From the IMG/VR virus record IMGVR_UViG_3300044551_000092, positions 32,001 through 96,000 of that record: 64,000 nt of DNA. One strand, given 5' to 3'. This stretch comes from a virus. Its lineage: Duplodnaviria; Caudoviricetes. Positions 1-64,000 of this stretch are shown piece after piece (the stretch's first letter is position 1; the number at the start of each line of letters is the position of its first letter). Position numbers and translations under genes: made by a program. Under the pieces are notes generated by a model. That model did no database searches. It was not told the DNA's origin and saw only the letters and a program-made list of their open reading frames with translations.

Positions 1-306
1 GCCGTAACATCTTGTTTGCTTGACAGACTTTTGAATCGCCAATTGGGGCCCATTGAATTTTAGGAATAGGTCCACTGTCTTTGACTGTCCCCTTTTGCAG
101 AATAGCAAACCAATAATTCCATCGGCCCCACAATAACTCGTCATACGCAAAAAGGAAGGGTAACAGCCAGCCTTTCTTTTTATATACTTCTTTCGCTGTG
201 CTTGGCAATCCATTAACTATATCAGCGGCTAAACGAAATACGGTTGATTGTAGTTGAATCAGTTGATCCTGTGAAAAACGATTAATCTGATAGTCAAATT
301 TATTTA
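1..306 (-). CDS. hypothetical protein, partial (runs off window start; possible ATA start)
   Basis: Frame is open from ATA at 306 (INKFDYQINRFSQDQLIQ...) to position 1, with SD-like GGGAAGTG upstream; not in the ORF track. Confidence 0.45.
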
Positions 307-593
307 TGTGTTTTCACTTCCCGTCGATAAATCATTACTGGGACAATCCGGTGACCAATACAGGTGAATAGAGGTTCAACTGGAACTGAACTTGTGATAT
401 ATGGGTTTGCTGACCAACCATGATCAATCATTTTGCGGGCATGAGTATGAAAATCATCGTCAGATTCATATTGATATTTTACTTCTTCTAAAAGTCGTTG
501 TGATACTTTTTTCATAAAGTCTTTTCCCCTTTTCACAAGAAAATAGTAAGAGCCAGCCCTAGTAAAACGAGGAACCCAATCCAGAGATTCCAA
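300..593 (-). CDS. hypothetical protein (true start probably MKKVSQ)
   Basis: ORF track; collinear with the leftward operon. Confidence 0.5.
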   Translation of the reverse strand: MESLDWVPRFTRAGSYYFLVKRGKDFMKKVSQRLLEEVKYQYESDDDFHTHARKMIDHGWSANPYITSSVPVEPLFTCIGHRIVPVMIYRREVKTHK

Positions 594-693
594 TACAAAA
601 GTTTACAAAATTCTTCCCATAGCCAAGCGAACCATGAATATCGATGATAAAGTTCAAGTCCAATCCAAATGAGTAACAAACAGATAAAAATTA

Positions 694-1560
694 TTAGGCT
701 GAACACGTTAAATTCAACTCCGTTGCTCTGTTATACAACTTATGGCTAAAGTACGTTGGTCTTGACAACCCCGTCCTGGCATTAAAATTGGTATAGTGTG
801 AAACGATTTGTAAATCAAATAAAATGTTATTAAGATAACCGGTAAGGATTAATGCTGCGAACTCATTCGTTTGCATTCGCTGTGGATGATTGACAATCGT
901 CTGACCGCAAGCCTCTGTTGGCAAACGTGTGTCCTGATCCTTTAAAATATCACCGTAAATAGCGCCGACAGGCGGTAGAAGTTCTGTATCGTGAAATCTA
1001 AAGCCACATACGACCTGCCCGGAATAGCCCATTTCTCTCTGCGTTTTTTTATCTTCTGCTGGATTGATGGCATCAATACCCGCATCAATATATATAATGG
1101 TCGGGATCTTCTGAAAAACTTGATGCATTAACTGGCGTGTCGCATTATTATCAACACATCCAATCAATATGGGTAAATAGGCTGCAGATAAATGATATTG
1201 ATGAAATAGCTTTATTAAATCATCTGGTTTATCTAAATAAGACGAATAAGCAGTAATGGGTAAATTATAATTTGATCCGTAACGGTCGGCTAGAACGGCC
1301 GCTTTAGGTTGATTAAGATCGGCCGGAATAAAAGGCTGACGGCATAAATTCTTCTCTTCAACTTGATCTCCGTCTATTAACATATAAGAAAATGGGTTGC
1401 CTAAATCTGATAGAACGGAAAGCATCTTAGCTAATCGCTGTACAACGTATCCTCCGGTGCCACCGACGCCAACCTGAATTAAATCAAATTCAAAACAGTC
1501 GTAAGAAAAGGATTTATTTTTTTTATACATAGAGTTTAGATTAAAAGTAGGATGATACAT
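694..1560 (-). CDS. ThiF/E1-like adenylating enzyme (PRTRC-system ThiF family)
   Basis: GVGGTGG nucleotide-binding loop, DGDQVEEKNLCRQ, GCVDNNATR, IDAG, candidate catalytic Cys in TEACG. Confidence 0.9.
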   Translation of the reverse strand: MYHPTFNLNSMYKKNKSFSYDCFEFDLIQVGVGGTGGYVVQRLAKMLSVLSDLGNPFSYMLIDGDQVEEKNLCRQPFIPADLNQPKAAVLADRYGSNYNLPITAYSSYLDKPDDLIKLFHQYHLSAAYLPILIGCVDNNATRQLMHQVFQKIPTIIYIDAGIDAINPAEDKKTQREMGYSGQVVCGFRFHDTELLPPVGAIYGDILKDQDTRLPTEACGQTIVNHPQRMQTNEFAALILTGYLNNILFDLQIVSHYTNFNARTGLSRPTYFSHKLYNRATELNLTCSA

Positions 1561-1929
1561 TTATCCTTTCTTGCCTCCACTGACCCGCACATATAGATGC
1601 TTTTTCTCCTCATTCACATCAAAAGATGTACGATCCTTAGATAATTCTGGAAAGTCTTCTTCTAGATATTGACGGATTTCCTCCTGAGTCATCTCTGCAG
1701 GGACTCGCTTCTCATGGCCGGCAAAAAATACTGTATATTCTGTCCCGTATTTTTTCTCGTGGATCTTAGGAGTAGCACTTTCTTTTTTTGCAGATGATTC
1801 TTGTTTAATCGGATTCCCGAATAGATCGCGAGGGGTGTCATCGGCAGTACTATCATCTTTCTTGGGTTCATCAGGCACGGTCTGTTTGATCTCAAAGGTT
1901 TCTTGCTTTTTATCATTTTCTAATTCCAT
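1561..1929 (-). CDS. ubiquitin-like protein (Prok_Ub / PRTRC protein C-like) with acidic disordered N-terminus
   Basis: C-terminal 60-aa domain MTQEEIRQYLEEDFPEL...VSGGKKG ending in Gly; lies between the E2 and E1 genes. Confidence 0.7.
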   Translation of the reverse strand: MELENDKKQETFEIKQTVPDEPKKDDSTADDTPRDLFGNPIKQESSAKKESATPKIHEKKYGTEYTVFFAGHEKRVPAEMTQEEIRQYLEEDFPELSKDRTSFDVNEEKKHLYVRVSGGKKG

Positions 1930-1950
1930 TTGTGAAAACCTCCATTAAAT

Positions 1951-2652
1951 TTAATCATTTATAAAATCATCTGACCATTTCTGAAACGTAAGTTGATCGT
2001 GATTATCGGACATTGGGACAAAGAATTTTTTTGGAAAGGTATTTTTACCCTGAAGCTGTTCAAAGACCTGCCTTAAAGGCCAATCAGTGTTATTTGTTTG
2101 ACCCGCCGTATAAAGATGATCCCCGTTATCCGTATGAATCCAAGCATCGGGGAAACTTTCCAAAGCGACTAAGTCTGGGTAGCTTTCATTACTATAATAA
2201 CAAAGCTTACCGTCCATATAGACATTGCTATATGGGAACCGATAAAGTGGCGTATTCCTTCGCAATACAGGTTTTTGATAGACAGCTACACTGATATTAG
2301 TAAGATACAAATTTTTAGAAACTTTGAAACCGAACACAAGCTTTGGATAAGGAATTTGTGGAAATAACTGATTATGATAAGTAATATCAAAAGCCCCGCC
2401 CTTAAATGTCATAAAGACCACATGACTCTGATCGGATCGCTTTGCGTAACGGACCGTATTTGGTGGCAGCGCCGGCGTATCTAAGACAACGACTGGGCGA
2501 ACTATATCATTGTCTTTGACTTGTTCCACTGCCGATTGGATATAAGTCAGCAAAGTATCGTGATACACCTGAAATTGTTGCGTGGCCCCCTGATTTTCAA
2601 GCGTAATTTTTGGAAGATCCTGATCGTTCAATTCGATAGTGACTCGTGACAA
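1951..2652 (-). CDS. prokaryotic E2 family D protein (PRTRC protein B-like)
   Basis: TPALPPNTV, IPYPKLVF, TPLYRFPYSNVYMDGKLC motif; SD GGAGG before TTG at 2652. Confidence 0.75.
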   Translation of the reverse strand: MSRVTIELNDQDLPKITLENQGATQQFQVYHDTLLTYIQSAVEQVKDNDIVRPVVVLDTPALPPNTVRYAKRSDQSHVVFMTFKGGAFDITYHNQLFPQIPYPKLVFGFKVSKNLYLTNISVAVYQKPVLRRNTPLYRFPYSNVYMDGKLCYYSNESYPDLVALESFPDAWIHTDNGDHLYTAGQTNNTDWPLRQVFEQLQGKNTFPKKFFVPMSDNHDQLTFQKWSDDFIND

Positions 2653-3248
2653 GAAAGTTGCCCTCCTTCCCTTAAGGGGTAACAATGAAACACTTCATGG
2701 TATAATTCAACAATGTCATGAAAAGCACGATAGAAATTAATCAATTTATCCGAATAACGCAAAGGACATGTTTCAGCAAGTATAAGCGTATGCCAAGTAT
2801 TCAGTGAGCTTTTCCAAATAAAATGATTATTAAATGCGCTAGATGAATACATGTCGCCACCATCACTATCGTCATAACACTGTTCTAAATAAACATAGTC
2901 CTTTTTAAAACGTGTCAAATAAGCGTTAGGAAATAGCAGTAATCGTTGAACAAGACGATCAAAAAAGGGAAATTGAAAGATTTCAATACAAGTAATCTCC
3001 TCATCTAACCATTCATATTTAACCTTCTCAAAGTCGATTAATTGAACATCGTAAGGCCAAATGACTTTTTTAATATCCTTATCAAAATCACAACAGGCCT
3101 CATAAAGGTTATCCTCAGTATCAAATAAAATCTCTTGTCTATCTGGTGTATCTGAGAAGTGCATAAGCATGAATTTATACATGATCATCCGATCAATAAT
3201 AGATGCAAAGGCAAATTGTTCATCTTCAGAGAAGTAGCTGATACTCAT
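2628..3248 (-). CDS. hypothetical protein in the ubiquitin-like module operon
   Basis: ORF overlaps both neighbours (translational coupling). Confidence 0.7.
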   Translation of the reverse strand: MSISYFSEDEQFAFASIIDRMIMYKFMLMHFSDTPDRQEILFDTEDNLYEACCDFDKDIKKVIWPYDVQLIDFEKVKYEWLDEEITCIEIFQFPFFDRLVQRLLLFPNAYLTRFKKDYVYLEQCYDDSDGGDMYSSSAFNNHFIWKSSLNTWHTLILAETCPLRYSDKLINFYRAFHDIVELYHEVFHCYPLREGGQLSCHESLSN

Positions 3249-3580
3249 ATGAATTCCGCCTTTTTAACGCGTGGCAGTTGAGCGATTCCTGTCATTAAAT
3301 CTTGAGCACGAATTAACTCATAACAGGGGTTGCCCCTGAAGCCAGACAGATCATTATTTTCAACATAGTAATCAGTAATGACACCATCACGTAAGGCATC
3401 CATAGACCATTCAAGCTGTTCCAATGAAAACTGTTTCATATCTTTTTTGGTCGCATAATCATGCGAAAAAATATATTTAAAAACATCGAAACAATCCCGG
3501 CAATATTTTACCTCCTGTTCGGGCAATGGTCGCATCATTTGTAGATTTTCGATAATCAAATTAAATTTTTTCTGATTCAT
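3245..3580 (-). CDS. hypothetical protein
   Basis: ORF with ATGA overlaps and SD GGAGG. Confidence 0.7.
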   Translation of the reverse strand: MNQKKFNLIIENLQMMRPLPEQEVKYCRDCFDVFKYIFSHDYATKKDMKQFSLEQLEWSMDALRDGVITDYYVENNDLSGFRGNPCYELIRAQDLMTGIAQLPRVKKAEFI

Positions 3581-4047
3581 GAGGACTTCCCTCCTCCCTC
3601 TATGAATTGAATCAGTGGATCATTAAGACCTCGACAATGGGCTTCTCGAACAAGGAGCATAATGATCAAATATTCTCGCCATAATAAATTGTAATGATGG
3701 TAAAATTTCTGCTCACGTTTAAATTGTTTAGTTTTTGAATACGATTTTTTTGATTGAGATGCAGACTTATGGCTAAATAGATTATAAGGCCCATGTAAAA
3801 GTAAATGGTCGAACTCTGAAATTAATTCTTTTAATATAACAAAGCGTCTTTTTAATTCTGGTTTACGGGCAATCAAATTTAAAATAGCCAATAGATGATC
3901 GTCCGACAAATCATAAGGGTAGACCATCTGAAAGTCTTTCGTGATCCAAAAGTAATTCTTATAACGATTTTCAAATTTTAGATTTTCCGGCCACGGTATC
4001 GCTTTTTTTTGAAAGGTATGGACTAAATATACATGAATTAACTCCAA
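3577..4047 (-). CDS. hypothetical protein (MELIxxY N-terminus)
   Basis: ORF with SD GGAGG. Confidence 0.65.
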   Translation of the reverse strand: MELIHVYLVHTFQKKAIPWPENLKFENRYKNYFWITKDFQMVYPYDLSDDHLLAILNLIARKPELKRRFVILKELISEFDHLLLHGPYNLFSHKSASQSKKSYSKTKQFKREQKFYHHYNLLWREYLIIMLLVREAHCRGLNDPLIQFIEGGGKSS

Positions 4048-4082
4048 TTCAAAAAAGCCACCTCCATTTCAAATGAATAATT

Positions 4083-4625
4083 TTATGCTTGACAGTAAAG
4101 GTTCTGAGTACAAAGCGCGGTCATAAAATCATGTATGTTCGCTTGTTGCTCATTTTCTTCTGATTTTATAACCAGATCCCCTATTTTTACGGCATAACCA
4201 GCAGCATACTCCACAAGAAATCGAGTTAAGTCGCACTTTTCCCATTTAAGAGAATTATATACTTGAGATTTTTTAAACGTCGATTCAAAAATAGAACCCG
4301 TAATATGATACTTATCGCACTCGATAACCGGCGTAACAGCTAATGTATTGCCTTTGTCAATGGTAATTAACGATCCATCTTCTTTCTTTGTAAACTGCAA
4401 ACCCGAATGAAGAGCAGTGGCAATATCGCCCACTTTCATACGTTTAACGATAGATTTAAAATCGAACACTTCGATAGCTTGAATATCGTCATCTGTGAGA
4501 TCTTCAACTTTAAAATCGTCTTCCTCACCAATGTGTTGGGTTTGAAAAATTCTAATTCTGTCTTCTGGAATTCCAAACTTTTTTGACAACATTTTAGATA
4601 ACTTTTTGAGTTCTTCATCGGGCAT
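4083..4625 (-). CDS. hypothetical protein
   Basis: ORF with SD GAGGTG. Confidence 0.7.
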   Translation of the reverse strand: MPDEELKKLSKMLSKKFGIPEDRIRIFQTQHIGEEDDFKVEDLTDDDIQAIEVFDFKSIVKRMKVGDIATALHSGLQFTKKEDGSLITIDKGNTLAVTPVIECDKYHITGSIFESTFKKSQVYNSLKWEKCDLTRFLVEYAAGYAVKIGDLVIKSEENEQQANIHDFMTALCTQNLYCQA

Positions 4626-4636
4626 AAATCTTCACC

Positions 4637-4996
4637 TCAATCTTTATATTTGGGTACACGTTTTATTAATTCATACTCAGAAGTCAGTTTTCCCATCTGA
4701 AAATATAAGTCAAATAATTCCTTTGAACTTGGATTAGCTTTTTTAAGTCTTTTTATCTTAATATCAATGGCGTGCATTTTTTTCTTAAGATAGTCTGCTT
4801 GACTAAGTGCCGCCCCACCCTGTTTATGACGATATAAATGATTTTCTTCTTTTTCATATTTTAAAACAATATCAATAATTCGAGAAAACGAAGGTCCGCT
4901 TTGTCTAATTGAATGGGATATTTTATTTAGATAAGATTGGTATTTTTTTCGCCGATCGATCTCTGACCGTAGATAGTCGTGACACATGATGTTCAT
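4637..4996 (-). CDS. hypothetical basic helical protein
   Basis: ORF in operon. Confidence 0.6.
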   Translation of the reverse strand: MNIMCHDYLRSEIDRRKKYQSYLNKISHSIRQSGPSFSRIIDIVLKYEKEENHLYRHKQGGAALSQADYLKKKMHAIDIKIKRLKKANPSSKELFDLYFQMGKLTSEYELIKRVPKYKD

Positions 4997-5534
4997 CCTT
5001 TTTCTGTAAACGATATTGATAATTTATTCCCACTTCACTAGTAATAAAATTCTCTCGTAGAACTTCATACCATTTTTGATCAGCGTAGTAGCCATTTTGC
5101 AATAAGGACTGATCGTGAAGAATACCCACGATATTTCCACCTATGCGATGGATCCAACGGTCATACATTTTTTCTGCCGGATTACCGATATTAACTTCAA
5201 AATTAAGTTTATGGAATCGATATTTAAAAAATATATCAAGGATTGCTTGACGGAGATCCCGACCGAAAATTAATGATAATTTATCCTTTTTAAAGTTAAT
5301 TATCTGCAGATCATCAGCAATAAGTTTTTCACGATCAATCCTATAAAAAATCATACCAATAACGTGATTCTGTGAATTTACACTGACTAAATGCATATTG
5401 TTCCAAGTGGAATCAGCTATTTCTAATTTATCACGCCAAGAATAGTTAAAGGCATATTGATAGTCGAGATTATTTAAAATACTGAGATAAAGCTTATTGA
5501 GCTCAACCTCATATAGCTTTGCCGGCATAAGCAT
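4923..5534 (-). CDS. GNAT (RimJ/RimL-like) N-acetyltransferase-fold protein
   Basis: VIGMIFY; FHKLNFEVNIGNPAEKMY...GGNIVG...DQKWYEVLR resembles a RimJ-type C-terminus; SD GGAGG before ATG 5534. Confidence 0.65.
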   Translation of the reverse strand: MLMPAKLYEVELNKLYLSILNNLDYQYAFNYSWRDKLEIADSTWNNMHLVSVNSQNHVIGMIFYRIDREKLIADDLQIINFKKDKLSLIFGRDLRQAILDIFFKYRFHKLNFEVNIGNPAEKMYDRWIHRIGGNIVGILHDQSLLQNGYYADQKWYEVLRENFITSEVGINYQYRLQKKDEHHVSRLSTVRDRSAKKIPILSK

Positions 5535-5745
5535 AACGATGAGACCTCCAATTAAAAAAATCTTGATCAGGTGAAAACTCATGCAGTTCTTCGTGCGGTG
5601 TGACTTTCTTACAGACATGGCACCACATATGTTTAATATGATGATCTGGTTTTAAACGTGATTTCCTTCTAAAAATTGAAATCTGTGTTCCACAATACTG
5701 GCAAGTTAGAAACACCTGTTTTGTCTTGATCTTGCTGTTTATCAC
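5509..5745 (-). CDS. zinc-ribbon protein resembling ribosomal protein bL33
   Basis: LTCQYCG...WCHVCKKVTPHEE matches the bL33 pattern LxCxxC...CxxCxxxTxHxE. Confidence 0.6.
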   Translation of the reverse strand: MINSKIKTKQVFLTCQYCGTQISIFRRKSRLKPDHHIKHMWCHVCKKVTPHEELHEFSPDQDFFNWRSHRYAYAGKAI

Positions 5746-5801
5746 AATAGAATCATCTTCTTTCCATAATTCGCAAAAATCCCCTTCTTTTCTACAAATT
5801 T

Positions 5802-5830
5802 ATTATGAATGATGATACACATCGTTTCAA
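5802..5830 (-). promoter_or_regulatory. sigmaA-like promoter
   Basis: TTGAAA-17 nt-CATAAT on the minus strand, upstream of 5745. Confidence 0.5.
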
Positions 5831-5846
5831 CTATTAGAAAAGAATA

Positions 5847-7049
5847 TCATATTTCTGCTTTAAAGTTGTAGACTGGTTTAATAATTCGATCAATCTTCAC
5901 CGTATTACCGATCAGATCAATAATTTCTTGTGACGGCTTATATGCGAATGGGGCCTCGTCGATTGTTTGCATAGATATAGAAGTTGAATAAATTCCTCGC
6001 ATAGAAGATTTAAACTCATCTAATGACAATGTATTTTTTGCTTGGTGGCGAGACATTCTTCTTCCAGCACCATGTGGTGCAGAACAATTCCAGTCTGTGT
6101 TCCCTTTTCCCTTCGCGATAATTGAACCATCACGCATGTTTAATGGAATAATCAAACGTTGCCCATTATATGCTGCTGTAGCTCCCTTTCGAACGATCAT
6201 AGCGTCTAAGTCAATATAATTGTGAACGGAATCAAAACGATCAGTCTCGTGCCACCCCATTTGCTTAAGAATAACATCGGCCATTGTTTTACGGTTCAAA
6301 TAAGCAAATTGCTGAGCTATTTTCATATCATGTAAATAGTCGCGCATAGAAGTGCTAGATACATAACACAATTCTTTTTTGGGCTTGATATGCGATTTCT
6401 TAAACTCTAAAATACGGCTTTCGATGTCCTGATCCTGATTGTTTTTTTTTAGAAAGTAAATCAATGAGTTAATTTGTTTTTGATTGCGTTGACATTCGTC
6501 AATAGCTAATTTTTGATAATATTTAGCTACCTGAACACCTAAATTACGAGAACCGGAATGAATGACTAAATAATAATTCCCTTGCTCAGAGCGATCTACT
6601 TCAATAAAATGATTGCCTCCACCAAGAGTTCCAAGACTTAAACGAATTCGATGCCAATTAATTTGATTCATAGCATCAAAAATATTTAAATCAAACAATG
6701 GTACTTTTTGAATATTTTCATGTTCAGTAGAACGTACGTTAAAACCAGAAGGAATATATTGATGAACAACATAATCAAGTTTTTGATAATCAATAAAGTG
6801 TTCTGCGAGTTTTACACAACGCATTCCGCACCCCACATCAACACCGACTAGATTTGGGACAATTTTGTCTTTAATTGTTGCTGTAAAGCCAATCACACAT
6901 CCGGCTCCACTATGACAATCCGGCATAATGCGAATCTTGCTGTCTTTCAAAAAATCTTGATCACTAACCTCCTTAACTTGCTGCCACGCTGATTCTTCAA
7001 TATCGTTAGTAAATACTTTCGTATTTTTGTATATTTTCATTTGTACCAA
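5847..7049 (-). CDS. rtcB: RtcB RNA ligase
   Basis: MPDCHSG, VGVDVGCG, GTLGGGNHFIE, HSGSR, HN, RKGA, SAPHGAGR, DEAPFAYK. Confidence 0.97.
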   Translation of the reverse strand: MVQMKIYKNTKVFTNDIEESAWQQVKEVSDQDFLKDSKIRIMPDCHSGAGCVIGFTATIKDKIVPNLVGVDVGCGMRCVKLAEHFIDYQKLDYVVHQYIPSGFNVRSTEHENIQKVPLFDLNIFDAMNQINWHRIRLSLGTLGGGNHFIEVDRSEQGNYYLVIHSGSRNLGVQVAKYYQKLAIDECQRNQKQINSLIYFLKKNNQDQDIESRILEFKKSHIKPKKELCYVSSTSMRDYLHDMKIAQQFAYLNRKTMADVILKQMGWHETDRFDSVHNYIDLDAMIVRKGATAAYNGQRLIIPLNMRDGSIIAKGKGNTDWNCSAPHGAGRRMSRHQAKNTLSLDEFKSSMRGIYSTSISMQTIDEAPFAYKPSQEIIDLIGNTVKIDRIIKPVYNFKAEI

Positions 7050-7081
7050 TCCTTCATTTTAGAAATCTTAATGGTGATCTT

Positions 7082-7447
7082 TTAATTTTCAAAATTGATA
7101 TTTTCTAGGTCAGATATAGATTTTAGTTCTGTGACTGTATATTCGGTATCCCACTCTTCAGGACTGTCCCAATAAGCCGGTATTCGGACAAAATCAGCTT
7201 CTACGATAGCGAAAAACCAATAATCATAATTATTTTCAAGTGTAAGTTTATTTTCATCAAATTGATCTATAATTTCATATTCGAGATCATCAAAGATGTC
7301 GGTCCCCTTCTTATCGTTATCGATGCGTCGTACAATCTCTAGTCCTGTTGAATTTTCTTTTGGGTCATCTGATTTTCGATAAAAATGTCCACAGATAAAG
7401 GCTTTTATACTCATTTCACTGTTCACTTCTTTACTTTTAAATTTCAA
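7082..7447 (-). CDS. hypothetical acidic protein
   Basis: ORF in operon. Confidence 0.6.
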   Translation of the reverse strand: MKFKSKEVNSEMSIKAFICGHFYRKSDDPKENSTGLEIVRRIDNDKKGTDIFDDLEYEIIDQFDENKLTLENNYDYWFFAIVEADFVRIPAYWDSPEEWDTEYTVTELKSISDLENINFEN

Positions 7448-7457
7448 ATTAAAATAA

Positions 7458-9242
7458 TTATTTTCCTTCGATAATTGTCTTGGCTAATTCTGATTTTTTA
7501 GCCAAGATCTCAAGCATATGTTGGTCGTAACTATTAGCCATGATGAAATATTGAATCTCAATATTTGGATTCGGGTTGCCGGTCCGATCAATCCGACCGT
7601 TCCGCTGCTCAATATCTTGAGGAGACCAAGGCAAGTCTATATGAATCAGATATTTAGCGGCCTGTAAATTAGCTCCAGCAGATAGTGCATCGCTTGTTAC
7701 TAGAATTTTACTGGCTGGGTTAGTCATAAAACTCTCTTTGATATAATCCTTTTGGATTGCCGGCAGCTTTCCATGAAATAATAAGGAGCCCGGTAAATAA
7801 CTGCTGACTAGTTCAGCCATTCTAGCAAAGCGTGTAAACATAACCACTTTCGCTTTTGGCTCATCGAATTCGAGTTGGTTAATAAGATCAATAATATAAT
7901 CAATTTTAGGAGACTGTAGACGCTCTTTAGGCTTAATACCACACTCGTTTAAAATATGAGTGCTTAAATTGGTTTTGGACATACGCAATAACTGAGGAGA
8001 ATCACAGTTAGCCAACATAAACTGATGATAACCTTGAATCATCTGATCGTAATATTCTTTTAATTGGTCAGGTCCAAGCAGTTTACCATTAATTACGCGT
8101 CCATTTAATGGTATATGTCGAGCATGATCTTTGAGGTCTTCAATTAAATCCTTTAGATAAGATTCAATTTTTGATTGTGTTGAAGTCATCTCGAAAAATT
8201 TACTGTTATGTTTAACTTTAGGTAGCTGTTGTTGGATTTCTGGCATGTCTTTGGTCCGGCGAATAAAGTAAGGTGCAATTCGATAATATAATTCTCCTTC
8301 ATTTTTATAGCCGGTGATGCCAAAACGAGAACTATATTGACAATACTGTTCTCGAAAATATGGCCAGGAGCCAAGTACTTGATCGTTTAGGAAATAAAAC
8401 AAGCTCCAAACTTCCTCTGCCTTTCCCTGTATGGGAGTAGCAGTTGCTAGAAATCGATAAGGAATATTTTTTAATCTAAAGCATCCTAAAGCATTCTGTG
8501 AAGGAGTCATTTCTAACACTTGATCAGTAACCCCTGTTTTAATTTTCTGTGCTTCATCTAAAATAATTGCGTCAAACTTTAGATTTAAAATCTTTTCTAA
8601 AAATGCTTGTTGCCGAAGCATTTCATAATTAATGACAAGCACGTCCATATGCTTGCTTCGTAAACTGCTTCTTTTATAAGCACTAATTACTTTCATTCGA
8701 TTAGATTTAGTACCAACAGCTGCAAACCCCATGAAGCCAAGAAACTTATTAACTTCTTTGGCCCACTGGGTTTTTATGCTGCTCAACGTAACTACAAGCA
8801 CCCGTTTTACTTTATTTTGTTGCCATAATAAATAACAGGCTGCTAATGTGCTTGGCGTCTTCCCTAACCCCACACCATCAAAATCTGCGGCTTGACATCT
8901 CTGAGCCATAAAATGAGCAGCCACAGCTTGATAAGGATAGGGTTTACATCGCCAAGTTTTAAAAGGCCCCTGATTTTCTAATTCTAAATGCTTTTGTATT
9001 AATTCATTATCTATTTTTAAATTTTTCACAATTTGTCTGAGTGGTTGAACCCAGACAATTTGATTGTCAAATATTTTTAATAGAGATGATAGTCTTTCTT
9101 TTGGAAACATCCATTCGCCTGTGTCTGTTTTATAAACACACTGTGGAATTTGCTTCACACGCTCGAGCGTTAAATTAAATGTTTTTCCAAGATCAAGTAT
9201 GCGAACATAGATATTCCCATACTGTTCACGAACCTGAATCAT
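7458..9242 (-). CDS. SNF2-family DNA helicase/translocase
   Basis: DGVGLGKT (motif I), DEAQ (II), TATP (III), GANLQ (V), QRNGRIDR (VI). Confidence 0.93.
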   Translation of the reverse strand: MIQVREQYGNIYVRILDLGKTFNLTLERVKQIPQCVYKTDTGEWMFPKERLSSLLKIFDNQIVWVQPLRQIVKNLKIDNELIQKHLELENQGPFKTWRCKPYPYQAVAAHFMAQRCQAADFDGVGLGKTPSTLAACYLLWQQNKVKRVLVVTLSSIKTQWAKEVNKFLGFMGFAAVGTKSNRMKVISAYKRSSLRSKHMDVLVINYEMLRQQAFLEKILNLKFDAIILDEAQKIKTGVTDQVLEMTPSQNALGCFRLKNIPYRFLATATPIQGKAEEVWSLFYFLNDQVLGSWPYFREQYCQYSSRFGITGYKNEGELYYRIAPYFIRRTKDMPEIQQQLPKVKHNSKFFEMTSTQSKIESYLKDLIEDLKDHARHIPLNGRVINGKLLGPDQLKEYYDQMIQGYHQFMLANCDSPQLLRMSKTNLSTHILNECGIKPKERLQSPKIDYIIDLINQLEFDEPKAKVVMFTRFARMAELVSSYLPGSLLFHGKLPAIQKDYIKESFMTNPASKILVTSDALSAGANLQAAKYLIHIDLPWSPQDIEQRNGRIDRTGNPNPNIEIQYFIMANSYDQHMLEILAKKSELAKTIIEGK

Positions 9243-9398
9243 TCTGTTTCACCGCCATTCCATTACTATTTTATCATAATACACCTGAAACTATAACTTA
9301 ACAAAGTGATAATTGCTTTTTCTACTAATTTTTAAGAGTTAAAACTATTTCGGGAATCGAACCCGAACAAAGCCAGACCACTGGAACAGTCTAAAAAG

Positions 9399-10328
9399 TT
9401 ATCGTATGGCGAACGGAGTCTGAGTTGCTGCTTGTGCGAATGGATCACTGGTTGTTGGTACTGCCGCCCCACCCTGCTGGGCGAAAGCATTGCTTCCAAA
9501 TACAGAAGCCTTTGCAAAGATACTATTTTGTGTCGTCGGCGGAGTGGATTTAGAAATTTCCTTCCCTGCCGTTTCCTCTACCAGATCAACAATTAGTTTT
9601 TCATAAATCGATGCCAATAAGCGTCGTTCATTGACATGAGAGTTTGTTGTACTGTAATCAATTAAATATACGATTTCTGTATTATTCTGATCCAATGCAA
9701 CTCGGCCGGAAGGCGAATAACTACCGGCAACCTTTGCTGTCATAACCGTACCTTCATTGACTATTGGAATAAAACGTTTTTTGGCAGGAAACATAGTAGC
9801 ATTGAAACGATCAGAAAATGTATCATCTTGCTGATTATAAATTTTATTATAACCAGAAACCACCGGCTGATTATTTTGATTTAGCTTAATATAAAAGTCT
9901 TCTTTGAGCATATGAAACGGAGATGCCTCGTCTGTTATCGTCATAGCTACCTTGATGCTATTTCGTAATTCAAAGACTGTAAACCATAATCCCTTCTCTT
10001 GATATTCTGCGTACTTGTTTTGATTCTGGCGAATTTCTACATTTACGCCCTGTACGAATTGCTGATAAACTTTACCAAGCAAACTATAAATAATACTGAA
10101 CTTTTTTATAATTAACGTGTCAAAATGGCCACTTGCTACGAACACCTTGTTATTGTACTGTGAACGATTGATAAAATATTTCAAGCTCCACCCTGCCGTG
10201 ATTGACTGAGACTTATCAGTGACATACACCGGAAGCTGACCTCGTTCATTGATCTGATTTCCGACCGTTACACTTGTGTTCTTTTCAATAATATCTTTAA
10301 TTCCAGATAAGATACTCATAAAAAACAT
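9399..10328 (-). CDS. hypothetical protein with low-complexity C-terminal tail
   Basis: 309-aa ORF, SD upstream. Confidence 0.75.
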   Translation of the reverse strand: MFFMSILSGIKDIIEKNTSVTVGNQINERGQLPVYVTDKSQSITAGWSLKYFINRSQYNNKVFVASGHFDTLIIKKFSIIYSLLGKVYQQFVQGVNVEIRQNQNKYAEYQEKGLWFTVFELRNSIKVAMTITDEASPFHMLKEDFYIKLNQNNQPVVSGYNKIYNQQDDTFSDRFNATMFPAKKRFIPIVNEGTVMTAKVAGSYSPSGRVALDQNNTEIVYLIDYSTTNSHVNERRLLASIYEKLIVDLVEETAGKEISKSTPPTTQNSIFAKASVFGSNAFAQQGGAAVPTTSDPFAQAATQTPFAIR

Positions 10329-10357
10329 CTCCCTATATGATAGTTATATTTTCATTG

Positions 10358-10374
10358 CATTGGCCGACAGGCCA
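10358..10374 (-). promoter_or_regulatory. conserved mini-hairpin motif copy (candidate phage-RNAP promoter)
   Basis: + strand CAT-TGGCC-GACA-GGCCA, about 30 nt upstream of ATG 10328. Confidence 0.6.
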
Positions 10375-10728
10375 TCAATAGCCTATAGAATGCTCAATAA
10401 TTAAAGTTATCTGATTCGCGATATGATTGAAGTAGCAATAGCCAGAATAAATAATATAGGTAATAACTCTATATTACCTGTTAAAATAAGAAGACCTAAT
10501 ATAAAGACATAAAGCAGAATTCCTCACGACCTAATAAAATAATATTATATATTATATAAAAATATTATTGTATTTCACTAATAAATAATAAATATTAATA
10601 TATAAACATAAAAAATAATCATTTTGCTATTCTTGTTAAGATAAACTTCACAAGACGCAAAATGATAGTTAAACTCCGCCTACGCCTCACCAAGCTTCGG
10701 CGTTTAACGGCGGATTTTTATGTCTATA

Positions 10729-10911
10729 TTAAAGGTTTAATAGAATTGTAACGACAAATACAATACAAAATGGATAGAAAAATAATTCAAATCCACTCAG
10801 TTGATACCACGGATGTTTTGGATTAACTCTATAATTATAGAAATCAGGGTCATCAACGATGATCTTATGTTTCTTATTAAAGTACTTCCATTTATCCCTC
10901 GGAGATTCCAT
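10729..10911 (-). CDS. small membrane protein
   Basis: C-terminal hydrophobic segment; G-rich SD before ATG 10911. Confidence 0.55.
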   Translation of the reverse strand: MESPRDKWKYFNKKHKIIVDDPDFYNYRVNPKHPWYQLSGFELFFYPFCIVFVVTILLNL

Positions 10912-10947
10912 GTCTATGCCCCCTATTATAATTATATTATCGCTTAA

Positions 10948-10964
10948 CATTTGCCGACAGGCAA
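10948..10964 (-). promoter_or_regulatory. conserved mini-hairpin motif copy
   Basis: + strand CAT-TTGCC-GACA-GGCAA. Confidence 0.6.
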
Positions 10965-11395
10965 TTGACTGCTCAATATTATACTATTACAGTTATTTAT
11001 CTTATCGAGTATTCATTGAAATAAATGATAATTATCAATATATAATATTGAACAATCACTAAATGATGGAAATTTATCAGTCAATAATATTAAACAACCT
11101 CTAACTATAATATAAACAATAATATTTAATATTGCGCAATATATAAAATGTCATAAAAAGTGTAATCAATAATATCAAGCAGAAAATAATTGTAAACTTG
11201 TAAGTCAATTATAATATTGGGCAATGAATAAGTTGTAAACTAAGTTATCAGAAACAATATATGACAAAGAATAATTGAACTATATCAATTATAAGATAAT
11301 GTTAAGCAACATATGGCTTGTAGAATGAACAACGCCTTATAATATGTGACAACCTATAATAAAATGCTATAATATAGGACAATGATAGGGGAGGG

Positions 11396-12037
11396 GTGCA
11401 AAAAATGGAGGTACAGTACATCTCAATTGGTGATGCAGCCAAACGTATTGATGTTCCACAGCCAACTTTAAGATTCTGGGTGAATACGCTTGAAGAGTAT
11501 GGCATTCACTTCGTTAAACGGACAGATAGTGGTAAGCGTATCTTTGAGGACACCGATATCGACATTTTCAAATATATGCGGGATATAAGAAAAGAAATCG
11601 GTAAGAGAGCTGATGGCAAAGATACAGCTTACTATATCCGCGATACGGCTAAAAAAATGGGACTTATATTACGTTCGTACGAAGATGCCCCTCAGCCGCA
11701 TCCTCATACGCGTAAATCACGTGAACTCTTATCACAGGAAGATCTCAAAGAGCTATTATCCAGTGATAGGGTAAAAGAGTTCCTGTCTGCCGCTATTGAT
11801 CAACGTGTTAACGAACAGCTTGAACAAAATAAAAATGATATTCTTGAACAAGTCCATAAAGAGAATACTGAAGTTGAACAAAAACTGGATGACATCAAAA
11901 AGCAACTTGAATCTCGAGATCAAAAGCTAACGCAATTTATGCGTGAACTACTCGATCAGAGAAAAAAAGATCAACAACAACGAGAAACAGAAGCTCAAAC
12001 GAAAAAAGGATTTTTCTCAAGACTGTTCGGTGGTTAA
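11396..12037 (+). CDS. MerR-type HTH + coiled coil + amphipathic C-terminus (RacA/TubY/DUF3967-like)
   Basis: SIGDAAKRIDVPQPTLRFW HTH, coiled coil, terminal KKGFFSRLFGG. Confidence 0.8.
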   Translation: MQKMEVQYISIGDAAKRIDVPQPTLRFWVNTLEEYGIHFVKRTDSGKRIFEDTDIDIFKYMRDIRKEIGKRADGKDTAYYIRDTAKKMGLILRSYEDAPQPHPHTRKSRELLSQEDLKELLSSDRVKEFLSAAIDQRVNEQLEQNKNDILEQVHKENTEVEQKLDDIKKQLESRDQKLTQFMRELLDQRKKDQQQRETEAQTKKGFFSRLFGG

Positions 12038-12546
12038 ACGGGCATCTTGACATCATATAAGTCCTCACGGGCTTTCCTAATATAATCAGACGTTTTCTGT
12101 AAAACAAATAATCTATTCAATGGGTTTGGATTTAAATCTTTTTGTCTATAATGAACTTTGTAGGCAAGTGATTTATAACGAAGCAAACCAAAGATTTCCT
12201 GCCAGAGATCGGCATGGCGAAGCAAATGACCTTTAGCCGTAATCCAGCCATCTCGTTCCCATTTATACATGTTTTTGTGCAGACCGGCGGACACCGAAGG
12301 TAAATCGGTATAAATGTGCAAAAAAGAAGGGGACTTTATTGCTTGAAGGCCCTGACGAAGAGCCATAAGCGTCATTCGAGTCACAGTTGCATTCTTTGCA
12401 TATCCACCAATTGTCTTTGTCATTTGCCGATCGTCAAGCATAGAAGAAAGGAGGGCACAATAACCACCATTACCTTCTTTGTCAGCAGAGCCGGAGATCC
12501 ACATATCAATCCGGAGCTTTGTATAAGCAATTCGGCCTGAAGCCAT
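12034..12546 (-). CDS. RNase HI-fold protein lacking catalytic residues
   Basis: WISGS (for xDGS), GGYCALL, TVTRMTL (for TNNRMEL), IYTD, WERDGW, HADLWQ. Confidence 0.8.
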   Translation of the reverse strand: MASGRIAYTKLRIDMWISGSADKEGNGGYCALLSSMLDDRQMTKTIGGYAKNATVTRMTLMALRQGLQAIKSPSFLHIYTDLPSVSAGLHKNMYKWERDGWITAKGHLLRHADLWQEIFGLLRYKSLAYKVHYRQKDLNPNPLNRLFVLQKTSDYIRKAREDLYDVKMPV

Positions 12547-12726
12547 CTAGATCACCTTATTTCTGACGCTTTATCTGATAATAGTTAATGAGTATCATAA
12601 TTAGATAAACTGGCCACAAGAAAATATAGAATAAAGCAAAGAGTAAATTGACTAAAACCTGTTGACGATTCGATGTTCGGAGAAGCTGTAATATAAAAAT
12701 AAAAATGCCAATCAAAACATAGAACA

Positions 12727-13212
12727 TCAAAAGGGTACACTCCTTTGCTCAAACGTTTGTTTAATAATTTGCCTTCGTAATTCCATCAACATTTTGCCCA
12801 ACATATTCATCCCATTATCGTCACGGCCACATCCCCAAAATTCATCATTGATGTTTCCCTCAATTAAAATAGCATCACCCGTATCAAGTAATAACTTTTT
12901 TAAATCAGGATTCTGTATAAATTTAGCCTTAATAGCTTTCTTCATGGCATCTAAGCGTCCCTGAGCGTCCCAGTGCGGCGCAAGACGATATCGACGACTG
13001 TTTCCCATGCGCTTAGCCAAATAGGGCTTAGGAGCCCTTCTAATCGATTCCTGATACTCTGGATTAAAAGGGAACTTCATCGCTTGAAAATAATGCTCGA
13101 CCGAAGGCCAAACCTGACCGTTAATCGTGAAATTCCGCATGTAAAAATTACTCAATTCAAAATACCGCGTGCTATGTGAGAAAAAACGTATTTCTTTAGA
13201 CATCAGATACAC
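12727..13212 (-). CDS. NADAR (YbiA-like) family protein
   Basis: LSNFY, WPSVEHYFQAMKF, AKFIQN, LLDTGDAILIE, DEFWG, GMNMLGKMLMELR. Confidence 0.93.
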   Translation of the reverse strand: MYLMSKEIRFFSHSTRYFELSNFYMRNFTINGQVWPSVEHYFQAMKFPFNPEYQESIRRAPKPYLAKRMGNSRRYRLAPHWDAQGRLDAMKKAIKAKFIQNPDLKKLLLDTGDAILIEGNINDEFWGCGRDDNGMNMLGKMLMELRRQIIKQTFEQRSVPF

Positions 13213-13213
13213 C

Positions 13214-13702
13214 TCAATTTAATTTATAAATAAATACGGTCATTTTAAACTGGTCTGACAATATATCCAGCATGTGTGAGACAGATGGCCAGTTGCCGCC
13301 GGCTAGTCCGCACCCCATGCCGTAAGGGAAACCGATTTTTATCAGCCAACCTCTAAAAATAGAATCTCTATTTGTAGAAATAAAACGAAACATACTTTGT
13401 AATGATGATCTTAACGCTTGATAGTCCGTATATTTTATATCTCGTCCATAGCGATATTGCCCATATAGATTGAAAACTGCACGGTTAGGACAAATAAAAT
13501 AAGAAAACTTTCCTAAACGTTCCTGTGGAGAAAATGGAAAAGTCTTATCTGCTAGATAGGCACCGGGATACATCTTTTTGATCTGACGTGCAAAACCAGC
13601 ACCCATGACTGAAAAACAATTACACTGCTGACCAATAATAGTACAGTCGCTTCTTAACAGATCACCTTGAACAAATCGAAGCAAGTTATCATCTCCAATC
13701 AA
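13214..13702 (-). CDS. Macro domain ADP-ribosylhydrolase
   Basis: QGDLL, QQCNC, MGAGFA, NLYGQ, PYGMGCGLAGGNW. Confidence 0.9.
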   Translation of the reverse strand: MIGDDNLLRFVQGDLLRSDCTIIGQQCNCFSVMGAGFARQIKKMYPGAYLADKTFPFSPQERLGKFSYFICPNRAVFNLYGQYRYGRDIKYTDYQALRSSLQSMFRFISTNRDSIFRGWLIKIGFPYGMGCGLAGGNWPSVSHMLDILSDQFKMTVFIYKLN

Positions 13703-13706
13703 TTAA

Positions 13707-14225
13707 TTAAAATGTCACAACGCGATAGGGAAGGCCAGCTTGTTTAGCAATGTCGATCATATGCTGAGTCCCGGGAGTTCCACCATGTTGCATAAACGCT
13801 ACCAGGGCATCCGCGTGTTCAGCCATATCCACATTTCGCATAAAGCCGGCTTGCTTGCCAAATCGTCCCCAGTCTGCCGGATAACAGTCGATAAAATACC
13901 CTTTCTCCTGAGCGTAACGTTCACCAAGAGTATCGGCACCGCGGGCAGCACCAGACACAACTACAAGACCAATGGGATTTCTATTCCTTAGAAAATAATT
14001 AAGACATCGTTTCAGCTTTACATAATCTTGAAATGTTCGGCTTCCTGCTACTATCACACGAAACACATCATTACGAGATGACAGAACATGATAAGTCACA
14101 AAAGAAATAGATCGACCGTCTTCAGTAGATAATCGATTGAAATCATTGTTATCGTTACAGTATCGAATACACATCAGATTATGAAAACGTGATGTATGAT
14201 CAATATACTGTACGAGATAAGGCAT
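13707..14225 (-). CDS. SLOG family protein (DUF2493/YspA-like) with N-terminal extension
   Basis: VIVAGSRTF, VVSGAARGAD, PADW..GKQAGFMRN, GTQHMI; SD GGAGGTGA before ATG 14225. Confidence 0.88.
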   Translation of the reverse strand: MPYLVQYIDHTSRFHNLMCIRYCNDNNDFNRLSTEDGRSISFVTYHVLSSRNDVFRVIVAGSRTFQDYVKLKRCLNYFLRNRNPIGLVVVSGAARGADTLGERYAQEKGYFIDCYPADWGRFGKQAGFMRNVDMAEHADALVAFMQHGGTPGTQHMIDIAKQAGLPYRVVTF

Positions 14226-14242
14226 ATTTCTCACCTCCGCTA

Positions 14243-14259
14243 CACAAGCCGATAGGCTT
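14243..14259 (-). promoter_or_regulatory. conserved mini-hairpin motif copy
   Basis: + strand CAC-AAGCC-GATA-GGCTT, just upstream of the SD of the SLOG gene. Confidence 0.6.
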
Positions 14260-14311
14260 ATTGTGGAACAAGTGAAATAGGGGAGTGGCCCCATACAAAT
14301 AGCGAGCGCCT

Positions 14312-14587
14312 TCAAGCGTGAATATCAGTGATAACTACAAAAGTATTGTTCCCTTTTTGCTTTTGAACGGTTTTTTTAAGACATTTTTCAACACAGTTAT
14401 ATTCCTTTGCAAAACTTAAATTTGCTGGAATGAGAATCATAGCAAACGAAGGAGTATTGGATATAAATTTACAAAGCCGCTTTTTGACTAAAAAATGCTT
14501 TTTTTCGTATCGAGAAAAACCGATAAAAAAGCGTACACATACTTTTTTTCTAATGGGCGGATGCGCTAAATTCCGTTTGTGTTTCAT
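14312..14587 (-). CDS. hypothetical basic protein
   Basis: ORF with SD GGAGG. Confidence 0.6.
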   Translation of the reverse strand: MKHKRNLAHPPIRKKVCVRFFIGFSRYEKKHFLVKKRLCKFISNTPSFAMILIPANLSFAKEYNCVEKCLKKTVQKQKGNNTFVVITDIHA

Positions 14588-14615
14588 AAAAAATCCTCCG
14601 AATCTATAATTTATC

Positions 14616-14789
14616 TTATTTTTTAGATTCTAAAGCTGCAATTTTTCGCTTTTCTTGAACTATTCGAAGGCGTAATGCCTCCATTTGTCTGTCATGTGCT
14701 CTTTTATCTCTTTTATCCTTAGCATCATCAATAAAAAAAGAAATAATAAAGATTGAAGTAACAACTGCAGCCAAAATATTTAGATACAC
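14616..14789 (-). CDS. small membrane-anchored protein (57 aa)
   Basis: GTG start, MYLNILAAVVTSIFIISFFI then a charged tail; SD AAAGGA; below the ORF-track cutoff. Confidence 0.55.
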   Translation of the reverse strand: MYLNILAAVVTSIFIISFFIDDAKDKRDKRAHDRQMEALRLRIVQEKRKIAALESKK

Positions 14790-14908
14790 AATACCATATC
14801 CTTTCTAAAATATAGAAGATTATTAGAAAAAAATCAAGATAATACAAGATAATATATGAAACACAAAGAAACATAAGAAAATCCCCTTAAAAATAGAAGA
14901 GGAGGCTA

Positions 14909-15433
14909 TTATAACTTTCGATAGGCAAGCATATTAGCCGTTTCTGGATTAAATTGAATATCTTGAAATCCAGAAGCACCATAAAAATCCCGAAGAGCAG
15001 GAATCGGCGTATATTCTACGCAAGCACACTTCATACCGACATATTTTTGAGCATAATAAATAAGCTCAATGGCTTGATCGATAAGTACAGAGCCCTTAAC
15101 AATTCCCTTAAACCGATCACTACGTCCAAGCTGAGCAATTAAATAACACGAGAAATTATCATCCCGGGCACCAACTTTACGGCGAATGCTATTAGATACA
15201 TCATCATGTAAAAAAAATTGCTTAACCATCAAAGTAAAATAACCGATTAATTGATAGTCATTACTAAAACACAAATGAGTTGCAGAAAGATTCTGAGCAT
15301 CTATTGCTAATGCTGACCTTTGGAGAAATCGCTGAACATTCAAATCTTTCTCACACGAAAAAGAAGAAAGGACGTTATTTAGACTCCTTTCTCCTAAAAG
15401 ATTTTTTGCTTTAGTTAATCGTATTACTCTCAT
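14909..15433 (-). CDS. GNAT acetyltransferase, TacT/AtaT-like toxin candidate
   Basis: FSCE..NVQRFL, LIGYFTL, YLIAQLGR, GSVLI, FYGASGF. Confidence 0.75.
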   Translation of the reverse strand: MRVIRLTKAKNLLGERSLNNVLSSFSCEKDLNVQRFLQRSALAIDAQNLSATHLCFSNDYQLIGYFTLMVKQFFLHDDVSNSIRRKVGARDDNFSCYLIAQLGRSDRFKGIVKGSVLIDQAIELIYYAQKYVGMKCACVEYTPIPALRDFYGASGFQDIQFNPETANMLAYRKL

Positions 15434-15717
15434 CGTTTATCCCATGCCTCCCGAAGTTCTTGATAATATTTTTCTTGCTCCTTTTTTGGAAGGAGATCGA
15501 CAAATACAGTATTATCTACCTTCGGATGAGAAGGGGTGGGAGCTTTATCAGCTGCGATTATACGTTCACAAGCTTCCTTATCAAGAACAAATTCATCGTC
15601 ACGCAAAAAGTGTAGGGTAGGATCGTTTAAATCAAGTTCATTATTGTTTTTCACTTTTTCTTCCAATTTTCTCATCTCCTTAGCCTTACTTTCATTCATC
15701 ATATCATGTCCTTTCAC
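15430..15717 (-). CDS. small charged protein, putative antitoxin
   Basis: ATGA overlap directly upstream of the GNAT gene. Confidence 0.5.
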   Translation of the reverse strand: MKGHDMMNESKAKEMRKLEEKVKNNNELDLNDPTLHFLRDDEFVLDKEACERIIAADKAPTPSHPKVDNTVFVDLLPKKEQEKYYQELREAWDKR

Positions 15718-15754
15718 TCTTATCCATAGGATTGACTGAAAGGACGTGATTTAG

Positions 15755-16054
15755 TCAATCAAAGGCGCGTTGATTAACCCGTTTAGCTGCCTCCTCGACA
15801 GAAATCATCTGATTTTCCTGTCGATCAAAAATTTGATTAAATCGTACATCTTCCGGGGTCGTCCATAATAAGACACGGTTCATGGAGCAGAATGTTGAGG
15901 GGCGCGCTGAGTTAACCCAAACTTCTGCCGTATCTTCTTTGCTATTAACGGTAAAATAGATATATCCCTGACTGCTGGTTGCTTCCTTTGCCGCCGCATA
16001 AATATCTTTTACTGTAATCATAAGAACACATCTCCTTTTTTTATATTGTATCAT
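15755..16054 (-). CDS. hypothetical protein
   Basis: ORF; SD before internal MITVK start. Confidence 0.6.
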   Translation of the reverse strand: MIQYKKRRCVLMITVKDIYAAAKEATSSQGYIYFTVNSKEDTAEVWVNSARPSTFCSMNRVLLWTTPEDVRFNQIFDRQENQMISVEEAAKRVNQRAFD

Positions 16055-16450
16055 TTAATTTATATCTGAATACTCACCCGATAAGTATTTTCCGAGCAAC
16101 TTATAAAGCGTAAAAATTATATCAAGATCTTGATCACCCACGCACTGAACTAAAAATTGTTTAATTACGTTGTTTGTTTCATTATCAGGAAGACACCGGA
16201 ATAGTTGTTCTAGATTAGATGGTTTATCATTTAAATCAGCCACTACTTTATAATTTACCACGGCTTTATCAAATTCAGATAACGGAACATAAATCAGTGC
16301 CTTCGAAGGTTTATCAAGCCGTATGCCTGAACCCTGTCGATGACTTAAACTTGCCATCAATGTACATTCAAGGAACAATTTATTATTTTCAATCTCTGCT
16401 GAATTAATGACGCCAGAAAGATTTTTATGATAGTCCTTCATTATACGCAC
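16055..16450 (-). CDS. hypothetical protein, paralogue of 21839..22210
   Basis: Shared IxSA, DKP, PLxxFxKA, KPxxLxxLF, IKxFL motifs. Confidence 0.7.
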   Translation of the reverse strand: MRIMKDYHKNLSGVINSAEIENNKLFLECTLMASLSHRQGSGIRLDKPSKALIYVPLSEFDKAVVNYKVVADLNDKPSNLEQLFRCLPDNETNNVIKQFLVQCVGDQDLDIIFTLYKLLGKYLSGEYSDIN

Positions 16451-16568
16451 CTCTTAACATAGTTGAATTATCCGTGAAAATTACTCATAAATTTATTATA
16501 TCCCAAATAATGAACCAAATCGGAGATATTATCGATCAAATACGTAATACTATACGTAACACTAAGGT

Positions 16569-16763
16569 TTAATTATCATGTTGATGCAGTCCACGAATAA
16601 TACGATTTGCTGTCTGTTCATCGTCTACGTTTTTTGCGATAATAGCCGCCGGATGAGCATTGCCAATCGTGTAGAGTGACAGGATCTCCTTGTCTTGTGA
16701 GTTCCACACATACCAACCCTGCAAATAGCGGTCGGGAACGGGTAGATATTCAACCTTGTTCAT
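16569..16763 (-). CDS. hypothetical protein
   Basis: ORF with SD. Confidence 0.55.
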   Translation of the reverse strand: MNKVEYLPVPDRYLQGWYVWNSQDKEILSLYTIGNAHPAAIIAKNVDDEQTANRIIRGLHQHDN

Positions 16764-16965
16764 TTTGTTGCACCTTCTTCATTAAAAATGGAGTAAGAAG
16801 CGATCGATTTTTAACCACGCGAATGAATTGACCCTTCACATAAGCCAGGGCACCTGAAAGGGCAACATACGAAAATCCATTATAGGCAACAATTAAGTCA
16901 AAACCATTGAAGGAATTGCGCCGTACGAAAAAGTGCGCCTTCTTCGGATCGATATATTGAGCCAT
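16750..16965 (-). CDS. hypothetical protein (MAQYIDPKK...)
   Basis: SD AGGAGG before ATG 16965. Confidence 0.6.
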   Translation of the reverse strand: MAQYIDPKKAHFFVRRNSFNGFDLIVAYNGFSYVALSGALAYVKGQFIRVVKNRSLLTPFLMKKVQQNEQG

Positions 16966-16969
16966 GAAA

Positions 16970-17425
16970 CTAAACCTCCTTAATTTTATCCATTGACAAA
17001 TTACAAAGTTCATCGGTACGTTCATTTCATCGGATACCGGCATGTCCTGGAACGCGCTGAACCGAAATGTCTTTAAAACGTACAATCAGTTTCTTAACCT
17101 GAATCCACAAATCACGATTTTTTACAGGCTTTTTATTAGACGTCCGCCAACCGTTATTCAGCCAATGATCAAGACTTCCTGTATTAATATTGTGGATTAC
17201 ATACGAACTGTCACAGAAAACAATAACTGGGATATCATATCGTTTGAGTTCTGATAAACCGTTTATGAGAGCTGTCAATTCCATACGATTATTGGTCGTA
17301 TTCATTTCCGAATGAAAAAATTCCTTATGATATTTGCCAAAACACAAGACGACAGCCCACGCTCCGATATTATTGGACTGTCCATTTCCCCGGCAGCCAC
17401 CGTCACAATACAGATGAATATTCAT
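16970..17425 (-). pseudogene. rnhA: RNase HI with an in-frame TGA at codon 133 (nonsense allele or readthrough)
   Basis: YCDGG, TTNNRMEL, CDSSY, PVKNRDLW, GHAGIR-TGA-NERTDELCN... continues in frame to TAG at 16970. Confidence 0.85.
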
Positions 17426-17427
17426 TT

Positions 17428-17664
17428 TTACATCATCCTTTTAACATCATCTTTGATTTTGAATAGGTCTTTTCTGAGCTTAATTGTAATTCCTATAACC
17501 ATTAAAAAAAGCACGACTAGGAAAAGAACTAATAGTGCCGTATTTACCCCCCATATGTGGCCGAGAATATCAACGGCCAGATACAAAACGAGCAAGCTGC
17601 CAACCAGAATTGAAGCAAAAATGAAGAAAGCAGTAAGTGACAATATATTCCTCTCGTGTTTCAT
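17428..17664 (-). CDS. small two-TM membrane protein
   Basis: Two hydrophobic segments; likely start MKHERN at 17664. Confidence 0.65.
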   Translation of the reverse strand: MKHERNILSLTAFFIFASILVGSLLVLYLAVDILGHIWGVNTALLVLFLVVLFLMVIGITIKLRKDLFKIKDDVKRMM

Positions 17665-17710
17665 TAGAAAATCTTCTTTCATTTGATTTTTAGAAATCAT
17701 AAATTCAAAA

Positions 17711-17727
17711 CATAAGCCGATAGGCAT
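17711..17727 (-). promoter_or_regulatory. conserved mini-hairpin motif copy
   Basis: + strand CAT-AAGCC-GATA-GGCAT. Confidence 0.55.
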
Positions 17728-18234
17728 TTAAAATTGCTTACAATATATGAGAAAAATGTTCGCCTTTTCTGGACGTTTTTGCTGAAAAAGGCGAACGTTA
17801 TGTGAACATTAAGTGAACAAATCTCAGAAATGTAGAAAAACAGCGTTTTTACCGGTAAGTATTTTAATAGTAGGGAGACCTTTTTAAGAGAAGAAAAACT
17901 TAACAGTAAAGTTTCTCCAAAACGTGCAGAAAACTTTACCAGTTAGATTTCGGCGTTTTCTAGTTCAGAAAAAGGTTTGAAAAAAACAGAAAGAAGGTCT
18001 GTACAGAATGGATAAAAAATCCTATAAAAATAAAAGCACTGAGTTAGAAAGTATTTCCTCTAACACAGTATCGATTCTGGTCTATGTAGATAGGAAACAC
18101 TTGGAAACAACAAGTATTCTCTGATAGGCCAGAAAAAGAAGAAAAAATTACCGCTCAAAATAGAAAGAAGAAATTCCTATTTTAACCAATATGATCTCCC
18201 GTACAGAAGGGACAGTAGAACTCTCAACGGTAAC

Positions 18235-18498
18235 TTGAAATCTTACAAATTCCCTAGAAAAATGAAATTTCAGGTCACCGTTAAGAGTTCTGACTTATGG
18301 GGAGTGGACTGTCCTTTTATAAAGTACAGTAAACATTGGAAAAAGATGAAAAAATTTAAGCATTGGAGAGACTGGTGGGAAGTTATATATCACAAAAATC
18401 AGAAAACTTGTTTAAAAATGCTTCACAACGGAAAATTCCGCTTGGCGCCACTGATCACACGTTTAAATCTCTTATCAATCGTCAATGCTTTAAAATAA
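18235..18498 (+). CDS. hypothetical basic protein
   Basis: ORF followed by a plus-strand terminator. Confidence 0.35.
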   Translation: MKSYKFPRKMKFQVTVKSSDLWGVDCPFIKYSKHWKKMKKFKHWRDWWEVIYHKNQKTCLKMLHNGKFRLAPLITRLNLLSIVNALK

Positions 18499-18521
18499 AA
18501 CTAAGCATTCTAGCTGGTATT

Positions 18522-18543
18522 GCAGCCGCAAGGCTGTTTTTTT
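18522..18543 (+). terminator. intrinsic terminator
   Basis: GCAGCC-GCAA-GGCTGT followed by a T run. Confidence 0.7.
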
Positions 18544-18546
18544 ATG

Positions 18547-18924
18547 CTAATCCCAGACAGGGTAGTGCTTTTCAATTATTCGAAAAATCTTTTCAAGCGT
18601 ATAACAAGGAGCTTGTGCTTTCCATTCTAGTGGAGAATTATATAACAATTTTAATGTAAAAGACCAATATTGCTTATCTTGCTTATCTTTTTGATAAGTA
18701 ATTATTCCTTGATATTGAAAAAATGACCAATGCAAATAGATATAAGGGTTTGGATAATCATTTTCCTGGCTAGAAAAGCTAGACGAAAAAAAGCCAGGCC
18801 AATTGGAAACAACATAATTCATGACATCAAAAATTTGTTCAGCAGACATGTTTGTTTCAAATTTCATTTGAGCAAGATCAAAATGATACTTATTTCGTCG
18901 TATATATTCTTCTATTAACTCCAT
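18547..18924 (-). CDS. hypothetical protein, paralogue of 19841..20182
   Basis: MELIEEYIRR N-terminus, YWxF and TLxxI motifs shared. Confidence 0.65.
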   Translation of the reverse strand: MELIEEYIRRNKYHFDLAQMKFETNMSAEQIFDVMNYVVSNWPGFFSSSFSSQENDYPNPYIYLHWSFFQYQGIITYQKDKQDKQYWSFTLKLLYNSPLEWKAQAPCYTLEKIFRIIEKHYPVWD

Positions 18925-18930
18925 AAAATA

Positions 18931-19200
18931 TCACCTGACTATATTTTTTGGACGTGGGCTTTTATCGATATTTCTACGAAGAAAAAGATCAGAACCTTCA
19001 TTACCACAGATCCAGTAATAAACCTTTGAGTTCGGCCGGATTCGAAAAGACTTATCTCCAAAATAATTATCATAAAGGAACCAGGCTGTTTGAAAAAATA
19101 TAGTTTTATACTTCATGTTAAAGATACACCAGTTCCTCAAATACCCACCCGTAAAGCTATCCAGGCTATGAAGCACATCAACTGTATAATTACTCCTCAT
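18931..19200 (-). CDS. hypothetical protein
   Basis: ORF with ATGA overlap. Confidence 0.5.
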   Translation of the reverse strand: MRSNYTVDVLHSLDSFTGGYLRNWCIFNMKYKTIFFQTAWFLYDNYFGDKSFRIRPNSKVYYWICGNEGSDLFLRRNIDKSPRPKNIVR

Positions 19201-19859
19201 TCAAAATACCTCCCTATAGTGGGACAATCATGTATCCCATACCATGATTCATAATGGTTCTGGACCCGCTCAAAACGCTCATCATCAATCTCTTGAAAGT
19301 GGTCAAAAAAGTCGTTGTCGGCGGTACATCCACCACAACCTTCACCTATAAAAAGAACAATCATATCTGGATTAACCAGACTTGCTTCTTTGAGAACTCG
19401 ATAAGCTGTGTTGTCCATAAACGGCCAGCTCATTACACAAACATCATAGTCACTGCCAAACGTGCGTACAGCTGCAACAGCGTCCATCTTCCGTACTTCA
19501 GTGACTGGATTCTTCCATAAAACAAACCGAGACTTCTTCGACCACGAAAAGTCATCGGTGGCAATCACATCAACGCCACATTGCCGTAAGGCGGCAGAGA
19601 GCCAACCTCGACCGGCCATGACCTCAAGGACCTTACGTTTGCCAATCCACTGAACCAGTGGACGGACCCAGCGCCAAGAGACATAAGCAAACATGCCATT
19701 TCGAATCGCTATTTCTCTTTCTTTAGTATCATGAATTACAGCTTCTAAAATTTTGTCTTCTTTATTTCCCACAGAAAAACTTTGTTTCATACGTGTTGGT
19801 ATACTATTAGGTATTTTAAGCATAAGAAAACCTCCTCGTATTAAACATAGTACACGCAA
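19197..19859 (-). CDS. class I SAM-dependent methyltransferase-like protein (start probably MLKIPN)
   Basis: VLEVMAGRGWLS, VIATD, DAV, MSWP, IGE..GGCTAD. Confidence 0.7.
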   Translation of the reverse strand: MRVLCLIRGGFLMLKIPNSIPTRMKQSFSVGNKEDKILEAVIHDTKEREIAIRNGMFAYVSWRWVRPLVQWIGKRKVLEVMAGRGWLSAALRQCGVDVIATDDFSWSKKSRFVLWKNPVTEVRKMDAVAAVRTFGSDYDVCVMSWPFMDNTAYRVLKEASLVNPDMIVLFIGEGCGGCTADNDFFDHFQEIDDERFERVQNHYESWYGIHDCPTIGRYFE

Positions 19860-20182
19860 TAAAAATCGAGAAAATTAAGCATCTCAGCAAGTGTTGAAAA
19901 TTCCTGTGTCCGCGGTACTGCAAAACCTTCTAAAAACACAGAGAAATGCCAATACAGCGGACCTTTCAAAAAAGAAACTGAGCCGGAATAGACCATGCGA
20001 CGGAATCCAATGACGCGAAAAATTTGCGACTGATTACGGATAAGTTTTATATCGTTTGTTTCAAAATACGCATTCTGAAGCGCATAATGACAACAGTCTA
20101 CCACCTGGTCCAGTGGGACGGATAAATCAAATTGAGCTTTACCAATATCAAACCGTTTGATGTATTCACTAATCAATTCCAT
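19841..20182 (-). CDS. hypothetical protein (MELISEYIKR)
   Basis: ORF with SD GAGGAG. Confidence 0.65.
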   Translation of the reverse strand: MELISEYIKRFDIGKAQFDLSVPLDQVVDCCHYALQNAYFETNDIKLIRNQSQIFRVIGFRRMVYSGSVSFLKGPLYWHFSVFLEGFAVPRTQEFSTLAEMLNFLDFYCVYYV

Positions 20183-20475
20183 TATGACGACTCCTCAACA
20201 ACCAAAACGTTGAAGATATTAACCGGTCGGCCGGTACGTGTTGTTTCACCAAAAAAGAAAATGCGGTATTGTCCATTGGCACGGTGAATAACTATTTCAT
20301 ATTTTACTTTGAATAGATTATCTTTTTCCTGTTTAACCCGGCAAACCTCTGGAAGATCGGCGGAGAAACCGGGCAGCGCATCTAAAACCTTATGCTGTAA
20401 AACATCTACATCTAGAATTGAATCCAAATGCAGATCTTCTTTACTAATTTTACTTGTTATTTCAACAACACCCAT
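20182..20475 (-). CDS. hypothetical protein
   Basis: ORF in operon. Confidence 0.6.
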   Translation of the reverse strand: MGVVEITSKISKEDLHLDSILDVDVLQHKVLDALPGFSADLPEVCRVKQEKDNLFKVKYEIVIHRANGQYRIFFFGETTRTGRPVNIFNVLVVEESS

Positions 20476-20569
20476 TAAATTATCACTTCAATTCAATAGA
20501 AATTAATATAGCATGTGAGAGCATCGGACTCTCAAGCCCGCCTTTACGGGACATGCTTGATATTCTCAA

Positions 20570-20950
20570 TTAATACACAGTAATAAAAAATTGATTCGAA
20601 TCACCATCATCACCCTCTAATTGGACAACAATCATCTTAGGATCATAATACGTATCCTTATTCACACAATAAATCATTGCACCAAAATAGACTTTTTTAG
20701 CCATTTTATTCTCATCAATTTCGTATTCATATGTATCTAATTTAACGATGCGGCCGACAGCAAACTGCTCGTCATTTTCATCTTCGGATTTAAGATTTAT
20801 TTCAAATGCTTCTTCAATAAACTTTTTAATATCTTCTACTGTGCTATCGATTGTCATATTTAGACCAACCTCTGGAAAACCGCTATTCCCAAACTCTTGT
20901 AAAACTCTCACTAGCAAGGCACGGTCAGTAACTAAACGTGCAAGCATCAC
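20570..20950 (-). CDS. hypothetical acidic protein
   Basis: ORF. Confidence 0.6.
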   Translation of the reverse strand: MMLARLVTDRALLVRVLQEFGNSGFPEVGLNMTIDSTVEDIKKFIEEAFEINLKSEDENDEQFAVGRIVKLDTYEYEIDENKMAKKVYFGAMIYCVNKDTYYDPKMIVVQLEGDDGDSNQFFITVY

Positions 20951-21117
20951 TCATCACATCCCATCATTATGATAAAATCAAATTAATGCTTACTATAAAT
21001 TTTATCACATGAAAATGACAAGCTGTCATGTAATATAGAGAAATATCCCACCGGTCTTAGAGATTATTGATATGTCTTCAATATTATTTCAACCTCCAGT
21101 TATTTAACTATCCTTAT

Positions 21118-21134
21118 CATCAGCCGACAGGCGG
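21118..21134 (-). promoter_or_regulatory. conserved mini-hairpin motif copy
   Basis: + strand CAT-CAGCC-GACA-GGCGG, upstream of an SD GGAGG on the minus strand. Confidence 0.55.
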
Positions 21135-21491
21135 CGGGAATCAAAACGAGTGTGAAAATTCAGACATATACTCAATAAACCCTATGGAAAACCATATAAT
21201 ACTAAAACACTAAAAAATACTTTATTATAAATTATATCGGCTGAATAACTATAAATATAAACTAGCCGAAACACAAAGAGAACTATTCTATTGAGCCTAT
21301 TATAGTTATATTAGATCAGCTCTTATAAGGAATACTATAAGCTCTCTTAATGAGTAATTAAGTAAAATCTAATACTGTATCTATTGCAGCTTTAATAACA
21401 GTTAATTAACTTATTATACGGTACTATTGCTGAACACCTAGCAAGCGGGATAAGAGCGCTTATTAGGGAGCACAGCAGAGTAACAAGTAAA

Positions 21492-21613
21492 GCTATAAAA
21501 GGGCGATAATAGTGCTATAAAGAAGCCGTAAAATGACTGAAAAAGTGCTGTAAAAATACTATAAAAGGGATGTGAAAAGACTGTAAAAAGACTGTGAAAA
21601 GGGCTGTAAAAGG
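21492..21613. repeat. tandem array of 11 degenerate 11-bp repeats (RCTRTRAAANN)
   Basis: Units start at 21492, 21503, 21514, 21525, 21536, 21547, 21558, 21569, 21580, 21591, 21603. Confidence 0.85.
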
Positions 21614-21838
21614 GTGCGGGAGGCAGCTTCCTTGCCCGCGAGGGCTGGAAAAGCGGATATCTCATAAATAAATTATAGCTTGTGCCTTACCTCACACTTT
21701 AACCGATATAGCTGATCGCATAATATAGTAAAACGCGAACAATCATAGCTGTTATCGGTGATAATGTTCGGAAAAGTGTTCAGTTTCTCTGAGGGATAAA
21801 CCATAAGAATTCGAAAGAAAATCATCTAAACACGAACG

Positions 21839-22210
21839 TTAACCCTTGCGATCCTTCGGTTCAGAAAGAAAGCCGGACAGCAGGTGAGTCATTATCGTTA
21901 TGATATTGTCTTCTTGGGCCTCTATATTATAGGACAGGAAGGCTTTAATATAGCTGTCGTCTTTCTGTGAATCATCCATGCTTAAAAACAAATCTTTTAA
22001 GGTATGGGGCTTGCTTTTATAATGCATGGTATATCGGATAGAGGCTTTTCTAAAGTAGCGCAAGGGGATCTTAAAAGACAGATCGACAGGTTTATCAGTC
22101 TGCGCCTCGGCCCCGTGAGTACTTTCTATTTTAAACGAGCCTGAAACATGCATTAAAAAGGTATCATCACGGACTTGAGCAGAAAGAATCTTTCCCTCAA
22201 TAAATAGCAC
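21839..22210 (-). CDS. hypothetical protein, paralogue of 16055..16450
   Basis: Collinear motif similarity. Confidence 0.7.
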   Translation of the reverse strand: MLFIEGKILSAQVRDDTFLMHVSGSFKIESTHGAEAQTDKPVDLSFKIPLRYFRKASIRYTMHYKSKPHTLKDLFLSMDDSQKDDSYIKAFLSYNIEAQEDNIITIMTHLLSGFLSEPKDRKG

Positions 22211-22275
22211 GCAATCACTTCCTGATTATGAGATACCCTTATTATAGATAAACAAAAGGAAAAGATATACTTTAA

Positions 22276-22292
22276 TATCCGCCGGCAGGCGG
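22276..22292 (-). promoter_or_regulatory. conserved mini-hairpin motif copy
   Basis: + strand TAT-CCGCC-GGCA-GGCGG. Confidence 0.55.
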
Positions 22293-22392
22293 GGGACGGA
22301 CGACAGGTAAAGCAGATAATCTAGCCATAAAGCAACCGCTCCTTAAAGTAGAAAAAGTAGAATTGGGTAAAGCACCACGTAGCCGAAGGCGA

Positions 22393-25300
22393 TCAATACT
22401 TGACGATCTGACTAATATTTAGATTAAGGGTATGTCTGCCGGCAGCTAATTCAGCAGAAACAACAACAAAAGAATACTTGTCGTGCCCCATTAGCAGATG
22501 ATTTGTCTTCTTACTGTTATATAGATAGCCTACGGGGATATTGTGAATAAATACGAGATAGTGATCTCCACGAGCCAGAAGATAGCCGCCGTGTTTGGCT
22601 AGTCCAGTAGCTACCTGTTCACGGGTGTAGTTGATCTTACTCGGCACGCACATGCCCAGAGATACATTGGTTGTCACTATCTGGCCGCGCAGTATCTGAT
22701 CCTGTTCTGGCTTGTGTTCCATATAGGCTAGCGTCTGAATGAACTGATCTGCACAAACGGTCCAGGGGAAGGAGAGACTGCTATCTTGTTTCCGGCCGGC
22801 ATAGGTAATGTAATATGCCACAAAACCTAAATCTCTGGCCGGGTACTTCAAAGCAAGATTAGCCATGACTTCTTGAGCTTGGCCGCGCAGAACGGACAAT
22901 TCATCTTTCCGGTGTTGCTCCAGACGATCCAGCTCGTTGCGTGTTGTCGAGTAAGACATGCCGGAAGAAATGACTCTCTGCTTCTCAGTTTCCTCAGCTT
23001 GAAAGATAGACCGAGCCGCCGCACCATAACGTGCTTTGACTTTTCCGACAATTCTCTCCAAGGCCAAGAAGTCATCCGGCTTCAAATCAAAGGAAGAAGT
23101 GATAGGCGCTAAAAGAGAGTATTTTGCGGCATTTGCTTCAAATTCAGCGAAACGTTCATCTAAATATTCCGTTTCAAACTGTTGAATAAAAGCCATGACG
23201 CGAGACAGAACCCCATTCCGATTGATGCCATCTTTCTCCTGTTCAGGATCTTGACGGAGAGCCAACCAATCCGGTTTCATCCAGACACGAAATGAGCTGC
23301 CTTTCTTCTCTTTCGACAATTCTTTTGGCGGGTTCTTCATGAAGGAGAGAGTGTCTTTCATGGCTTCCTCATAAAAACCGCCATGCTTAGCACGATCGAT
23401 TTCCCAGCCTTGCACCAGCCGAAGCAGATCAATGTCATAGCAATACTCGTCGATCTTTTGCAGGTTATGCTGTACAGCGGTCTTATCGATATCAGTCCGC
23501 TGAATAGTCCGTTTCATGCCACGCACGGAATCGGCTAAGATAGTGGCCATGTTAGTGGAGGTGGCAATCTTATTTGGTGCCAGTGTGCGTATCACGTAGT
23601 CTTTGCCTAACTCGTGCAGCTCTTTCTTAAACACAGAAGACTTGGCTTGCTGGGCGGTAAACGTCAGCCTGTAGCTATCTTGATGTTCGACAAGACCCGC
23701 CGGTAACTGGTACACACCAGCCAGTTCCATACTGTATGGGCAGCCGTCGCCTAGATCAATTACGTGGCCTTCTTTATCACGCTTAAAGCTCATATCAAGC
23801 AGAGGCAGGGCGTTATAGCGGCCAACTGCAGCGACAAAACGCGGCTCAGTAATCGTCATGCATTCATCGCCATCATTATCCGCGCCGCCCATGCCAAAAG
23901 TGCAGAAGTCATGCACGCTCATCACACAGAGATTCTGAAAGGCACCGTGCTTGACCGCTTGCATATACAGACCATTGCCATACACCTTGACATATTGGAG
24001 TTCGCCTTCCGTAATGGCCGGATTACGGCCGAGCACAACATACTTGCCGAATAAATCGCTTTTCTTCTCACTGTTTGACAGTAAGAAAACCTCGTTAGCT
24101 TTAATATCAGACGGACGCTCCCGAATCACCAGATCATCACTCTTGTACTCTGTGCCGCACGCTAGTACAGCATACGGGTCCTGAATCATATAGCGATAGT
24201 GGCCTTCAACGGGAATGCTGCCGGTCTTCCAGTTAAACAATTTGCGTTTTAACAGGTCTACCGCGTACTTTTTCATGTAGACATCGTTAAAAGCCAGTGG
24301 ACTAGCAGAAAGGAATCTCGCAAACGTAGACACCATGCTTCGGTCGGACAGAAAATCCTGTTCTTCATCAGACAGATCATCAAAAGACCTGTCCAACCCT
24401 ATCAGCTTCTTCATGGCATCCGTATTATACAGAGCTTTATAGACATTGTTCAGATGAGGTTTCACGATCTCAATCAGGTCTTCTGCGGTTACAGAAGAAG
24501 TCTGGATAAATTGATAGGGGATCTCCGTATACTTCTTTTCCTGTTTCAACTTTTTGTTAAAGATGGCTACCCGGAACTCAATCTTGAAGTCTGGATGACT
24601 GGCCAGCAACTGGCGGAAGTCACCCTTGCAACTACCCCGGAAAGCCACGATGTCTGCCTCTGGATAGTATTTCTTCAGTCCAGGTATAAAGACAGCCAAG
24701 CCCTTAACAAATGGCGTAATGCGGACCTGTACTGCGTCTACGAACTTCCCAAACTCGGCGGCCAGCTCATAGTATACTTTCTCATCAAAGAACACCGCAC
24801 CATCGGCGGCCGTCATCTTCACTGGATATTTTGCTGCATCGAAGACTTCAAAACGATGCGTGTCTGTGTTAAACTTTCTGTAGTGACCTTTTTTGATCAC
24901 TACCTGCCGATCGTTGGCAATCACTAAATTGTGAGTGCCACCGGTCAACATGTATTCATTCGGAATTGGAAGCACCTCGACTACAGCACTGCCAATCCGA
25001 ATAACTTTTGACGCCACGGTGTTAGTGCCTGCTAACCCGGGGCGTTTTAACATTTTTGTGACATCTAATTCATAAGTTTTGCCTTTCTTCTTAGCAAAAG
25101 CGAGGGCGGGGAATCCCAACAATTCCAGCGCATCTTCCGGTTTCATGAAGTCTTCCAGAATAAAGATGCCTTGCATCAATCTCGCTTGGCTCGGTGTCTG
25201 AAACAAGAAGACTGCATGCTTTATTTGGCCATGCTCATCCTTGATCCAGAAACCGTCACGAACAACATCCTCCGCCAACTGAATCTTCTCTAAAACTTCA

Positions 25301-25848
25301 GTACGATATTTTACGCTCAATCCGGCAAGCTGATCTTCATCAGGATGCTCCACAAACAGATTAACGTAAAGGATCTCGTGCATTTTAAGTAAATGACGCA
25401 CAAAAGGCTTTCTGCCGGCAGGATAATACTTGATGTCCTGCAAATCGGCGGAAGCAAAAGCCTCAGACAAGGCTGACTCACTGACCACCGAATAGTTATA
25501 CATATCGGTATAGTCAATTAGGCTTATGATACGGCCGTCATTTAGACGTTTCATCTTTTCAATTTCAGCTGTTCCGACATGTACAGACTTTCTAGTGGGT
25601 GGATAGATGCGGTCCGCTAACTTGTGACTTGCCACGAACGCCTTAAAATAACGCAACTGGTTTGTCGGCACGCCGACCGATGCCGGATTCTTCAAAATCT
25701 CCAGCACACTCTGACCAGACGCGATGCCCATCACAACGCGGGTATAGTTCTTCGTCTTCACGCCTAGACCTTCTGAATCCGCCATTGCCGCAAGAATGTC
25801 ACCCGTCGTCATCAGATAGTCGTTTTCCTTTAGAAATGCACGATTCAT
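22393..25848 (-). CDS. single-subunit two-barrel RNA polymerase, YonO / eukaryotic-RdRP homologue
   Basis: TPSQAR, ADGAVF, QVRITPFVKG, GRNP, catalytic GGADNDGD, IDRAKHG in the expected order. Confidence 0.88.
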   Translation of the reverse strand: MNRAFLKENDYLMTTGDILAAMADSEGLGVKTKNYTRVVMGIASGQSVLEILKNPASVGVPTNQLRYFKAFVASHKLADRIYPPTRKSVHVGTAEIEKMKRLNDGRIISLIDYTDMYNYSVVSESALSEAFASADLQDIKYYPAGRKPFVRHLLKMHEILYVNLFVEHPDEDQLAGLSVKYRTEVLEKIQLAEDVVRDGFWIKDEHGQIKHAVFLFQTPSQARLMQGIFILEDFMKPEDALELLGFPALAFAKKKGKTYELDVTKMLKRPGLAGTNTVASKVIRIGSAVVEVLPIPNEYMLTGGTHNLVIANDRQVVIKKGHYRKFNTDTHRFEVFDAAKYPVKMTAADGAVFFDEKVYYELAAEFGKFVDAVQVRITPFVKGLAVFIPGLKKYYPEADIVAFRGSCKGDFRQLLASHPDFKIEFRVAIFNKKLKQEKKYTEIPYQFIQTSSVTAEDLIEIVKPHLNNVYKALYNTDAMKKLIGLDRSFDDLSDEEQDFLSDRSMVSTFARFLSASPLAFNDVYMKKYAVDLLKRKLFNWKTGSIPVEGHYRYMIQDPYAVLACGTEYKSDDLVIRERPSDIKANEVFLLSNSEKKSDLFGKYVVLGRNPAITEGELQYVKVYGNGLYMQAVKHGAFQNLCVMSVHDFCTFGMGGADNDGDECMTITEPRFVAAVGRYNALPLLDMSFKRDKEGHVIDLGDGCPYSMELAGVYQLPAGLVEHQDSYRLTFTAQQAKSSVFKKELHELGKDYVIRTLAPNKIATSTNMATILADSVRGMKRTIQRTDIDKTAVQHNLQKIDEYCYDIDLLRLVQGWEIDRAKHGGFYEEAMKDTLSFMKNPPKELSKEKKGSSFRVWMKPDWLALRQDPEQEKDGINRNGVLSRVMAFIQQFETEYLDERFAEFEANAAKYSLLAPITSSFDLKPDDFLALERIVGKVKARYGAAARSIFQAEETEKQRVISSGMSYSTTRNELDRLEQHRKDELSVLRGQAQEVMANLALKYPARDLGFVAYYITYAGRKQDSSLSFPWTVCADQFIQTLAYMEHKPEQDQILRGQIVTTNVSLGMCVPSKINYTREQVATGLAKHGGYLLARGDHYLVFIHNIPVGYLYNSKKTNHLLMGHDKYSFVVVSAELAAGRHTLNLNISQIVKY

Positions 25849-25921
25849 AATCGAACACTCTCCTAAAAGTTAGTTTTTGCAGGAGCTTTTAACGTCATCA
25901 CTGCTGTTGGACGGTAAAACG

Positions 25922-26236
25922 TCATGCATAGACTGCAATAGTGCCTTCCCGTGGGACGAATCGATCCACAGAATTAAAGGCCGTGATCACTTTGACCACG
26001 ACCGTGCCATGCGCATAATAGAGTTCACCGACTAAAGACACGTTCAGCCGTCTGAGATACAGACAGAACTTGTCTCCGGACTTCAAATTCAAAAGGCTAT
26101 CCGTCTCCTTGACCAATGCTTTTAAGGCGGAAGCGGGATCTACCCGTCGCTGTGCCATCCGTTCAATTGCGTGCTGCGTTACACGCAATTGACACGTGAT
26201 TCCATCAACCGTATACTTAAACATGAACATGATCAC
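25922..26236 (-). CDS. DUF4258/RelE-like small protein
   Basis: VTQHAIERMAQR...VKVITAF. Confidence 0.55.
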   Translation of the reverse strand: MIMFMFKYTVDGITCQLRVTQHAIERMAQRRVDPASALKALVKETDSLLNLKSGDKFCLYLRRLNVSLVGELYYAHGTVVVKVITAFNSVDRFVPREGTIAVYA

Positions 26237-26282
26237 CTTTCTTTTTGCCCTTCCTGGTGGTGCAGGAGGGCTTTAATTTTGT

Positions 26283-26474
26283 TTAGAAATGAATCACTGT
26301 ATGACCGTTAACAATGTCAAACTTTGCGCCGCTTTCTTTTACGGCGCGACGAATGGCTTCCTCAGAAATCCCGCGACTCGTTAAGTCCTCAACAAAAACA
26401 AACCGATGGGTCATCCGCAGATGAGCCATCAGCCGTTTCAGGTGTTCTAAATCTTTTTCCATACGATAAGTCAT
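26283..26474 (-). CDS. hypothetical protein, paralogue of 26959..27216
   Basis: EKDL..HLRMTH..VEDL.SRGISE.AIRR..GA....NG...I.F. Confidence 0.7.
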   Translation of the reverse strand: MTYRMEKDLEHLKRLMAHLRMTHRFVFVEDLTSRGISEEAIRRAVKESGAKFDIVNGHTVIHF

Positions 26475-26902
26475 GCCTCTTTCACCTCCTTAGGAGCCCG
26501 GTACAGATAGTGACCGCCTTGGCGAATGAACCCATACTTTTGGAGCCACGCATAAGCCCGTAGACGCTTTCCATCAGAAGGAGAGATGATGATACGGTCT
26601 CCAGGAGAAAGCAGCGTCTTAAGCCGCAGTACGCCCTCCAGTGCATAGCGCAGACCTTCCAGCCCAGCCCGCCCAGTAGAACGATTGAACAGCTTGCTTT
26701 CTTGATGAAGCGAAATACTCTTAAACCAAGCCACGGCATCCGCCAATGTATCAGATACACAGAAGTCCACGGCATAGTCTGTAAACAAGGGCAGATTTTG
26801 CGGAACGACAAACAAAACGGCATGCTGCCCATTCGACAACACGCCGTTATCAACAAACACGTCTTGAAACACGTCTTGCTTATTGAATTGAACGATAGCC
26901 AA
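26471..26902 (-). CDS. hypothetical protein
   Basis: ORF with SD AAAGGA. Confidence 0.6.
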   Translation of the reverse strand: MAIVQFNKQDVFQDVFVDNGVLSNGQHAVLFVVPQNLPLFTDYAVDFCVSDTLADAVAWFKSISLHQESKLFNRSTGRAGLEGLRYALEGVLRLKTLLSPGDRIIISPSDGKRLRAYAWLQKYGFIRQGGHYLYRAPKEVKEA

Positions 26903-26958
26903 TATAGGTCATCCTTTCTGCTCGGTTTAACGACATGAACTGGTCAGGTTGCCTACTA

Positions 26959-27216
26959 TTAGAAGCGAATGATCTTGCGACCATTGATACTGACAACGTG
27001 GGCACCCATCCGCACTACAGACCGACGAATGGCTACCTCAGACACGCCGCGGGTTACCAGGTCATCGACACATACACTCTGATGAGTCATGCGTATATGC
27101 ACGAGTACACGCCCCATCCGGTACAGATCCCGCTCTACACAGAACAGGACGCCATTCCCCGGAGACAGCACACCTTTTCTAACGATTGCTGATTCTTTAA
27201 CTGAAGATAGATTCAT
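26959..27216 (-). CDS. hypothetical protein, paralogue of 26283..26474
   Basis: ERDL..HIRMTH..VDDL.TRGVSE.AIRR..GA....NG...I.F; SD AAGGAG. Confidence 0.7.
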   Translation of the reverse strand: MNLSSVKESAIVRKGVLSPGNGVLFCVERDLYRMGRVLVHIRMTHQSVCVDDLVTRGVSEVAIRRSVVRMGAHVVSINGRKIIRF

Positions 27217-27285
27217 AGCAAAACACTCCTTTAGGATTTGTGTTCAGTGGCAAAAAAACAAAGCAGCATTATGTTTTAAAGCAAA

Positions 27286-27327
27286 TAAAAAAGGGAACTT
27301 GCTCACATAAAAGTCAGTAAGTCCCCT
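27286..27327 (-). terminator. intrinsic terminator
   Basis: AGGGGACTTACT...AGCAAGTTCCCT followed by a T run on the minus strand. Confidence 0.6.
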
Positions 27328-27546
27328 ATGTATCACCTATCCCGAGTGATCTGCTCTTGTGAAGGATAAATGGGCTTCTATTTAGTAGGTATCGTCCTGC
27401 GGTCAGGCCAAAGACCAACGGTGTTTCATTAGACTGATCATTAGTGAAACATACAAAAGCCTGATGATCAGGCCAACCCCAACATGCAGAATCATTGCAT
27501 CGTCATCATGCTAACCTGCATGTTGTGTTGACTCGCTAATCGCTTA

Positions 27547-28029
27547 TTAGCGTGCGAATTTCAGGAACGGGACAAAGTAACCAACGACGCGAAGAACCAC
27601 ATAGGTGTTAATCACCGCATAACCGATGAGTAAAGCCCATCCAAGTGTGCCACTCACAGACATCAGTAATGCGTCAATGAGCAGGGTAAGGGCATTGAAT
27701 GCCACCCATGACCCGCCGCCAACCAGTGCCACGCCAACACGCTGTACCTTGTTTAGATTTGCATTGTCAATCTTGGTTAGCGTTCCATCAATAAACCGAT
27801 CCAGTTTCTTTTTCATGTCAGTAGCAAAGTGATACAGTTTGATAAAGCCGTCTTTGATCTTACCGACAAGATGGCCAGCTTTGCTCAGGATGTCTTTCTT
27901 TGCTGCTTCAAACGTTCCGTTGTCTGTCTGTGCCATCTCAATTACTGCCGTTTCATTCATTTGAGATTCCTCTCGTGTTTTGTTTTCATTTGACATAGAG
28001 CTTTGACCTTGAGACTGTTTGTTTTGCAT
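27547..28029 (-). CDS. membrane protein, first gene of the leftward arm
   Basis: C-terminal TM segments; SD AAAGGAG. Confidence 0.75.
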   Translation of the reverse strand: MQNKQSQGQSSMSNENKTREESQMNETAVIEMAQTDNGTFEAAKKDILSKAGHLVGKIKDGFIKLYHFATDMKKKLDRFIDGTLTKIDNANLNKVQRVGVALVGGGSWVAFNALTLLIDALLMSVSGTLGWALLIGYAVINTYVVLRVVGYFVPFLKFAR

Positions 28030-28411
28030 CGTGAAACTCCTTTCGATTGCACTTTCATGGCTGAGTGCGAACCAAGTTTGTGAGTTTGTTGATGGGGTGG
28101 GGCACCGAACGCTGCCAAAACCATCAACAAACTACACTAGGTACCTCCCGCAATTTTTTATAAAAATTGTTCTGCAATAAGTGATTTTCCTAAAATAGCC
28201 ATCAAGCAAATCATTCTGTGTTAAGTTTATGGCGATTAATCTTTAGAAAATAAAATAAGATGATCGTGTTGATTTGCCCTTTTATAAGTCACTAATTGTA
28301 GAATAAAGATAATAAATTTTCTAAAAATAAAGCACAAATTATCAAAAGTATGATAAAATTGTTTTGTGTTCATATTGCGTTACATTTATCTAAAGAAATG
28401 GGGAAGGTATT

Positions 28412-28849
28412 TTGATTGAATGGATAGACTGCCCCAAGGGAGGTCATAAAATAAAAGAGACAGCAAGTTTGAGTTATCTTCATGGTCTCTGGTTCGGGAC
28501 TCGCTGGTCTTACATTTTTGAGAATTATGAATATGCACATGTGGGGGTTGACCGTAAAGAAGACAAGATTATTATTAATCTAGTTAAAGATTTGTCAGAG
28601 GTAAAAAATCAAAGCAGCATAGTTCTACTCAGAAAAAACATTCGAGAATTTAGGCGATTTCCTTTTCCAGGAAGAGGACGCCGGACAACGAAGTCTGATT
28701 TAATGTCTGTATATGTTGGCCCAAATAGGTTAGGAAAAGCAATATTTTCTATGTTGTCTCTAAAAATAGCAAAGAAATACAATCCATGTATTACGTGGGA
28801 TGAAAAAGAAAGAACACTCACTTTATCTGTTGATCGATCTAATGAATAA
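28412..28849 (+). CDS. hypothetical protein, similar to 28980..29381
   Basis: SD upstream; shared N-terminal WxD and C-terminal TW....TL. Confidence 0.65.
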   Translation: MIEWIDCPKGGHKIKETASLSYLHGLWFGTRWSYIFENYEYAHVGVDRKEDKIIINLVKDLSEVKNQSSIVLLRKNIREFRRFPFPGRGRRTTKSDLMSVYVGPNRLGKAIFSMLSLKIAKKYNPCITWDEKERTLTLSVDRSNE

Positions 28850-28979
28850 TCAACTTGATCAAATTAACAGTTAGAAATAAAGAGGGTGTGGTCTTAGAAT
28901 GCTTTTTCCTGCTGACTGAGAAACGAAAGATGTTTCACGATTAATCTAAAATTTAGTAAAACAGAGGAGTGGATAGTAC

Positions 28980-29381
28980 ATGGTTTGGTTAGATCAACAA
29001 GTTGCGGAGCGAAAAGAGAGCAAGGTTGGGCAATGGCAGCTAAAGAATTATCAAGCCTCTATTTCTAAAAGAACGTTACGGTTTTCAGCCACGCTGACTC
29101 AAGCGTTAGACGGATACCGGTACGTTGAGGATGTTAGAATGGACCCGGATAAAGGATTAATTACCATTCGTTTAAATCAGTCGGATCGGGCTGGTTATCA
29201 ATATGTCTTATCGGTTATTCATGCGGATGACCGCCAAGACCGCTTTTGCATCAACAATGCCGAGTTGATACATACCTTAAAGCGGTTATTTCCGCAACTT
29301 CAAAAGTTTAGTCACCGTATGCAGGCGACTTGGAAGGCCAGACGTCATACGTTGATTATTGACACACTGACTGGGCGATAA
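28980..29381 (+). CDS. hypothetical protein, similar to 28412..28849
   Basis: SD GAGGAG. Confidence 0.65.
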   Translation: MVWLDQQVAERKESKVGQWQLKNYQASISKRTLRFSATLTQALDGYRYVEDVRMDPDKGLITIRLNQSDRAGYQYVLSVIHADDRQDRFCINNAELIHTLKRLFPQLQKFSHRMQATWKARRHTLIIDTLTGR

Positions 29382-29382
29382 C

Positions 29383-29829
29383 ATGGTTGAATTAATCTCT
29401 CAATATCTTAGATACGCAAAAAAGGTTAAGGGTGTCTATATCCTGAGAGTTCCCGTTGATCTAGACTACATGACGGTAAAAGGAATTAAACAGGTTTGGG
29501 ACGAGATGGTAAAGAAGAAAAAAATTAAAGAGCCGCTGATGATTATACCGACGACAAGTCAATTAACTTATATTGATTCGTTTAGCTTTTCACAAGCAAT
29601 GAAACTGGTGATCAGTGGGGCGTTGGTTACACGTAAACACTGGAACACAAAGGCTTTTGTCTATAAAAAGAAACAATACGATGATACGAACAGTGACGAA
29701 TACCTTAATTTTTATGATGGGAATGGGCAAAGCCATATTTATTGTCCCACGATTGATGATTTACAGGCTCAGGATTGGTCAATCAGTTCAATGGATAAGG
29801 CTACAAGCATATCACCAGAAAACAGGTGA
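29383..29829 (+). CDS. DUF2829/Tad2-like nucleotide-sponge domain with N-terminal extension
   Basis: FSQAMK...G..VTRKHWN...YCPTIDDLQAQDW. Confidence 0.7.
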   Translation: MVELISQYLRYAKKVKGVYILRVPVDLDYMTVKGIKQVWDEMVKKKKIKEPLMIIPTTSQLTYIDSFSFSQAMKLVISGALVTRKHWNTKAFVYKKKQYDDTNSDEYLNFYDGNGQSHIYCPTIDDLQAQDWSISSMDKATSISPENR

Positions 29830-29833
29830 TTCG

Positions 29834-30043
29834 ATGAAACAGTATTATTATTCCGCCGACACAGGCTGTCCCGAATTAAGCAATCAGTTACTCGGACCGA
29901 TAAGCCAAAATGATTTAGAGGCATTGCGTGTTCACTTTAATGAAACGCACAATATCCGCTACTTTAAGAAGAATTGGGGACAATGGATCGAATTGTATGC
30001 TAAAAAAATAGTCATTTTTCAGAAAGTCGATCAACTCAGCTGA
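29834..30043 (+). CDS. hypothetical protein (MKQYYY...)
   Basis: SD AGGTGA before ATG 29834. Confidence 0.55.
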   Translation: MKQYYYSADTGCPELSNQLLGPISQNDLEALRVHFNETHNIRYFKKNWGQWIELYAKKIVIFQKVDQLS

Positions 30044-30057
30044 AAGAGGAATGAATT

Positions 30058-30315
30058 ATGAATGGGCGAATACCAAGTCCGATGCGACGGAAGATTATGC
30101 ATCTTCGATTTGTAGAACAGGTTAAGGGAATTTATCTCTACATTAAAGATTCTAAAGATCCGGTAGCCAAGCGACAAATTTTAGAAGAATTTAGTTATTT
30201 AAGCGATAGTTCACTTACGAATTATCTAAAGAACATGGTGGATGTAAACATTATTACTCGAATTAAACGCGGTTACTATACTGTGACGCCGAGTAATCGA
30301 AAAGTGAAATACTAA
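30058..30315 (+). CDS. winged-HTH-like DNA-binding protein
   Basis: SLTNYLKNMV...IITRIKRGYY. Confidence 0.6.
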   Translation: MNGRIPSPMRRKIMHLRFVEQVKGIYLYIKDSKDPVAKRQILEEFSYLSDSSLTNYLKNMVDVNIITRIKRGYYTVTPSNRKVKY

Positions 30316-30331
30316 AAGCGGGGAGAAAATA

Positions 30332-30670
30332 ATGACAAAAACAGGGCAAGAACAGTTTGATCAAGCGGCGGCGCTGGTCAATTATGTGAATCATTATGAG
30401 CATGACATCTATGAGAACAGTGGTAATAGCTATGCGGACTTCTTTTTACATGGACTTGCCAGTACGCTATATAACAAAGAAAATCTGGAGCGACGGATTG
30501 AACAGCTGACAAGGGACTTAGCCCAAATGGTTCATAGCAAAGAAATTGTTGAAAAAAACATTGCTCAATTTAAAGAGCAGTTTGAAAATGTACTGACGCC
30601 TGCCGACTGGGATCAATTGATAAAACAAAAATGGGCTGAGCTTAAAAAAGGGAAAAATAAAACAACTTGA
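30332..30670 (+). CDS. hypothetical coiled-coil protein
   Basis: ORF with SD. Confidence 0.65.
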   Translation: MTKTGQEQFDQAAALVNYVNHYEHDIYENSGNSYADFFLHGLASTLYNKENLERRIEQLTRDLAQMVHSKEIVEKNIAQFKEQFENVLTPADWDQLIKQKWAELKKGKNKTT

Positions 30671-30705
30671 GAACTTTAAAATGAGAAAAAGAAGAGGTGA
30701 TTTAG

Positions 30706-30834
30706 TTGGAGCAACAGGAAATCGATAAAACAGTCAATCATGTACTTGAGCTTCTTCCTGAGACATTTGATAAGTCAAAAAGTTCAAACACACGAATATT
30801 GATTTCGGCGATTGTAACGGCATTAAAACAGTAA
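30706..30834 (+). CDS. small hypothetical protein (42 aa)
   Basis: SD GAGGTGA, TTG start, MEQQEIDKTVNHVLELLP... Confidence 0.45.
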   Translation: MEQQEIDKTVNHVLELLPETFDKSKSSNTRILISAIVTALKQ

Positions 30835-30854
30835 GAAATGAATGAATTAGTATT

Positions 30855-31214
30855 GTGAGGGGGACTTACTTTATGATGGGAATCATTGAAGTTGCAAAAG
30901 CGTGTCATCAGGTTAATAAAGCATATTGCGAAGCGTTAGGCGATCATTCACAAGTGGTTTGGGAAGACGCAAGCGAGGGGCAGAAGGCCAGCGTGATTGA
31001 CGGGGTACGGCTGATTTTGGATCACCCGGACACAACGCCGGAAGAAGCACATGAAAACTGGCGAAAATGGAAGATAGCGGATGGCTGGACTTATGGCAAG
31101 GTGAAAGATGAGAAAAAGAAGACGCATCCGGATATGGTGCCGTTCGATCAGCTGCCGGTCGAACAACGGGCCAAAGATTTTATTTTTAATGCAGTCGTTC
31201 ATATCTTTATGTGA
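30855..31214 (+). CDS. RyR-domain protein
   Basis: AHENW...DGWTYG..KD..KKTHPDMVPFDQLP.EQRAKD. Confidence 0.85.
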   Translation: MRGTYFMMGIIEVAKACHQVNKAYCEALGDHSQVVWEDASEGQKASVIDGVRLILDHPDTTPEEAHENWRKWKIADGWTYGKVKDEKKKTHPDMVPFDQLPVEQRAKDFIFNAVVHIFM

Positions 31215-31837
31215 GGATTTTGTTTATGTCAGCCAGCAAAGAGGAACTGCTTAAGCGGATTAGCTGTATTATTAAAAAGCAATATGATTCCTTGATTATT
31301 CTAAAAGTTAGTAACCATTCAGTGTTGATGCTTAACGTCATTCGGAATGTCTATGGCTATTCTCGTCAGTCCATTGCGTCGGCTGAGGAAAAGATCAACG
31401 AGCTGCTTGATTTCTATGACGATTCACTTTGCTGCAGATTCAGTAACGGCTCAACGATAAATATTGTAGATTATGAGCTATGTAGCCATAAGGACGAGGC
31501 AATGATAGAAAGAAAACTTATTAGAAAATATCAACGAGAAAAAAGAGGAACTAAATGCATGAAAATGAGTATTAGAAATTTAGAAAACTGCTTCAATGGA
31601 GCAATGGAACAAGAACATACTTATATTGCTGTGGCTGTAAAAATTAAAGATGCAGGAGTTCCGGAGTTTATCATCAACCACCTGTCTAATTTCAAAGCTA
31701 AGTTGGATTACTATAAAGCGCATTATACAAAGGATTTAAAATTAAGGACTTCACAGGATATCCGCATTGTCGCTTTTGCTTTTGGTGATAGTTTTAAAGA
31801 ACTTGAAGATAAGCTGATAAATCAGATTGTGAGATAA
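31211..31837 (+). CDS. hypothetical protein; C-terminal domain may also be translated from an internal ATG near 31559
   Basis: Internal SD AAGAGGA; EFIIN..NF..KLDYY...Y..DL.L motif. Confidence 0.55.
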   Translation: MRILFMSASKEELLKRISCIIKKQYDSLIILKVSNHSVLMLNVIRNVYGYSRQSIASAEEKINELLDFYDDSLCCRFSNGSTINIVDYELCSHKDEAMIERKLIRKYQREKRGTKCMKMSIRNLENCFNGAMEQEHTYIAVAVKIKDAGVPEFIINHLSNFKAKLDYYKAHYTKDLKLRTSQDIRIVAFAFGDSFKELEDKLINQIVR

Positions 31838-31843
31838 TCTAAG

Positions 31844-31882
31844 AGGAGTAATATCTAAAAATTATAGGTATTACTCTTTTTT
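31844..31882 (+). terminator. intrinsic terminator
   Basis: GGAGTAATATCTA / TAGGTATTACTC followed by a T run. Confidence 0.6.
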
Positions 31883-31895
31883 CGCTTGAATATGC

Positions 31896-31927
31896 TTGAT
31901 AATTCCGCATATTTAGTATATTATAAT
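31896..31927 (+). promoter_or_regulatory. sigmaA-like promoter ahead of the tRNA region
   Basis: TTGATA-17-TATTAT (overlapping TATAAT). Confidence 0.5.
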
Positions 31928-31939
31928 AATATAAAACAC

Positions 31940-32051
31940 AGGGAAACGGAAAAAGCAGAAAAATCTCCGACTGTCTGTCTATGATATGGAATCATCTAAC
32001 TTTCATCGCTTTATATTCTGGATTTTTACCGGTTCGACTCCGGCATCCCTG
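31940..32051 (+). ncRNA. degenerate tRNA-like element
   Basis: T-arm CCGG-TTCGACT-CCGG and AGGGA/TCCCT acceptor-like ends; no recognisable anticodon arm. Confidence 0.4.
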
Positions 32052-32098
32052 CTTAGCATTAAAGTAAACACAATGAAATACAAGGAGAGGAATAGGCA

Positions 32099-32638
32099 AT
32101 GATAACTAGGCAACTGAGCAAAGGCACTGTAGCGGTAAACGGTAAAGGCTTCGGTCTCGGTAAAGGCAAACGCATAACTGCATATGGGAGTATGAGTAAG
32201 AACCTCATGTACTATTTGTTTGATTTAGGACAGTTAATAATTGACAGTAAGGACAAATTGAAAGTGTTTAAGAATGAGATTGGCAATATCATGAGGAAAC
32301 ATGAAGAAAATATGGATAAGGTAAACTTTGAAAATAGCAATGATGAAAAACTCGCTACTCTTCATGAATTGGGATTAGACCTTTTTCTGTTTAGATATAA
32401 TAACGAGAAAGATATATATACTTATTTTAAAAATACTAAAGAAAGAAAAATATCGCATGAGACAGTGTTAGAAGATGTAGCAGAATTATTAAATTTCATG
32501 TTTCATGGCGATGAAACCACAGTGTGCGGTTTTCTGCAACGCGCTTATAGAGTCGCTGATATTGAATATCAAGCGCATTATGGAAAAAGGAATAAAATTA
32601 GTAATTATACGGCAACGGGTAAAATAGAACTCTCATAA
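32099..32638 (+). CDS. hypothetical protein
   Basis: ORF with SD AGGAGAGG. Confidence 0.65.
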   Translation: MITRQLSKGTVAVNGKGFGLGKGKRITAYGSMSKNLMYYLFDLGQLIIDSKDKLKVFKNEIGNIMRKHEENMDKVNFENSNDEKLATLHELGLDLFLFRYNNEKDIYTYFKNTKERKISHETVLEDVAELLNFMFHGDETTVCGFLQRAYRVADIEYQAHYGKRNKISNYTATGKIELS

Positions 32639-32646
32639 GAATGTTT

Positions 32647-32732
32647 GCCGGTGTGATGGAATGGGTAGACATACTGGACTTAAAATCCAGGGGCAGGTTT
32701 CTGCCGTGCGGGTTCGACTCCCGCCACCGGTA
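32647..32732 (+). tRNA. tRNA-Leu(TAA)
   Basis: Cloverleaf; CTGGA-CT-TAA-AA-TCCAG; long variable arm; GGTTCGACTCC. Confidence 0.93.
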
Positions 32733-32830
32733 TTAGCCTCCATTTTTTGGTTCACCTGCCGGGAGGTTTATGTCAAATGCAAATATATTTTTCGTGTCGC
32801 TGTATCTTGTGGAGCAAAACTCCACATAAT

Positions 32831-32902
32831 TGAGGACTAGCTTAATGGTAAAGCGGTCGGCTGTTAACCGAATGAGTGCAGGTTCGATCCCTGTGTCCTC
32901 AG
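32831..32902 (+). tRNA. tRNA-Asn(GTT)
   Basis: TCGG-CT-GTT-AA-CCGA; TGAGGAC/GTCCTCA acceptor. Confidence 0.9.
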
Positions 32903-32942
32903 CTATTGAACTTTGAAAATTAAAAAGTCGTATCTAGTAAAA

Positions 32943-33361
32943 ATGCGGTGGCTGAATAATCCTATGGCAAGGATAAGGCACTGTCTATCATGACTTGGTA
33001 AAGTGGGTACAAACCATGACGGTGTCTCACAACTGAGTTTGAGTCCTAGTAAGGGCAACGACAGATAGGTGCTGATCGCTGGGAAGCAAAAGGCAGGCCA
33101 GCTGCTCGTTAGTGAAGCCGACTGGGGCTATGATGGTCGTCCCGGAAAGAACCATCTAAAACTATGCGTGTAGTTGATGCATGAAAATGCTATAAGAGAT
33201 GCTGGCTGTAAAAGTAGCGCAAATCTACACATAATTATATTTTTCTAAATAACATTCTTCCATGCCGCGTGAAATTTGGTGGTAACCAATCCATCCACAG
33301 CTTGCCAAGTATTGGCGGAGAGGGCGGTCGCTCCCCTTTGAGAGCTAATATTTCTGTGTGG
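32943..33361 (+). ncRNA. large structured ncRNA in the tRNA array (GOLLD/ROOL-like candidate)
   Basis: ORF-free; long-range pairings 32943/33270 and 32978/33072; multi-hairpin 3' domain. Confidence 0.55.
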
Positions 33362-33409
33362 TTGAAAATTGCGCTCAGCGATTCAGTTGGAAGTGGAATC
33401 TTCCTCGTA

Positions 33410-33495
33410 TTTTTAGTAGGTATGACTTGAACACGTCGGCTTTGAAAACCGATAAGCTCTTATGGGCTTCAAGGGTCCGAATCCTTTGCTCTCTG
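33410..33495 (+). pseudogene. degenerate tRNA-Ser(TGA)
   Basis: TCGG-C-TT-TGA-AA-A-CCGA, long variable arm, T-arm variant; 5' acceptor strand does not pair. Confidence 0.55.
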
Positions 33496-33500
33496 TATGG

Positions 33501-33573
33501 GGGACATTCGTATAACGGTTTATTACATCTGGTTGTCAGCCAGGGAAAGAGAGTTCAATTCTCTCATGTCCCG
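33501..33573 (+). tRNA. tRNA-Asp(GTC)
   Basis: GGGACAT/ATGTCCC acceptor; CTGG-TT-GTC-AG-CCAG. Confidence 0.85.
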
Positions 33574-33621
33574 TTTGTATCTACAAAGTGAGAATAAAAT
33601 TGCAAGAAAGAGGTATTTTTA

Positions 33622-33792
33622 ATGGGGAAATACATTGTCATTGTCACAAATAATTATCATCCGATCAATCTACTTCGCTATGATAATGAATCATTACAAG
33701 AAAAAGCTTATCAGCATTATAAAGAAAAAGGGTATGGCGTCATCAAAGCCGTGATTGAAAAGGCTCATGAATTAAATATTGTTACGGTATGA
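33622..33792 (+). CDS. small hypothetical protein (56 aa) within the tRNA array
   Basis: SD GAGGT; MGKYIVIVTNNYHPINLLRY... Confidence 0.6.
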   Translation: MGKYIVIVTNNYHPINLLRYDNESLQEKAYQHYKEKGYGVIKAVIEKAHELNIVTV

Positions 33793-33802
33793 CTTTTTAA
33801 GA

Positions 33803-33873
33803 TTCCCCGTGGCCAAATGGTAAGGCAACGGTTTTTGGGACCGTGAGTGCTGGTTCGATCCCAACCGGGGAAA
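33803..33873 (+). tRNA. tRNA-Gln(TTG)
   Basis: ACGGT-TT-TTG-GG-ACCGT; TTCCCCG/CGGGGAA acceptor. Confidence 0.88.
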
Positions 33874-33874
33874 T

Positions 33875-34021
33875 AAGACAGTGGTGTAACCTGCAGATAC
33901 TGATTTATACGCGAATACTAGTTAAGTCGGTAGATCGGTTCTAGCAAGTGAGAAGGGTAGCTCCTTTCAATAAGCATAAGTGGCGGATGCCTGGGTTCAG
34001 GTGAAAGTCCTGACTGTCTTA
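33875..34021 (+). ncRNA. tRNA-like RNA with a roughly 80-nt insertion
   Basis: AAGACAG/CTGTCTT acceptor, TCAGG-TGAAAGT-CCTGA T-arm, internal hairpins. Confidence 0.55.
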
Positions 34022-34025
34022 ATTT

Positions 34026-34098
34026 CAGGATAAAGTGTTACTTGGCTGCACGCCGCGCCTGGGACGCGGTAGTCAGAGTTCAAATCTCTGTGTCCTGA
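34026..34098 (+). tRNA. tRNA-Pro(TGG), with C at position 33
   Basis: CCGCG-CC-TGG-GA-CGCGG; CAGGATA/TGTCCTG acceptor. Confidence 0.8.
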
Positions 34099-34102
34099 TT
34101 AT

Positions 34103-34175
34103 GCCGGTCTAGCTCAATGGGTAGAGCGCCTGTTTTGTAATCAGGGGGTTGGGGGTTCAAGTCCTCTGACCGGCT
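34103..34175 (+). tRNA. tRNA-Thr(TGT)
   Basis: GCCGGTC/GACCGGC acceptor; TT-TGT-AA loop. Confidence 0.9.
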
Positions 34176-34324
34176 TACTGTGATCACAGTATATCCTCTT
34201 ATCTCTGACTGTTTTTCTGGAATGATCCAGCAGCTGGAAGGATAGGTTAAAAGCTTTCTGAGGACAACATAGTCCGATTTGGGGAAATACCGAAGCTACA
34301 GGTGATTAGGTATTTTTCGGATAT

Positions 34325-34407
34325 GGGAGATTCGCATAATCTGGTATTGCAGCGGACTGTAAATCCGCCGCCTTTGGGCATTCGTGGTTCAAATCCATGA
34401 TCTCCCA
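34325..34407 (+). tRNA. tRNA-Tyr(GTA)
   Basis: GCGGA-CT-GTA-AA-TCCGC; variable arm; GGGAGAT/ATCTCCC acceptor. Confidence 0.92.
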
Positions 34408-34414
34408 CTTTTAT

Positions 34415-34477
34415 GGGAAGACAGAAACTTGATGTGCTATTCAGAGCATATTGCCGGTGTGACTCCGGTTCTTCCCG
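34415..34477 (+). ncRNA. minimal D-armless tRNA-like element
   Basis: GGGAAGA/TCTTCCC acceptor, ATGTGCT-ATTCAG-AGCATAT arm, GCCGG-TGTGACT-CCGGT T-arm. Confidence 0.5.
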
Positions 34478-34595
34478 CAGTATTTCCCTCCTTTCTATTT
34501 GTGATGACCTCCAATGCTTGATCACGCTCTGCTCTCTCCCGGCGGAACGTGGTTGATCAGGACAGCACGAGTAAAAATCGGGCACTTTTATAAGT

Positions 34596-34672
34596 GCTGC
34601 CCTGTCAGAACGCAACCATAGAGTTTTCCTTTCTCCCCCATTTTCTTTATGGTTGTTTTCTGACAGGGTAGC
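34596..34672 (+). terminator. long hairpin closing the tRNA array
   Basis: GCTGCCCTGTCAGAA...TTCTGACAGGGTAGC. Confidence 0.5.
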
Positions 34673-34857
34673 TATTTATGAATGTAAGCAGGAAAAACGA
34701 GTCTTGATGGCAACATGCATCTTGACTCGTTTTTTAATCAGAATTTTAAAATATTTATTTAAAATCATCTTTCCTTCTGTATACAATATGATATAATGTA
34801 TACATAGTAAATAATCGTTACAAACTATGTCGAAATTTACAGGAGAGTGTCGAACAC

Positions 34858-36039
34858 ATGGTAGAAGGAGCCAAAACAAGAAATGTGACTACTGGTCGCA
34901 AAAAAGTCGGAACATTGCCTATTATTATCGGTCTTGATGTTGGATTTGGGAGTATGAAATACTTATCCAACTTAAAGCCAAAACCAGAAGTTATTCCAAG
35001 TGCAGTAGCCGAGGGAACAGTCAGCAGCAGTCGGCTGTTCAATTATAGTGAAATAGACACGGAACATTTAATTGTAACCACAAATGACGGGACGTATTTT
35101 GTCGGAGATTCAGCAATGTATATGCCGAATGGTGAATCAAAGCGAACAAGGATTCGAGATCGCGCAGCCGATCCGCTTAGCCGAGTCCTGTTTCAAACTG
35201 GCATTGGGCTAAGTGTGCCAGATAAAAGTGGAGAATATGACGTGTACGTTGTGACCGGTCTTCCAAATAACGACTATGAAAAAAAGATAAGAGAAAACCT
35301 TCAAGCCTTTTTAGAGAAATCATTCGAAATCAGCTTTAATTTAAGCAAGGATAATGCAATTACGAAGAAAATTAACGTCAAGGGTGTAGAAATTCTTCGT
35401 CAACCGGAAGGTACGGTAACTTATAATCAGTTCAATTTTGATCCACAGCATTTCTTAGTTGCTAGTGAAAAGGCACAGAACTATTTAGGGGTTATCGACT
35501 TTGGCCACTACACAACCGACTATGCTATGTTCCGTGATGGCGTGATCATAGAGGATAACACAGTAAATAACAGTACGGTTGGTGTAGTTCAAGTCTATGA
35601 TAAATTGCGCAGCAAATTGGAAGTATTTTTCGGTGATATGGGTGTTGAGTTTAAAGCGACTGACCGATCACTGGATGAAGTCATTCGAACCGGAAAAATC
35701 CGTTTTGCGGGTCAAGACCATGATGTCAGTGATCTTGTCCGGGAGGCCTCGGAAGAAGTGGCGGCCATCATTGGGAAGAACATTCTCGAATCATGGGGCA
35801 CTGAAGCCAACTATCTTGACGTGATTATTGCCGCTGGCGGTGGTGCTGAAGTCTTTGGTGAGATTATGAAGAAAATATTTGAAGAGAATAAACGTCAGGG
35901 CTTTGACGTGGTTCAGGCTCCGCAATTTACTAATGTCCTTGGTTTCTATATGTATGGAGTTATCTCAGCCGGAGATCGTGAAGATCAGAAAAAAGTCTAC
36001 GACACCTATGTCAAACCTGTATTTGAAATTGCGGCATAA
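34858..36039 (+). CDS. parM: ParM/StbA-family actin-like partition ATPase
   Basis: GLDVGFGSMK, VVTGLP, QPEG, VIDFGHYTTD, AGGGA. Confidence 0.9.
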   Translation: MVEGAKTRNVTTGRKKVGTLPIIIGLDVGFGSMKYLSNLKPKPEVIPSAVAEGTVSSSRLFNYSEIDTEHLIVTTNDGTYFVGDSAMYMPNGESKRTRIRDRAADPLSRVLFQTGIGLSVPDKSGEYDVYVVTGLPNNDYEKKIRENLQAFLEKSFEISFNLSKDNAITKKINVKGVEILRQPEGTVTYNQFNFDPQHFLVASEKAQNYLGVIDFGHYTTDYAMFRDGVIIEDNTVNNSTVGVVQVYDKLRSKLEVFFGDMGVEFKATDRSLDEVIRTGKIRFAGQDHDVSDLVREASEEVAAIIGKNILESWGTEANYLDVIIAAGGGAEVFGEIMKKIFEENKRQGFDVVQAPQFTNVLGFYMYGVISAGDREDQKKVYDTYVKPVFEIAA

Positions 36040-36221
36040 TGAAAGACGATTTTCTGCTTCAAGCACGGCTGAGAAAAGATGATATTCTGCTTAAAAAGTA
36101 TTTTTCTAAAATAAAAAAAGGCGACTGGCCCTATGAGATACGACGACTTTTGGAAAAATCCATTAAAACAGAGCAAAAAGAAAAGCAATTATTAGAAAAA
36201 GCAAAAGAAAATCAAGAATAA
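36039..36221 (+). CDS. small ParR-like adaptor (RHH-like)
   Basis: TAATG coupling to parM; beta-helix-helix pattern LQARLRKDD...YEIRRLLE. Confidence 0.65.
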   Translation: MKDDFLLQARLRKDDILLKKYFSKIKKGDWPYEIRRLLEKSIKTEQKEKQLLEKAKENQE

Positions 36222-36247
36222 GGCTCAATGTGGGGCCTTATTTTTTT
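36217..36247 (+). terminator. intrinsic terminator after parMR
   Basis: AATAAGGCTC...GGGCCTTATT followed by a T run. Confidence 0.7.
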
Positions 36248-36391
36248 ATGGCCTTATTTCTGCTGATGTTGTAATGACAGAATTGCTTGTAAAATTAAAG
36301 TAAGGAGAATACTGGCTACCTCACATAGGACCGCGCGATGGCTTGGAGTGTCAGCCGTATTCTTTTTTAATCAACAAATCCGGGTGATCGT

Positions 36392-37144
36392 ATGGCTAAG
36401 AAAGAAGAAAAAAATGAAATCACCAAAAAGGAAGAAACACCGATTCAAAATATATGGACGAATAATGAGGATGGACAGCAGGCCATTTCAATAGCAATGG
36501 CAATGCGGCATACAAAGATAGGCCTCTATGCGGCCGTCCCAATTATCTGTAAGGAGAATGACTGTCCCTATGCGGAAGGGTGTCCTTTAATGGCTCAGGG
36601 GCTGTCTTTGCGAGGGCAACGCTGTCCCATAGAAATTGCAACGATTGAAGACTTGTTTCAGCGTTATTGCACGGCTCATCAGGTCAACCCAGAAGATCCG
36701 AAAGACGCCGTCGATCTGTTAATGATTAAAGATCTCGTGGACACGGATATAGGGATCCTGCGTTGTGATGAAAAGTTTGCAATCGATGCAGATTACGTAA
36801 TCAACAATACGGTAGGTGTTTCTGAAGACGGCGTGCCACTGACGCGGCAAGAACTTCATCCATTAACGGAATATAGAGAAAAACTGGTTCGGCGGAAAAA
36901 TCACATTTTGACCAATCTAAATTCTACGCGCAAAGCGAAGAATGGATCTAAAGTAACCATTGAAGTCAGCCCTTCGGAAAAGGCTTCGCAGATGTTGAAT
37001 GTCATCGATGACATGAAAAAAATATCCGAAGATGAGAAACGCAAAGAGCTTGAATACAAAAAGAAATATCTGGATGAACCAGATTCAGATAAAGAATTTA
37101 TTGATGTGGACCCTATTGATCTTGGTCCTGAAAAGGAGGAATAA
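36392..37144 (+). CDS. Cys-rich protein, possible terminase small subunit
   Basis: First gene of the packaging operon; C-x4-CPY-x3-C...CPIE; function inferred from position only. Confidence 0.45.
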   Translation: MAKKEEKNEITKKEETPIQNIWTNNEDGQQAISIAMAMRHTKIGLYAAVPIICKENDCPYAEGCPLMAQGLSLRGQRCPIEIATIEDLFQRYCTAHQVNPEDPKDAVDLLMIKDLVDTDIGILRCDEKFAIDADYVINNTVGVSEDGVPLTRQELHPLTEYREKLVRRKNHILTNLNSTRKAKNGSKVTIEVSPSEKASQMLNVIDDMKKISEDEKRKELEYKKKYLDEPDSDKEFIDVDPIDLGPEKEE

Positions 37145-37147
37145 AGT

Positions 37148-37498
37148 ATGGCTTTTATGATGTCTAATCTAGCTATTAATCCCATTCGAGCGATGAAAAG
37201 AACTGCATTGGATGTTGAACGTTCAATGAAAGGCCAGGCGCCGCTGACATATGCGTTTCGCAATGCAAAAGCACAGAATGCCTATCGGAGTACTATTCAA
37301 GGACTGACTGGTGATGAATTATCTAAAGCTCAGAAGGAGTTTGAGTTCGGTCCAGGTTCGTGGAATTATAAACGGATCGCCGGCACCGCCGCTGCAGCTT
37401 ATATGGCGGGTGACAGCTTGTATCGGGGAGCAAGCGGAGGCTCATGGTATCGGAACTCGACGGGTAACAGCGATATTATGGGGGTTCCTTTAATTTAA
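37148..37498 (+). CDS. Gly/Ala-rich putative virion protein
   Basis: SD GGAGG; composition. Confidence 0.6.
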   Translation: MAFMMSNLAINPIRAMKRTALDVERSMKGQAPLTYAFRNAKAQNAYRSTIQGLTGDELSKAQKEFEFGPGSWNYKRIAGTAAAAYMAGDSLYRGASGGSWYRNSTGNSDIMGVPLI

Positions 37499-37522
37499 TT
37501 TTTTTCTAAAGAAGGCGAAGTT

Positions 37523-37918
37523 ATGGCTCGATTTTCACGTTATCTAAAAGGATTTGCTCATGAGATGAGTCCAAAATCCGGATGGGTTCATAAAAGTAAT
37601 ATTCGAAACTTTGATAATCTATATACCGGTTATGAATTTGGCGGTAAAGCTAAAATAACAGCAGCGGTTGCAGGACTGGGTTTTGCTGGTTATCAGTATT
37701 TGAACTCAAATGGTTTTAATGGAGAACTTAATCGTATGACAGCTGAATCTGAAGATGTAAACGCAATGCCTGGGACTTTGGGTGATGCTCAAGGCTATCA
37801 GGCTTATCCTTATTTATCTAAAAATCAATTAGCAGAGCAGGGGTATGCTCCGAAGGGAGATCTTGTCTTTGCCTTGCATAAACTCAGGCACGGAGGTCAA
37901 TTGGTATGGCCACAATAA
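37523..37918 (+). CDS. Gly/Ala-rich putative virion protein
   Basis: Hydrophobic AAVAGLGFAGY segment. Confidence 0.6.
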   Translation: MARFSRYLKGFAHEMSPKSGWVHKSNIRNFDNLYTGYEFGGKAKITAAVAGLGFAGYQYLNSNGFNGELNRMTAESEDVNAMPGTLGDAQGYQAYPYLSKNQLAEQGYAPKGDLVFALHKLRHGGQLVWPQ

Positions 37919-38409
37919 ATGAAACACAAGGAGAAATTCCATCGCCAAAAACGGCAAAAGGAGTTGCACATAAAGCTAAGTTTCAATTTGGCGCAGGGTC
38001 AGCTGCTTTTTTTGCTTTGGATGCCTACAGTCGAATTAAAGATGGTGAAAGTGTACCACAAGCTCTGGGCTCGTCTTTGCTGACTAACCTTGTGTGGGGG
38101 TTAATACCAGGCGGGTTCGCCGTTAAAGCCGCAGTAATGGGTGGCATGGCGTTAGGAGAGCTTGGCCCGCTTGTCAGCCAAGGAATGACCAGTGCCCGAC
38201 AATCACTAGCCGCTAAAGGTGGAAACTTTCAATCGTCCACGTTTGTTCCTTCGCAAGCGCAATCCGACATGCTTCAGAATGGGTTACAGAATCTGAATAA
38301 TGCCAGAGCGTATATGACGCCTATGCCGGGCGGAAATAACGAATATAACGGCTATGCGCGCTCTCGAATGATGGCCGATCATGCGCGTAATGCACAAAGA
38401 GTCTACTAA
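37906..38409 (+). CDS. Gly/Ala-rich putative virion/membrane protein
   Basis: SD GGAGG; hydrophobic helices. Confidence 0.6.
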   Translation: MATINETQGEIPSPKTAKGVAHKAKFQFGAGSAAFFALDAYSRIKDGESVPQALGSSLLTNLVWGLIPGGFAVKAAVMGGMALGELGPLVSQGMTSARQSLAAKGGNFQSSTFVPSQAQSDMLQNGLQNLNNARAYMTPMPGGNNEYNGYARSRMMADHARNAQRVY

Positions 38410-38415
38410 AAGAAG

Positions 38416-38973
38416 GTGAAAGCGATGGCTGATGTACAAGCAAATGATCCGATTAATCCCATCGTTGCCGGAGGCGTCATTGGTGGAATTGCAGGAATGG
38501 GAACTTCTGGATTAGCAGCTTATGGCACCTATGCGAATTTCAAAGGGATTCCGGATCGTGTGAAGCAAAGGATTGATGACTTAAATAGTCAGAAAGCTAA
38601 TCTTTATGAAAAAAGCGGAAAAAATTTTGATAATTATCAGCAAAATGTTAATCAAAGAGCAAATGATTTTATCCGGAATAATCATACGGCATATGGAGTG
38701 GATGATCGCACGCTTGACCAAAAAGCTCAGGATCTTGGCTATCAGTTAAGATCACGTCGAGCGGGTCACAAACTAAGAAAAATAGATAGAAAACTGGACA
38801 AATACAGTGCACCGAATTATGTAAGTAGGCTTCAAAATAGGCATCTCTGGACAAAGGCACATGGGTGGAGGGGAGCATTAGCGCTGGGGATTGGTGCTAC
38901 AATCGCTGGCGGTGTGCTTGGAATCGGTGTTGCTGATAATGCCAATCCGCAAAATGAAACGATTAATTATTAA
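38416..38973 (+). CDS. glycine-zipper protein (NDPINP family)
   Basis: NDPINP...GxxxG zipper...GWRGALALGIGA. Confidence 0.65.
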   Translation: MKAMADVQANDPINPIVAGGVIGGIAGMGTSGLAAYGTYANFKGIPDRVKQRIDDLNSQKANLYEKSGKNFDNYQQNVNQRANDFIRNNHTAYGVDDRTLDQKAQDLGYQLRSRRAGHKLRKIDRKLDKYSAPNYVSRLQNRHLWTKAHGWRGALALGIGATIAGGVLGIGVADNANPQNETINY

Positions 38974-38983
38974 GGAGGAATCT

Positions 38984-39286
38984 ATGATGGCTTACTACGA
39001 TAGCAATGATCCAATTAATCCTGTTTTGAACTTGGGAACGGCGATTGGTGCTTCGGCGGGTGCTGGTCTAACTGCAGGTGCTCAATTTGGCGCCAGGCCG
39101 TTTATGCATACGAAAATGGGATCAAAATTTGCAGATACAAAATTAGCTAATCATTTACGACCAACGTACGGTCGCGCATTCGGCGGCGGATGGCGAGGTA
39201 AAGCACTAGCTTACGGTATTGGCGCACTGGGCGGGGCAGCTATTGGGGCTGGGACAGATGATCTTATCAACCATTTCAGCGGCTAA
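38984..39286 (+). CDS. glycine-zipper protein (NDPINP family)
   Basis: SD AAGGAGG; NDPINP...GWRGKALAYGIGA. Confidence 0.65.
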   Translation: MMAYYDSNDPINPVLNLGTAIGASAGAGLTAGAQFGARPFMHTKMGSKFADTKLANHLRPTYGRAFGGGWRGKALAYGIGALGGAAIGAGTDDLINHFSG

Positions 39287-39293
39287 ATAGGAA

Positions 39294-41442
39294 GTGATTG
39301 GCATGACCGTAATAAGTCCCGAAGAAATAGCAAGATTGGAAGCACAGATTCGTGCGGATCCCATTAAATGGGCCTACTGGAAGTTGAAAGATACGAAGGG
39401 AAACCCTTGGAAGGCTAGATGGTACCAGCGTCAGCTATTAACTGATATGGTATCTGGTGTGAAGCATTTAGCTGTCCGGATGGGACGCCGTGTGGGTAAA
39501 TCTGAAACGATGCTTGTTTATGCTGTCTGGTATACGTTCCACCATAAAAATTCCCGAATTCTCTTAGCCGCCCCCTATGAAAGTCAGATTCGGCTCCTGT
39601 TCATGCGGCTCAATGAATTTATTCGTGATTGCGATGAATTAAAAAACAGCGTTGATGTAAACACGAAAAATCCCTTTGTCCTATCTTGGAAAAACGGAGG
39701 AACGATCTTGGGGTTTACGGTAGGTGCTACAAAGGGACAAGCTGGTGCCGCTGTTCGTGGTCAACGGGCTGATTTTATTATGATCGATGAAGCGGACTAC
39801 ATTGACCGTGGTGGCATTGATGCGGTTACGGCGATTGCTCTGGAAGATCCGAACCGAATAGGGATCTGGGTTTCATCAACACCAACGGGTAGGCACGATT
39901 TCTTTTATGACATTTGTATGGATCCGAAAACGGGTTATCATGCCTATCATTATCCGGCCAAAGTCAATCCTGGGTATGATGAGAAGATGGAAGGCGAATT
40001 CCGGGCCACCATGACTTCTCAGGCATACATCCATGAGATCGAAGCTGAGTTCGGTGAAGAAACAGTCGGCGTCTTCAATAAGGCGGCCGTAGAACGCGCA
40101 CGTGATCAGATTTATTACACCTATCGCAATCTCAATGCCTGGGAACAGGAACAATATCGAAAACAGGGAATTGATCTAAGTAAAGTCATTTATCTGAAGC
40201 ATTATGATCGAAAACATCCAGCTCCTGATGCATTGCGTATTATCGGAGTTGACTGGGATAAACAAATAGCTTAATGCAATCTGTCCCTTTCAGGAGTAAT
40301 CCTGTCAAAAGAATTGGGTGAATTGCGGGGAGCCCCTTAGAGCCTGTCTTGCTACTGCGTAAGGATGAAACAAGCCTAAGCGTGAATGCTCATAAAAACA
40401 GACGGGATTGGGTAACCGGGAACTTATGTTCAAGTTCAATCCGCAGCCACTTTCCGAATAGGAAAAGGTTCAAAGGCCATCCTTCGGGCATACTGGTCGC
40501 CAATAGGAGTAGGGCCTGCTTTTGCAGGTGGGTGAGAGCCCCTTAAATCGAAGTGTCCAGCCCCTTATTCAGACATAAGGGAAATGATATGGTCTACGCC
40601 GACTGTTCAATCAGTGTTAAAGTATGGTGAAAGCCACGGTAGTAAGGAAATTTGCAAATGACACACAAATTGTTATTACTGAATACAATGCTGCCATTAG
40701 AAAATTTCAAGTCATTAATCGTGTTGAGATTCCGCGCGGCGAGTTTACTTTCGACCACGCCGTAAAAAAAATCATTGAACTCAACGATACTTATAATCCT
40801 CGTTTTCTATATATTGATGCCGGTTATGGTGAAGCTCAGATTGAAACGCTCAGAAAATATGGCAAAGATCACCCGGAAAGTGGATTAGATAAAAAGGTCA
40901 AACGTATTCAGTTTAGCCAAAAAATACCGGTTGTTGATCCGGCAACAAGAGAAATTGACAATAAAGATGCCAAGAACTTCATGATTAATCAAACCAGTAT
41001 CATTTTGGAGCGTAATCAATTAGTTTTATCACTCTTTGATGATATGATATGGAAACAAATGATGAACTATCAGGTCGTTCGTATTTCGCAAACAGGAAAG
41101 CCGATATATACATCAGTAAATGAACACTCACTCGATGCAATGATGCTGACGATCCTTGGCTTTACGATTGAATATCCAGAACTAACGAAGATCATTGATA
41201 AACCTGAAGTTGCTCGGACATCACATGCAGTAAATCAAACCCATATGAAACAGAAACTGATTAATAAGGTTTTTGGTCACGATCGACCAGTATTTGATGT
41301 GGCGGAACCGAAAAAGAAATTTGAAGAAAAGGATCCGTATTCTTGGCGCTGGCAGTCGGTGCCGCTTGGCTATCGGCCTCACAGGCGTGGGTGGGGAAGA
41401 CGAGGACATACGCCTGGTGGTTTCAGACGAACTAAGATATGA
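39294..41442 (+). CDS. terL: terminase large subunit, join(39294..40259,40648..41442)
   Basis: GRRVGKSE Walker A, IMIDEAD Walker B, SSTP, nuclease GVDWD|KFAND, HSLDA; splicing restores the frame. Confidence 0.9.
40260..40647 (+). mobile_element. group I intron (388 nt, no homing endonuclease)
   Basis: P1 GGGAT/GTCCC with U.G at the 5' splice site; P AATTGCGGG, Q AATCCGCAGC, R GTTCAAAGGCCAT, S ATGATATGGTCT; terminal G; P10 TGCAA/TTGCA. Confidence 0.92.
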
Positions 41443-41563
41443 GCGTCTGTGGGATGGCCTAAATAATGAGATGTCCCTTTAAAAAAGGTGGACGGCTGGT
41501 TCTCTATATCCGACAGATACCTTCGGGTGTCTGTGTTACATAATTTAAAAAGGTGAATCTAAA

Positions 41564-42784
41564 ATGCCAGAAGATCTGTTTGGAAAAAAAGGAATTGATA
41601 CTCCTTATGAACGTTCACTGATTGATGGTAAGCCGAAGCTCGAACGGACAAAGGATAAGGGACATAGGCCGCTGGATATGCAGACAAGAGTCAATATTGA
41701 TCGGTCTCGAGATTTTACTATTTCACAGGCGATCGGAGATTATCAGGAACTGATTTCTCGTATTGATGAATTACTGGCTATTATCGAAAAACGAAATCAA
41801 ACACAAGAATTTAGGGATTATCAGGTGCTACTAAAAGATAATTCAAAAAAGCAAGATCTATTTCTCTTCGAGAATCAGCATAGTGGGTATCAAGGCGGTA
41901 CAGAAGACTATGAAATCTATACGATTTTAACCATGATGAAAGCCTCTCTGATTATGCGGTCGGATTTTTTAACGAACTATTATGCGTCACAGATCTCAGA
42001 TAAAACAGAAATTGAAGATATTCAAAAAGATGAGCTCAAATCCATCAATCAGTGGGAGCTTACCGAAGATCAACTCATGAATTACGTTTCGCCCGATTAT
42101 GAAGATGCAGATGATGAATTAGATACTGACTACTCAGCCATTGAAGATCAGAGAAGAGACCTTTCTAATTTTCATATATCTTTAGCTGATACTGGTTATG
42201 TTCACCGAAATCGTTATAAATATTTTGATACATTAGTACTTGCGTTGGATCAACTGGTTAATCATCCAACAATGCTATTTACCGATGATATGAAAACCTT
42301 TATGTTGCAGTTGACTGATTTCAGTGACTTAACATCGGCGATGACTCATTTAATTCTAGCCTTTCGTGAGGTTCGTACTGACCATGAGAGCATAAAGCAG
42401 CAGTATTATATGAGTGACGATCAAAAAGAACAGCTGATTAATGAACAAGGTTATTTTTTTCAACAGATTAAAATTAAAATGAATCCATCTTTAAATGATG
42501 ATCTTATGAATCAAGACGACGAAACGAATCAGGTTTTTAATGATTTTGCTGAATTGATGGTTTCATCAATTCAAAAAACAGAAAAAAATTATACGAGTGT
42601 GCAGGCAGATCTCCTGCGTTTTTATGCACAGGAGAACGCTTTTTATGGCCAGCAGATCGGCGACTTGCAGAAAGAAGAGAAAATTCGAAGATTCTATCAT
42701 ATTTTAGAGGATATGTCCGGTACAAAAGATATATCAGAAGAATGGATAGATCAATATCTGAAAAACGAAGGTTATACGCTGTAA
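41564..42784 (+). CDS. hypothetical acidic helical protein in the head module
   Basis: Lies between terL and portal; SD. Confidence 0.7.
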   Translation: MPEDLFGKKGIDTPYERSLIDGKPKLERTKDKGHRPLDMQTRVNIDRSRDFTISQAIGDYQELISRIDELLAIIEKRNQTQEFRDYQVLLKDNSKKQDLFLFENQHSGYQGGTEDYEIYTILTMMKASLIMRSDFLTNYYASQISDKTEIEDIQKDELKSINQWELTEDQLMNYVSPDYEDADDELDTDYSAIEDQRRDLSNFHISLADTGYVHRNRYKYFDTLVLALDQLVNHPTMLFTDDMKTFMLQLTDFSDLTSAMTHLILAFREVRTDHESIKQQYYMSDDQKEQLINEQGYFFQQIKIKMNPSLNDDLMNQDDETNQVFNDFAELMVSSIQKTEKNYTSVQADLLRFYAQENAFYGQQIGDLQKEEKIRRFYHILEDMSGTKDISEEWIDQYLKNEGYTL

Positions 42785-42880
42785 CCCTTCTCGTCATTTG
42801 TAAAACAACTATTGTATGATGTAGTTGGAAAATCTTTTTCCCTATTTCTGTTTATTTATCTAAAGGACGAGGTGTTATTC

Positions 42881-45064
42881 TTGGCGAAATTACTGTCTTT
42901 ACTTAAGAATATTCGTGTCAAGAATGCAACGACCTCAACAACACCTTCGACAAATACGGGATTGGGAAACGGGTTTACGCGCGATCCAAAGGCAACTGAA
43001 GTCAAGCATATCGGATATGCCGTAATAAATGGGTCTGGCGGAACTGGGCGAGATACTTTTGAAAGCTCGTCCGTTGATTTGTCGGTCCTAAAAAGTGCAG
43101 TAAAAAATGACAGCTACTTGCAACAAGCTCAGTTAAAATATAGTGAATTGCTTTTTAAATCTGGTTATATTTTTCAATCAAAAAATCAGCAGGCGTTGCA
43201 ATATCTAAAACTTCGTCTTGACATGATGGGTGTTGCAACGGGTATTCCAACTGATCAACTGATACGCGATATTGGTCAAGATTTTGTTGAGTATCATAAT
43301 GTCTTTGTTGTTAAGGCGCGGGCTAAGAACGGGCAAGGACTTCCTCCGGGTATGAATTTAACGGCAATGCTTCCGGCAAAATATCCGGTTGCCGGCTACT
43401 TCGTTCTTGATCCAACGACCATACAAATTAAGCGTGATGAATCAGGAAATATAAAAAAGTATCAGCAATTAACATCCGGCTCATCGCAAGGCAAAACTTT
43501 CAATCCGGAAGATATCATTCATTTCACATATAACGTCCCATCAGGTGAAGCCTTCGGCTATCCGTGGCTTGCATCTGTCATCGAAGATGTGCGGCTGCTC
43601 CGTAAAATCGAAGAAAATGCGGCGTTGCTTTTATACCGACATATCTTTCCTTTGCTTACATACACGATAGGAACCACAGAGCCTGGTCAGCAAGCGACGG
43701 ATGAAGAACTTGAAGAATTCCAGTCTACTGTTGAAGATATGCCGACAGATGGCGCCCTAGTCCTTCCTGAGAGACATAAGGTTGAGGCAGTTGATATAAA
43801 GCCGATAGACGGCCGGCCCTACTTGGATTACTTTGAAAATCGTGTATTCACCGGAACTGGACTGTCGCAGGTTGATTTTGGCAGAGGGAATACAGCTAAC
43901 CGAAGTACAGCTGATGCGATGACGGGGGCAAAGACCGATCGAATCAAGGGGTGGCAGGAATCCTTGATGGTTCAGATTGACCATTTTATGATTGAAGAGC
44001 TGCTGGTTGAAGGCGGCTTTGATCCACTGATCAATCCTGATTTTCGTGTAAACTTTATTTTTAATGAAATTGAGCTGGAAAAGAAGATTGCAAAAGAAAC
44101 ACATGAAGTCTTCAAATGGAATAATAATATTCAGAGTTTCGATGAAACGCGTAATAATATTGGCCTTGAACCGGAAGTTGATGAGAAGCGGCTTCACTTT
44201 AATATGGTGGGAACGACTGATACCAGTAATGAAGCTGATAACAAAAATCAACCGGAAAATCAATCAGGGCAGCGTGATGGTCCAAAATCTGCAACCGAAC
44301 AAGTGAGAACGATTCATCGATCTTATGCAGAAAGTAAAACGCCTGCGTTGAAAACGGTAAAATCCGTTCGTTCGACCTCAGTCAAAGAGCCGGCCTCAGT
44401 TGTTCAATCGACTATTCCAAATCATCGGCCACTTTTTGATGATTTAAACGCCATATACGAATCCATAAGGCAATCTACTCTTGATCGAGTTAAATTGAAT
44501 CGCGATCAATTCCCGATAAGTACACCCAAGCTAACCTATTTGCACTTTGGAAAAGATCAAATACAGGCTTTAACACAAAGCTATATTCTTCAGTCTTTTA
44601 ATCTAGGTGTTGAGAATTCTGATCAGCATTGCGGACCGATTCGAGTTAATTCTGCACTGGCTCAACAAACCCTTTATGATTACTCTCGGTCTTATCTTGA
44701 TGATGTCACTCAACGTGTTTCTCTGGTGATCAAAAATAGATTCAATCAATTATCTAATATTGAAGAAGCTTTAAACTGTGTTCAATCTGCGTTTGATGCA
44801 AATTCATATAAATTGAAATCATTTTCTAAAGATATGATGTCTCGATCTTATAATTATGGTTTTGCTTTAGGGCTACTTGCGCAGGGAATAGAGGATGCGG
44901 TGATTGATGCTGATCGGCATTGCATCAAATGCAAGGAGCACCAGGGGAAGTTGCATCTATCACAGTGGGATTCTCTTGACCAAATTGCGGTCTTTTATAA
45001 AATCCCCCCGTGGCATCCAAATTGCAGATGTGAATTGAGAGTATGTGCAGGAGGTGAAACATAA
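42881..45064 (+). CDS. portal protein fused to a MuF/gp7-like head morphogenesis domain
   Basis: LDPTTI, DIIHF, FGYPWL portal motifs; C-terminal CIKC...PPWHPNCRC; SD GAGGTG before TTG 42881. Confidence 0.82.
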   Translation: MAKLLSLLKNIRVKNATTSTTPSTNTGLGNGFTRDPKATEVKHIGYAVINGSGGTGRDTFESSSVDLSVLKSAVKNDSYLQQAQLKYSELLFKSGYIFQSKNQQALQYLKLRLDMMGVATGIPTDQLIRDIGQDFVEYHNVFVVKARAKNGQGLPPGMNLTAMLPAKYPVAGYFVLDPTTIQIKRDESGNIKKYQQLTSGSSQGKTFNPEDIIHFTYNVPSGEAFGYPWLASVIEDVRLLRKIEENAALLLYRHIFPLLTYTIGTTEPGQQATDEELEEFQSTVEDMPTDGALVLPERHKVEAVDIKPIDGRPYLDYFENRVFTGTGLSQVDFGRGNTANRSTADAMTGAKTDRIKGWQESLMVQIDHFMIEELLVEGGFDPLINPDFRVNFIFNEIELEKKIAKETHEVFKWNNNIQSFDETRNNIGLEPEVDEKRLHFNMVGTTDTSNEADNKNQPENQSGQRDGPKSATEQVRTIHRSYAESKTPALKTVKSVRSTSVKEPASVVQSTIPNHRPLFDDLNAIYESIRQSTLDRVKLNRDQFPISTPKLTYLHFGKDQIQALTQSYILQSFNLGVENSDQHCGPIRVNSALAQQTLYDYSRSYLDDVTQRVSLVIKNRFNQLSNIEEALNCVQSAFDANSYKLKSFSKDMMSRSYNYGFALGLLAQGIEDAVIDADRHCIKCKEHQGKLHLSQWDSLDQIAVFYKIPPWHPNCRCELRVCAGGET

Positions 45065-46404
45065 TGTATACGAAACAGGACCACGATCATAAAAAGTTAG
45101 TTGACCATGAATTCCATGAATATGTGGGTAAAATTAAACCAATACCCGAGTCAACAAAAAAGATTTTTATGGAATCTGCGGACAATAATAAGCCTAAAAA
45201 GCTGTTAGTTAAGATGGAAGCCACGCATGTCGGCCTAAATAAAAACTTTAGATATTATACCGAACAAGGGCTGAAGGCGGGGTTGAAATCTTGGACGTTG
45301 CCATATAATAAGCCAGTTCTCACTAATCATGATGAATATAATGGTACGCCTATTGGACGTATCGTAGATGCCAAGTATGAAACTAAAACATTGTCTGGTA
45401 AACCAGGATTGGTTTTTACTTGCATGATTACGGATCAAGATGCAATCGAAAAAATTCTAGATGGCCGGTATCAAACCGTCTCGATAGGCTGTATGACTGA
45501 TAAAGTCACCTGCAGTATTTGTGGCGCGGACCGGACAAAAGAATGGTGCGAGCATTGGCCCGGGGAAACTTATGATGATCAAGTGTGCCATTTTATTATT
45601 GGCAAGACAGATGGAATCGAAGTTTCTTATGTTAATGTTCCTGCCGATGAAAATGCTGGAAATATTTCCGTGTCAGAAGAAAATGACGATGGTCAATCTA
45701 CGGCTTCTACTCAAGAAAAAAGCATTTCTCAGAAAGAATCCGATAAATCCCCTGTCTTAACTGATATGTATCTTCTCGCTGATTCTACTTATAAAGCATT
45801 GAAAAAACCAGAAGTCAATCTCTATCAGACTCTTCCAAATAACATAAAAAAAATGGTAGATAGTTTAGCTAAAGGGAGTGAAGCCAAAATGGGTGAACCA
45901 ACAGAAACAAAGGACGTATCGGCTGAATTAAAAACCGTTCAGGATGCTTTAGCTGTTTCTCAAAAAGAGAATACAAATCTAAAGAAAAAAGTCGCAGAAA
46001 TGCAGAAAACTATTACCGATATGGTTCTCGATAAAACGAAAGCTGAAACACAGATCAAAGAACTCAAAGACGATGTAGAAAAATTAACACAGGAAAAAGC
46101 CGGGCTGATTTCTGAAAATCATAAAACGCTTGCTGAGCAAGTCGTCGATTTAAAATATCAGCTTAAAAAGGCTGATGTCGTAGGCATCGACAAGAAAGAA
46201 GCTTTGGAAGAACACATTGGACGGACTAAAGAATCATTGGAAGATTCTTTAAAAGACCTTCAGACTGAATTGAAAAATAATCGGCCTGAACCGGGAAGCG
46301 TTCAGAATCCTGGAATACAAGAACCTGAAAATGGTGAAACAAAGAAATTCACTGTGGGACAGGCTGTAGATTTTATCAGCAATATGTTCGAGCATAAAAA
46401 ATAA
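45064..46404 (+). CDS. prohead protease with C-terminal scaffold coiled coil
   Basis: KPVLTNHD, PIGRI, TVSIG, CSICG, EVSYVNVPAD. Confidence 0.85.
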   Translation: MYTKQDHDHKKLVDHEFHEYVGKIKPIPESTKKIFMESADNNKPKKLLVKMEATHVGLNKNFRYYTEQGLKAGLKSWTLPYNKPVLTNHDEYNGTPIGRIVDAKYETKTLSGKPGLVFTCMITDQDAIEKILDGRYQTVSIGCMTDKVTCSICGADRTKEWCEHWPGETYDDQVCHFIIGKTDGIEVSYVNVPADENAGNISVSEENDDGQSTASTQEKSISQKESDKSPVLTDMYLLADSTYKALKKPEVNLYQTLPNNIKKMVDSLAKGSEAKMGEPTETKDVSAELKTVQDALAVSQKENTNLKKKVAEMQKTITDMVLDKTKAETQIKELKDDVEKLTQEKAGLISENHKTLAEQVVDLKYQLKKADVVGIDKKEALEEHIGRTKESLEDSLKDLQTELKNNRPEPGSVQNPGIQEPENGETKKFTVGQAVDFISNMFEHKK

Positions 46405-46425
46405 TTTTTGAAGGAGTTGAATGAA

Positions 46426-47706
46426 ATGCCAAGTTTTTCTGGATTTGAAAGACTAGAAGATACTAAAGATCGTAAGTATCGTTCGAATACAAAACTGCAA
46501 GTTAGTGTGCATGATTCCCCAGGCGAAAAGTTTATTCCGGATACTCGGTTAAAAAGACTGTTTCAATACCACTTCGGTGGTGACGGTTACGTCGTTATTC
46601 CAAAAGGGCGGGTTGTCGCTGTTTCGGCAGACAATGGTGGAATTTTTAAGAACGGTACTATTAAAGACATGACAAGCAATACTTATGTTCCGGTTCTTAC
46701 TCTGGCCAATGGCGGCGTGGACGTTCAAGAAATGGACAACGATAACCATCAATATACTCGTGCCGCAAATAAACCGATTGGTGTGGCTGCACAAAATATC
46801 TATGAATATATTGTCGATGGCTTTAACGGAATGCAGCCAACTATTGAAAATGAAATCTATATTGAATTGCCTTACATTCCCATGAAAGAAGAGGCAGAAG
46901 AAGTTGAGTGGGGTTGCTTCTACGACACGGACCCGGCTAAGCCGATTAAACAGGGCGACTATGTAATGTCCGATGAGAATGGTCGGCTGGTTAAGGCGGA
47001 TTTTGACGGCGTGAAGAAGCAACTGGAAGACGCTAAAGAAGCAGCTGCGAACGCAGCAGACATCGCCGCGCTAAAGACAGCAACTGCACAGATTGCCGAT
47101 GCTGAAGCTAAACTGGCTCTTCTTCACGAGCAGGTTGTCGGACAGGTATGGGCGGTTGAAACGAATCTTCCTCCGGATGGCTGGTTAAAATGGGTTCAAT
47201 GGAGCCAGCAAGACATCGCTCAAGATGATAATCCAAGCGGCTTTACGGCAAATGACATTGGCGGCGGCGATGGTTCAGATGGCAAGTTTCCTGGTTATCC
47301 GTACGTGCGTACCTATGCTAATACCGAAGCTCGCTCGGGGAAATATTATCCTCAAGGTATTCCCGGCCTGACGAACGGTTCGAACATTGAAGTTCCGTTC
47401 ACGGACAAAGTCATCGGTCAGGTTCAACCCAAACAAAGTGGTCGCTATGATTTTCAGATCAAACAAGTGCCGATTGTGGCGGGGTCTTTCTCACTAAAGA
47501 TTAACGGTGAAGAGGTTGCCTCTAACAATTATCAATTGAATGTGAAAACAGGCCTTTTGACTCTGCCAGATTACGATGCCTCCAGTCTAGAAGCTCCGGC
47601 TGATGTAACTGCGACGTTCAAAGCAACAGGTCAAATTCCCGGTGTCCCAACAAACTGGGATTTCAAGGGCTCTGTCGGTGCTATTCGTGTTCTTTTACAA
47701 AAATAA
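46426..47706 (+). CDS. capsid-associated/decoration protein
   Basis: Lies between protease and major capsid protein; SD AAGGAG; VVIPKGRVVAV. Confidence 0.6.
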   Translation: MPSFSGFERLEDTKDRKYRSNTKLQVSVHDSPGEKFIPDTRLKRLFQYHFGGDGYVVIPKGRVVAVSADNGGIFKNGTIKDMTSNTYVPVLTLANGGVDVQEMDNDNHQYTRAANKPIGVAAQNIYEYIVDGFNGMQPTIENEIYIELPYIPMKEEAEEVEWGCFYDTDPAKPIKQGDYVMSDENGRLVKADFDGVKKQLEDAKEAAANAADIAALKTATAQIADAEAKLALLHEQVVGQVWAVETNLPPDGWLKWVQWSQQDIAQDDNPSGFTANDIGGGDGSDGKFPGYPYVRTYANTEARSGKYYPQGIPGLTNGSNIEVPFTDKVIGQVQPKQSGRYDFQIKQVPIVAGSFSLKINGEEVASNNYQLNVKTGLLTLPDYDASSLEAPADVTATFKATGQIPGVPTNWDFKGSVGAIRVLLQK

Positions 47707-47733
47707 TTTTTTAAATGAGGAGGCTACTTAACC

Positions 47734-48822
47734 ATGAATCCAGAACTTTTAAATAGAGAATTAAGTCCTGAGACAAAAAAACTCGTGGAACGCTTAAAAC
47801 GACAGCTAGATGTAAATGAGCATTGGACTGACATTCCAAAAACCGAGCGTGTCACGTTAAAAGATGCATTAACTACTGCAGATGCAAATATTCTGATGCC
47901 ACAGGTCTTAACCGGGATGATGCGCGAAGCCGCAGAGCCGCTGTATATCGGTTCTAAGCTGATGCAGACAGTACGGCTAACAGATGGCCGCTCGGTCATT
48001 TTTCCTTCAATTGGGGCTATGAGAGCACATGAAATCGGTGAATCGCAGAGCTACGTTGAAGAGACCGTAGACTTCCAGCTGCATCGCAGCAAAGAAGTCA
48101 AAGTTGGAAAGTTCGGTATGATTGTTCGCGTGACGGAAGAAATGATTAACGATTCCCAGTGGGATGTCATTGGCATTCTTCTTCGCAAGGCCGGTGAAGC
48201 GATGGCGCGCCTTAAAGAGGAACGTATCTTCCTAGAATTCAGTCAGCATGGCCACAAGATTTTTGATAATGATCAACGCCAAAAATATCCTGAGCTTGGC
48301 ACAACTGGTTTGGATAAGGAAGGTCATGAGAATAACACGCTCTCAACTGAAGACATGATTGATATGTTTATCCAATTGATGGCCGAAGGGTACAATGCAA
48401 CCGATATTGTGATGCATCCTCTTGCATGGTCCGTCTTTTTCAAAAATGATATTCTTCAAAGTTTATCAGCTGCGGCACTCGGTGGATCACAGATCACTAA
48501 TCTGCAAATTCGTCCAGATACAGTTCAAGGGCGTATTCCATTCGCAATTAATCTGATGTTTACGCCGTTTGCACCATTCAACTATGAGACGCGCAAGTTC
48601 GATATGTACGTTGTTGACCGCAATAACGTCGGCGTGCTGCTTGAAAAGGACCCGCTTTCGACAGAGCAGTTCAAAGATCCAGAACGCGACATTCAGGCAA
48701 TTAAAGTTCGTGAACGTTATGGTGTTGGTGTGCTGAACGAAGGGAAAGCTGTTTCTGCCGCTTGCAATTTGGCATTCGACAAAACCTATCCGGACCCGAC
48801 ACGCGTTAAAGTTTTGGCTTAA
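47734..48822 (+). CDS. major capsid protein (HK97 fold)
   Basis: KFGMIVRVTEEMINDSQWD, IVMHP, RERYGVGV; position; followed by a terminator. Confidence 0.88.
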   Translation: MNPELLNRELSPETKKLVERLKRQLDVNEHWTDIPKTERVTLKDALTTADANILMPQVLTGMMREAAEPLYIGSKLMQTVRLTDGRSVIFPSIGAMRAHEIGESQSYVEETVDFQLHRSKEVKVGKFGMIVRVTEEMINDSQWDVIGILLRKAGEAMARLKEERIFLEFSQHGHKIFDNDQRQKYPELGTTGLDKEGHENNTLSTEDMIDMFIQLMAEGYNATDIVMHPLAWSVFFKNDILQSLSAAALGGSQITNLQIRPDTVQGRIPFAINLMFTPFAPFNYETRKFDMYVVDRNNVGVLLEKDPLSTEQFKDPERDIQAIKVRERYGVGVLNEGKAVSAACNLAFDKTYPDPTRVKVLA

Positions 48823-48839
48823 AAATCTAATGATTGGCT

Positions 48840-48881
48840 ATGGCAGGTGGACTGTTTTTTGACAGCTTGCCTGCCATCTTT
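48840..48881 (+). terminator. terminator after the capsid gene
   Basis: ATGGCAGGT...GCCTGCCAT-CTTT. Confidence 0.6.
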
Positions 48882-48901
48882 GATATAAGGAGGAATATCA
48901 T

Positions 48902-49582
48902 ATGGTACTTAAATTAACAATTGGCTTAGCAAAAGGAAAAGTTAGTTTTTTCGATCCGAAGACTAACGTTTATATAACACTTTCCGACCCAGTTCAAGAT
49001 CTCGAATTTTCGGATAATGCAGACCTGTCAGGTATTGCTCATGGATTATTTACTGAGCCGCCTGCATTAAAAATGTATACAGGTAAATTGCCTCAGCGGG
49101 CTATTGATGATTGGAAGGAAAAATTTAAAACCAAGGGAATCAAAATGGCAGAAAACCGAGCAGATCAAGTACAGGAGAACAGCCATGATACTTCAACAGT
49201 TCCGGATGCCCCTTCTGTTACGGCGACGGCAAAAGCTGAGGGATTTGATTTTTCGATTACTTTAGGAGCATCTGATGGCGGCAAGCCGATTAAGGGATTG
49301 AATGTATATGTAAAGAAAACCTCGGATCCAGATTGGGGAGAACCCAAACTTGTTATCAATGATCCGACGAAATTGACGGGATCAATTACTGGTTTAGAGA
49401 ACGGTACTCAATACACCGTTGTTGTTTTGGCTTTTAACGATGTTGGCGAAAGTATACGGAATGATGATTTGGCCGTTCATGTCACACCGGCTGAAGCCGG
49501 CACAGCTTCTGTAAATGTGGCTTCGACTTCACCATCAAAACAAACCACAAAGCGTCGTACTCGTACAACGACAGCTAAGTGA
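48902..49582 (+). CDS. virion protein with FN3 domain
   Basis: PDAP, DGGKPI, ITGLENGTQYTVVVLAFNDVGES. Confidence 0.8.
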   Translation: MVLKLTIGLAKGKVSFFDPKTNVYITLSDPVQDLEFSDNADLSGIAHGLFTEPPALKMYTGKLPQRAIDDWKEKFKTKGIKMAENRADQVQENSHDTSTVPDAPSVTATAKAEGFDFSITLGASDGGKPIKGLNVYVKKTSDPDWGEPKLVINDPTKLTGSITGLENGTQYTVVVLAFNDVGESIRNDDLAVHVTPAEAGTASVNVASTSPSKQTTKRRTRTTTAK

Positions 49583-49595
49583 GTGGTGACCAGTT

Positions 49596-51641
49596 ATGGA
49601 ACCACGGTTTCAACAAAAGGTCATGCGGGCAAAAGAATCTCAACCGAGTAGGGAGGCTTCAGTCTATATGGGACAGACCTATGGTATCCATTTAACTTCC
49701 GGAGAATCTTTGCCTACTCAGCCAATAAGATGTTTTATTGAAGAGCGACTGCCGACAAAAGATCCAGAATATCACTCATTAAAACATCATGAATTTACTT
49801 TTCCCATTAACACGGATCAGATCAATTTACGACTTCGTCCAATCAATCGTTATGGTGAAGCTATGCCTGATATTGTTCAAAAGCGTATCCCTTTTGCTGG
49901 AAGTTGGGATTTTTCTAAAGATCGATTGCGGATCAAAGAATTTTTATCAGTTCCTTTAGGCGGAGTCACTGAATCTGAATGGCTAACGATTCATCCCGCA
50001 TCACAGGTCTCGGCAACACCAATGAACCAATTTCGATTGCGCGGTGTATCGAAAGACCATCAATTAAGTCAGTGGGTTTATTCTGAAATTCGGGGTTTAA
50101 AGAACGAACGGATTGTCTTTGAACTGCTCCATGATCTATTAGATACTTTAGTAAATGTTGATGACGAAGAGATTGACTATCTGTTGTCGCATGTTCTAAA
50201 GGATACCTTCCATGCCTTGATAAAGGATAATAAAGCCAAATTTGATTATGAATTTACAGATCAAAACAAAATGACTGCAATTATCAATGAGTTAAGTAGA
50301 GTAATGGCCAAAACAATCCGTTCCTCTTTTGATGAACAAATACTCAGTTCCACAGAAGAATTTACAGATCTAATACGGACATATCGCTTTAGTGATAAGA
50401 GCCAGAATAATTTTACTGATTTTTTAACACAAATTCTTGAACATTATTTGGATGAACATTATGAGGATATTGTTAAAAATACAGAAATTCAAGTAATTGC
50501 CCAAAATAGTGCAGAAATACAGGGATTTGTTCAAGGCCTGTATTCTTTTGAAGCCAAATCTGAACTTATAAAGACAATGTATCAGATTTATAGGCAGGAC
50601 CATTTTGTGGCGGCATTCGACGATGCTGTAAAATTAATTATAGGACCGGGGGCTTCTGAACTTTTTAAAGCTGCTCCTATCGAAGAAATCAGCAAATTCT
50701 TCCGAATGGTCGTGCAAGATCTCATTCTACCTTTGTCGATCCTCGAACATCCAAACGTCAGTGTACTGAATGAACTTAATGACGAAGAAAAATTAGAACT
50801 TGCGGACTCAATTGTGAAATATGACCTTATTAATGGCGATTTAATCAATCGTATGTTTCTTGTATATGATCGGTTTCCTTGGTTTAACATCAATGAAGAA
50901 AATTTTTACGTGTTGTACATAAAACAACTGATTGATGAGATTAAGGCCATCTATTCAGATAATATCAAATTATTATTATGTTACAACCCACATGAAACAT
51001 TAGCTTATCTTCTTCATATGCAGGAACATTTCTCATATAATATTGACCACATTTCTCATCATTTCGCTGAAGAGGAATCAGTATGTTGGTTAGAGGATTG
51101 GAAAACAGAAGAGGCCAAACAGTTACGCCACTTGAAAGAGTCTGTTAAAGGCATCATACAAGACTGGGCTTTGATTAAGAGTCAACCGAGCTGTTTCACC
51201 AAAGACAGTATATTACGGCTGATAAGAGAAAAATTTAGAAAACAAGATACCGTACAATTACAAGAAATATATGAAATCATCAATCAATCCATTTCAGAAG
51301 TTCTGAATTTGCTTGAAAATCCTAAACAATTAAAGGCAAATGACAATATCTATTCGTCCTTGATGGAGAAAGTACAGCAAATTTCAAATAATGAACTAAA
51401 CAAAGATGAAAAAGTTTTAACCGTCTTTCGAGAATTATTAGGACAACTTTATGAGTTGCATCTTGAGCTTAGAGCTCAGTTTCATTTTGTGGATACTACG
51501 CAACAAGACTTAATGGTTGGCTTGTCGGATGAATATCAGATTAAGGGCGATGAAGTTCATTATGCTCTTGGTGATATGAATAGTAAGTGGCCGATCGGAA
51601 AATTTGTATTAGGGTTAAACACACTTTCCGGAGAGAATTAA
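49596..51641 (+). CDS. hypothetical structural-module protein
   Basis: Long ORF in operon. Confidence 0.65.
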   Translation: MEPRFQQKVMRAKESQPSREASVYMGQTYGIHLTSGESLPTQPIRCFIEERLPTKDPEYHSLKHHEFTFPINTDQINLRLRPINRYGEAMPDIVQKRIPFAGSWDFSKDRLRIKEFLSVPLGGVTESEWLTIHPASQVSATPMNQFRLRGVSKDHQLSQWVYSEIRGLKNERIVFELLHDLLDTLVNVDDEEIDYLLSHVLKDTFHALIKDNKAKFDYEFTDQNKMTAIINELSRVMAKTIRSSFDEQILSSTEEFTDLIRTYRFSDKSQNNFTDFLTQILEHYLDEHYEDIVKNTEIQVIAQNSAEIQGFVQGLYSFEAKSELIKTMYQIYRQDHFVAAFDDAVKLIIGPGASELFKAAPIEEISKFFRMVVQDLILPLSILEHPNVSVLNELNDEEKLELADSIVKYDLINGDLINRMFLVYDRFPWFNINEENFYVLYIKQLIDEIKAIYSDNIKLLLCYNPHETLAYLLHMQEHFSYNIDHISHHFAEEESVCWLEDWKTEEAKQLRHLKESVKGIIQDWALIKSQPSCFTKDSILRLIREKFRKQDTVQLQEIYEIINQSISEVLNLLENPKQLKANDNIYSSLMEKVQQISNNELNKDEKVLTVFRELLGQLYELHLELRAQFHFVDTTQQDLMVGLSDEYQIKGDEVHYALGDMNSKWPIGKFVLGLNTLSGEN

Positions 51642-51657
51642 CTACTATAAAAAAGAG

Positions 51658-53748
51658 GTGCCATTCATGTCAAATGTTTTTGAAACACTTATGGCGTTAC
51701 TTCCTGAAAGTCCGAAGAAAAGGATGATTAGGGCAAAATATAATAATCTTATGGCGGCTCGTCAGAAGGGGAATGGCTTGGCTGATCATTTTGAATTAAA
51801 GCCAAAGGGCCATATTAAAATTGAAGCCATCGACAACAATGGCCGGGTAACAGGAACATTAGCAGATCAAAGCAATCTGGTCGTCAATGGGGCTGAAGAA
51901 ATTATGATGAAGGCATTGGCTGGAGATCCGGCACATGTCCTCTATCAGAATCGATTTCTTAAACAGGATGAGTCTAGCGTTTACTTTATTCAAACCGATC
52001 ATCTTATTGATGTGGTGAATGGGGAAAATGTATTAGCCGTTCTGCCAAATGATATTTGGAGCGTAGTTGATGAAAATGAATTCACTACTGAATTTTCTTT
52101 TAGTCCAATAACTGTCTATTTGGTGGAAGTTGAGTCAACAAGGCCAGGACAAAAAGCCTTTAAAATCGTAAAAGATCCAACCGCAGAAACGGCGTCACTT
52201 ACAGCGGAATTGTATAGCGGGTATAGCCCATTATTTATCGGCATTGGTGATGGCAAGAATTATCACGTGCCATTCAATTCGGGTTTGCTAACGCTATCTC
52301 CCGGATTCGGTGGTGACTCAGAACGAAAGACCACCACGTTAAATGACAAGATCACATTTAAACAAAAAATCACGAATTTCCAGGTCGATTACAAGACTTC
52401 AAAACTCGGTGGCCAATTTACTATTTCAGTGAATGGAAAAGCAGTTAAAACCGTAGATACGTATGATAAAGATCTGGCTGACGGAGCTTACGGTGATGGA
52501 TCTGTTGTAATTGATTCATTAGACCCGCTCAACGAATCGGATGTCGAAATTAAATTTTCTGGTAAAAATGACGCCGTCGAAACTCCAGAATTGACGATTC
52601 ATGCGCTCTATTTTGATGCTTTTCAAAAAAACGACAATAAGCTTATTCATGAGCTAGAAGATTTCACAACAGTGTTTGATACGCCGGCCTATTACAATAC
52701 ATCAGCCGGTGCACCGTACTATGTTCAGCTTGATCATTTTCCGGTAGTCCCAAGCTCCGTGAAAGTCCAGTATAATTCAACAACATTTGAACCCGTCGAA
52801 GACCAAGAAGATTTAGCGGAAAATAAATATTTTGTTGATAATAAGTATGGAAAAATATATTTTACCTCAGCTTTAACAAATCTGTTGATTACTTATGAAA
52901 TTACAGGCCAACAGTATGCCACATTTAATCTAAAGGATCTTGAGGCGGGGACTATTAAACAAACAGTAGATTCAGAAACCCCCATTGGAGCGATTGACGG
53001 ACAAAATAAGAGCTTTAGCTTAGCTAATAAGGACATTATTCCTGAATCGGAAATCATCAAATTCAGCGATGCAGAATTGAAGCGGGGAGAAGATTATACG
53101 ATTAACAATGAAGATGGAACGATTGCTTTCAATACTGCTCCCGCCAAAGGTGGAACAATCACAGCCTCCTATCAATTTGGAATAAGTGCCAAAAAACTAA
53201 GCTTTGAAGACAAGCTGATAGATGACAGCATTATGATTAACGATGCAGATCGAGGACAATCTTATTCCAAAGTGGATGCTTCTTCTGATTTTAAGGCTGG
53301 AACCTTTATTCTTAATCCTGACGATGAGGATCATAAGTCCATTCTGCTTTTGCCATTAACCGACGTTGACCCTGAAAAGGCTGGATTAGAGATTTTCTTC
53401 AAAACCGATGATCTACCCGGTGTTCCAACCAATTATAAGCGTCAGCTTATCGTGAAGCCTAAGCGTGGAAAGGATGCCCCTTGGTTTGCTCTAGATAAAG
53501 GTGAAATCGAATTTGTTACTGAATTCCCTGAAAATCTGCCGGCAATGAACATGACGATTCGGGAAATGGGATTGTTCGATGGTCCTCGATCAGAAGACCA
53601 AGTCAGAGGATATAATAATTATCCAGTTAAAGCATTCTCTTTAGTACGTGTTGGCGATTCAATTAAAGAAATATCAACTGGTATTCGTATTACCTGGACG
53701 ATTACTCTGCTCAATGAAGATGGGCAACCTTTTCATGGCGGTTATTAA
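51658..53748 (+). CDS. virion structural protein (fibre-like), paralogue of 53779..55506
   Basis: KGHIKIE..NLVV N-terminus and K...TGIRITW C-terminus. Confidence 0.7.
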   Translation: MPFMSNVFETLMALLPESPKKRMIRAKYNNLMAARQKGNGLADHFELKPKGHIKIEAIDNNGRVTGTLADQSNLVVNGAEEIMMKALAGDPAHVLYQNRFLKQDESSVYFIQTDHLIDVVNGENVLAVLPNDIWSVVDENEFTTEFSFSPITVYLVEVESTRPGQKAFKIVKDPTAETASLTAELYSGYSPLFIGIGDGKNYHVPFNSGLLTLSPGFGGDSERKTTTLNDKITFKQKITNFQVDYKTSKLGGQFTISVNGKAVKTVDTYDKDLADGAYGDGSVVIDSLDPLNESDVEIKFSGKNDAVETPELTIHALYFDAFQKNDNKLIHELEDFTTVFDTPAYYNTSAGAPYYVQLDHFPVVPSSVKVQYNSTTFEPVEDQEDLAENKYFVDNKYGKIYFTSALTNLLITYEITGQQYATFNLKDLEAGTIKQTVDSETPIGAIDGQNKSFSLANKDIIPESEIIKFSDAELKRGEDYTINNEDGTIAFNTAPAKGGTITASYQFGISAKKLSFEDKLIDDSIMINDADRGQSYSKVDASSDFKAGTFILNPDDEDHKSILLLPLTDVDPEKAGLEIFFKTDDLPGVPTNYKRQLIVKPKRGKDAPWFALDKGEIEFVTEFPENLPAMNMTIREMGLFDGPRSEDQVRGYNNYPVKAFSLVRVGDSIKEISTGIRITWTITLLNEDGQPFHGGY

Positions 53749-53778
53749 TAAAAAATCTAAAATATGAGGTGAACTCAC

Positions 53779-55506
53779 GTGCTTAATGACTTGGTAACTT
53801 CTTCTGTAATGAATCCAAAAGGTCATGTAAAAATAGAATTATACGATGAAAAACGTGGTGTGTTTTTTACGAAGGAAAAACACAATTTAATAGTCTTAGA
53901 CGCAAACAAAGTTATTGCTCAGATACTCGCCGACCCAAGTAAAATGAATCGTGCATCAAAAATTGATAAGGGCGACACAAGCGCCGAGGCTGATGAAAAT
54001 GGTGAGTTTGAATTTCCACTTTCTATTAGCCATGAAAAGGTCGGGACTTTTCAACAGTCTTTTGGTGCCGATAATACAAACACAGATGTAACTTTATCTA
54101 ATGGACATATTACGAAACTGATCAGCGCCAAGATTGGCGACAGCGAAGTAGACTTAAATACAGTCAGTATTAAAGACGCCGCGGCTGGTACGATCGCGTT
54201 TGCGACCGCGCCCCAAGGTGATCTAACGGTCAACTTTCAATATGTTAGTAATCCACTTAATTCAATAATTATAGGTACACTTGTAGTAAAAGTTGGTTCA
54301 GACGTGTATGGAATCGCTGAGGCACCAAGCGATGATAATAAAACTTGTGTCATTGATTATGCTCGCGGAATTATTGCTTTTCAAAGCAAAAAAGAAGACG
54401 TAACTGTTTCATATGACTATGAATCCAAATATACACTCGGTTATATCGGCGTAGCTGATAAGCCGACAGATCATCCCGACTTTAAACCGGTAACTTATTC
54501 CGATAAAGATAAACTATTGACCAGTCTGGAAAATGAATATCTTGATGGGCGCGTTCCAGTTCAATTTCCGGCTGAAATATCTGAAGGCAAGCCGGAAATT
54601 GAGACTCTGTTGACTCAGCCGATTGCCGAAGATGAAAGTAGTGCCGATATTAAAATTCTTGACGGAACTTTGGAATATACGCTGGATGATTCAAAAAAAC
54701 TCTTGAGTATTACTTCTGTTATTCGCAAATCTGATGAGCATGTTATGGATCCAGGAGATTATACTTTAAATGGAACGAAAATCGCCTTTATTGAAGGTAA
54801 GGTAAACACGGACGAAGAATTTACTGTCAATTTCAAATTTCAGAAAGATAACACGTATCTTAATTATCAATTGAACTCCGCCCCCGTTTTCTCACTTGAA
54901 CGAGTCATTCATACTAGTGCAGCGGATGGAAAACAAACTGTATTTGAAATAGAGAATCGTGGACTGACAATTGGTAAAGGTGATGTCTGGCTGTTAAACC
55001 CCGCGATTGGACTTATTCAGTTTAGTGAGGTTCCGAAGAACGGCGTCCCTGTTAATACACCTGGCACGCTGACAATTGAATATAAAATTAATGCAGGCAC
55101 GGTCGTTAATTTTACTGCTGATTTTCCAAAGGGTATTCCTGGTCCATCTTTAGAAGAAACAACAGACACGTTTACGATGAGTGACAGTGCAACTTTTACA
55201 TTGAATCATCCGGTTGCTGTAGACGCAGATCAAAAAGATTTAATTGAATCAGTTAAAGTCAATGGTGGCGATGCAGAATTTACACTGCATACCGATAAGA
55301 TTCAAATTGATGTGCCATCAGCTAAATCAGATGACACAATTGAAGTGACCTACAAATATACAGAAGAAAGCCACTCAATCTATCAGGTGGCCATGTTCGA
55401 CAGCCTTGACAGAGCGACCAGCAAAATGTTTAATATCAGCGGTATCGGACCGATCACTAAGGATAAAAACACCGGCATGCGTGTTACATGGTCGATCTCG
55501 TTCTAA
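53779..55506 (+). CDS. virion structural protein, paralogue of 51658..53748
   Basis: KGHVKIE..NLIV N-terminus and K...TGMRVTW C-terminus. Confidence 0.7.
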   Translation: MLNDLVTSSVMNPKGHVKIELYDEKRGVFFTKEKHNLIVLDANKVIAQILADPSKMNRASKIDKGDTSAEADENGEFEFPLSISHEKVGTFQQSFGADNTNTDVTLSNGHITKLISAKIGDSEVDLNTVSIKDAAAGTIAFATAPQGDLTVNFQYVSNPLNSIIIGTLVVKVGSDVYGIAEAPSDDNKTCVIDYARGIIAFQSKKEDVTVSYDYESKYTLGYIGVADKPTDHPDFKPVTYSDKDKLLTSLENEYLDGRVPVQFPAEISEGKPEIETLLTQPIAEDESSADIKILDGTLEYTLDDSKKLLSITSVIRKSDEHVMDPGDYTLNGTKIAFIEGKVNTDEEFTVNFKFQKDNTYLNYQLNSAPVFSLERVIHTSAADGKQTVFEIENRGLTIGKGDVWLLNPAIGLIQFSEVPKNGVPVNTPGTLTIEYKINAGTVVNFTADFPKGIPGPSLEETTDTFTMSDSATFTLNHPVAVDADQKDLIESVKVNGGDAEFTLHTDKIQIDVPSAKSDDTIEVTYKYTEESHSIYQVAMFDSLDRATSKMFNISGIGPITKDKNTGMRVTWSISF

Positions 55507-55537
55507 TCTGAAAAATAATAGGGGAGGAATAAACGAT

Positions 55538-56050
55538 ATGGGACTTGCCAATTATATGGACCGTATCGCCTTCCTAGATGGACAAGTGTTACACGATTAT
55601 CATTTGAATATTATGCAGAAAAATATGGCAGAAGCCATTAAGACAAGAATAGTTCAGGAGCGATACGACATGCTAATGCTCGTATCGCCCTATAACTATT
55701 ATTTTTCTGAATCATTTGTGAATGATGATCAACGAGATCCATCTAGTACAGCGATTCTCAATACACAATCTTTTTGTATTACCAGTGACTCTTGGATTAC
55801 CCGTTTTCTTCAATTACCGACAGCAACCTCAGAAATCTGTCTAATGTCAGATTATGAAGATAATGTCAAAGAAGAGGCGTTTGTTTCTTTCTATTATCGG
55901 ACTGCCGGCGATGCTCCGTGGATTAAAGTAATTATCGACCAGGAAATTACTTTGCCGACGCCATCCGATAAAATTCAAATCAAGATTGAATGCCAGTATA
56001 AAACAACTGTAAGCCCAATTGTATACGATTTTGCGCTGATGTCGAAATGA
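55538..56050 (+). CDS. virion structural protein
   Basis: SD GGAGG before MGLANY. Confidence 0.65.
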   Translation: MGLANYMDRIAFLDGQVLHDYHLNIMQKNMAEAIKTRIVQERYDMLMLVSPYNYYFSESFVNDDQRDPSSTAILNTQSFCITSDSWITRFLQLPTATSEICLMSDYEDNVKEEAFVSFYYRTAGDAPWIKVIIDQEITLPTPSDKIQIKIECQYKTTVSPIVYDFALMSK

Positions 56051-56065
56051 GAGGGGAAGAAAGAG

Positions 56066-56389
56066 ATGGCACACGTAAGACAAGTCGCTGATTTTCCATT
56101 ATTCCGGACAAAAATTGGTGTTATGCCCAATTTTACAGGATCGGAACATGTCGATCGTGAGACCCCGCGAGGCGATGTCAATGGTGAAAATAAAGAATTC
56201 AGTCTTCTTCATTTGCCGATTAACGGATCAGAACAGATCTTTAAAAATGGGATTTTCATGACTCGGGAGACAGACTATCAAATTGATTACAAAACAGGGG
56301 CTATTGTTTTTAATGACGATCAAGTGCCGCAACAAAACACTATAATTCGTGTTGCTTATGACTATATGCGGACAGGGGAGAGTGGATAA
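56066..56389 (+). CDS. small virion protein sharing the ETPxG.DG.NK.F repeat domain
   Basis: ETPRGDVNGENKEFSL..DYQID..GAI.F resembles a segment of 51658..53748. Confidence 0.65.
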   Translation: MAHVRQVADFPLFRTKIGVMPNFTGSEHVDRETPRGDVNGENKEFSLLHLPINGSEQIFKNGIFMTRETDYQIDYKTGAIVFNDDQVPQQNTIIRVAYDYMRTGESG

Positions 56390-57312
56390 TGGATTTTGTT
56401 TTTCGATCCTTGCCAAGAAATGGTTCAACTGTTCCTGTTGATGCTGAAATAGAAATTTATTTCTTGAATGATATTAATATCAAAGCTCTTGATACAAGTA
56501 AGATATTTCTTAGTAATTTAACAGATTCGGTTTACGTTCCTATCAATTATGAATATGATCACAGGATCTTGAAAATTAAGCCGACCGTTGAATTGAAAAG
56601 CAATCACCATTATCAAATTCAATTATTGGGTGGTCCAAAAGGAATTCAGGATATACTTGGCAATACAATGGATCTGACTTATATGTCTGAGTTCACTACT
56701 GAAAAAAATAAGCAGATTGCTGCTCCAGAACTATTAACGCCAAGTAATGATACAATTATCCACCAATTGCCATCGATCTCGTGGAAGCCTGTTGATCGTG
56801 CTGATTATTATTTAGTGGAACTGTCTACGTCTCGTGATTTTCATGTCATTGTGTGGCCGGAGACTACAGAATTTCTAAAAATTCATGAGACAAGCATCAT
56901 TCCAGATGTTGATTTGGCTCAAGGGAATTATTATCTAAGGGTAATTGCGGTTGATTCATCTGGTAAACAAAGTGATTATTCACAGATTATACAATTCTAC
57001 TATTCGCCAGTATCTGCTTCGCCAAACGATCCAACACTACCGGAAGGACCAGAGGACGATATGTCGGGCATAACTGTTCAAACAAAATTGACCGCACTTC
57101 AGCCAAAAACACAGCTTGAAGCCATACAGAATGCCTCAGATGACCCAATGATCCCAATAGATGCTTTTGATATAGATTCAAGTGTACCAAAGGATCAAAC
57201 GAATAATGTCCCCTTGACTCGATTAAATGCATTAATCATAAATTTTAATCAAAATATTTCGACTGAAAGTGTGACCGATCAGAGTTGCTATCTTGTTGCT
57301 GAGAAGAATTAA
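56389..57312 (+). CDS. Ig-like (SbsA/Big_5) + FN3 virion protein
   Basis: P.NGS.VP...I.I.F, GIQDILGN, SEFTT; FN3 W....ADYY...YYLRV. Confidence 0.75.
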   Translation: MDFVFRSLPRNGSTVPVDAEIEIYFLNDINIKALDTSKIFLSNLTDSVYVPINYEYDHRILKIKPTVELKSNHHYQIQLLGGPKGIQDILGNTMDLTYMSEFTTEKNKQIAAPELLTPSNDTIIHQLPSISWKPVDRADYYLVELSTSRDFHVIVWPETTEFLKIHETSIIPDVDLAQGNYYLRVIAVDSSGKQSDYSQIIQFYYSPVSASPNDPTLPEGPEDDMSGITVQTKLTALQPKTQLEAIQNASDDPMIPIDAFDIDSSVPKDQTNNVPLTRLNALIINFNQNISTESVTDQSCYLVAEKN

Positions 57313-57332
57313 TGAGGAAGTGAAAAGTCGAA

Positions 57333-58445
57333 ATGAATCAAAATAACGAAATAACTAGAAATAGAAAGATTCATTTAGAATTTATCGCTTTTAATCGTAC
57401 GAATCATCCAATAGCCCTTGATCGGCCGCCAGAGGTAACGATTAAACGTAAGAATCCAAATGGTCTTCAACTAATAGATAATGTTAAACTAAATGTGATG
57501 AAAAATCTTTCTTATAGCACAGATTATAATACCAGAAAATTATCTGCTGGAAGTTATTTTCTAATCTATCAAGGATTTTATCATCAAAAAAAAATAAGTA
57601 AAACTGATTCTGTTTCTATAGTTGAACCAGCGGTCAAAGTGCTGGAAACGGAATCTGAAGATAATGCTGAAACATCTTCGACTGATTTAACTAAAGCCAT
57701 TCTACCTCCTGATTATCAAATTGAAACACAGAAGGTAATCAAAAATCAACAAATTACAATCACGCCAATCACTAAGCTTAATTATAATACCGATTATGTG
57801 ATTGTTCTCGGTTCGTCTATTCAATCTGAAAATGGTGATTCTTTAGAACAAACCAAAACGATTCAATTCAGTTCTGAGTTTTGTCCATTGTATGCCGAAC
57901 CAAATGAATTAAAAAACCCGCTAGGTGTTTTCTTCAATTTGTTTAAACAAAAGGCTTTATATATTGAACTAAGAAATGCCAGTCAAAAAGCACATCAATT
58001 AATTGGACGGACACCCGATCCGAATAATACATCGTTTCAGCTTCTTACGGAATTGGATACGCAATATTTCCCAACGACGAAATTTGTGATCTATGAAGCA
58101 GCTATTCATTTACTTAATCAATTGCTTTTTATTTTGATTTCTAAACAAGAAAATATATCATCCGATCCTGATACCGGAGAAATTATTGATACATCTGATC
58201 TGGCCAAATTTACACTTGGTGATTTGAGTGTTGAATCGCAATCAACATCGGATGGTAATGGAAATTCTAATAGCTCTAGTCAAATAAATTATGTCAATTT
58301 AATCAATACAATGTTGGCTGACGCAAATCGGAACCTTTTGTTTTGGCAAGATGCTTTGCTGAATCGAAATGCCAGAGGTTATAGTTCGCCACTTAGCGCA
58401 GTAACTAGATCAGGGACGACAGCACCAACAAGTAGGGATTTTTAA
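57333..58445 (+). CDS. putative neck/head-tail adaptor protein
   Basis: Position; Ig-like segment; FTLGDLSV. Confidence 0.55.
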   Translation: MNQNNEITRNRKIHLEFIAFNRTNHPIALDRPPEVTIKRKNPNGLQLIDNVKLNVMKNLSYSTDYNTRKLSAGSYFLIYQGFYHQKKISKTDSVSIVEPAVKVLETESEDNAETSSTDLTKAILPPDYQIETQKVIKNQQITITPITKLNYNTDYVIVLGSSIQSENGDSLEQTKTIQFSSEFCPLYAEPNELKNPLGVFFNLFKQKALYIELRNASQKAHQLIGRTPDPNNTSFQLLTELDTQYFPTTKFVIYEAAIHLLNQLLFILISKQENISSDPDTGEIIDTSDLAKFTLGDLSVESQSTSDGNGNSNSSSQINYVNLINTMLADANRNLLFWQDALLNRNARGYSSPLSAVTRSGTTAPTSRDF

Positions 58446-58924
58446 TGGACATTCGAGCTGAAGTAAAAAAAATATTAGAAAACTACGGACATTATGTTCT
58501 CTATCTTCGTCGAGATCTTCGGTTAAAATGCGACTGTTATCAGGAAAACGCGGAAACTGCAGATCCAAACTGTCCATTATGCTTTGGAACGGGTTATAAA
58601 GTATCGATTGAGAAAATATTAGCACGGCGTCAATCAAGCTCTAATAATTCAACCGTGCCTAATAATTTACTTAATCAATCTGCCGGTAAATTCTACAATA
58701 ATCCAATGATCTATTATCTTCCCTATCAGGTTAATCCAAAAAACGGAGATCTGATTATAGAAGTGAAATGGATGAACCAAAAAGCTACTGGCATTAAAGA
58801 GAAACACTTTATTACAAATGTTCAAGATAAACGAGGCATAAATGGATCCGTGATGTTTTTTCAAGTTTATTGTCAGAATGAGCCTCGTGGAGTGAATGAC
58901 AATGCTCGTATCTCCAAAGATTAA
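58445..58924 (+). CDS. putative head-closure/neck protein
   Basis: CDC...CPLCFGTGY, PKNGDLI. Confidence 0.6.
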   Translation: MDIRAEVKKILENYGHYVLYLRRDLRLKCDCYQENAETADPNCPLCFGTGYKVSIEKILARRQSSSNNSTVPNNLLNQSAGKFYNNPMIYYLPYQVNPKNGDLIIEVKWMNQKATGIKEKHFITNVQDKRGINGSVMFFQVYCQNEPRGVNDNARISKD

Positions 58925-59954
58925 TTATCAAAGAAATTCACCGGTTACTCTGTATCGTGAAATACCTGAGGGGAAGAGTCTTATTGTTGCTGGAACCTCG
59001 GAAAAAGGTACACTATATAATCCAATCCGTATTCATAATGAGGATAATGTCATCGACAATTTTGGTTCTGGCCCATTGCTTGACCGGTATCATGAGTTAA
59101 TTTACTATTTTCAAAACATGGACGTTTATATGATGCGAATAGAAGCAAATAGTTATTCTCCGATTTACCGTGTGCTGTCCAGTTTTGATTGTGATTACCT
59201 TTATATAGATCAATTCAATTTCGGAAACAGCAAACAGAATCTTGTTGATTTCGTGGATTTTGCACTTGATCAAGAAGCACGAGGCCGATGGGTGCATCTA
59301 TTTTCAGAAATTATGCCAATAGAAACTGATGGAGATTTAGAGCAGGTCAAAGCCTGCATCGCTGGATTGACGCTTTACTATAATAATACACTTCATGAGT
59401 TTGGTCGTTTCTTTTCGGCAGTTTATGATCAATTTTCTAATGCGAAAGCAGGCATAGTTTATGCAGGTATCTTGCTATCTTTAGATAATGAGATTTCTCC
59501 GATTAATAAAACGATAGATCATGTTTATTTATCTAAAGAATTTACCAGAAAACAACTTTTCGATTTAGATCATTCTGGGATTGTTTGCTTTAGAAACAGC
59601 CTCAAAAGAGGCATTGTCTGTGCGGCAGCTCCGTGTGCTTGCAACACACCCGGCAGCGCTTATGGTCATATTACAAATTTTAGAATTATGCAATATCTCA
59701 TTAACATGGTCCAGAATTCATTCAATAAATATATCGGTAAACTCAATTTGCTAATGTATGAGAATGACATGAATAGCTTACTTGACCAGATTCTAGATCA
59801 AATGAAAAATGACGAAATGATTCGGGATTATGATTTCAGGATTGACCTTGATGAAGCATCCATGTATACCGTTGCTAACCTCAATATCTTAGCCGTTCCA
59901 ATTTTTACAACGAAAACGATTCGTGCCTCGGTGCAGCTAAGAATCTTTAAATAA
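58896..59954 (+). CDS. short tail-sheath paralogue
   Basis: N- and C-terminal motifs align with 60550..63393. Confidence 0.7.
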   Translation: MTMLVSPKINYQRNSPVTLYREIPEGKSLIVAGTSEKGTLYNPIRIHNEDNVIDNFGSGPLLDRYHELIYYFQNMDVYMMRIEANSYSPIYRVLSSFDCDYLYIDQFNFGNSKQNLVDFVDFALDQEARGRWVHLFSEIMPIETDGDLEQVKACIAGLTLYYNNTLHEFGRFFSAVYDQFSNAKAGIVYAGILLSLDNEISPINKTIDHVYLSKEFTRKQLFDLDHSGIVCFRNSLKRGIVCAAAPCACNTPGSAYGHITNFRIMQYLINMVQNSFNKYIGKLNLLMYENDMNSLLDQILDQMKNDEMIRDYDFRIDLDEASMYTVANLNILAVPIFTTKTIRASVQLRIFK

Positions 59955-59968
59955 AAGAGTGACTTTCG

Positions 59969-60544
59969 ATGAAAGACGAAACGCTGATGCATGGCTTCAG
60001 TTATTACGAATTTATCAGTGGGCTTCAACAGCTATGGCAGCAGGCTGGTCATTTAGCGAAAATTTTTCGAAAAGATTCTGCGGATAATCTTCTTGAAGAA
60101 AATCTACCATGTATAGTCTATCATTTGATAGATCGTGTCCCTTTTCAAGGCAAGGGGGTTCGACCTGAGCGTCGGCCTCAGCGTAGGGGATACATAAACC
60201 ATCCGGATAATCCAGACAAATTCGTTGAGGTCTTTGGTCAGATGTTCTCAATGACGGTTGAGTTTACGGTTTGTTCGCTGAATGCCAATGAGGCGGACGA
60301 TTTAGTCGGCGAATTTGAAGATTTCATGTATCTCTATAACATGCATTTTCAAAATCAGCGAATTATTCAACTTAATTTTCTAAAACAACTGGAAGATAAG
60401 ATAGATACTCGCAATAGCAAGCGCGTGCATATGCGTCCTCTTCAGTTTGTTATTACTTACGAAAGACGATCACATAGAATCCTTAATCCAATTCAAAATT
60501 TGGGCGTTAAAGCTCAGATCTCTCACGATGAGAAGGAGGAATAA
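59969..60544 (+). CDS. putative tail terminator/completion protein
   Basis: Position before the sheath gene. Confidence 0.5.
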   Translation: MKDETLMHGFSYYEFISGLQQLWQQAGHLAKIFRKDSADNLLEENLPCIVYHLIDRVPFQGKGVRPERRPQRRGYINHPDNPDKFVEVFGQMFSMTVEFTVCSLNANEADDLVGEFEDFMYLYNMHFQNQRIIQLNFLKQLEDKIDTRNSKRVHMRPLQFVITYERRSHRILNPIQNLGVKAQISHDEKEE

Positions 60545-60549
60545 TAAAT

Positions 60550-63393
60550 ATGGTAGATCAACTTGTTGATCGTTATGAAAATCTGCCAGGCGTTAAGGTA
60601 GGATATGACGATAATAACTTGTATTCCGGACAGAATGTAGCCGTTGCTTCAACACAGTCCGTATTGGTCCTTGGCAGCGCTGTAGACGGTCCTGTCGGCC
60701 AACCGATTAGTGTGATTGAGATTGGTGGACCACAAGCGGCCGAAAGACTCTTTGGCGGCATGATGACAACCAAAATGGTCGATACAGGTGTGCCAAGTCA
60801 AGTCACAGGTGAAACGATTAAAAAGGCCGTTAAAGTCCCAAATCGTGGCAATCTAATTCGGAAGATGTATGAACTGATTGATGCCGGCTGTGATGATATT
60901 CGTTTGCTTCGTCTGGATGGGAAAAAAGCAAAAACGGAGCTTCAGGCGGAGGATGTTTCGGCAGCACTTAATCAGCCTCTGGGCAATGCCGCCGGCAATA
61001 AAGCCTTCGACGGTGAGCTTACAATGGAAGCCGACAGTACTCTTGCGACTGACCCGATTGAAAGTGTCATTGAACTTGATAAGGATGACAAAACCGTCCA
61101 TGAATTAACTGCGGATGAAATAAAGGCTCTCATCAAAAAAATCAATGATGAAGAAACACCTGTGAAAATTAGCTTTAATGAAAATCGAGTACTGCCTGGA
61201 CATAAGATTGAAGTAAAATTCAAATACAATAAACGAAATTATAAAGAAGTCCAAAACACGGATGAGGATGGCGTACTGACCCAGGATCCATCCAATACGC
61301 ATTATTATTCTAGCAGTCACAACCTATGGTCTGATAACATTCAAGCAGGCCATACGGTCAATGTTTTTGTTGGCAGTAACGCGATTCCACAGTTTAATGC
61401 CAATGGCGAGTTTTTATGGCGCATTGGCAAGGAAGATCTGTCAATTTCTGATCCTCTTCATGATATTTATACAAAGACTGAATATCAACAAGGAGGCATT
61501 CGCTTCACGACTGCGTATGACAGAGAAGTTGATGCGGGCACTTATCCGGCTCTGAGTAAAGATGTTGCCGTTCGCGCTGATTACTTCTACTACACAGAAG
61601 TTGCAATGGAAGGCGACAATAAATACGATATCCCCGGCGATGATACACAATATCCTCTGGACTATATTCCGACCTCAAGTGACTTCTCCGTTTATTACGA
61701 ATCAGCTGGCAAGAAAATAACGCTGCAAGTCATTGATGCCGATCATGCTGATGGGCAATATTCGATTCTTTATCCGGAAGCTGGATCGACGGAAAAAGTG
61801 AAAGTGGTTGTTAAGTCAGGAACAGTTCCGGTTGGTGTTCGACTGTTTGCAAGCTATAAAACTGCAAGTGGAGAAGAAAAAACACCTGTTTTAATTGTTG
61901 AGGGCTTGTATCCTGGTGAAGCCTATGGCTCATTAAAAGATACTTACGATTTAGATTCCTACACTGGGGTGAGCATTCTCGTACAGAATGACACCTCGGC
62001 CAGTAATAATCTTGGCTATCAAAAAATCATTACTTTTTACAAGCCGGAATCAAAACAATTAGCTATGAACGATCTCGTTTTGGAATACAAGACGAAAGAT
62101 CTTCCTGGCGTTGAAACGCTCCGTGAGTTCTGTAATTACGTGAATAACGACCCAAACAACAACATTGTCCATCTAAATGTTCCGGTGGGCGATGGCGATT
62201 GCAAATTGCAAGGGCTATTTGAAACACCTAAAGCAGTTAAACTGGGTCAGAAACGCAATACAGTTACCAGCGAATATGAATTTTACATCGACATGGATAA
62301 GAGTATTGACGATCCGGAAAGATTCCCTTGGCTTGGAAGCAATGGCTTTTTCAATACAAATGACCTAGCCAGTATGAAACACCTTTATGAAATTTTAGGC
62401 GGCATTTATGAAAAGACCGTGGATGACTATAAATTAGTGACTCCTGGTGTCTATCAGAACTTGGAGAACTATGCTGTTGATCGCATTTTCCTTGCCGAAG
62501 CTTTTCACAATTCGTCGATCGGTGAAAAACAGTTTGATGACGCAACTGGCAAGACAGTTCTCGTTGCCTCTGAAAATAAACGATTTTCTACGCAGTTGGC
62601 TCAGCATTGCGCTATTGTAACCGCGAAAACTTGGGAATGCACGGGTGTTATCGCGGTCCGGCCAGTCGAAGATGCTTCACTGCTTGGCGTTCAGAGTTAT
62701 ATCGATGAACTTTGCGCCGGAGGACAAAATGCTCATTATCTTTACGACCAGGCAACCAATGAACCAATATTAAACGACGATCAGCAAAAGGTTGATATTG
62801 GCGGTTATCTTGATGTGATTTATGGACCTGAAGTGGGCATGGAGAACAAGGACATTGGTACCTACTATACTTCTGGCGATGCTGCGTATACAGGCTTGAT
62901 TTCGAAGCTTGTTCCGACGACAGCGCCGACCAACCAGAAAGTGGTCGTTCAGGGACTGCGTTACATTCTGTCTGAGGCACAACATAACCAGCTTGCCGGC
63001 GCACACTATGTTACCTTCGATCGATTAGTCGCTATGAATGGCTCTGTCAGTTACATTGTTAAAACCGGTGTAACAGCTGCTGGCAGTAAATCAGACTACC
63101 AAAGACGGTCTACGGTAAATATCGTTCATAACATTGTTCAAGGAATCCGAATCGTTGCGACTCCGTTTATCGGTCAGCCTAATGGCCTTGCGCAGCAACA
63201 CTCGTTGGCCACCGCAATTCAAAGTTTCCTTGATGCTAAGAAAGAGGCCGGATATCTTCAAGACTTTGAATTTGAAGTTTATTCTGGCACACAAGATAAG
63301 ATTCGCGGAAACTCATTTATATCACTGATGCTTGTTCCAGCCTTTGAAACACAGAAGATCAGGACGAATGTCGGCCTTAGAGCCAGTCTCTAA
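60550..63393 (+). CDS. contractile tail sheath protein
   Basis: LPGV, GSAVDGPVGQP, APTNQ, PFIGQPN, LVPAFETQKI. Confidence 0.85.
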   Translation: MVDQLVDRYENLPGVKVGYDDNNLYSGQNVAVASTQSVLVLGSAVDGPVGQPISVIEIGGPQAAERLFGGMMTTKMVDTGVPSQVTGETIKKAVKVPNRGNLIRKMYELIDAGCDDIRLLRLDGKKAKTELQAEDVSAALNQPLGNAAGNKAFDGELTMEADSTLATDPIESVIELDKDDKTVHELTADEIKALIKKINDEETPVKISFNENRVLPGHKIEVKFKYNKRNYKEVQNTDEDGVLTQDPSNTHYYSSSHNLWSDNIQAGHTVNVFVGSNAIPQFNANGEFLWRIGKEDLSISDPLHDIYTKTEYQQGGIRFTTAYDREVDAGTYPALSKDVAVRADYFYYTEVAMEGDNKYDIPGDDTQYPLDYIPTSSDFSVYYESAGKKITLQVIDADHADGQYSILYPEAGSTEKVKVVVKSGTVPVGVRLFASYKTASGEEKTPVLIVEGLYPGEAYGSLKDTYDLDSYTGVSILVQNDTSASNNLGYQKIITFYKPESKQLAMNDLVLEYKTKDLPGVETLREFCNYVNNDPNNNIVHLNVPVGDGDCKLQGLFETPKAVKLGQKRNTVTSEYEFYIDMDKSIDDPERFPWLGSNGFFNTNDLASMKHLYEILGGIYEKTVDDYKLVTPGVYQNLENYAVDRIFLAEAFHNSSIGEKQFDDATGKTVLVASENKRFSTQLAQHCAIVTAKTWECTGVIAVRPVEDASLLGVQSYIDELCAGGQNAHYLYDQATNEPILNDDQQKVDIGGYLDVIYGPEVGMENKDIGTYYTSGDAAYTGLISKLVPTTAPTNQKVVVQGLRYILSEAQHNQLAGAHYVTFDRLVAMNGSVSYIVKTGVTAAGSKSDYQRRSTVNIVHNIVQGIRIVATPFIGQPNGLAQQHSLATAIQSFLDAKKEAGYLQDFEFEVYSGTQDKIRGNSFISLMLVPAFETQKIRTNVGLRASL

Positions 63394-63432
63394 AGTTTAA
63401 AAATAGAAAATTAAATTGAGGTGAATACGTCT

Positions 63433-64000
63433 ATGGTTGCACTTAACAATCAGGAAATGGTTAAAACCTTTTCTACTTATAGCGGTGCTGATATCGTTGC
63501 TTCATTTAACGGACGTATTATAGGTGAACTGCAAGGTATCACCTATCGGGTTCAGCGCGAAGTGGCGCCGGTTTATACAATGGGGTATGCAGACCCCCGG
63601 TCTTTTTCCCGCGGCAAACGTGGAATCACAGGAAGTTTAGTCTTCGTTCAATTCTCGCGGGATGCTTTATTGGACGAGATGAAAAAAGATTATCAAAACC
63701 TGCCTAAGCCGATGCTCTATCAATCCTATATTGCAAATGCTAATGGTCAGGGTTCTGGGGGCGCAACAGGTCTGGAAGATCAAATTCTAAATGGCCTGAA
63801 AGCAACTCGAAGTTCTGTTCCTGGCTATGGTATTGAAACTTGGGACGAGCGAATGACAGAACTCGGTTATGGAAAAACAGACAATTTCGATTCGACTCGA
63901 TTAACTGATTTCTTCGTTCCCGAATATGTTGATCAGCTCATGCCATTTAATGTCACCATTACAATGGCCAATGAATACGGAGCAATGGCTGGCCAGGAAA
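63433..64000 (+). CDS. tail tube protein, partial
   Basis: SD GAGGTG; YSGADIVA..GELQGITY..REVAPVYTMG..PRSFSRGKRGITGSL; directly after the sheath gene. Confidence 0.75.
   Translation, partial: MVALNNQEMVKTFSTYSGADIVASFNGRIIGELQGITYRVQREVAPVYTMGYADPRSFSRGKRGITGSLVFVQFSRDALLDEMKKDYQNLPKPMLYQSYIANANGQGSGGATGLEDQILNGLKATRSSVPGYGIETWDERMTELGYGKTDNFDSTRLTDFFVPEYVDQLMPFNVTITMANEYGAMAGQE

Follow-up and report, generated by a model that had tools for sequence, protein, structure and literature searches.

The study that characterised YonO (PMC5467207) expressly left unanswered how RNA polymerases (RNAPs) of the YonO type find their promoters. The Thermus phage P23-45 runs a cascade in which a virion RNAP is followed by a non-virion RNAP, each with a distinct promoter motif; that of the non-virion enzyme is GC-rich and serves early and middle genes (PMC10770324). 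For Bacillus phage 0305phi8-36, Hardies et al. (2007) proposed 21-bp phage-specific promoter candidates for the RNAP gp99, and could not exclude a host RNAP redirected by a phage factor (PMC2147016). Hairpin promoters are known from phage N4, where they are read by the virion RNAP (PMC4496689).

Here we analysed a window of 64,000 nucleotides (positions 32,001 to 96,000 of the IMG/VR record IMGVR_UViG_3300044551_000092) from a 206-kb Bacillus-type phage in which about 10 early genes are preceded by a hairpin whose loop is fixed and whose stem co-varies freely. On balance, we think that these hairpins are promoters of the phage's own YonO-like non-virion RNAP and that they are recognised partly by shape, as in N4. 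An earlier, sequence-only reading of this DNA took the arrangement to be undescribed; this holds for the hairpin, which had gone unnoticed, although a promoter motif for gp99 had already been proposed (PMC2147016).

Hairpin motif and its placement

The core of the motif reads GCC-TRYC-GGC in gene sense, that is, GCC-GRYA-GGC on the template strand. We identified seven core copies in the window, all on the + strand (964, 10363, 10953, 14248, 17716, 21123 and 22281), against 0.16 expected, and none of 100 shuffles reached seven. The sequence-only reading had listed these seven copies in a single orientation and had put the chance expectation at well under 1; both statements are borne out, and the orientation bias extends to the whole genome, with 10 exact cores forward and none in reverse. 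All 10 lie within the leftward (minus-strand) gene arm, and the genome scan found no copy in the 120-kb rightward virion arm or upstream of the RNAP operon, in agreement with the earlier observation that no copy precedes the RNAP gene or the virion genes. An 11th copy (ACC-TGTC-GGT, genome position 30287) carries a compensatory change in the core. Among the upstream regions of the leftward arm the motif supplies the most enriched 8-9-mers, and in a host chromosome it occurs at chance frequency and without orientation bias. No Rfam family matched at the hairpins. Three relaxed copies (GCCG-NN-AGGC at 9705, 18525 and 19583) were discarded, two being intragenic with other loops and that at 18525 being a + strand terminator. 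The features of the window are as follows.

22393..25848, minus strand: YonO-like RNAP gene, 1151 aa (RdRP-family, two-barrel, non-virion), PF05183, GGAD-N-DGD
22271..22292, minus strand: hairpin copy 1; sense loop TGCC, 5-bp stem, spacer to purine
21113..21134, minus strand: hairpin copy 2; sense loop TGTC, first outer pair mismatched
17749..17796, minus strand: terminator-like 12-bp hairpin with T-run, about 30 nt upstream of copy 3
17706..17727, minus strand: hairpin copy 3 (core 17716); sense loop TATC, first outer pair mismatched
14238..14259, minus strand: hairpin copy 4; sense loop TATC, 22 nt to the ATG of the SLOG/YAcAr gene
10943..10964, minus strand: hairpin copy 5; sense loop TGTC, 41 nt to the ATG at 10911
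10353..10374, minus strand: hairpin copy 6; sense loop TGTC, 43 nt to the ATG at 10319
954..975, minus strand: core copy in a ThiF-family gene (694-1560, minus strand); one outer pair only, doubtful member
9399..22210, minus strand: gene block behind the six intergenic copies; mostly small genes of unknown function
21839-22210, 20570-20950, 17428-17700, 13707-14225, 10729-10911 and 9399-10319, minus strand: ORFs of this block headed by the copies

The intergenic copies lie 15-70 nt ahead of a plausible start codon, with the exception of copy 2 (core 21123), from which the next long ORF begins about 170 nt downstream and which is preceded by a non-coding stretch of about 570 nt with 11-nt iterons. 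Copy 1 is found about 100 nt past the RNAP stop codon, with a GTG (22210) 70 nt further on; it is the least certain of the intergenic copies because it overlaps a possible ORF of 18 codons that has a Shine-Dalgarno (SD) sequence. The hairpin at 17749..17796 is probably where transcripts from upstream end, and the next gene would therefore require its own promoter. At copy 4 the SD begins just 8 nt past the stem, so that any start would fall within or right after the hairpin. Copy 6 closes a 400-nt gap on its downstream side. The core-only copy at 964, previously assigned to thiF, does lie within a ThiF-family gene, and may be a chance occurrence or an internal promoter. Within the block, a family was assigned only to 13707-14225 (YAcAr/SLOG, phrog_289).

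Conservation extends downstream of the hairpin, to the spacer and to a purine at constant distance, and the sequence upstream of the hairpin is variable. The purine lies 14-15 nt from the loop centre and is G in 8 of 9 copies, which places the conserved G about 8 nt past the stem. The YAY-NN prefix that had been counted as part of the motif corresponds to RTR after the stem in gene sense and is present in 7 of the 10 copies, the other three lacking it. The genes served had been called a middle regulon, a loose label because they include small early-type genes besides replication genes.

Relatives and pairing in the stem

Co-occurrence of the motif with the RNAP gene, a check named in the sequence-only reading, was found in five relatives (L009, L010, L012, L013 and L015), all of which carry the same motif downstream of that gene, with RNAPs that are just 35-45% identical. 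The Paenibacillus phage-plasmid has seven copies, each ahead of an SD. The exact motif is limited to one RNAP clade (support 97/99), and a more distant RNAP pairs with a different stem. Terminator-like hairpins stand right upstream of some copies in three phages. L016 and L017 possess the RNAP, and no such hairpin was found within the 10 kb examined. Copies of GCC-TAAC-GGC in L011, L014 and L016 were rejected as ordinary terminators, with GGGA/TCCC flanks and T-runs.

The RNAP of 0305phi8-36 (gp99) is 22% identical to that of this phage. GCCT-NN-CGGC is absent from that genome, which contains 18 distinct copies of another hairpin, NNN-CGT-TCGC-ACG-N'N'N'; the inner stems differ and the architecture alone is common. 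Its template-strand loop, GCGA, has the G..A ends common to both phages, but is closed by T:A. An invariant G is found at the same loop distance as here, with an invariant GT in the tail. In most of these copies the hairpin begins 2-11 nt past a stop codon, with a T-rich stretch after the stem, and for these reasons it is terminator-like in appearance; one copy sits upstream of gp99 itself.

The GCC-type hairpin consists of a 5-bp stem and a 4-nt loop, with three invariant inner pairs and two co-varying outer pairs. Pairing of a changing outer stem, earlier noted for four copies, is found in 8 of the 10 exact genome copies; those at 17716 and 21123 are mismatched at the first outer pair. Among 25 sites from five genomes, 20 and 17 have Watson-Crick pairing at the two outer positions, respectively, with four pair types each (37 Watson-Crick, 0 G-U), and the covariation score was matched in 0 of 500 shuffles. 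The three outer pairs of 0305phi8-36 co-vary almost perfectly and give 52 Watson-Crick and 0 G-U pairs, with a score that was likewise matched in 0 of 500 shuffles. DNA folds of the GCC-type (5 bp) and 0305phi8-36 (6 bp) stems range from -4 to -7.6 kcal/mol; these nearest-neighbour energies are the same for both strands and do not separate template from non-template.

Covariation shows that pairing is intramolecular, not which molecule pairs, and by itself would be equally compatible with an RNA hairpin. The copies lie between genes, 8-60 nt ahead of SD sequences, where a 5'-UTR or intercistronic hairpin could act in RNA by directing processing, by stabilising the transcript or by binding a translational regulator. 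We consider such a role unlikely: the 89 co-varying pairs include no G-U; the sense-strand loops, U-R-Y-C and UCGC, are not of the stable RNA tetraloop types; the conserved spacer with an invariant purine at a fixed distance is promoter-like; several copies are directly preceded by terminator-like hairpins; and the rightward late arm lacks the motif. On the template strand of this phage the loop is G-R-Y-A, closed by C:G, and the two features that suggest an N4-like hairpin on that strand are its G..A ends and the absence of wobble pairs.

Candidate polymerases

The product of 22393..25848 matches PF05183 (E = 1.1e-10; 41.3 bits against a curated cut-off of 23.8). Its catalytic GGAD-N-DGD (the DxDGD loop) is invariant across 16 RNAP homologs, which show 33-45% identity and are encoded on contigs of about 190-230 kb, and a profile built from the homologs matches gp99 of 0305phi8-36 (E = 1.3e-19). 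A tail-module protein of 2316-2325 aa with DxDGD, the virion RNAP, is present in this phage and in the Paenibacillus relative; Pfam did not recognise that of this phage itself. PF00940 (T7-like single-subunit RNAP) gave no match in this phage in a search run without a positive control, and both polymerases of the phage are two-barrel types, not T7-like as the virion reader of N4 is. Neither the region nor either polymerase had a match in the phage collection by megablast and tblastn. A related-locus search with the single RNAP protein and PDB sequence and profile searches with the RNAP also returned no matches, and a word-based homolog search returned its query as the sole match.

Under strict analogy to N4, the hairpins would be promoters for the injected tail-fused virion RNAP. 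The DxDGD tail-module protein of this phage and its Paenibacillus relative could supply such a reader, and the copies precede small early-type genes. The analogy is nevertheless quite improbable, since 0305phi8-36 has its 18 hairpins and neither tblastn nor HMM searches found that protein's homolog there, with DxDGD absent from its three giant tail proteins; since the copies span more than 60 kb, which is much for a few injected molecules; and since the RNAP operon, the expected first target of an injected enzyme, has no copy here. Use of the motif by the host RNAP, under the direction of a phage factor that went unrecognised, is the possibility left open by Hardies et al. (PMC2147016), and phage sigma-like factors can escape Pfam. 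We judge it less probable still, as no sigma-70 region 2 or 4 domains were found in this phage, conserved -35/-10-like boxes are absent, and sequence-arbitrary pairing would be useless for recognition of the duplex by a sigma factor. Hardly credible is a role as terminators or 3'-end signals of the genes upstream, as might be read from the stop codons and T-rich stretches that flank most 0305phi8-36 copies, because in this phage and in the Paenibacillus relative no T-run follows the stem and the copies adjoin the downstream start, the upstream stop being as much as 350 nt away, and because every copy has an identical loop and inner stem (and, in 0305phi8-36, an invariant GT tail), unlike intrinsic terminators.

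A probable promoter for the YonO-like RNAP

A promoter for the YonO-like RNAP is the best-supported reading, because the motif is oriented, intergenic and conserved with covariation in distant relatives, and because the array begins right after the RNAP gene and the motif sequence tracks the RNAP clade. The YonO-like enzyme is favoured as the reader because 0305phi8-36 has a positional equivalent of the motif together with a YonO-like RNAP, and a virion RNAP was undetected there. To this extent the proposal of the sequence-only reading stands, its N4-like choice of strand turning on the loop ends and missing wobble pairs described above. Against a promoter of this enzyme stand the upstream copy at gp99, the terminator-like look of the hairpins in 0305phi8-36 and the 10 kb without a hairpin in L016 and L017; the virion RNAP that this phage also has may be the reader instead; moreover, YonO of SPbeta, the only characterised enzyme of its kind, transcribes late genes from one start (PMC5467207).

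If the hairpins are promoters of the YonO-like RNAP, the polymerase would probably recognise the hairpin by its shape, the template strand being the most likely one to form it, as with the N4 virion RNAP, and the conserved G about 8 nt past the stem would be the likely +1. A template loop G-N-N-A closed by C:G would be of the stable DNA mini-hairpin type. The RNAP operon, being without a copy, would have to rely at first on the injected tail-fused RNAP or on the host RNAP for its expression, and the newly made YonO-like enzyme would then switch on the downstream early and replication genes. A bolder version, which we put forward tentatively and with more doubt than belief, is that a single-chain two-barrel RNAP finds its promoters without a sigma-like factor, through the shape of an extruded template-strand DNA mini-hairpin; this would be the N4 mechanism reached convergently in an unrelated fold, with the stem co-evolving with the enzyme across Bacillota phages of about 200 kb and phage-plasmids.

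The family supplies dozens of candidate promoters of clear architecture, natural compensatory 'mutants' and lineage variants paired with diverged polymerases, and culturable systems are available in 0305phi8-36 on B. thuringiensis and in the phage-plasmids of Paenibacillus rhizovicinus and Virgibacillus salexigens isolates. Were shape readout true, hairpin promoters would be known from a second system, and for the first time from the two-barrel fold common to cellular RNAPs; a compact orthogonal promoter-polymerase pair would also become available.

Comparison with known systems

The template core found here, C-GNNA-G with G:C flanks, resembles the DNA mini-hairpins GC-GNNA-GC and GC-GNA-GC (PMC13037366); that motif belongs to physical chemistry, the likeness is one of sequence alone, and in 0305phi8-36 a T:A pair closes the loop. 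Thermus phage P23-45 likewise combines a tail-fused virion RNAP with a non-virion two-barrel RNAP, but the word 'hairpin' is absent from the text of the paper (PMC10770324), and there is no detectable protein sequence similarity. YonO of SPbeta belongs to the same superfamily and has its start in a non-coding gap that follows the polymerase gene, but serves a late operon from one start with an undefined promoter (PMC5467207). The published start is position 2225998 of strain 168. The mapped start interval contains a 6-bp hairpin (10550-10565 of locus L044) whose template-strand loop ends in G..A, conserved in two close relatives only.

The early promoters P1-P3 of N4 (PMC4496689) share with the present motif a short GC-rich hairpin upstream of +1 (here a predicted start), a stem that combines fixed positions with positions needing only pairing, a template-strand loop with 5'G and 3'A closed by C:G (here in this phage's sequence), and a fixed distance to the start (here to the conserved G, the predicted start). 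They differ in their 3-nt loop, their stem of 5-7 bp, their number and location (three promoters at one genome end) and their reader, a T7-like single-subunit virion enzyme, compared with a 4-nt loop, about 10-18 copies over more than 60 kb and a two-barrel YonO-like candidate reader here; extrusion of the N4-type hairpin requires negative supercoiling and SSB. In 0305phi8-36, as here, oriented copies occupy the non-coding gaps of an arm headed by a YonO-like RNAP gene, with the same proposed reader. The two differ in sequence (CGT-TCGC-ACG vs. GCC-TRYC-GGC), in the number of variable pairs (three vs. two) and in the T-rich tail of 0305phi8-36. The 2007 paper (PMC2147016) describes neither the hairpin nor its covariation, both of which were found in this analysis.

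An oriented mini-hairpin motif in the leftward arm

On the + strand of the window, we identified seven copies of the 10-nt core GCC-GRYA-GGC, and none on the - strand, compared to 0.16 copies expected (none of 100 shuffled sequences reached seven). The sequence-only reading had noted the single orientation and estimated a chance expectation well under 1 per strand, and the core is present at every position where it had placed one. The window covers positions 32001-96000 of a 206,290-bp record; the scan of this whole record that the sequence-only reading had suggested yielded 10 forward and no reverse copies, all in the leftward arm (leftward genes occupy ~5-60 kb and 180-206 kb, rightward genes 60-180 kb). 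In gene sense, the motif reads GCC-TRYC-GGC, the + strand form being the template strand. A looser scan added a copy at genome position 30287 that has A:T instead of G:C as its outermost fixed pair and keeps all other features. The copy at 964 lies within a ThiF-family gene, as had been noted, and the remaining copies are followed by plausible SD sequences and start codons, in agreement with their proposed position ahead of minus-strand genes. Among 8-9-mers, those enriched most strongly upstream of the genes in this arm derive from the motif.

Other features observed in the same genome:
Genome 44-3965, minus strand: CRISPR-like array (repeat ~30 nt, with 58 occurrences of its 12-nt core; spacers ~36 nt), located where the virus record begins, ~28 kb before the window start
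Window 18235-18537, + strand: ORF and, after it, a + strand terminator (18522-18537), within a gap of 819 nt in the minus-strand arm; looks like an inserted unit of opposite orientation
Window 21492-21614: an 11-nt unit repeated ~11 times in tandem, in a non-coding stretch of ~570 nt that separates the first two hairpin copies, downstream of the RNAP gene (relatives have a ~1.2 kb gap here); candidate iterons of an origin or partition site
Window 22278-22334, minus strand: possible 18-codon ORF with a good SD, spanning hairpin copy 1, which may be coincidence
Window 32926-33424: ROOL RNA (Rfam RF03087, 110 bits), embedded among six clustered tRNA genes (32647-34407)

Covariation of the outer stem

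We aligned 25 GCC-type sites, drawn from five genomes. Watson-Crick pairing is seen in 20/25 and 17/25 sites for the two pairs flanking the fixed GCC/GGC; each of them shows four pair types and never G-U. At the third outer pair, pairing is not maintained. The covariation score is 0.29, compared to 0.09 for shuffled alignments (0/500 reach the observed value) and 0.06-0.12 when the partner is slid, bearing out the earlier proposal of structure beyond sequence. A dimeric duplex-binding protein cannot select flanks of arbitrary sequence that are complementary within each site, so a hairpin must form in some single strand. No conserved sequence was detected upstream of the stem in this alignment; downstream, column 28 holds a purine (G in 8 of the 9 aligned copies from the phage under study), 8 nt past the stem; its distance to the loop centre is 14.5 nt.

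Distribution among relatives

Homologs of the RNAP (Pfam RdRP; 33-45% identity) occur on contigs of ~190-230 kb, including a Virgibacillus salexigens contig and a Paenibacillus rhizovicinus plasmid. At five of the relatives' loci, the exact motif is found downstream of the RNAP gene, always on the gene-sense strand.

Exact gene-sense copies per locus:
L009: 3 copies
L010: 4 copies
L012: 4 copies
L013: 1 copy
L015: 1 copy

In the RNAP tree, the exact-motif genomes form one clade (97/99 support). Loci L011 and L014 carry loop variants, and no motif was found within the 10 kb available for L016 and L017. The whole Paenibacillus replicon contains seven sense copies, each ahead of an SD, with Watson-Crick outer pairs in 13/14 cases and an additional downstream box; in the 7.5-Mb genome assembly containing this replicon, the pattern is at chance level on both strands.

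In several relatives, the RNAP gene is followed by copies of another oriented mini-hairpin, CCC-TTC-GGG, with GAA as its template loop. It sometimes lies directly upstream of a GCC-type hairpin and is absent from the phage under study.

Other elements in relatives:
L011 13580, 14723, 18023: CCC-TTC-GGG
L012 13762, 21012: CCC-TTC-GGG
L014 13640, 13765: CCC-TTC-GGG
L015 14974, 15023, 17998: CCC-TTC-GGG
L016 21404-21500; L017 21649-21705; L014 19208, 22345: TATTTCATATGA-type boxes, clustered in AT-rich gaps of hairpin-less relatives, possibly iterons or promoters of another class
Paenibacillus replicon (L030-L041): 14-15-nt palindrome of the GTGTAAT-GC-ATTACA type, enriched in upstream regions genome-wide, a candidate repressor operator

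A candidate hairpin regulon in Bacillus phage 0305phi8-36

Phage 0305phi8-36 carries a YonO-like enzyme, according to a review; its gp99 is 22% identical to the RNAP studied here and is matched by the homolog profile at E 1.3e-19. We found no GCC-type motif in this phage, and k-mer enrichment led to CGT-TCGC-ACG, with 19 gene-sense copies (two of which represent one site in the terminal repeat) and none on the opposite strand. Its three flanking pairs are Watson-Crick in 16/18, 18/18 and 18/18 sites; they show three or four pair types and never a wobble, and the covariation score is 0.64 vs. 0.15 for shuffled alignments. Column 28 of the alignment is again an invariant G, with T as the next base. 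As the template-strand loop reads GCGA, the two lineages share the G..A loop ends and the distance from loop to G, although the stem sequence differs.

The earlier supposition that such elements had not been described holds for the hairpin, which Hardies, Thomas and Serwer (2007; PMC2147016) do not mention, but not for the proposed promoters: in the same arm of 0305phi8-36, these authors described a 21-bp 'phage-specific promoter candidate' that occurs 14 times, proposed gp99 as the reader and remarked on the lack of sigma factors.

Upstream of gp100-gp99 (L050 12050-12330; record 212050-212330, minus strand), we observed five tandem 20-nt boxes with the loop, 3' arm and downstream box of the hairpin motif and without its 5' arm. 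These may be a second, non-hairpin promoter class driving the RNAP operon.

Promoter or RNA element

Several features favour a promoter over an RNA element. No G-U pair occurs among 89 co-varying pairs; the template-strand C-GNNA-G fits a stable DNA mini-hairpin type (PMC13037366), and the sense-strand loops are not of stable RNA tetraloop types; the spacing between loop and purine is fixed; and terminator-like hairpins precede copies by 8-32 nt in the phage under study (window 17749-17796, and upstream of genome copy 202816), the Paenibacillus replicon and 0305phi8-36. In the tightest cases, the SD starts 8-12 nt after the stem, which would put any start site at the hairpin or immediately beyond it. 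Counted against a promoter are the equal fold energies of the two strands and the 0305phi8-36 copies, which adjoin upstream stop codons and have T-rich tails.

The candidate polymerase

The phage under study yielded no sigma-70 domains and no match to a T7-like RNAP. Its 2316-aa tail protein, which contains a DxDGD loop, is a candidate virion RNAP, and the Paenibacillus replicon encodes a full-length homolog (29% identity). By analogy with P23-45 (PMC10770324), a virion RNAP would transcribe pre-early genes, the gene of the non-virion RNAP among them, and the non-virion RNAP would use a GC-rich motif of its own. In 0305phi8-36, neither tblastn nor HMM searches matched the tail protein, none of the three giant tail proteins contains DxDGD, and the only RNAP-like copy is in gp99. 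One other DxDGD match falls within an acidic low-complexity stretch. At the sequence level, the YonO-like enzyme thus seems to be the sole phage RNAP of 0305phi8-36 (a fold-level homolog may exist), and a hairpin regulon in such a phage favours the YonO-like enzyme as the reader.

Comparison with known systems

The start site of SPbeta YonO has been mapped, with its promoter left undefined (PMC5467207); the published primers flank part of the yonN-yonK gap. Within this interval we found a perfect 6-bp hairpin (L044 10550-10565; SPbeta record about 60549-60564, minus strand) with sense loop TTCC and template-strand loop GGAA; one relative (L053) keeps a hairpin at this place with different bases through compensatory changes. 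As a possible YonO start signal, it is only a lead.

The architecture agrees with N4 early promoters (PMC4496689) in most sequence-level features. Differences are the unrelated fold of the candidate reader, a 4-nt loop, and numerous, scattered copies. The element would work like an N4 promoter, if at all, without being a member of the N4 family. In position and architecture, it corresponds to the 2007 promoter candidates of 0305phi8-36, and its stem is specific to the lineage. New here are the demonstration of its hairpin nature by covariation, the geometry common to diverged lineages, and the favoured link to a YonO-like, not a virion, enzyme.
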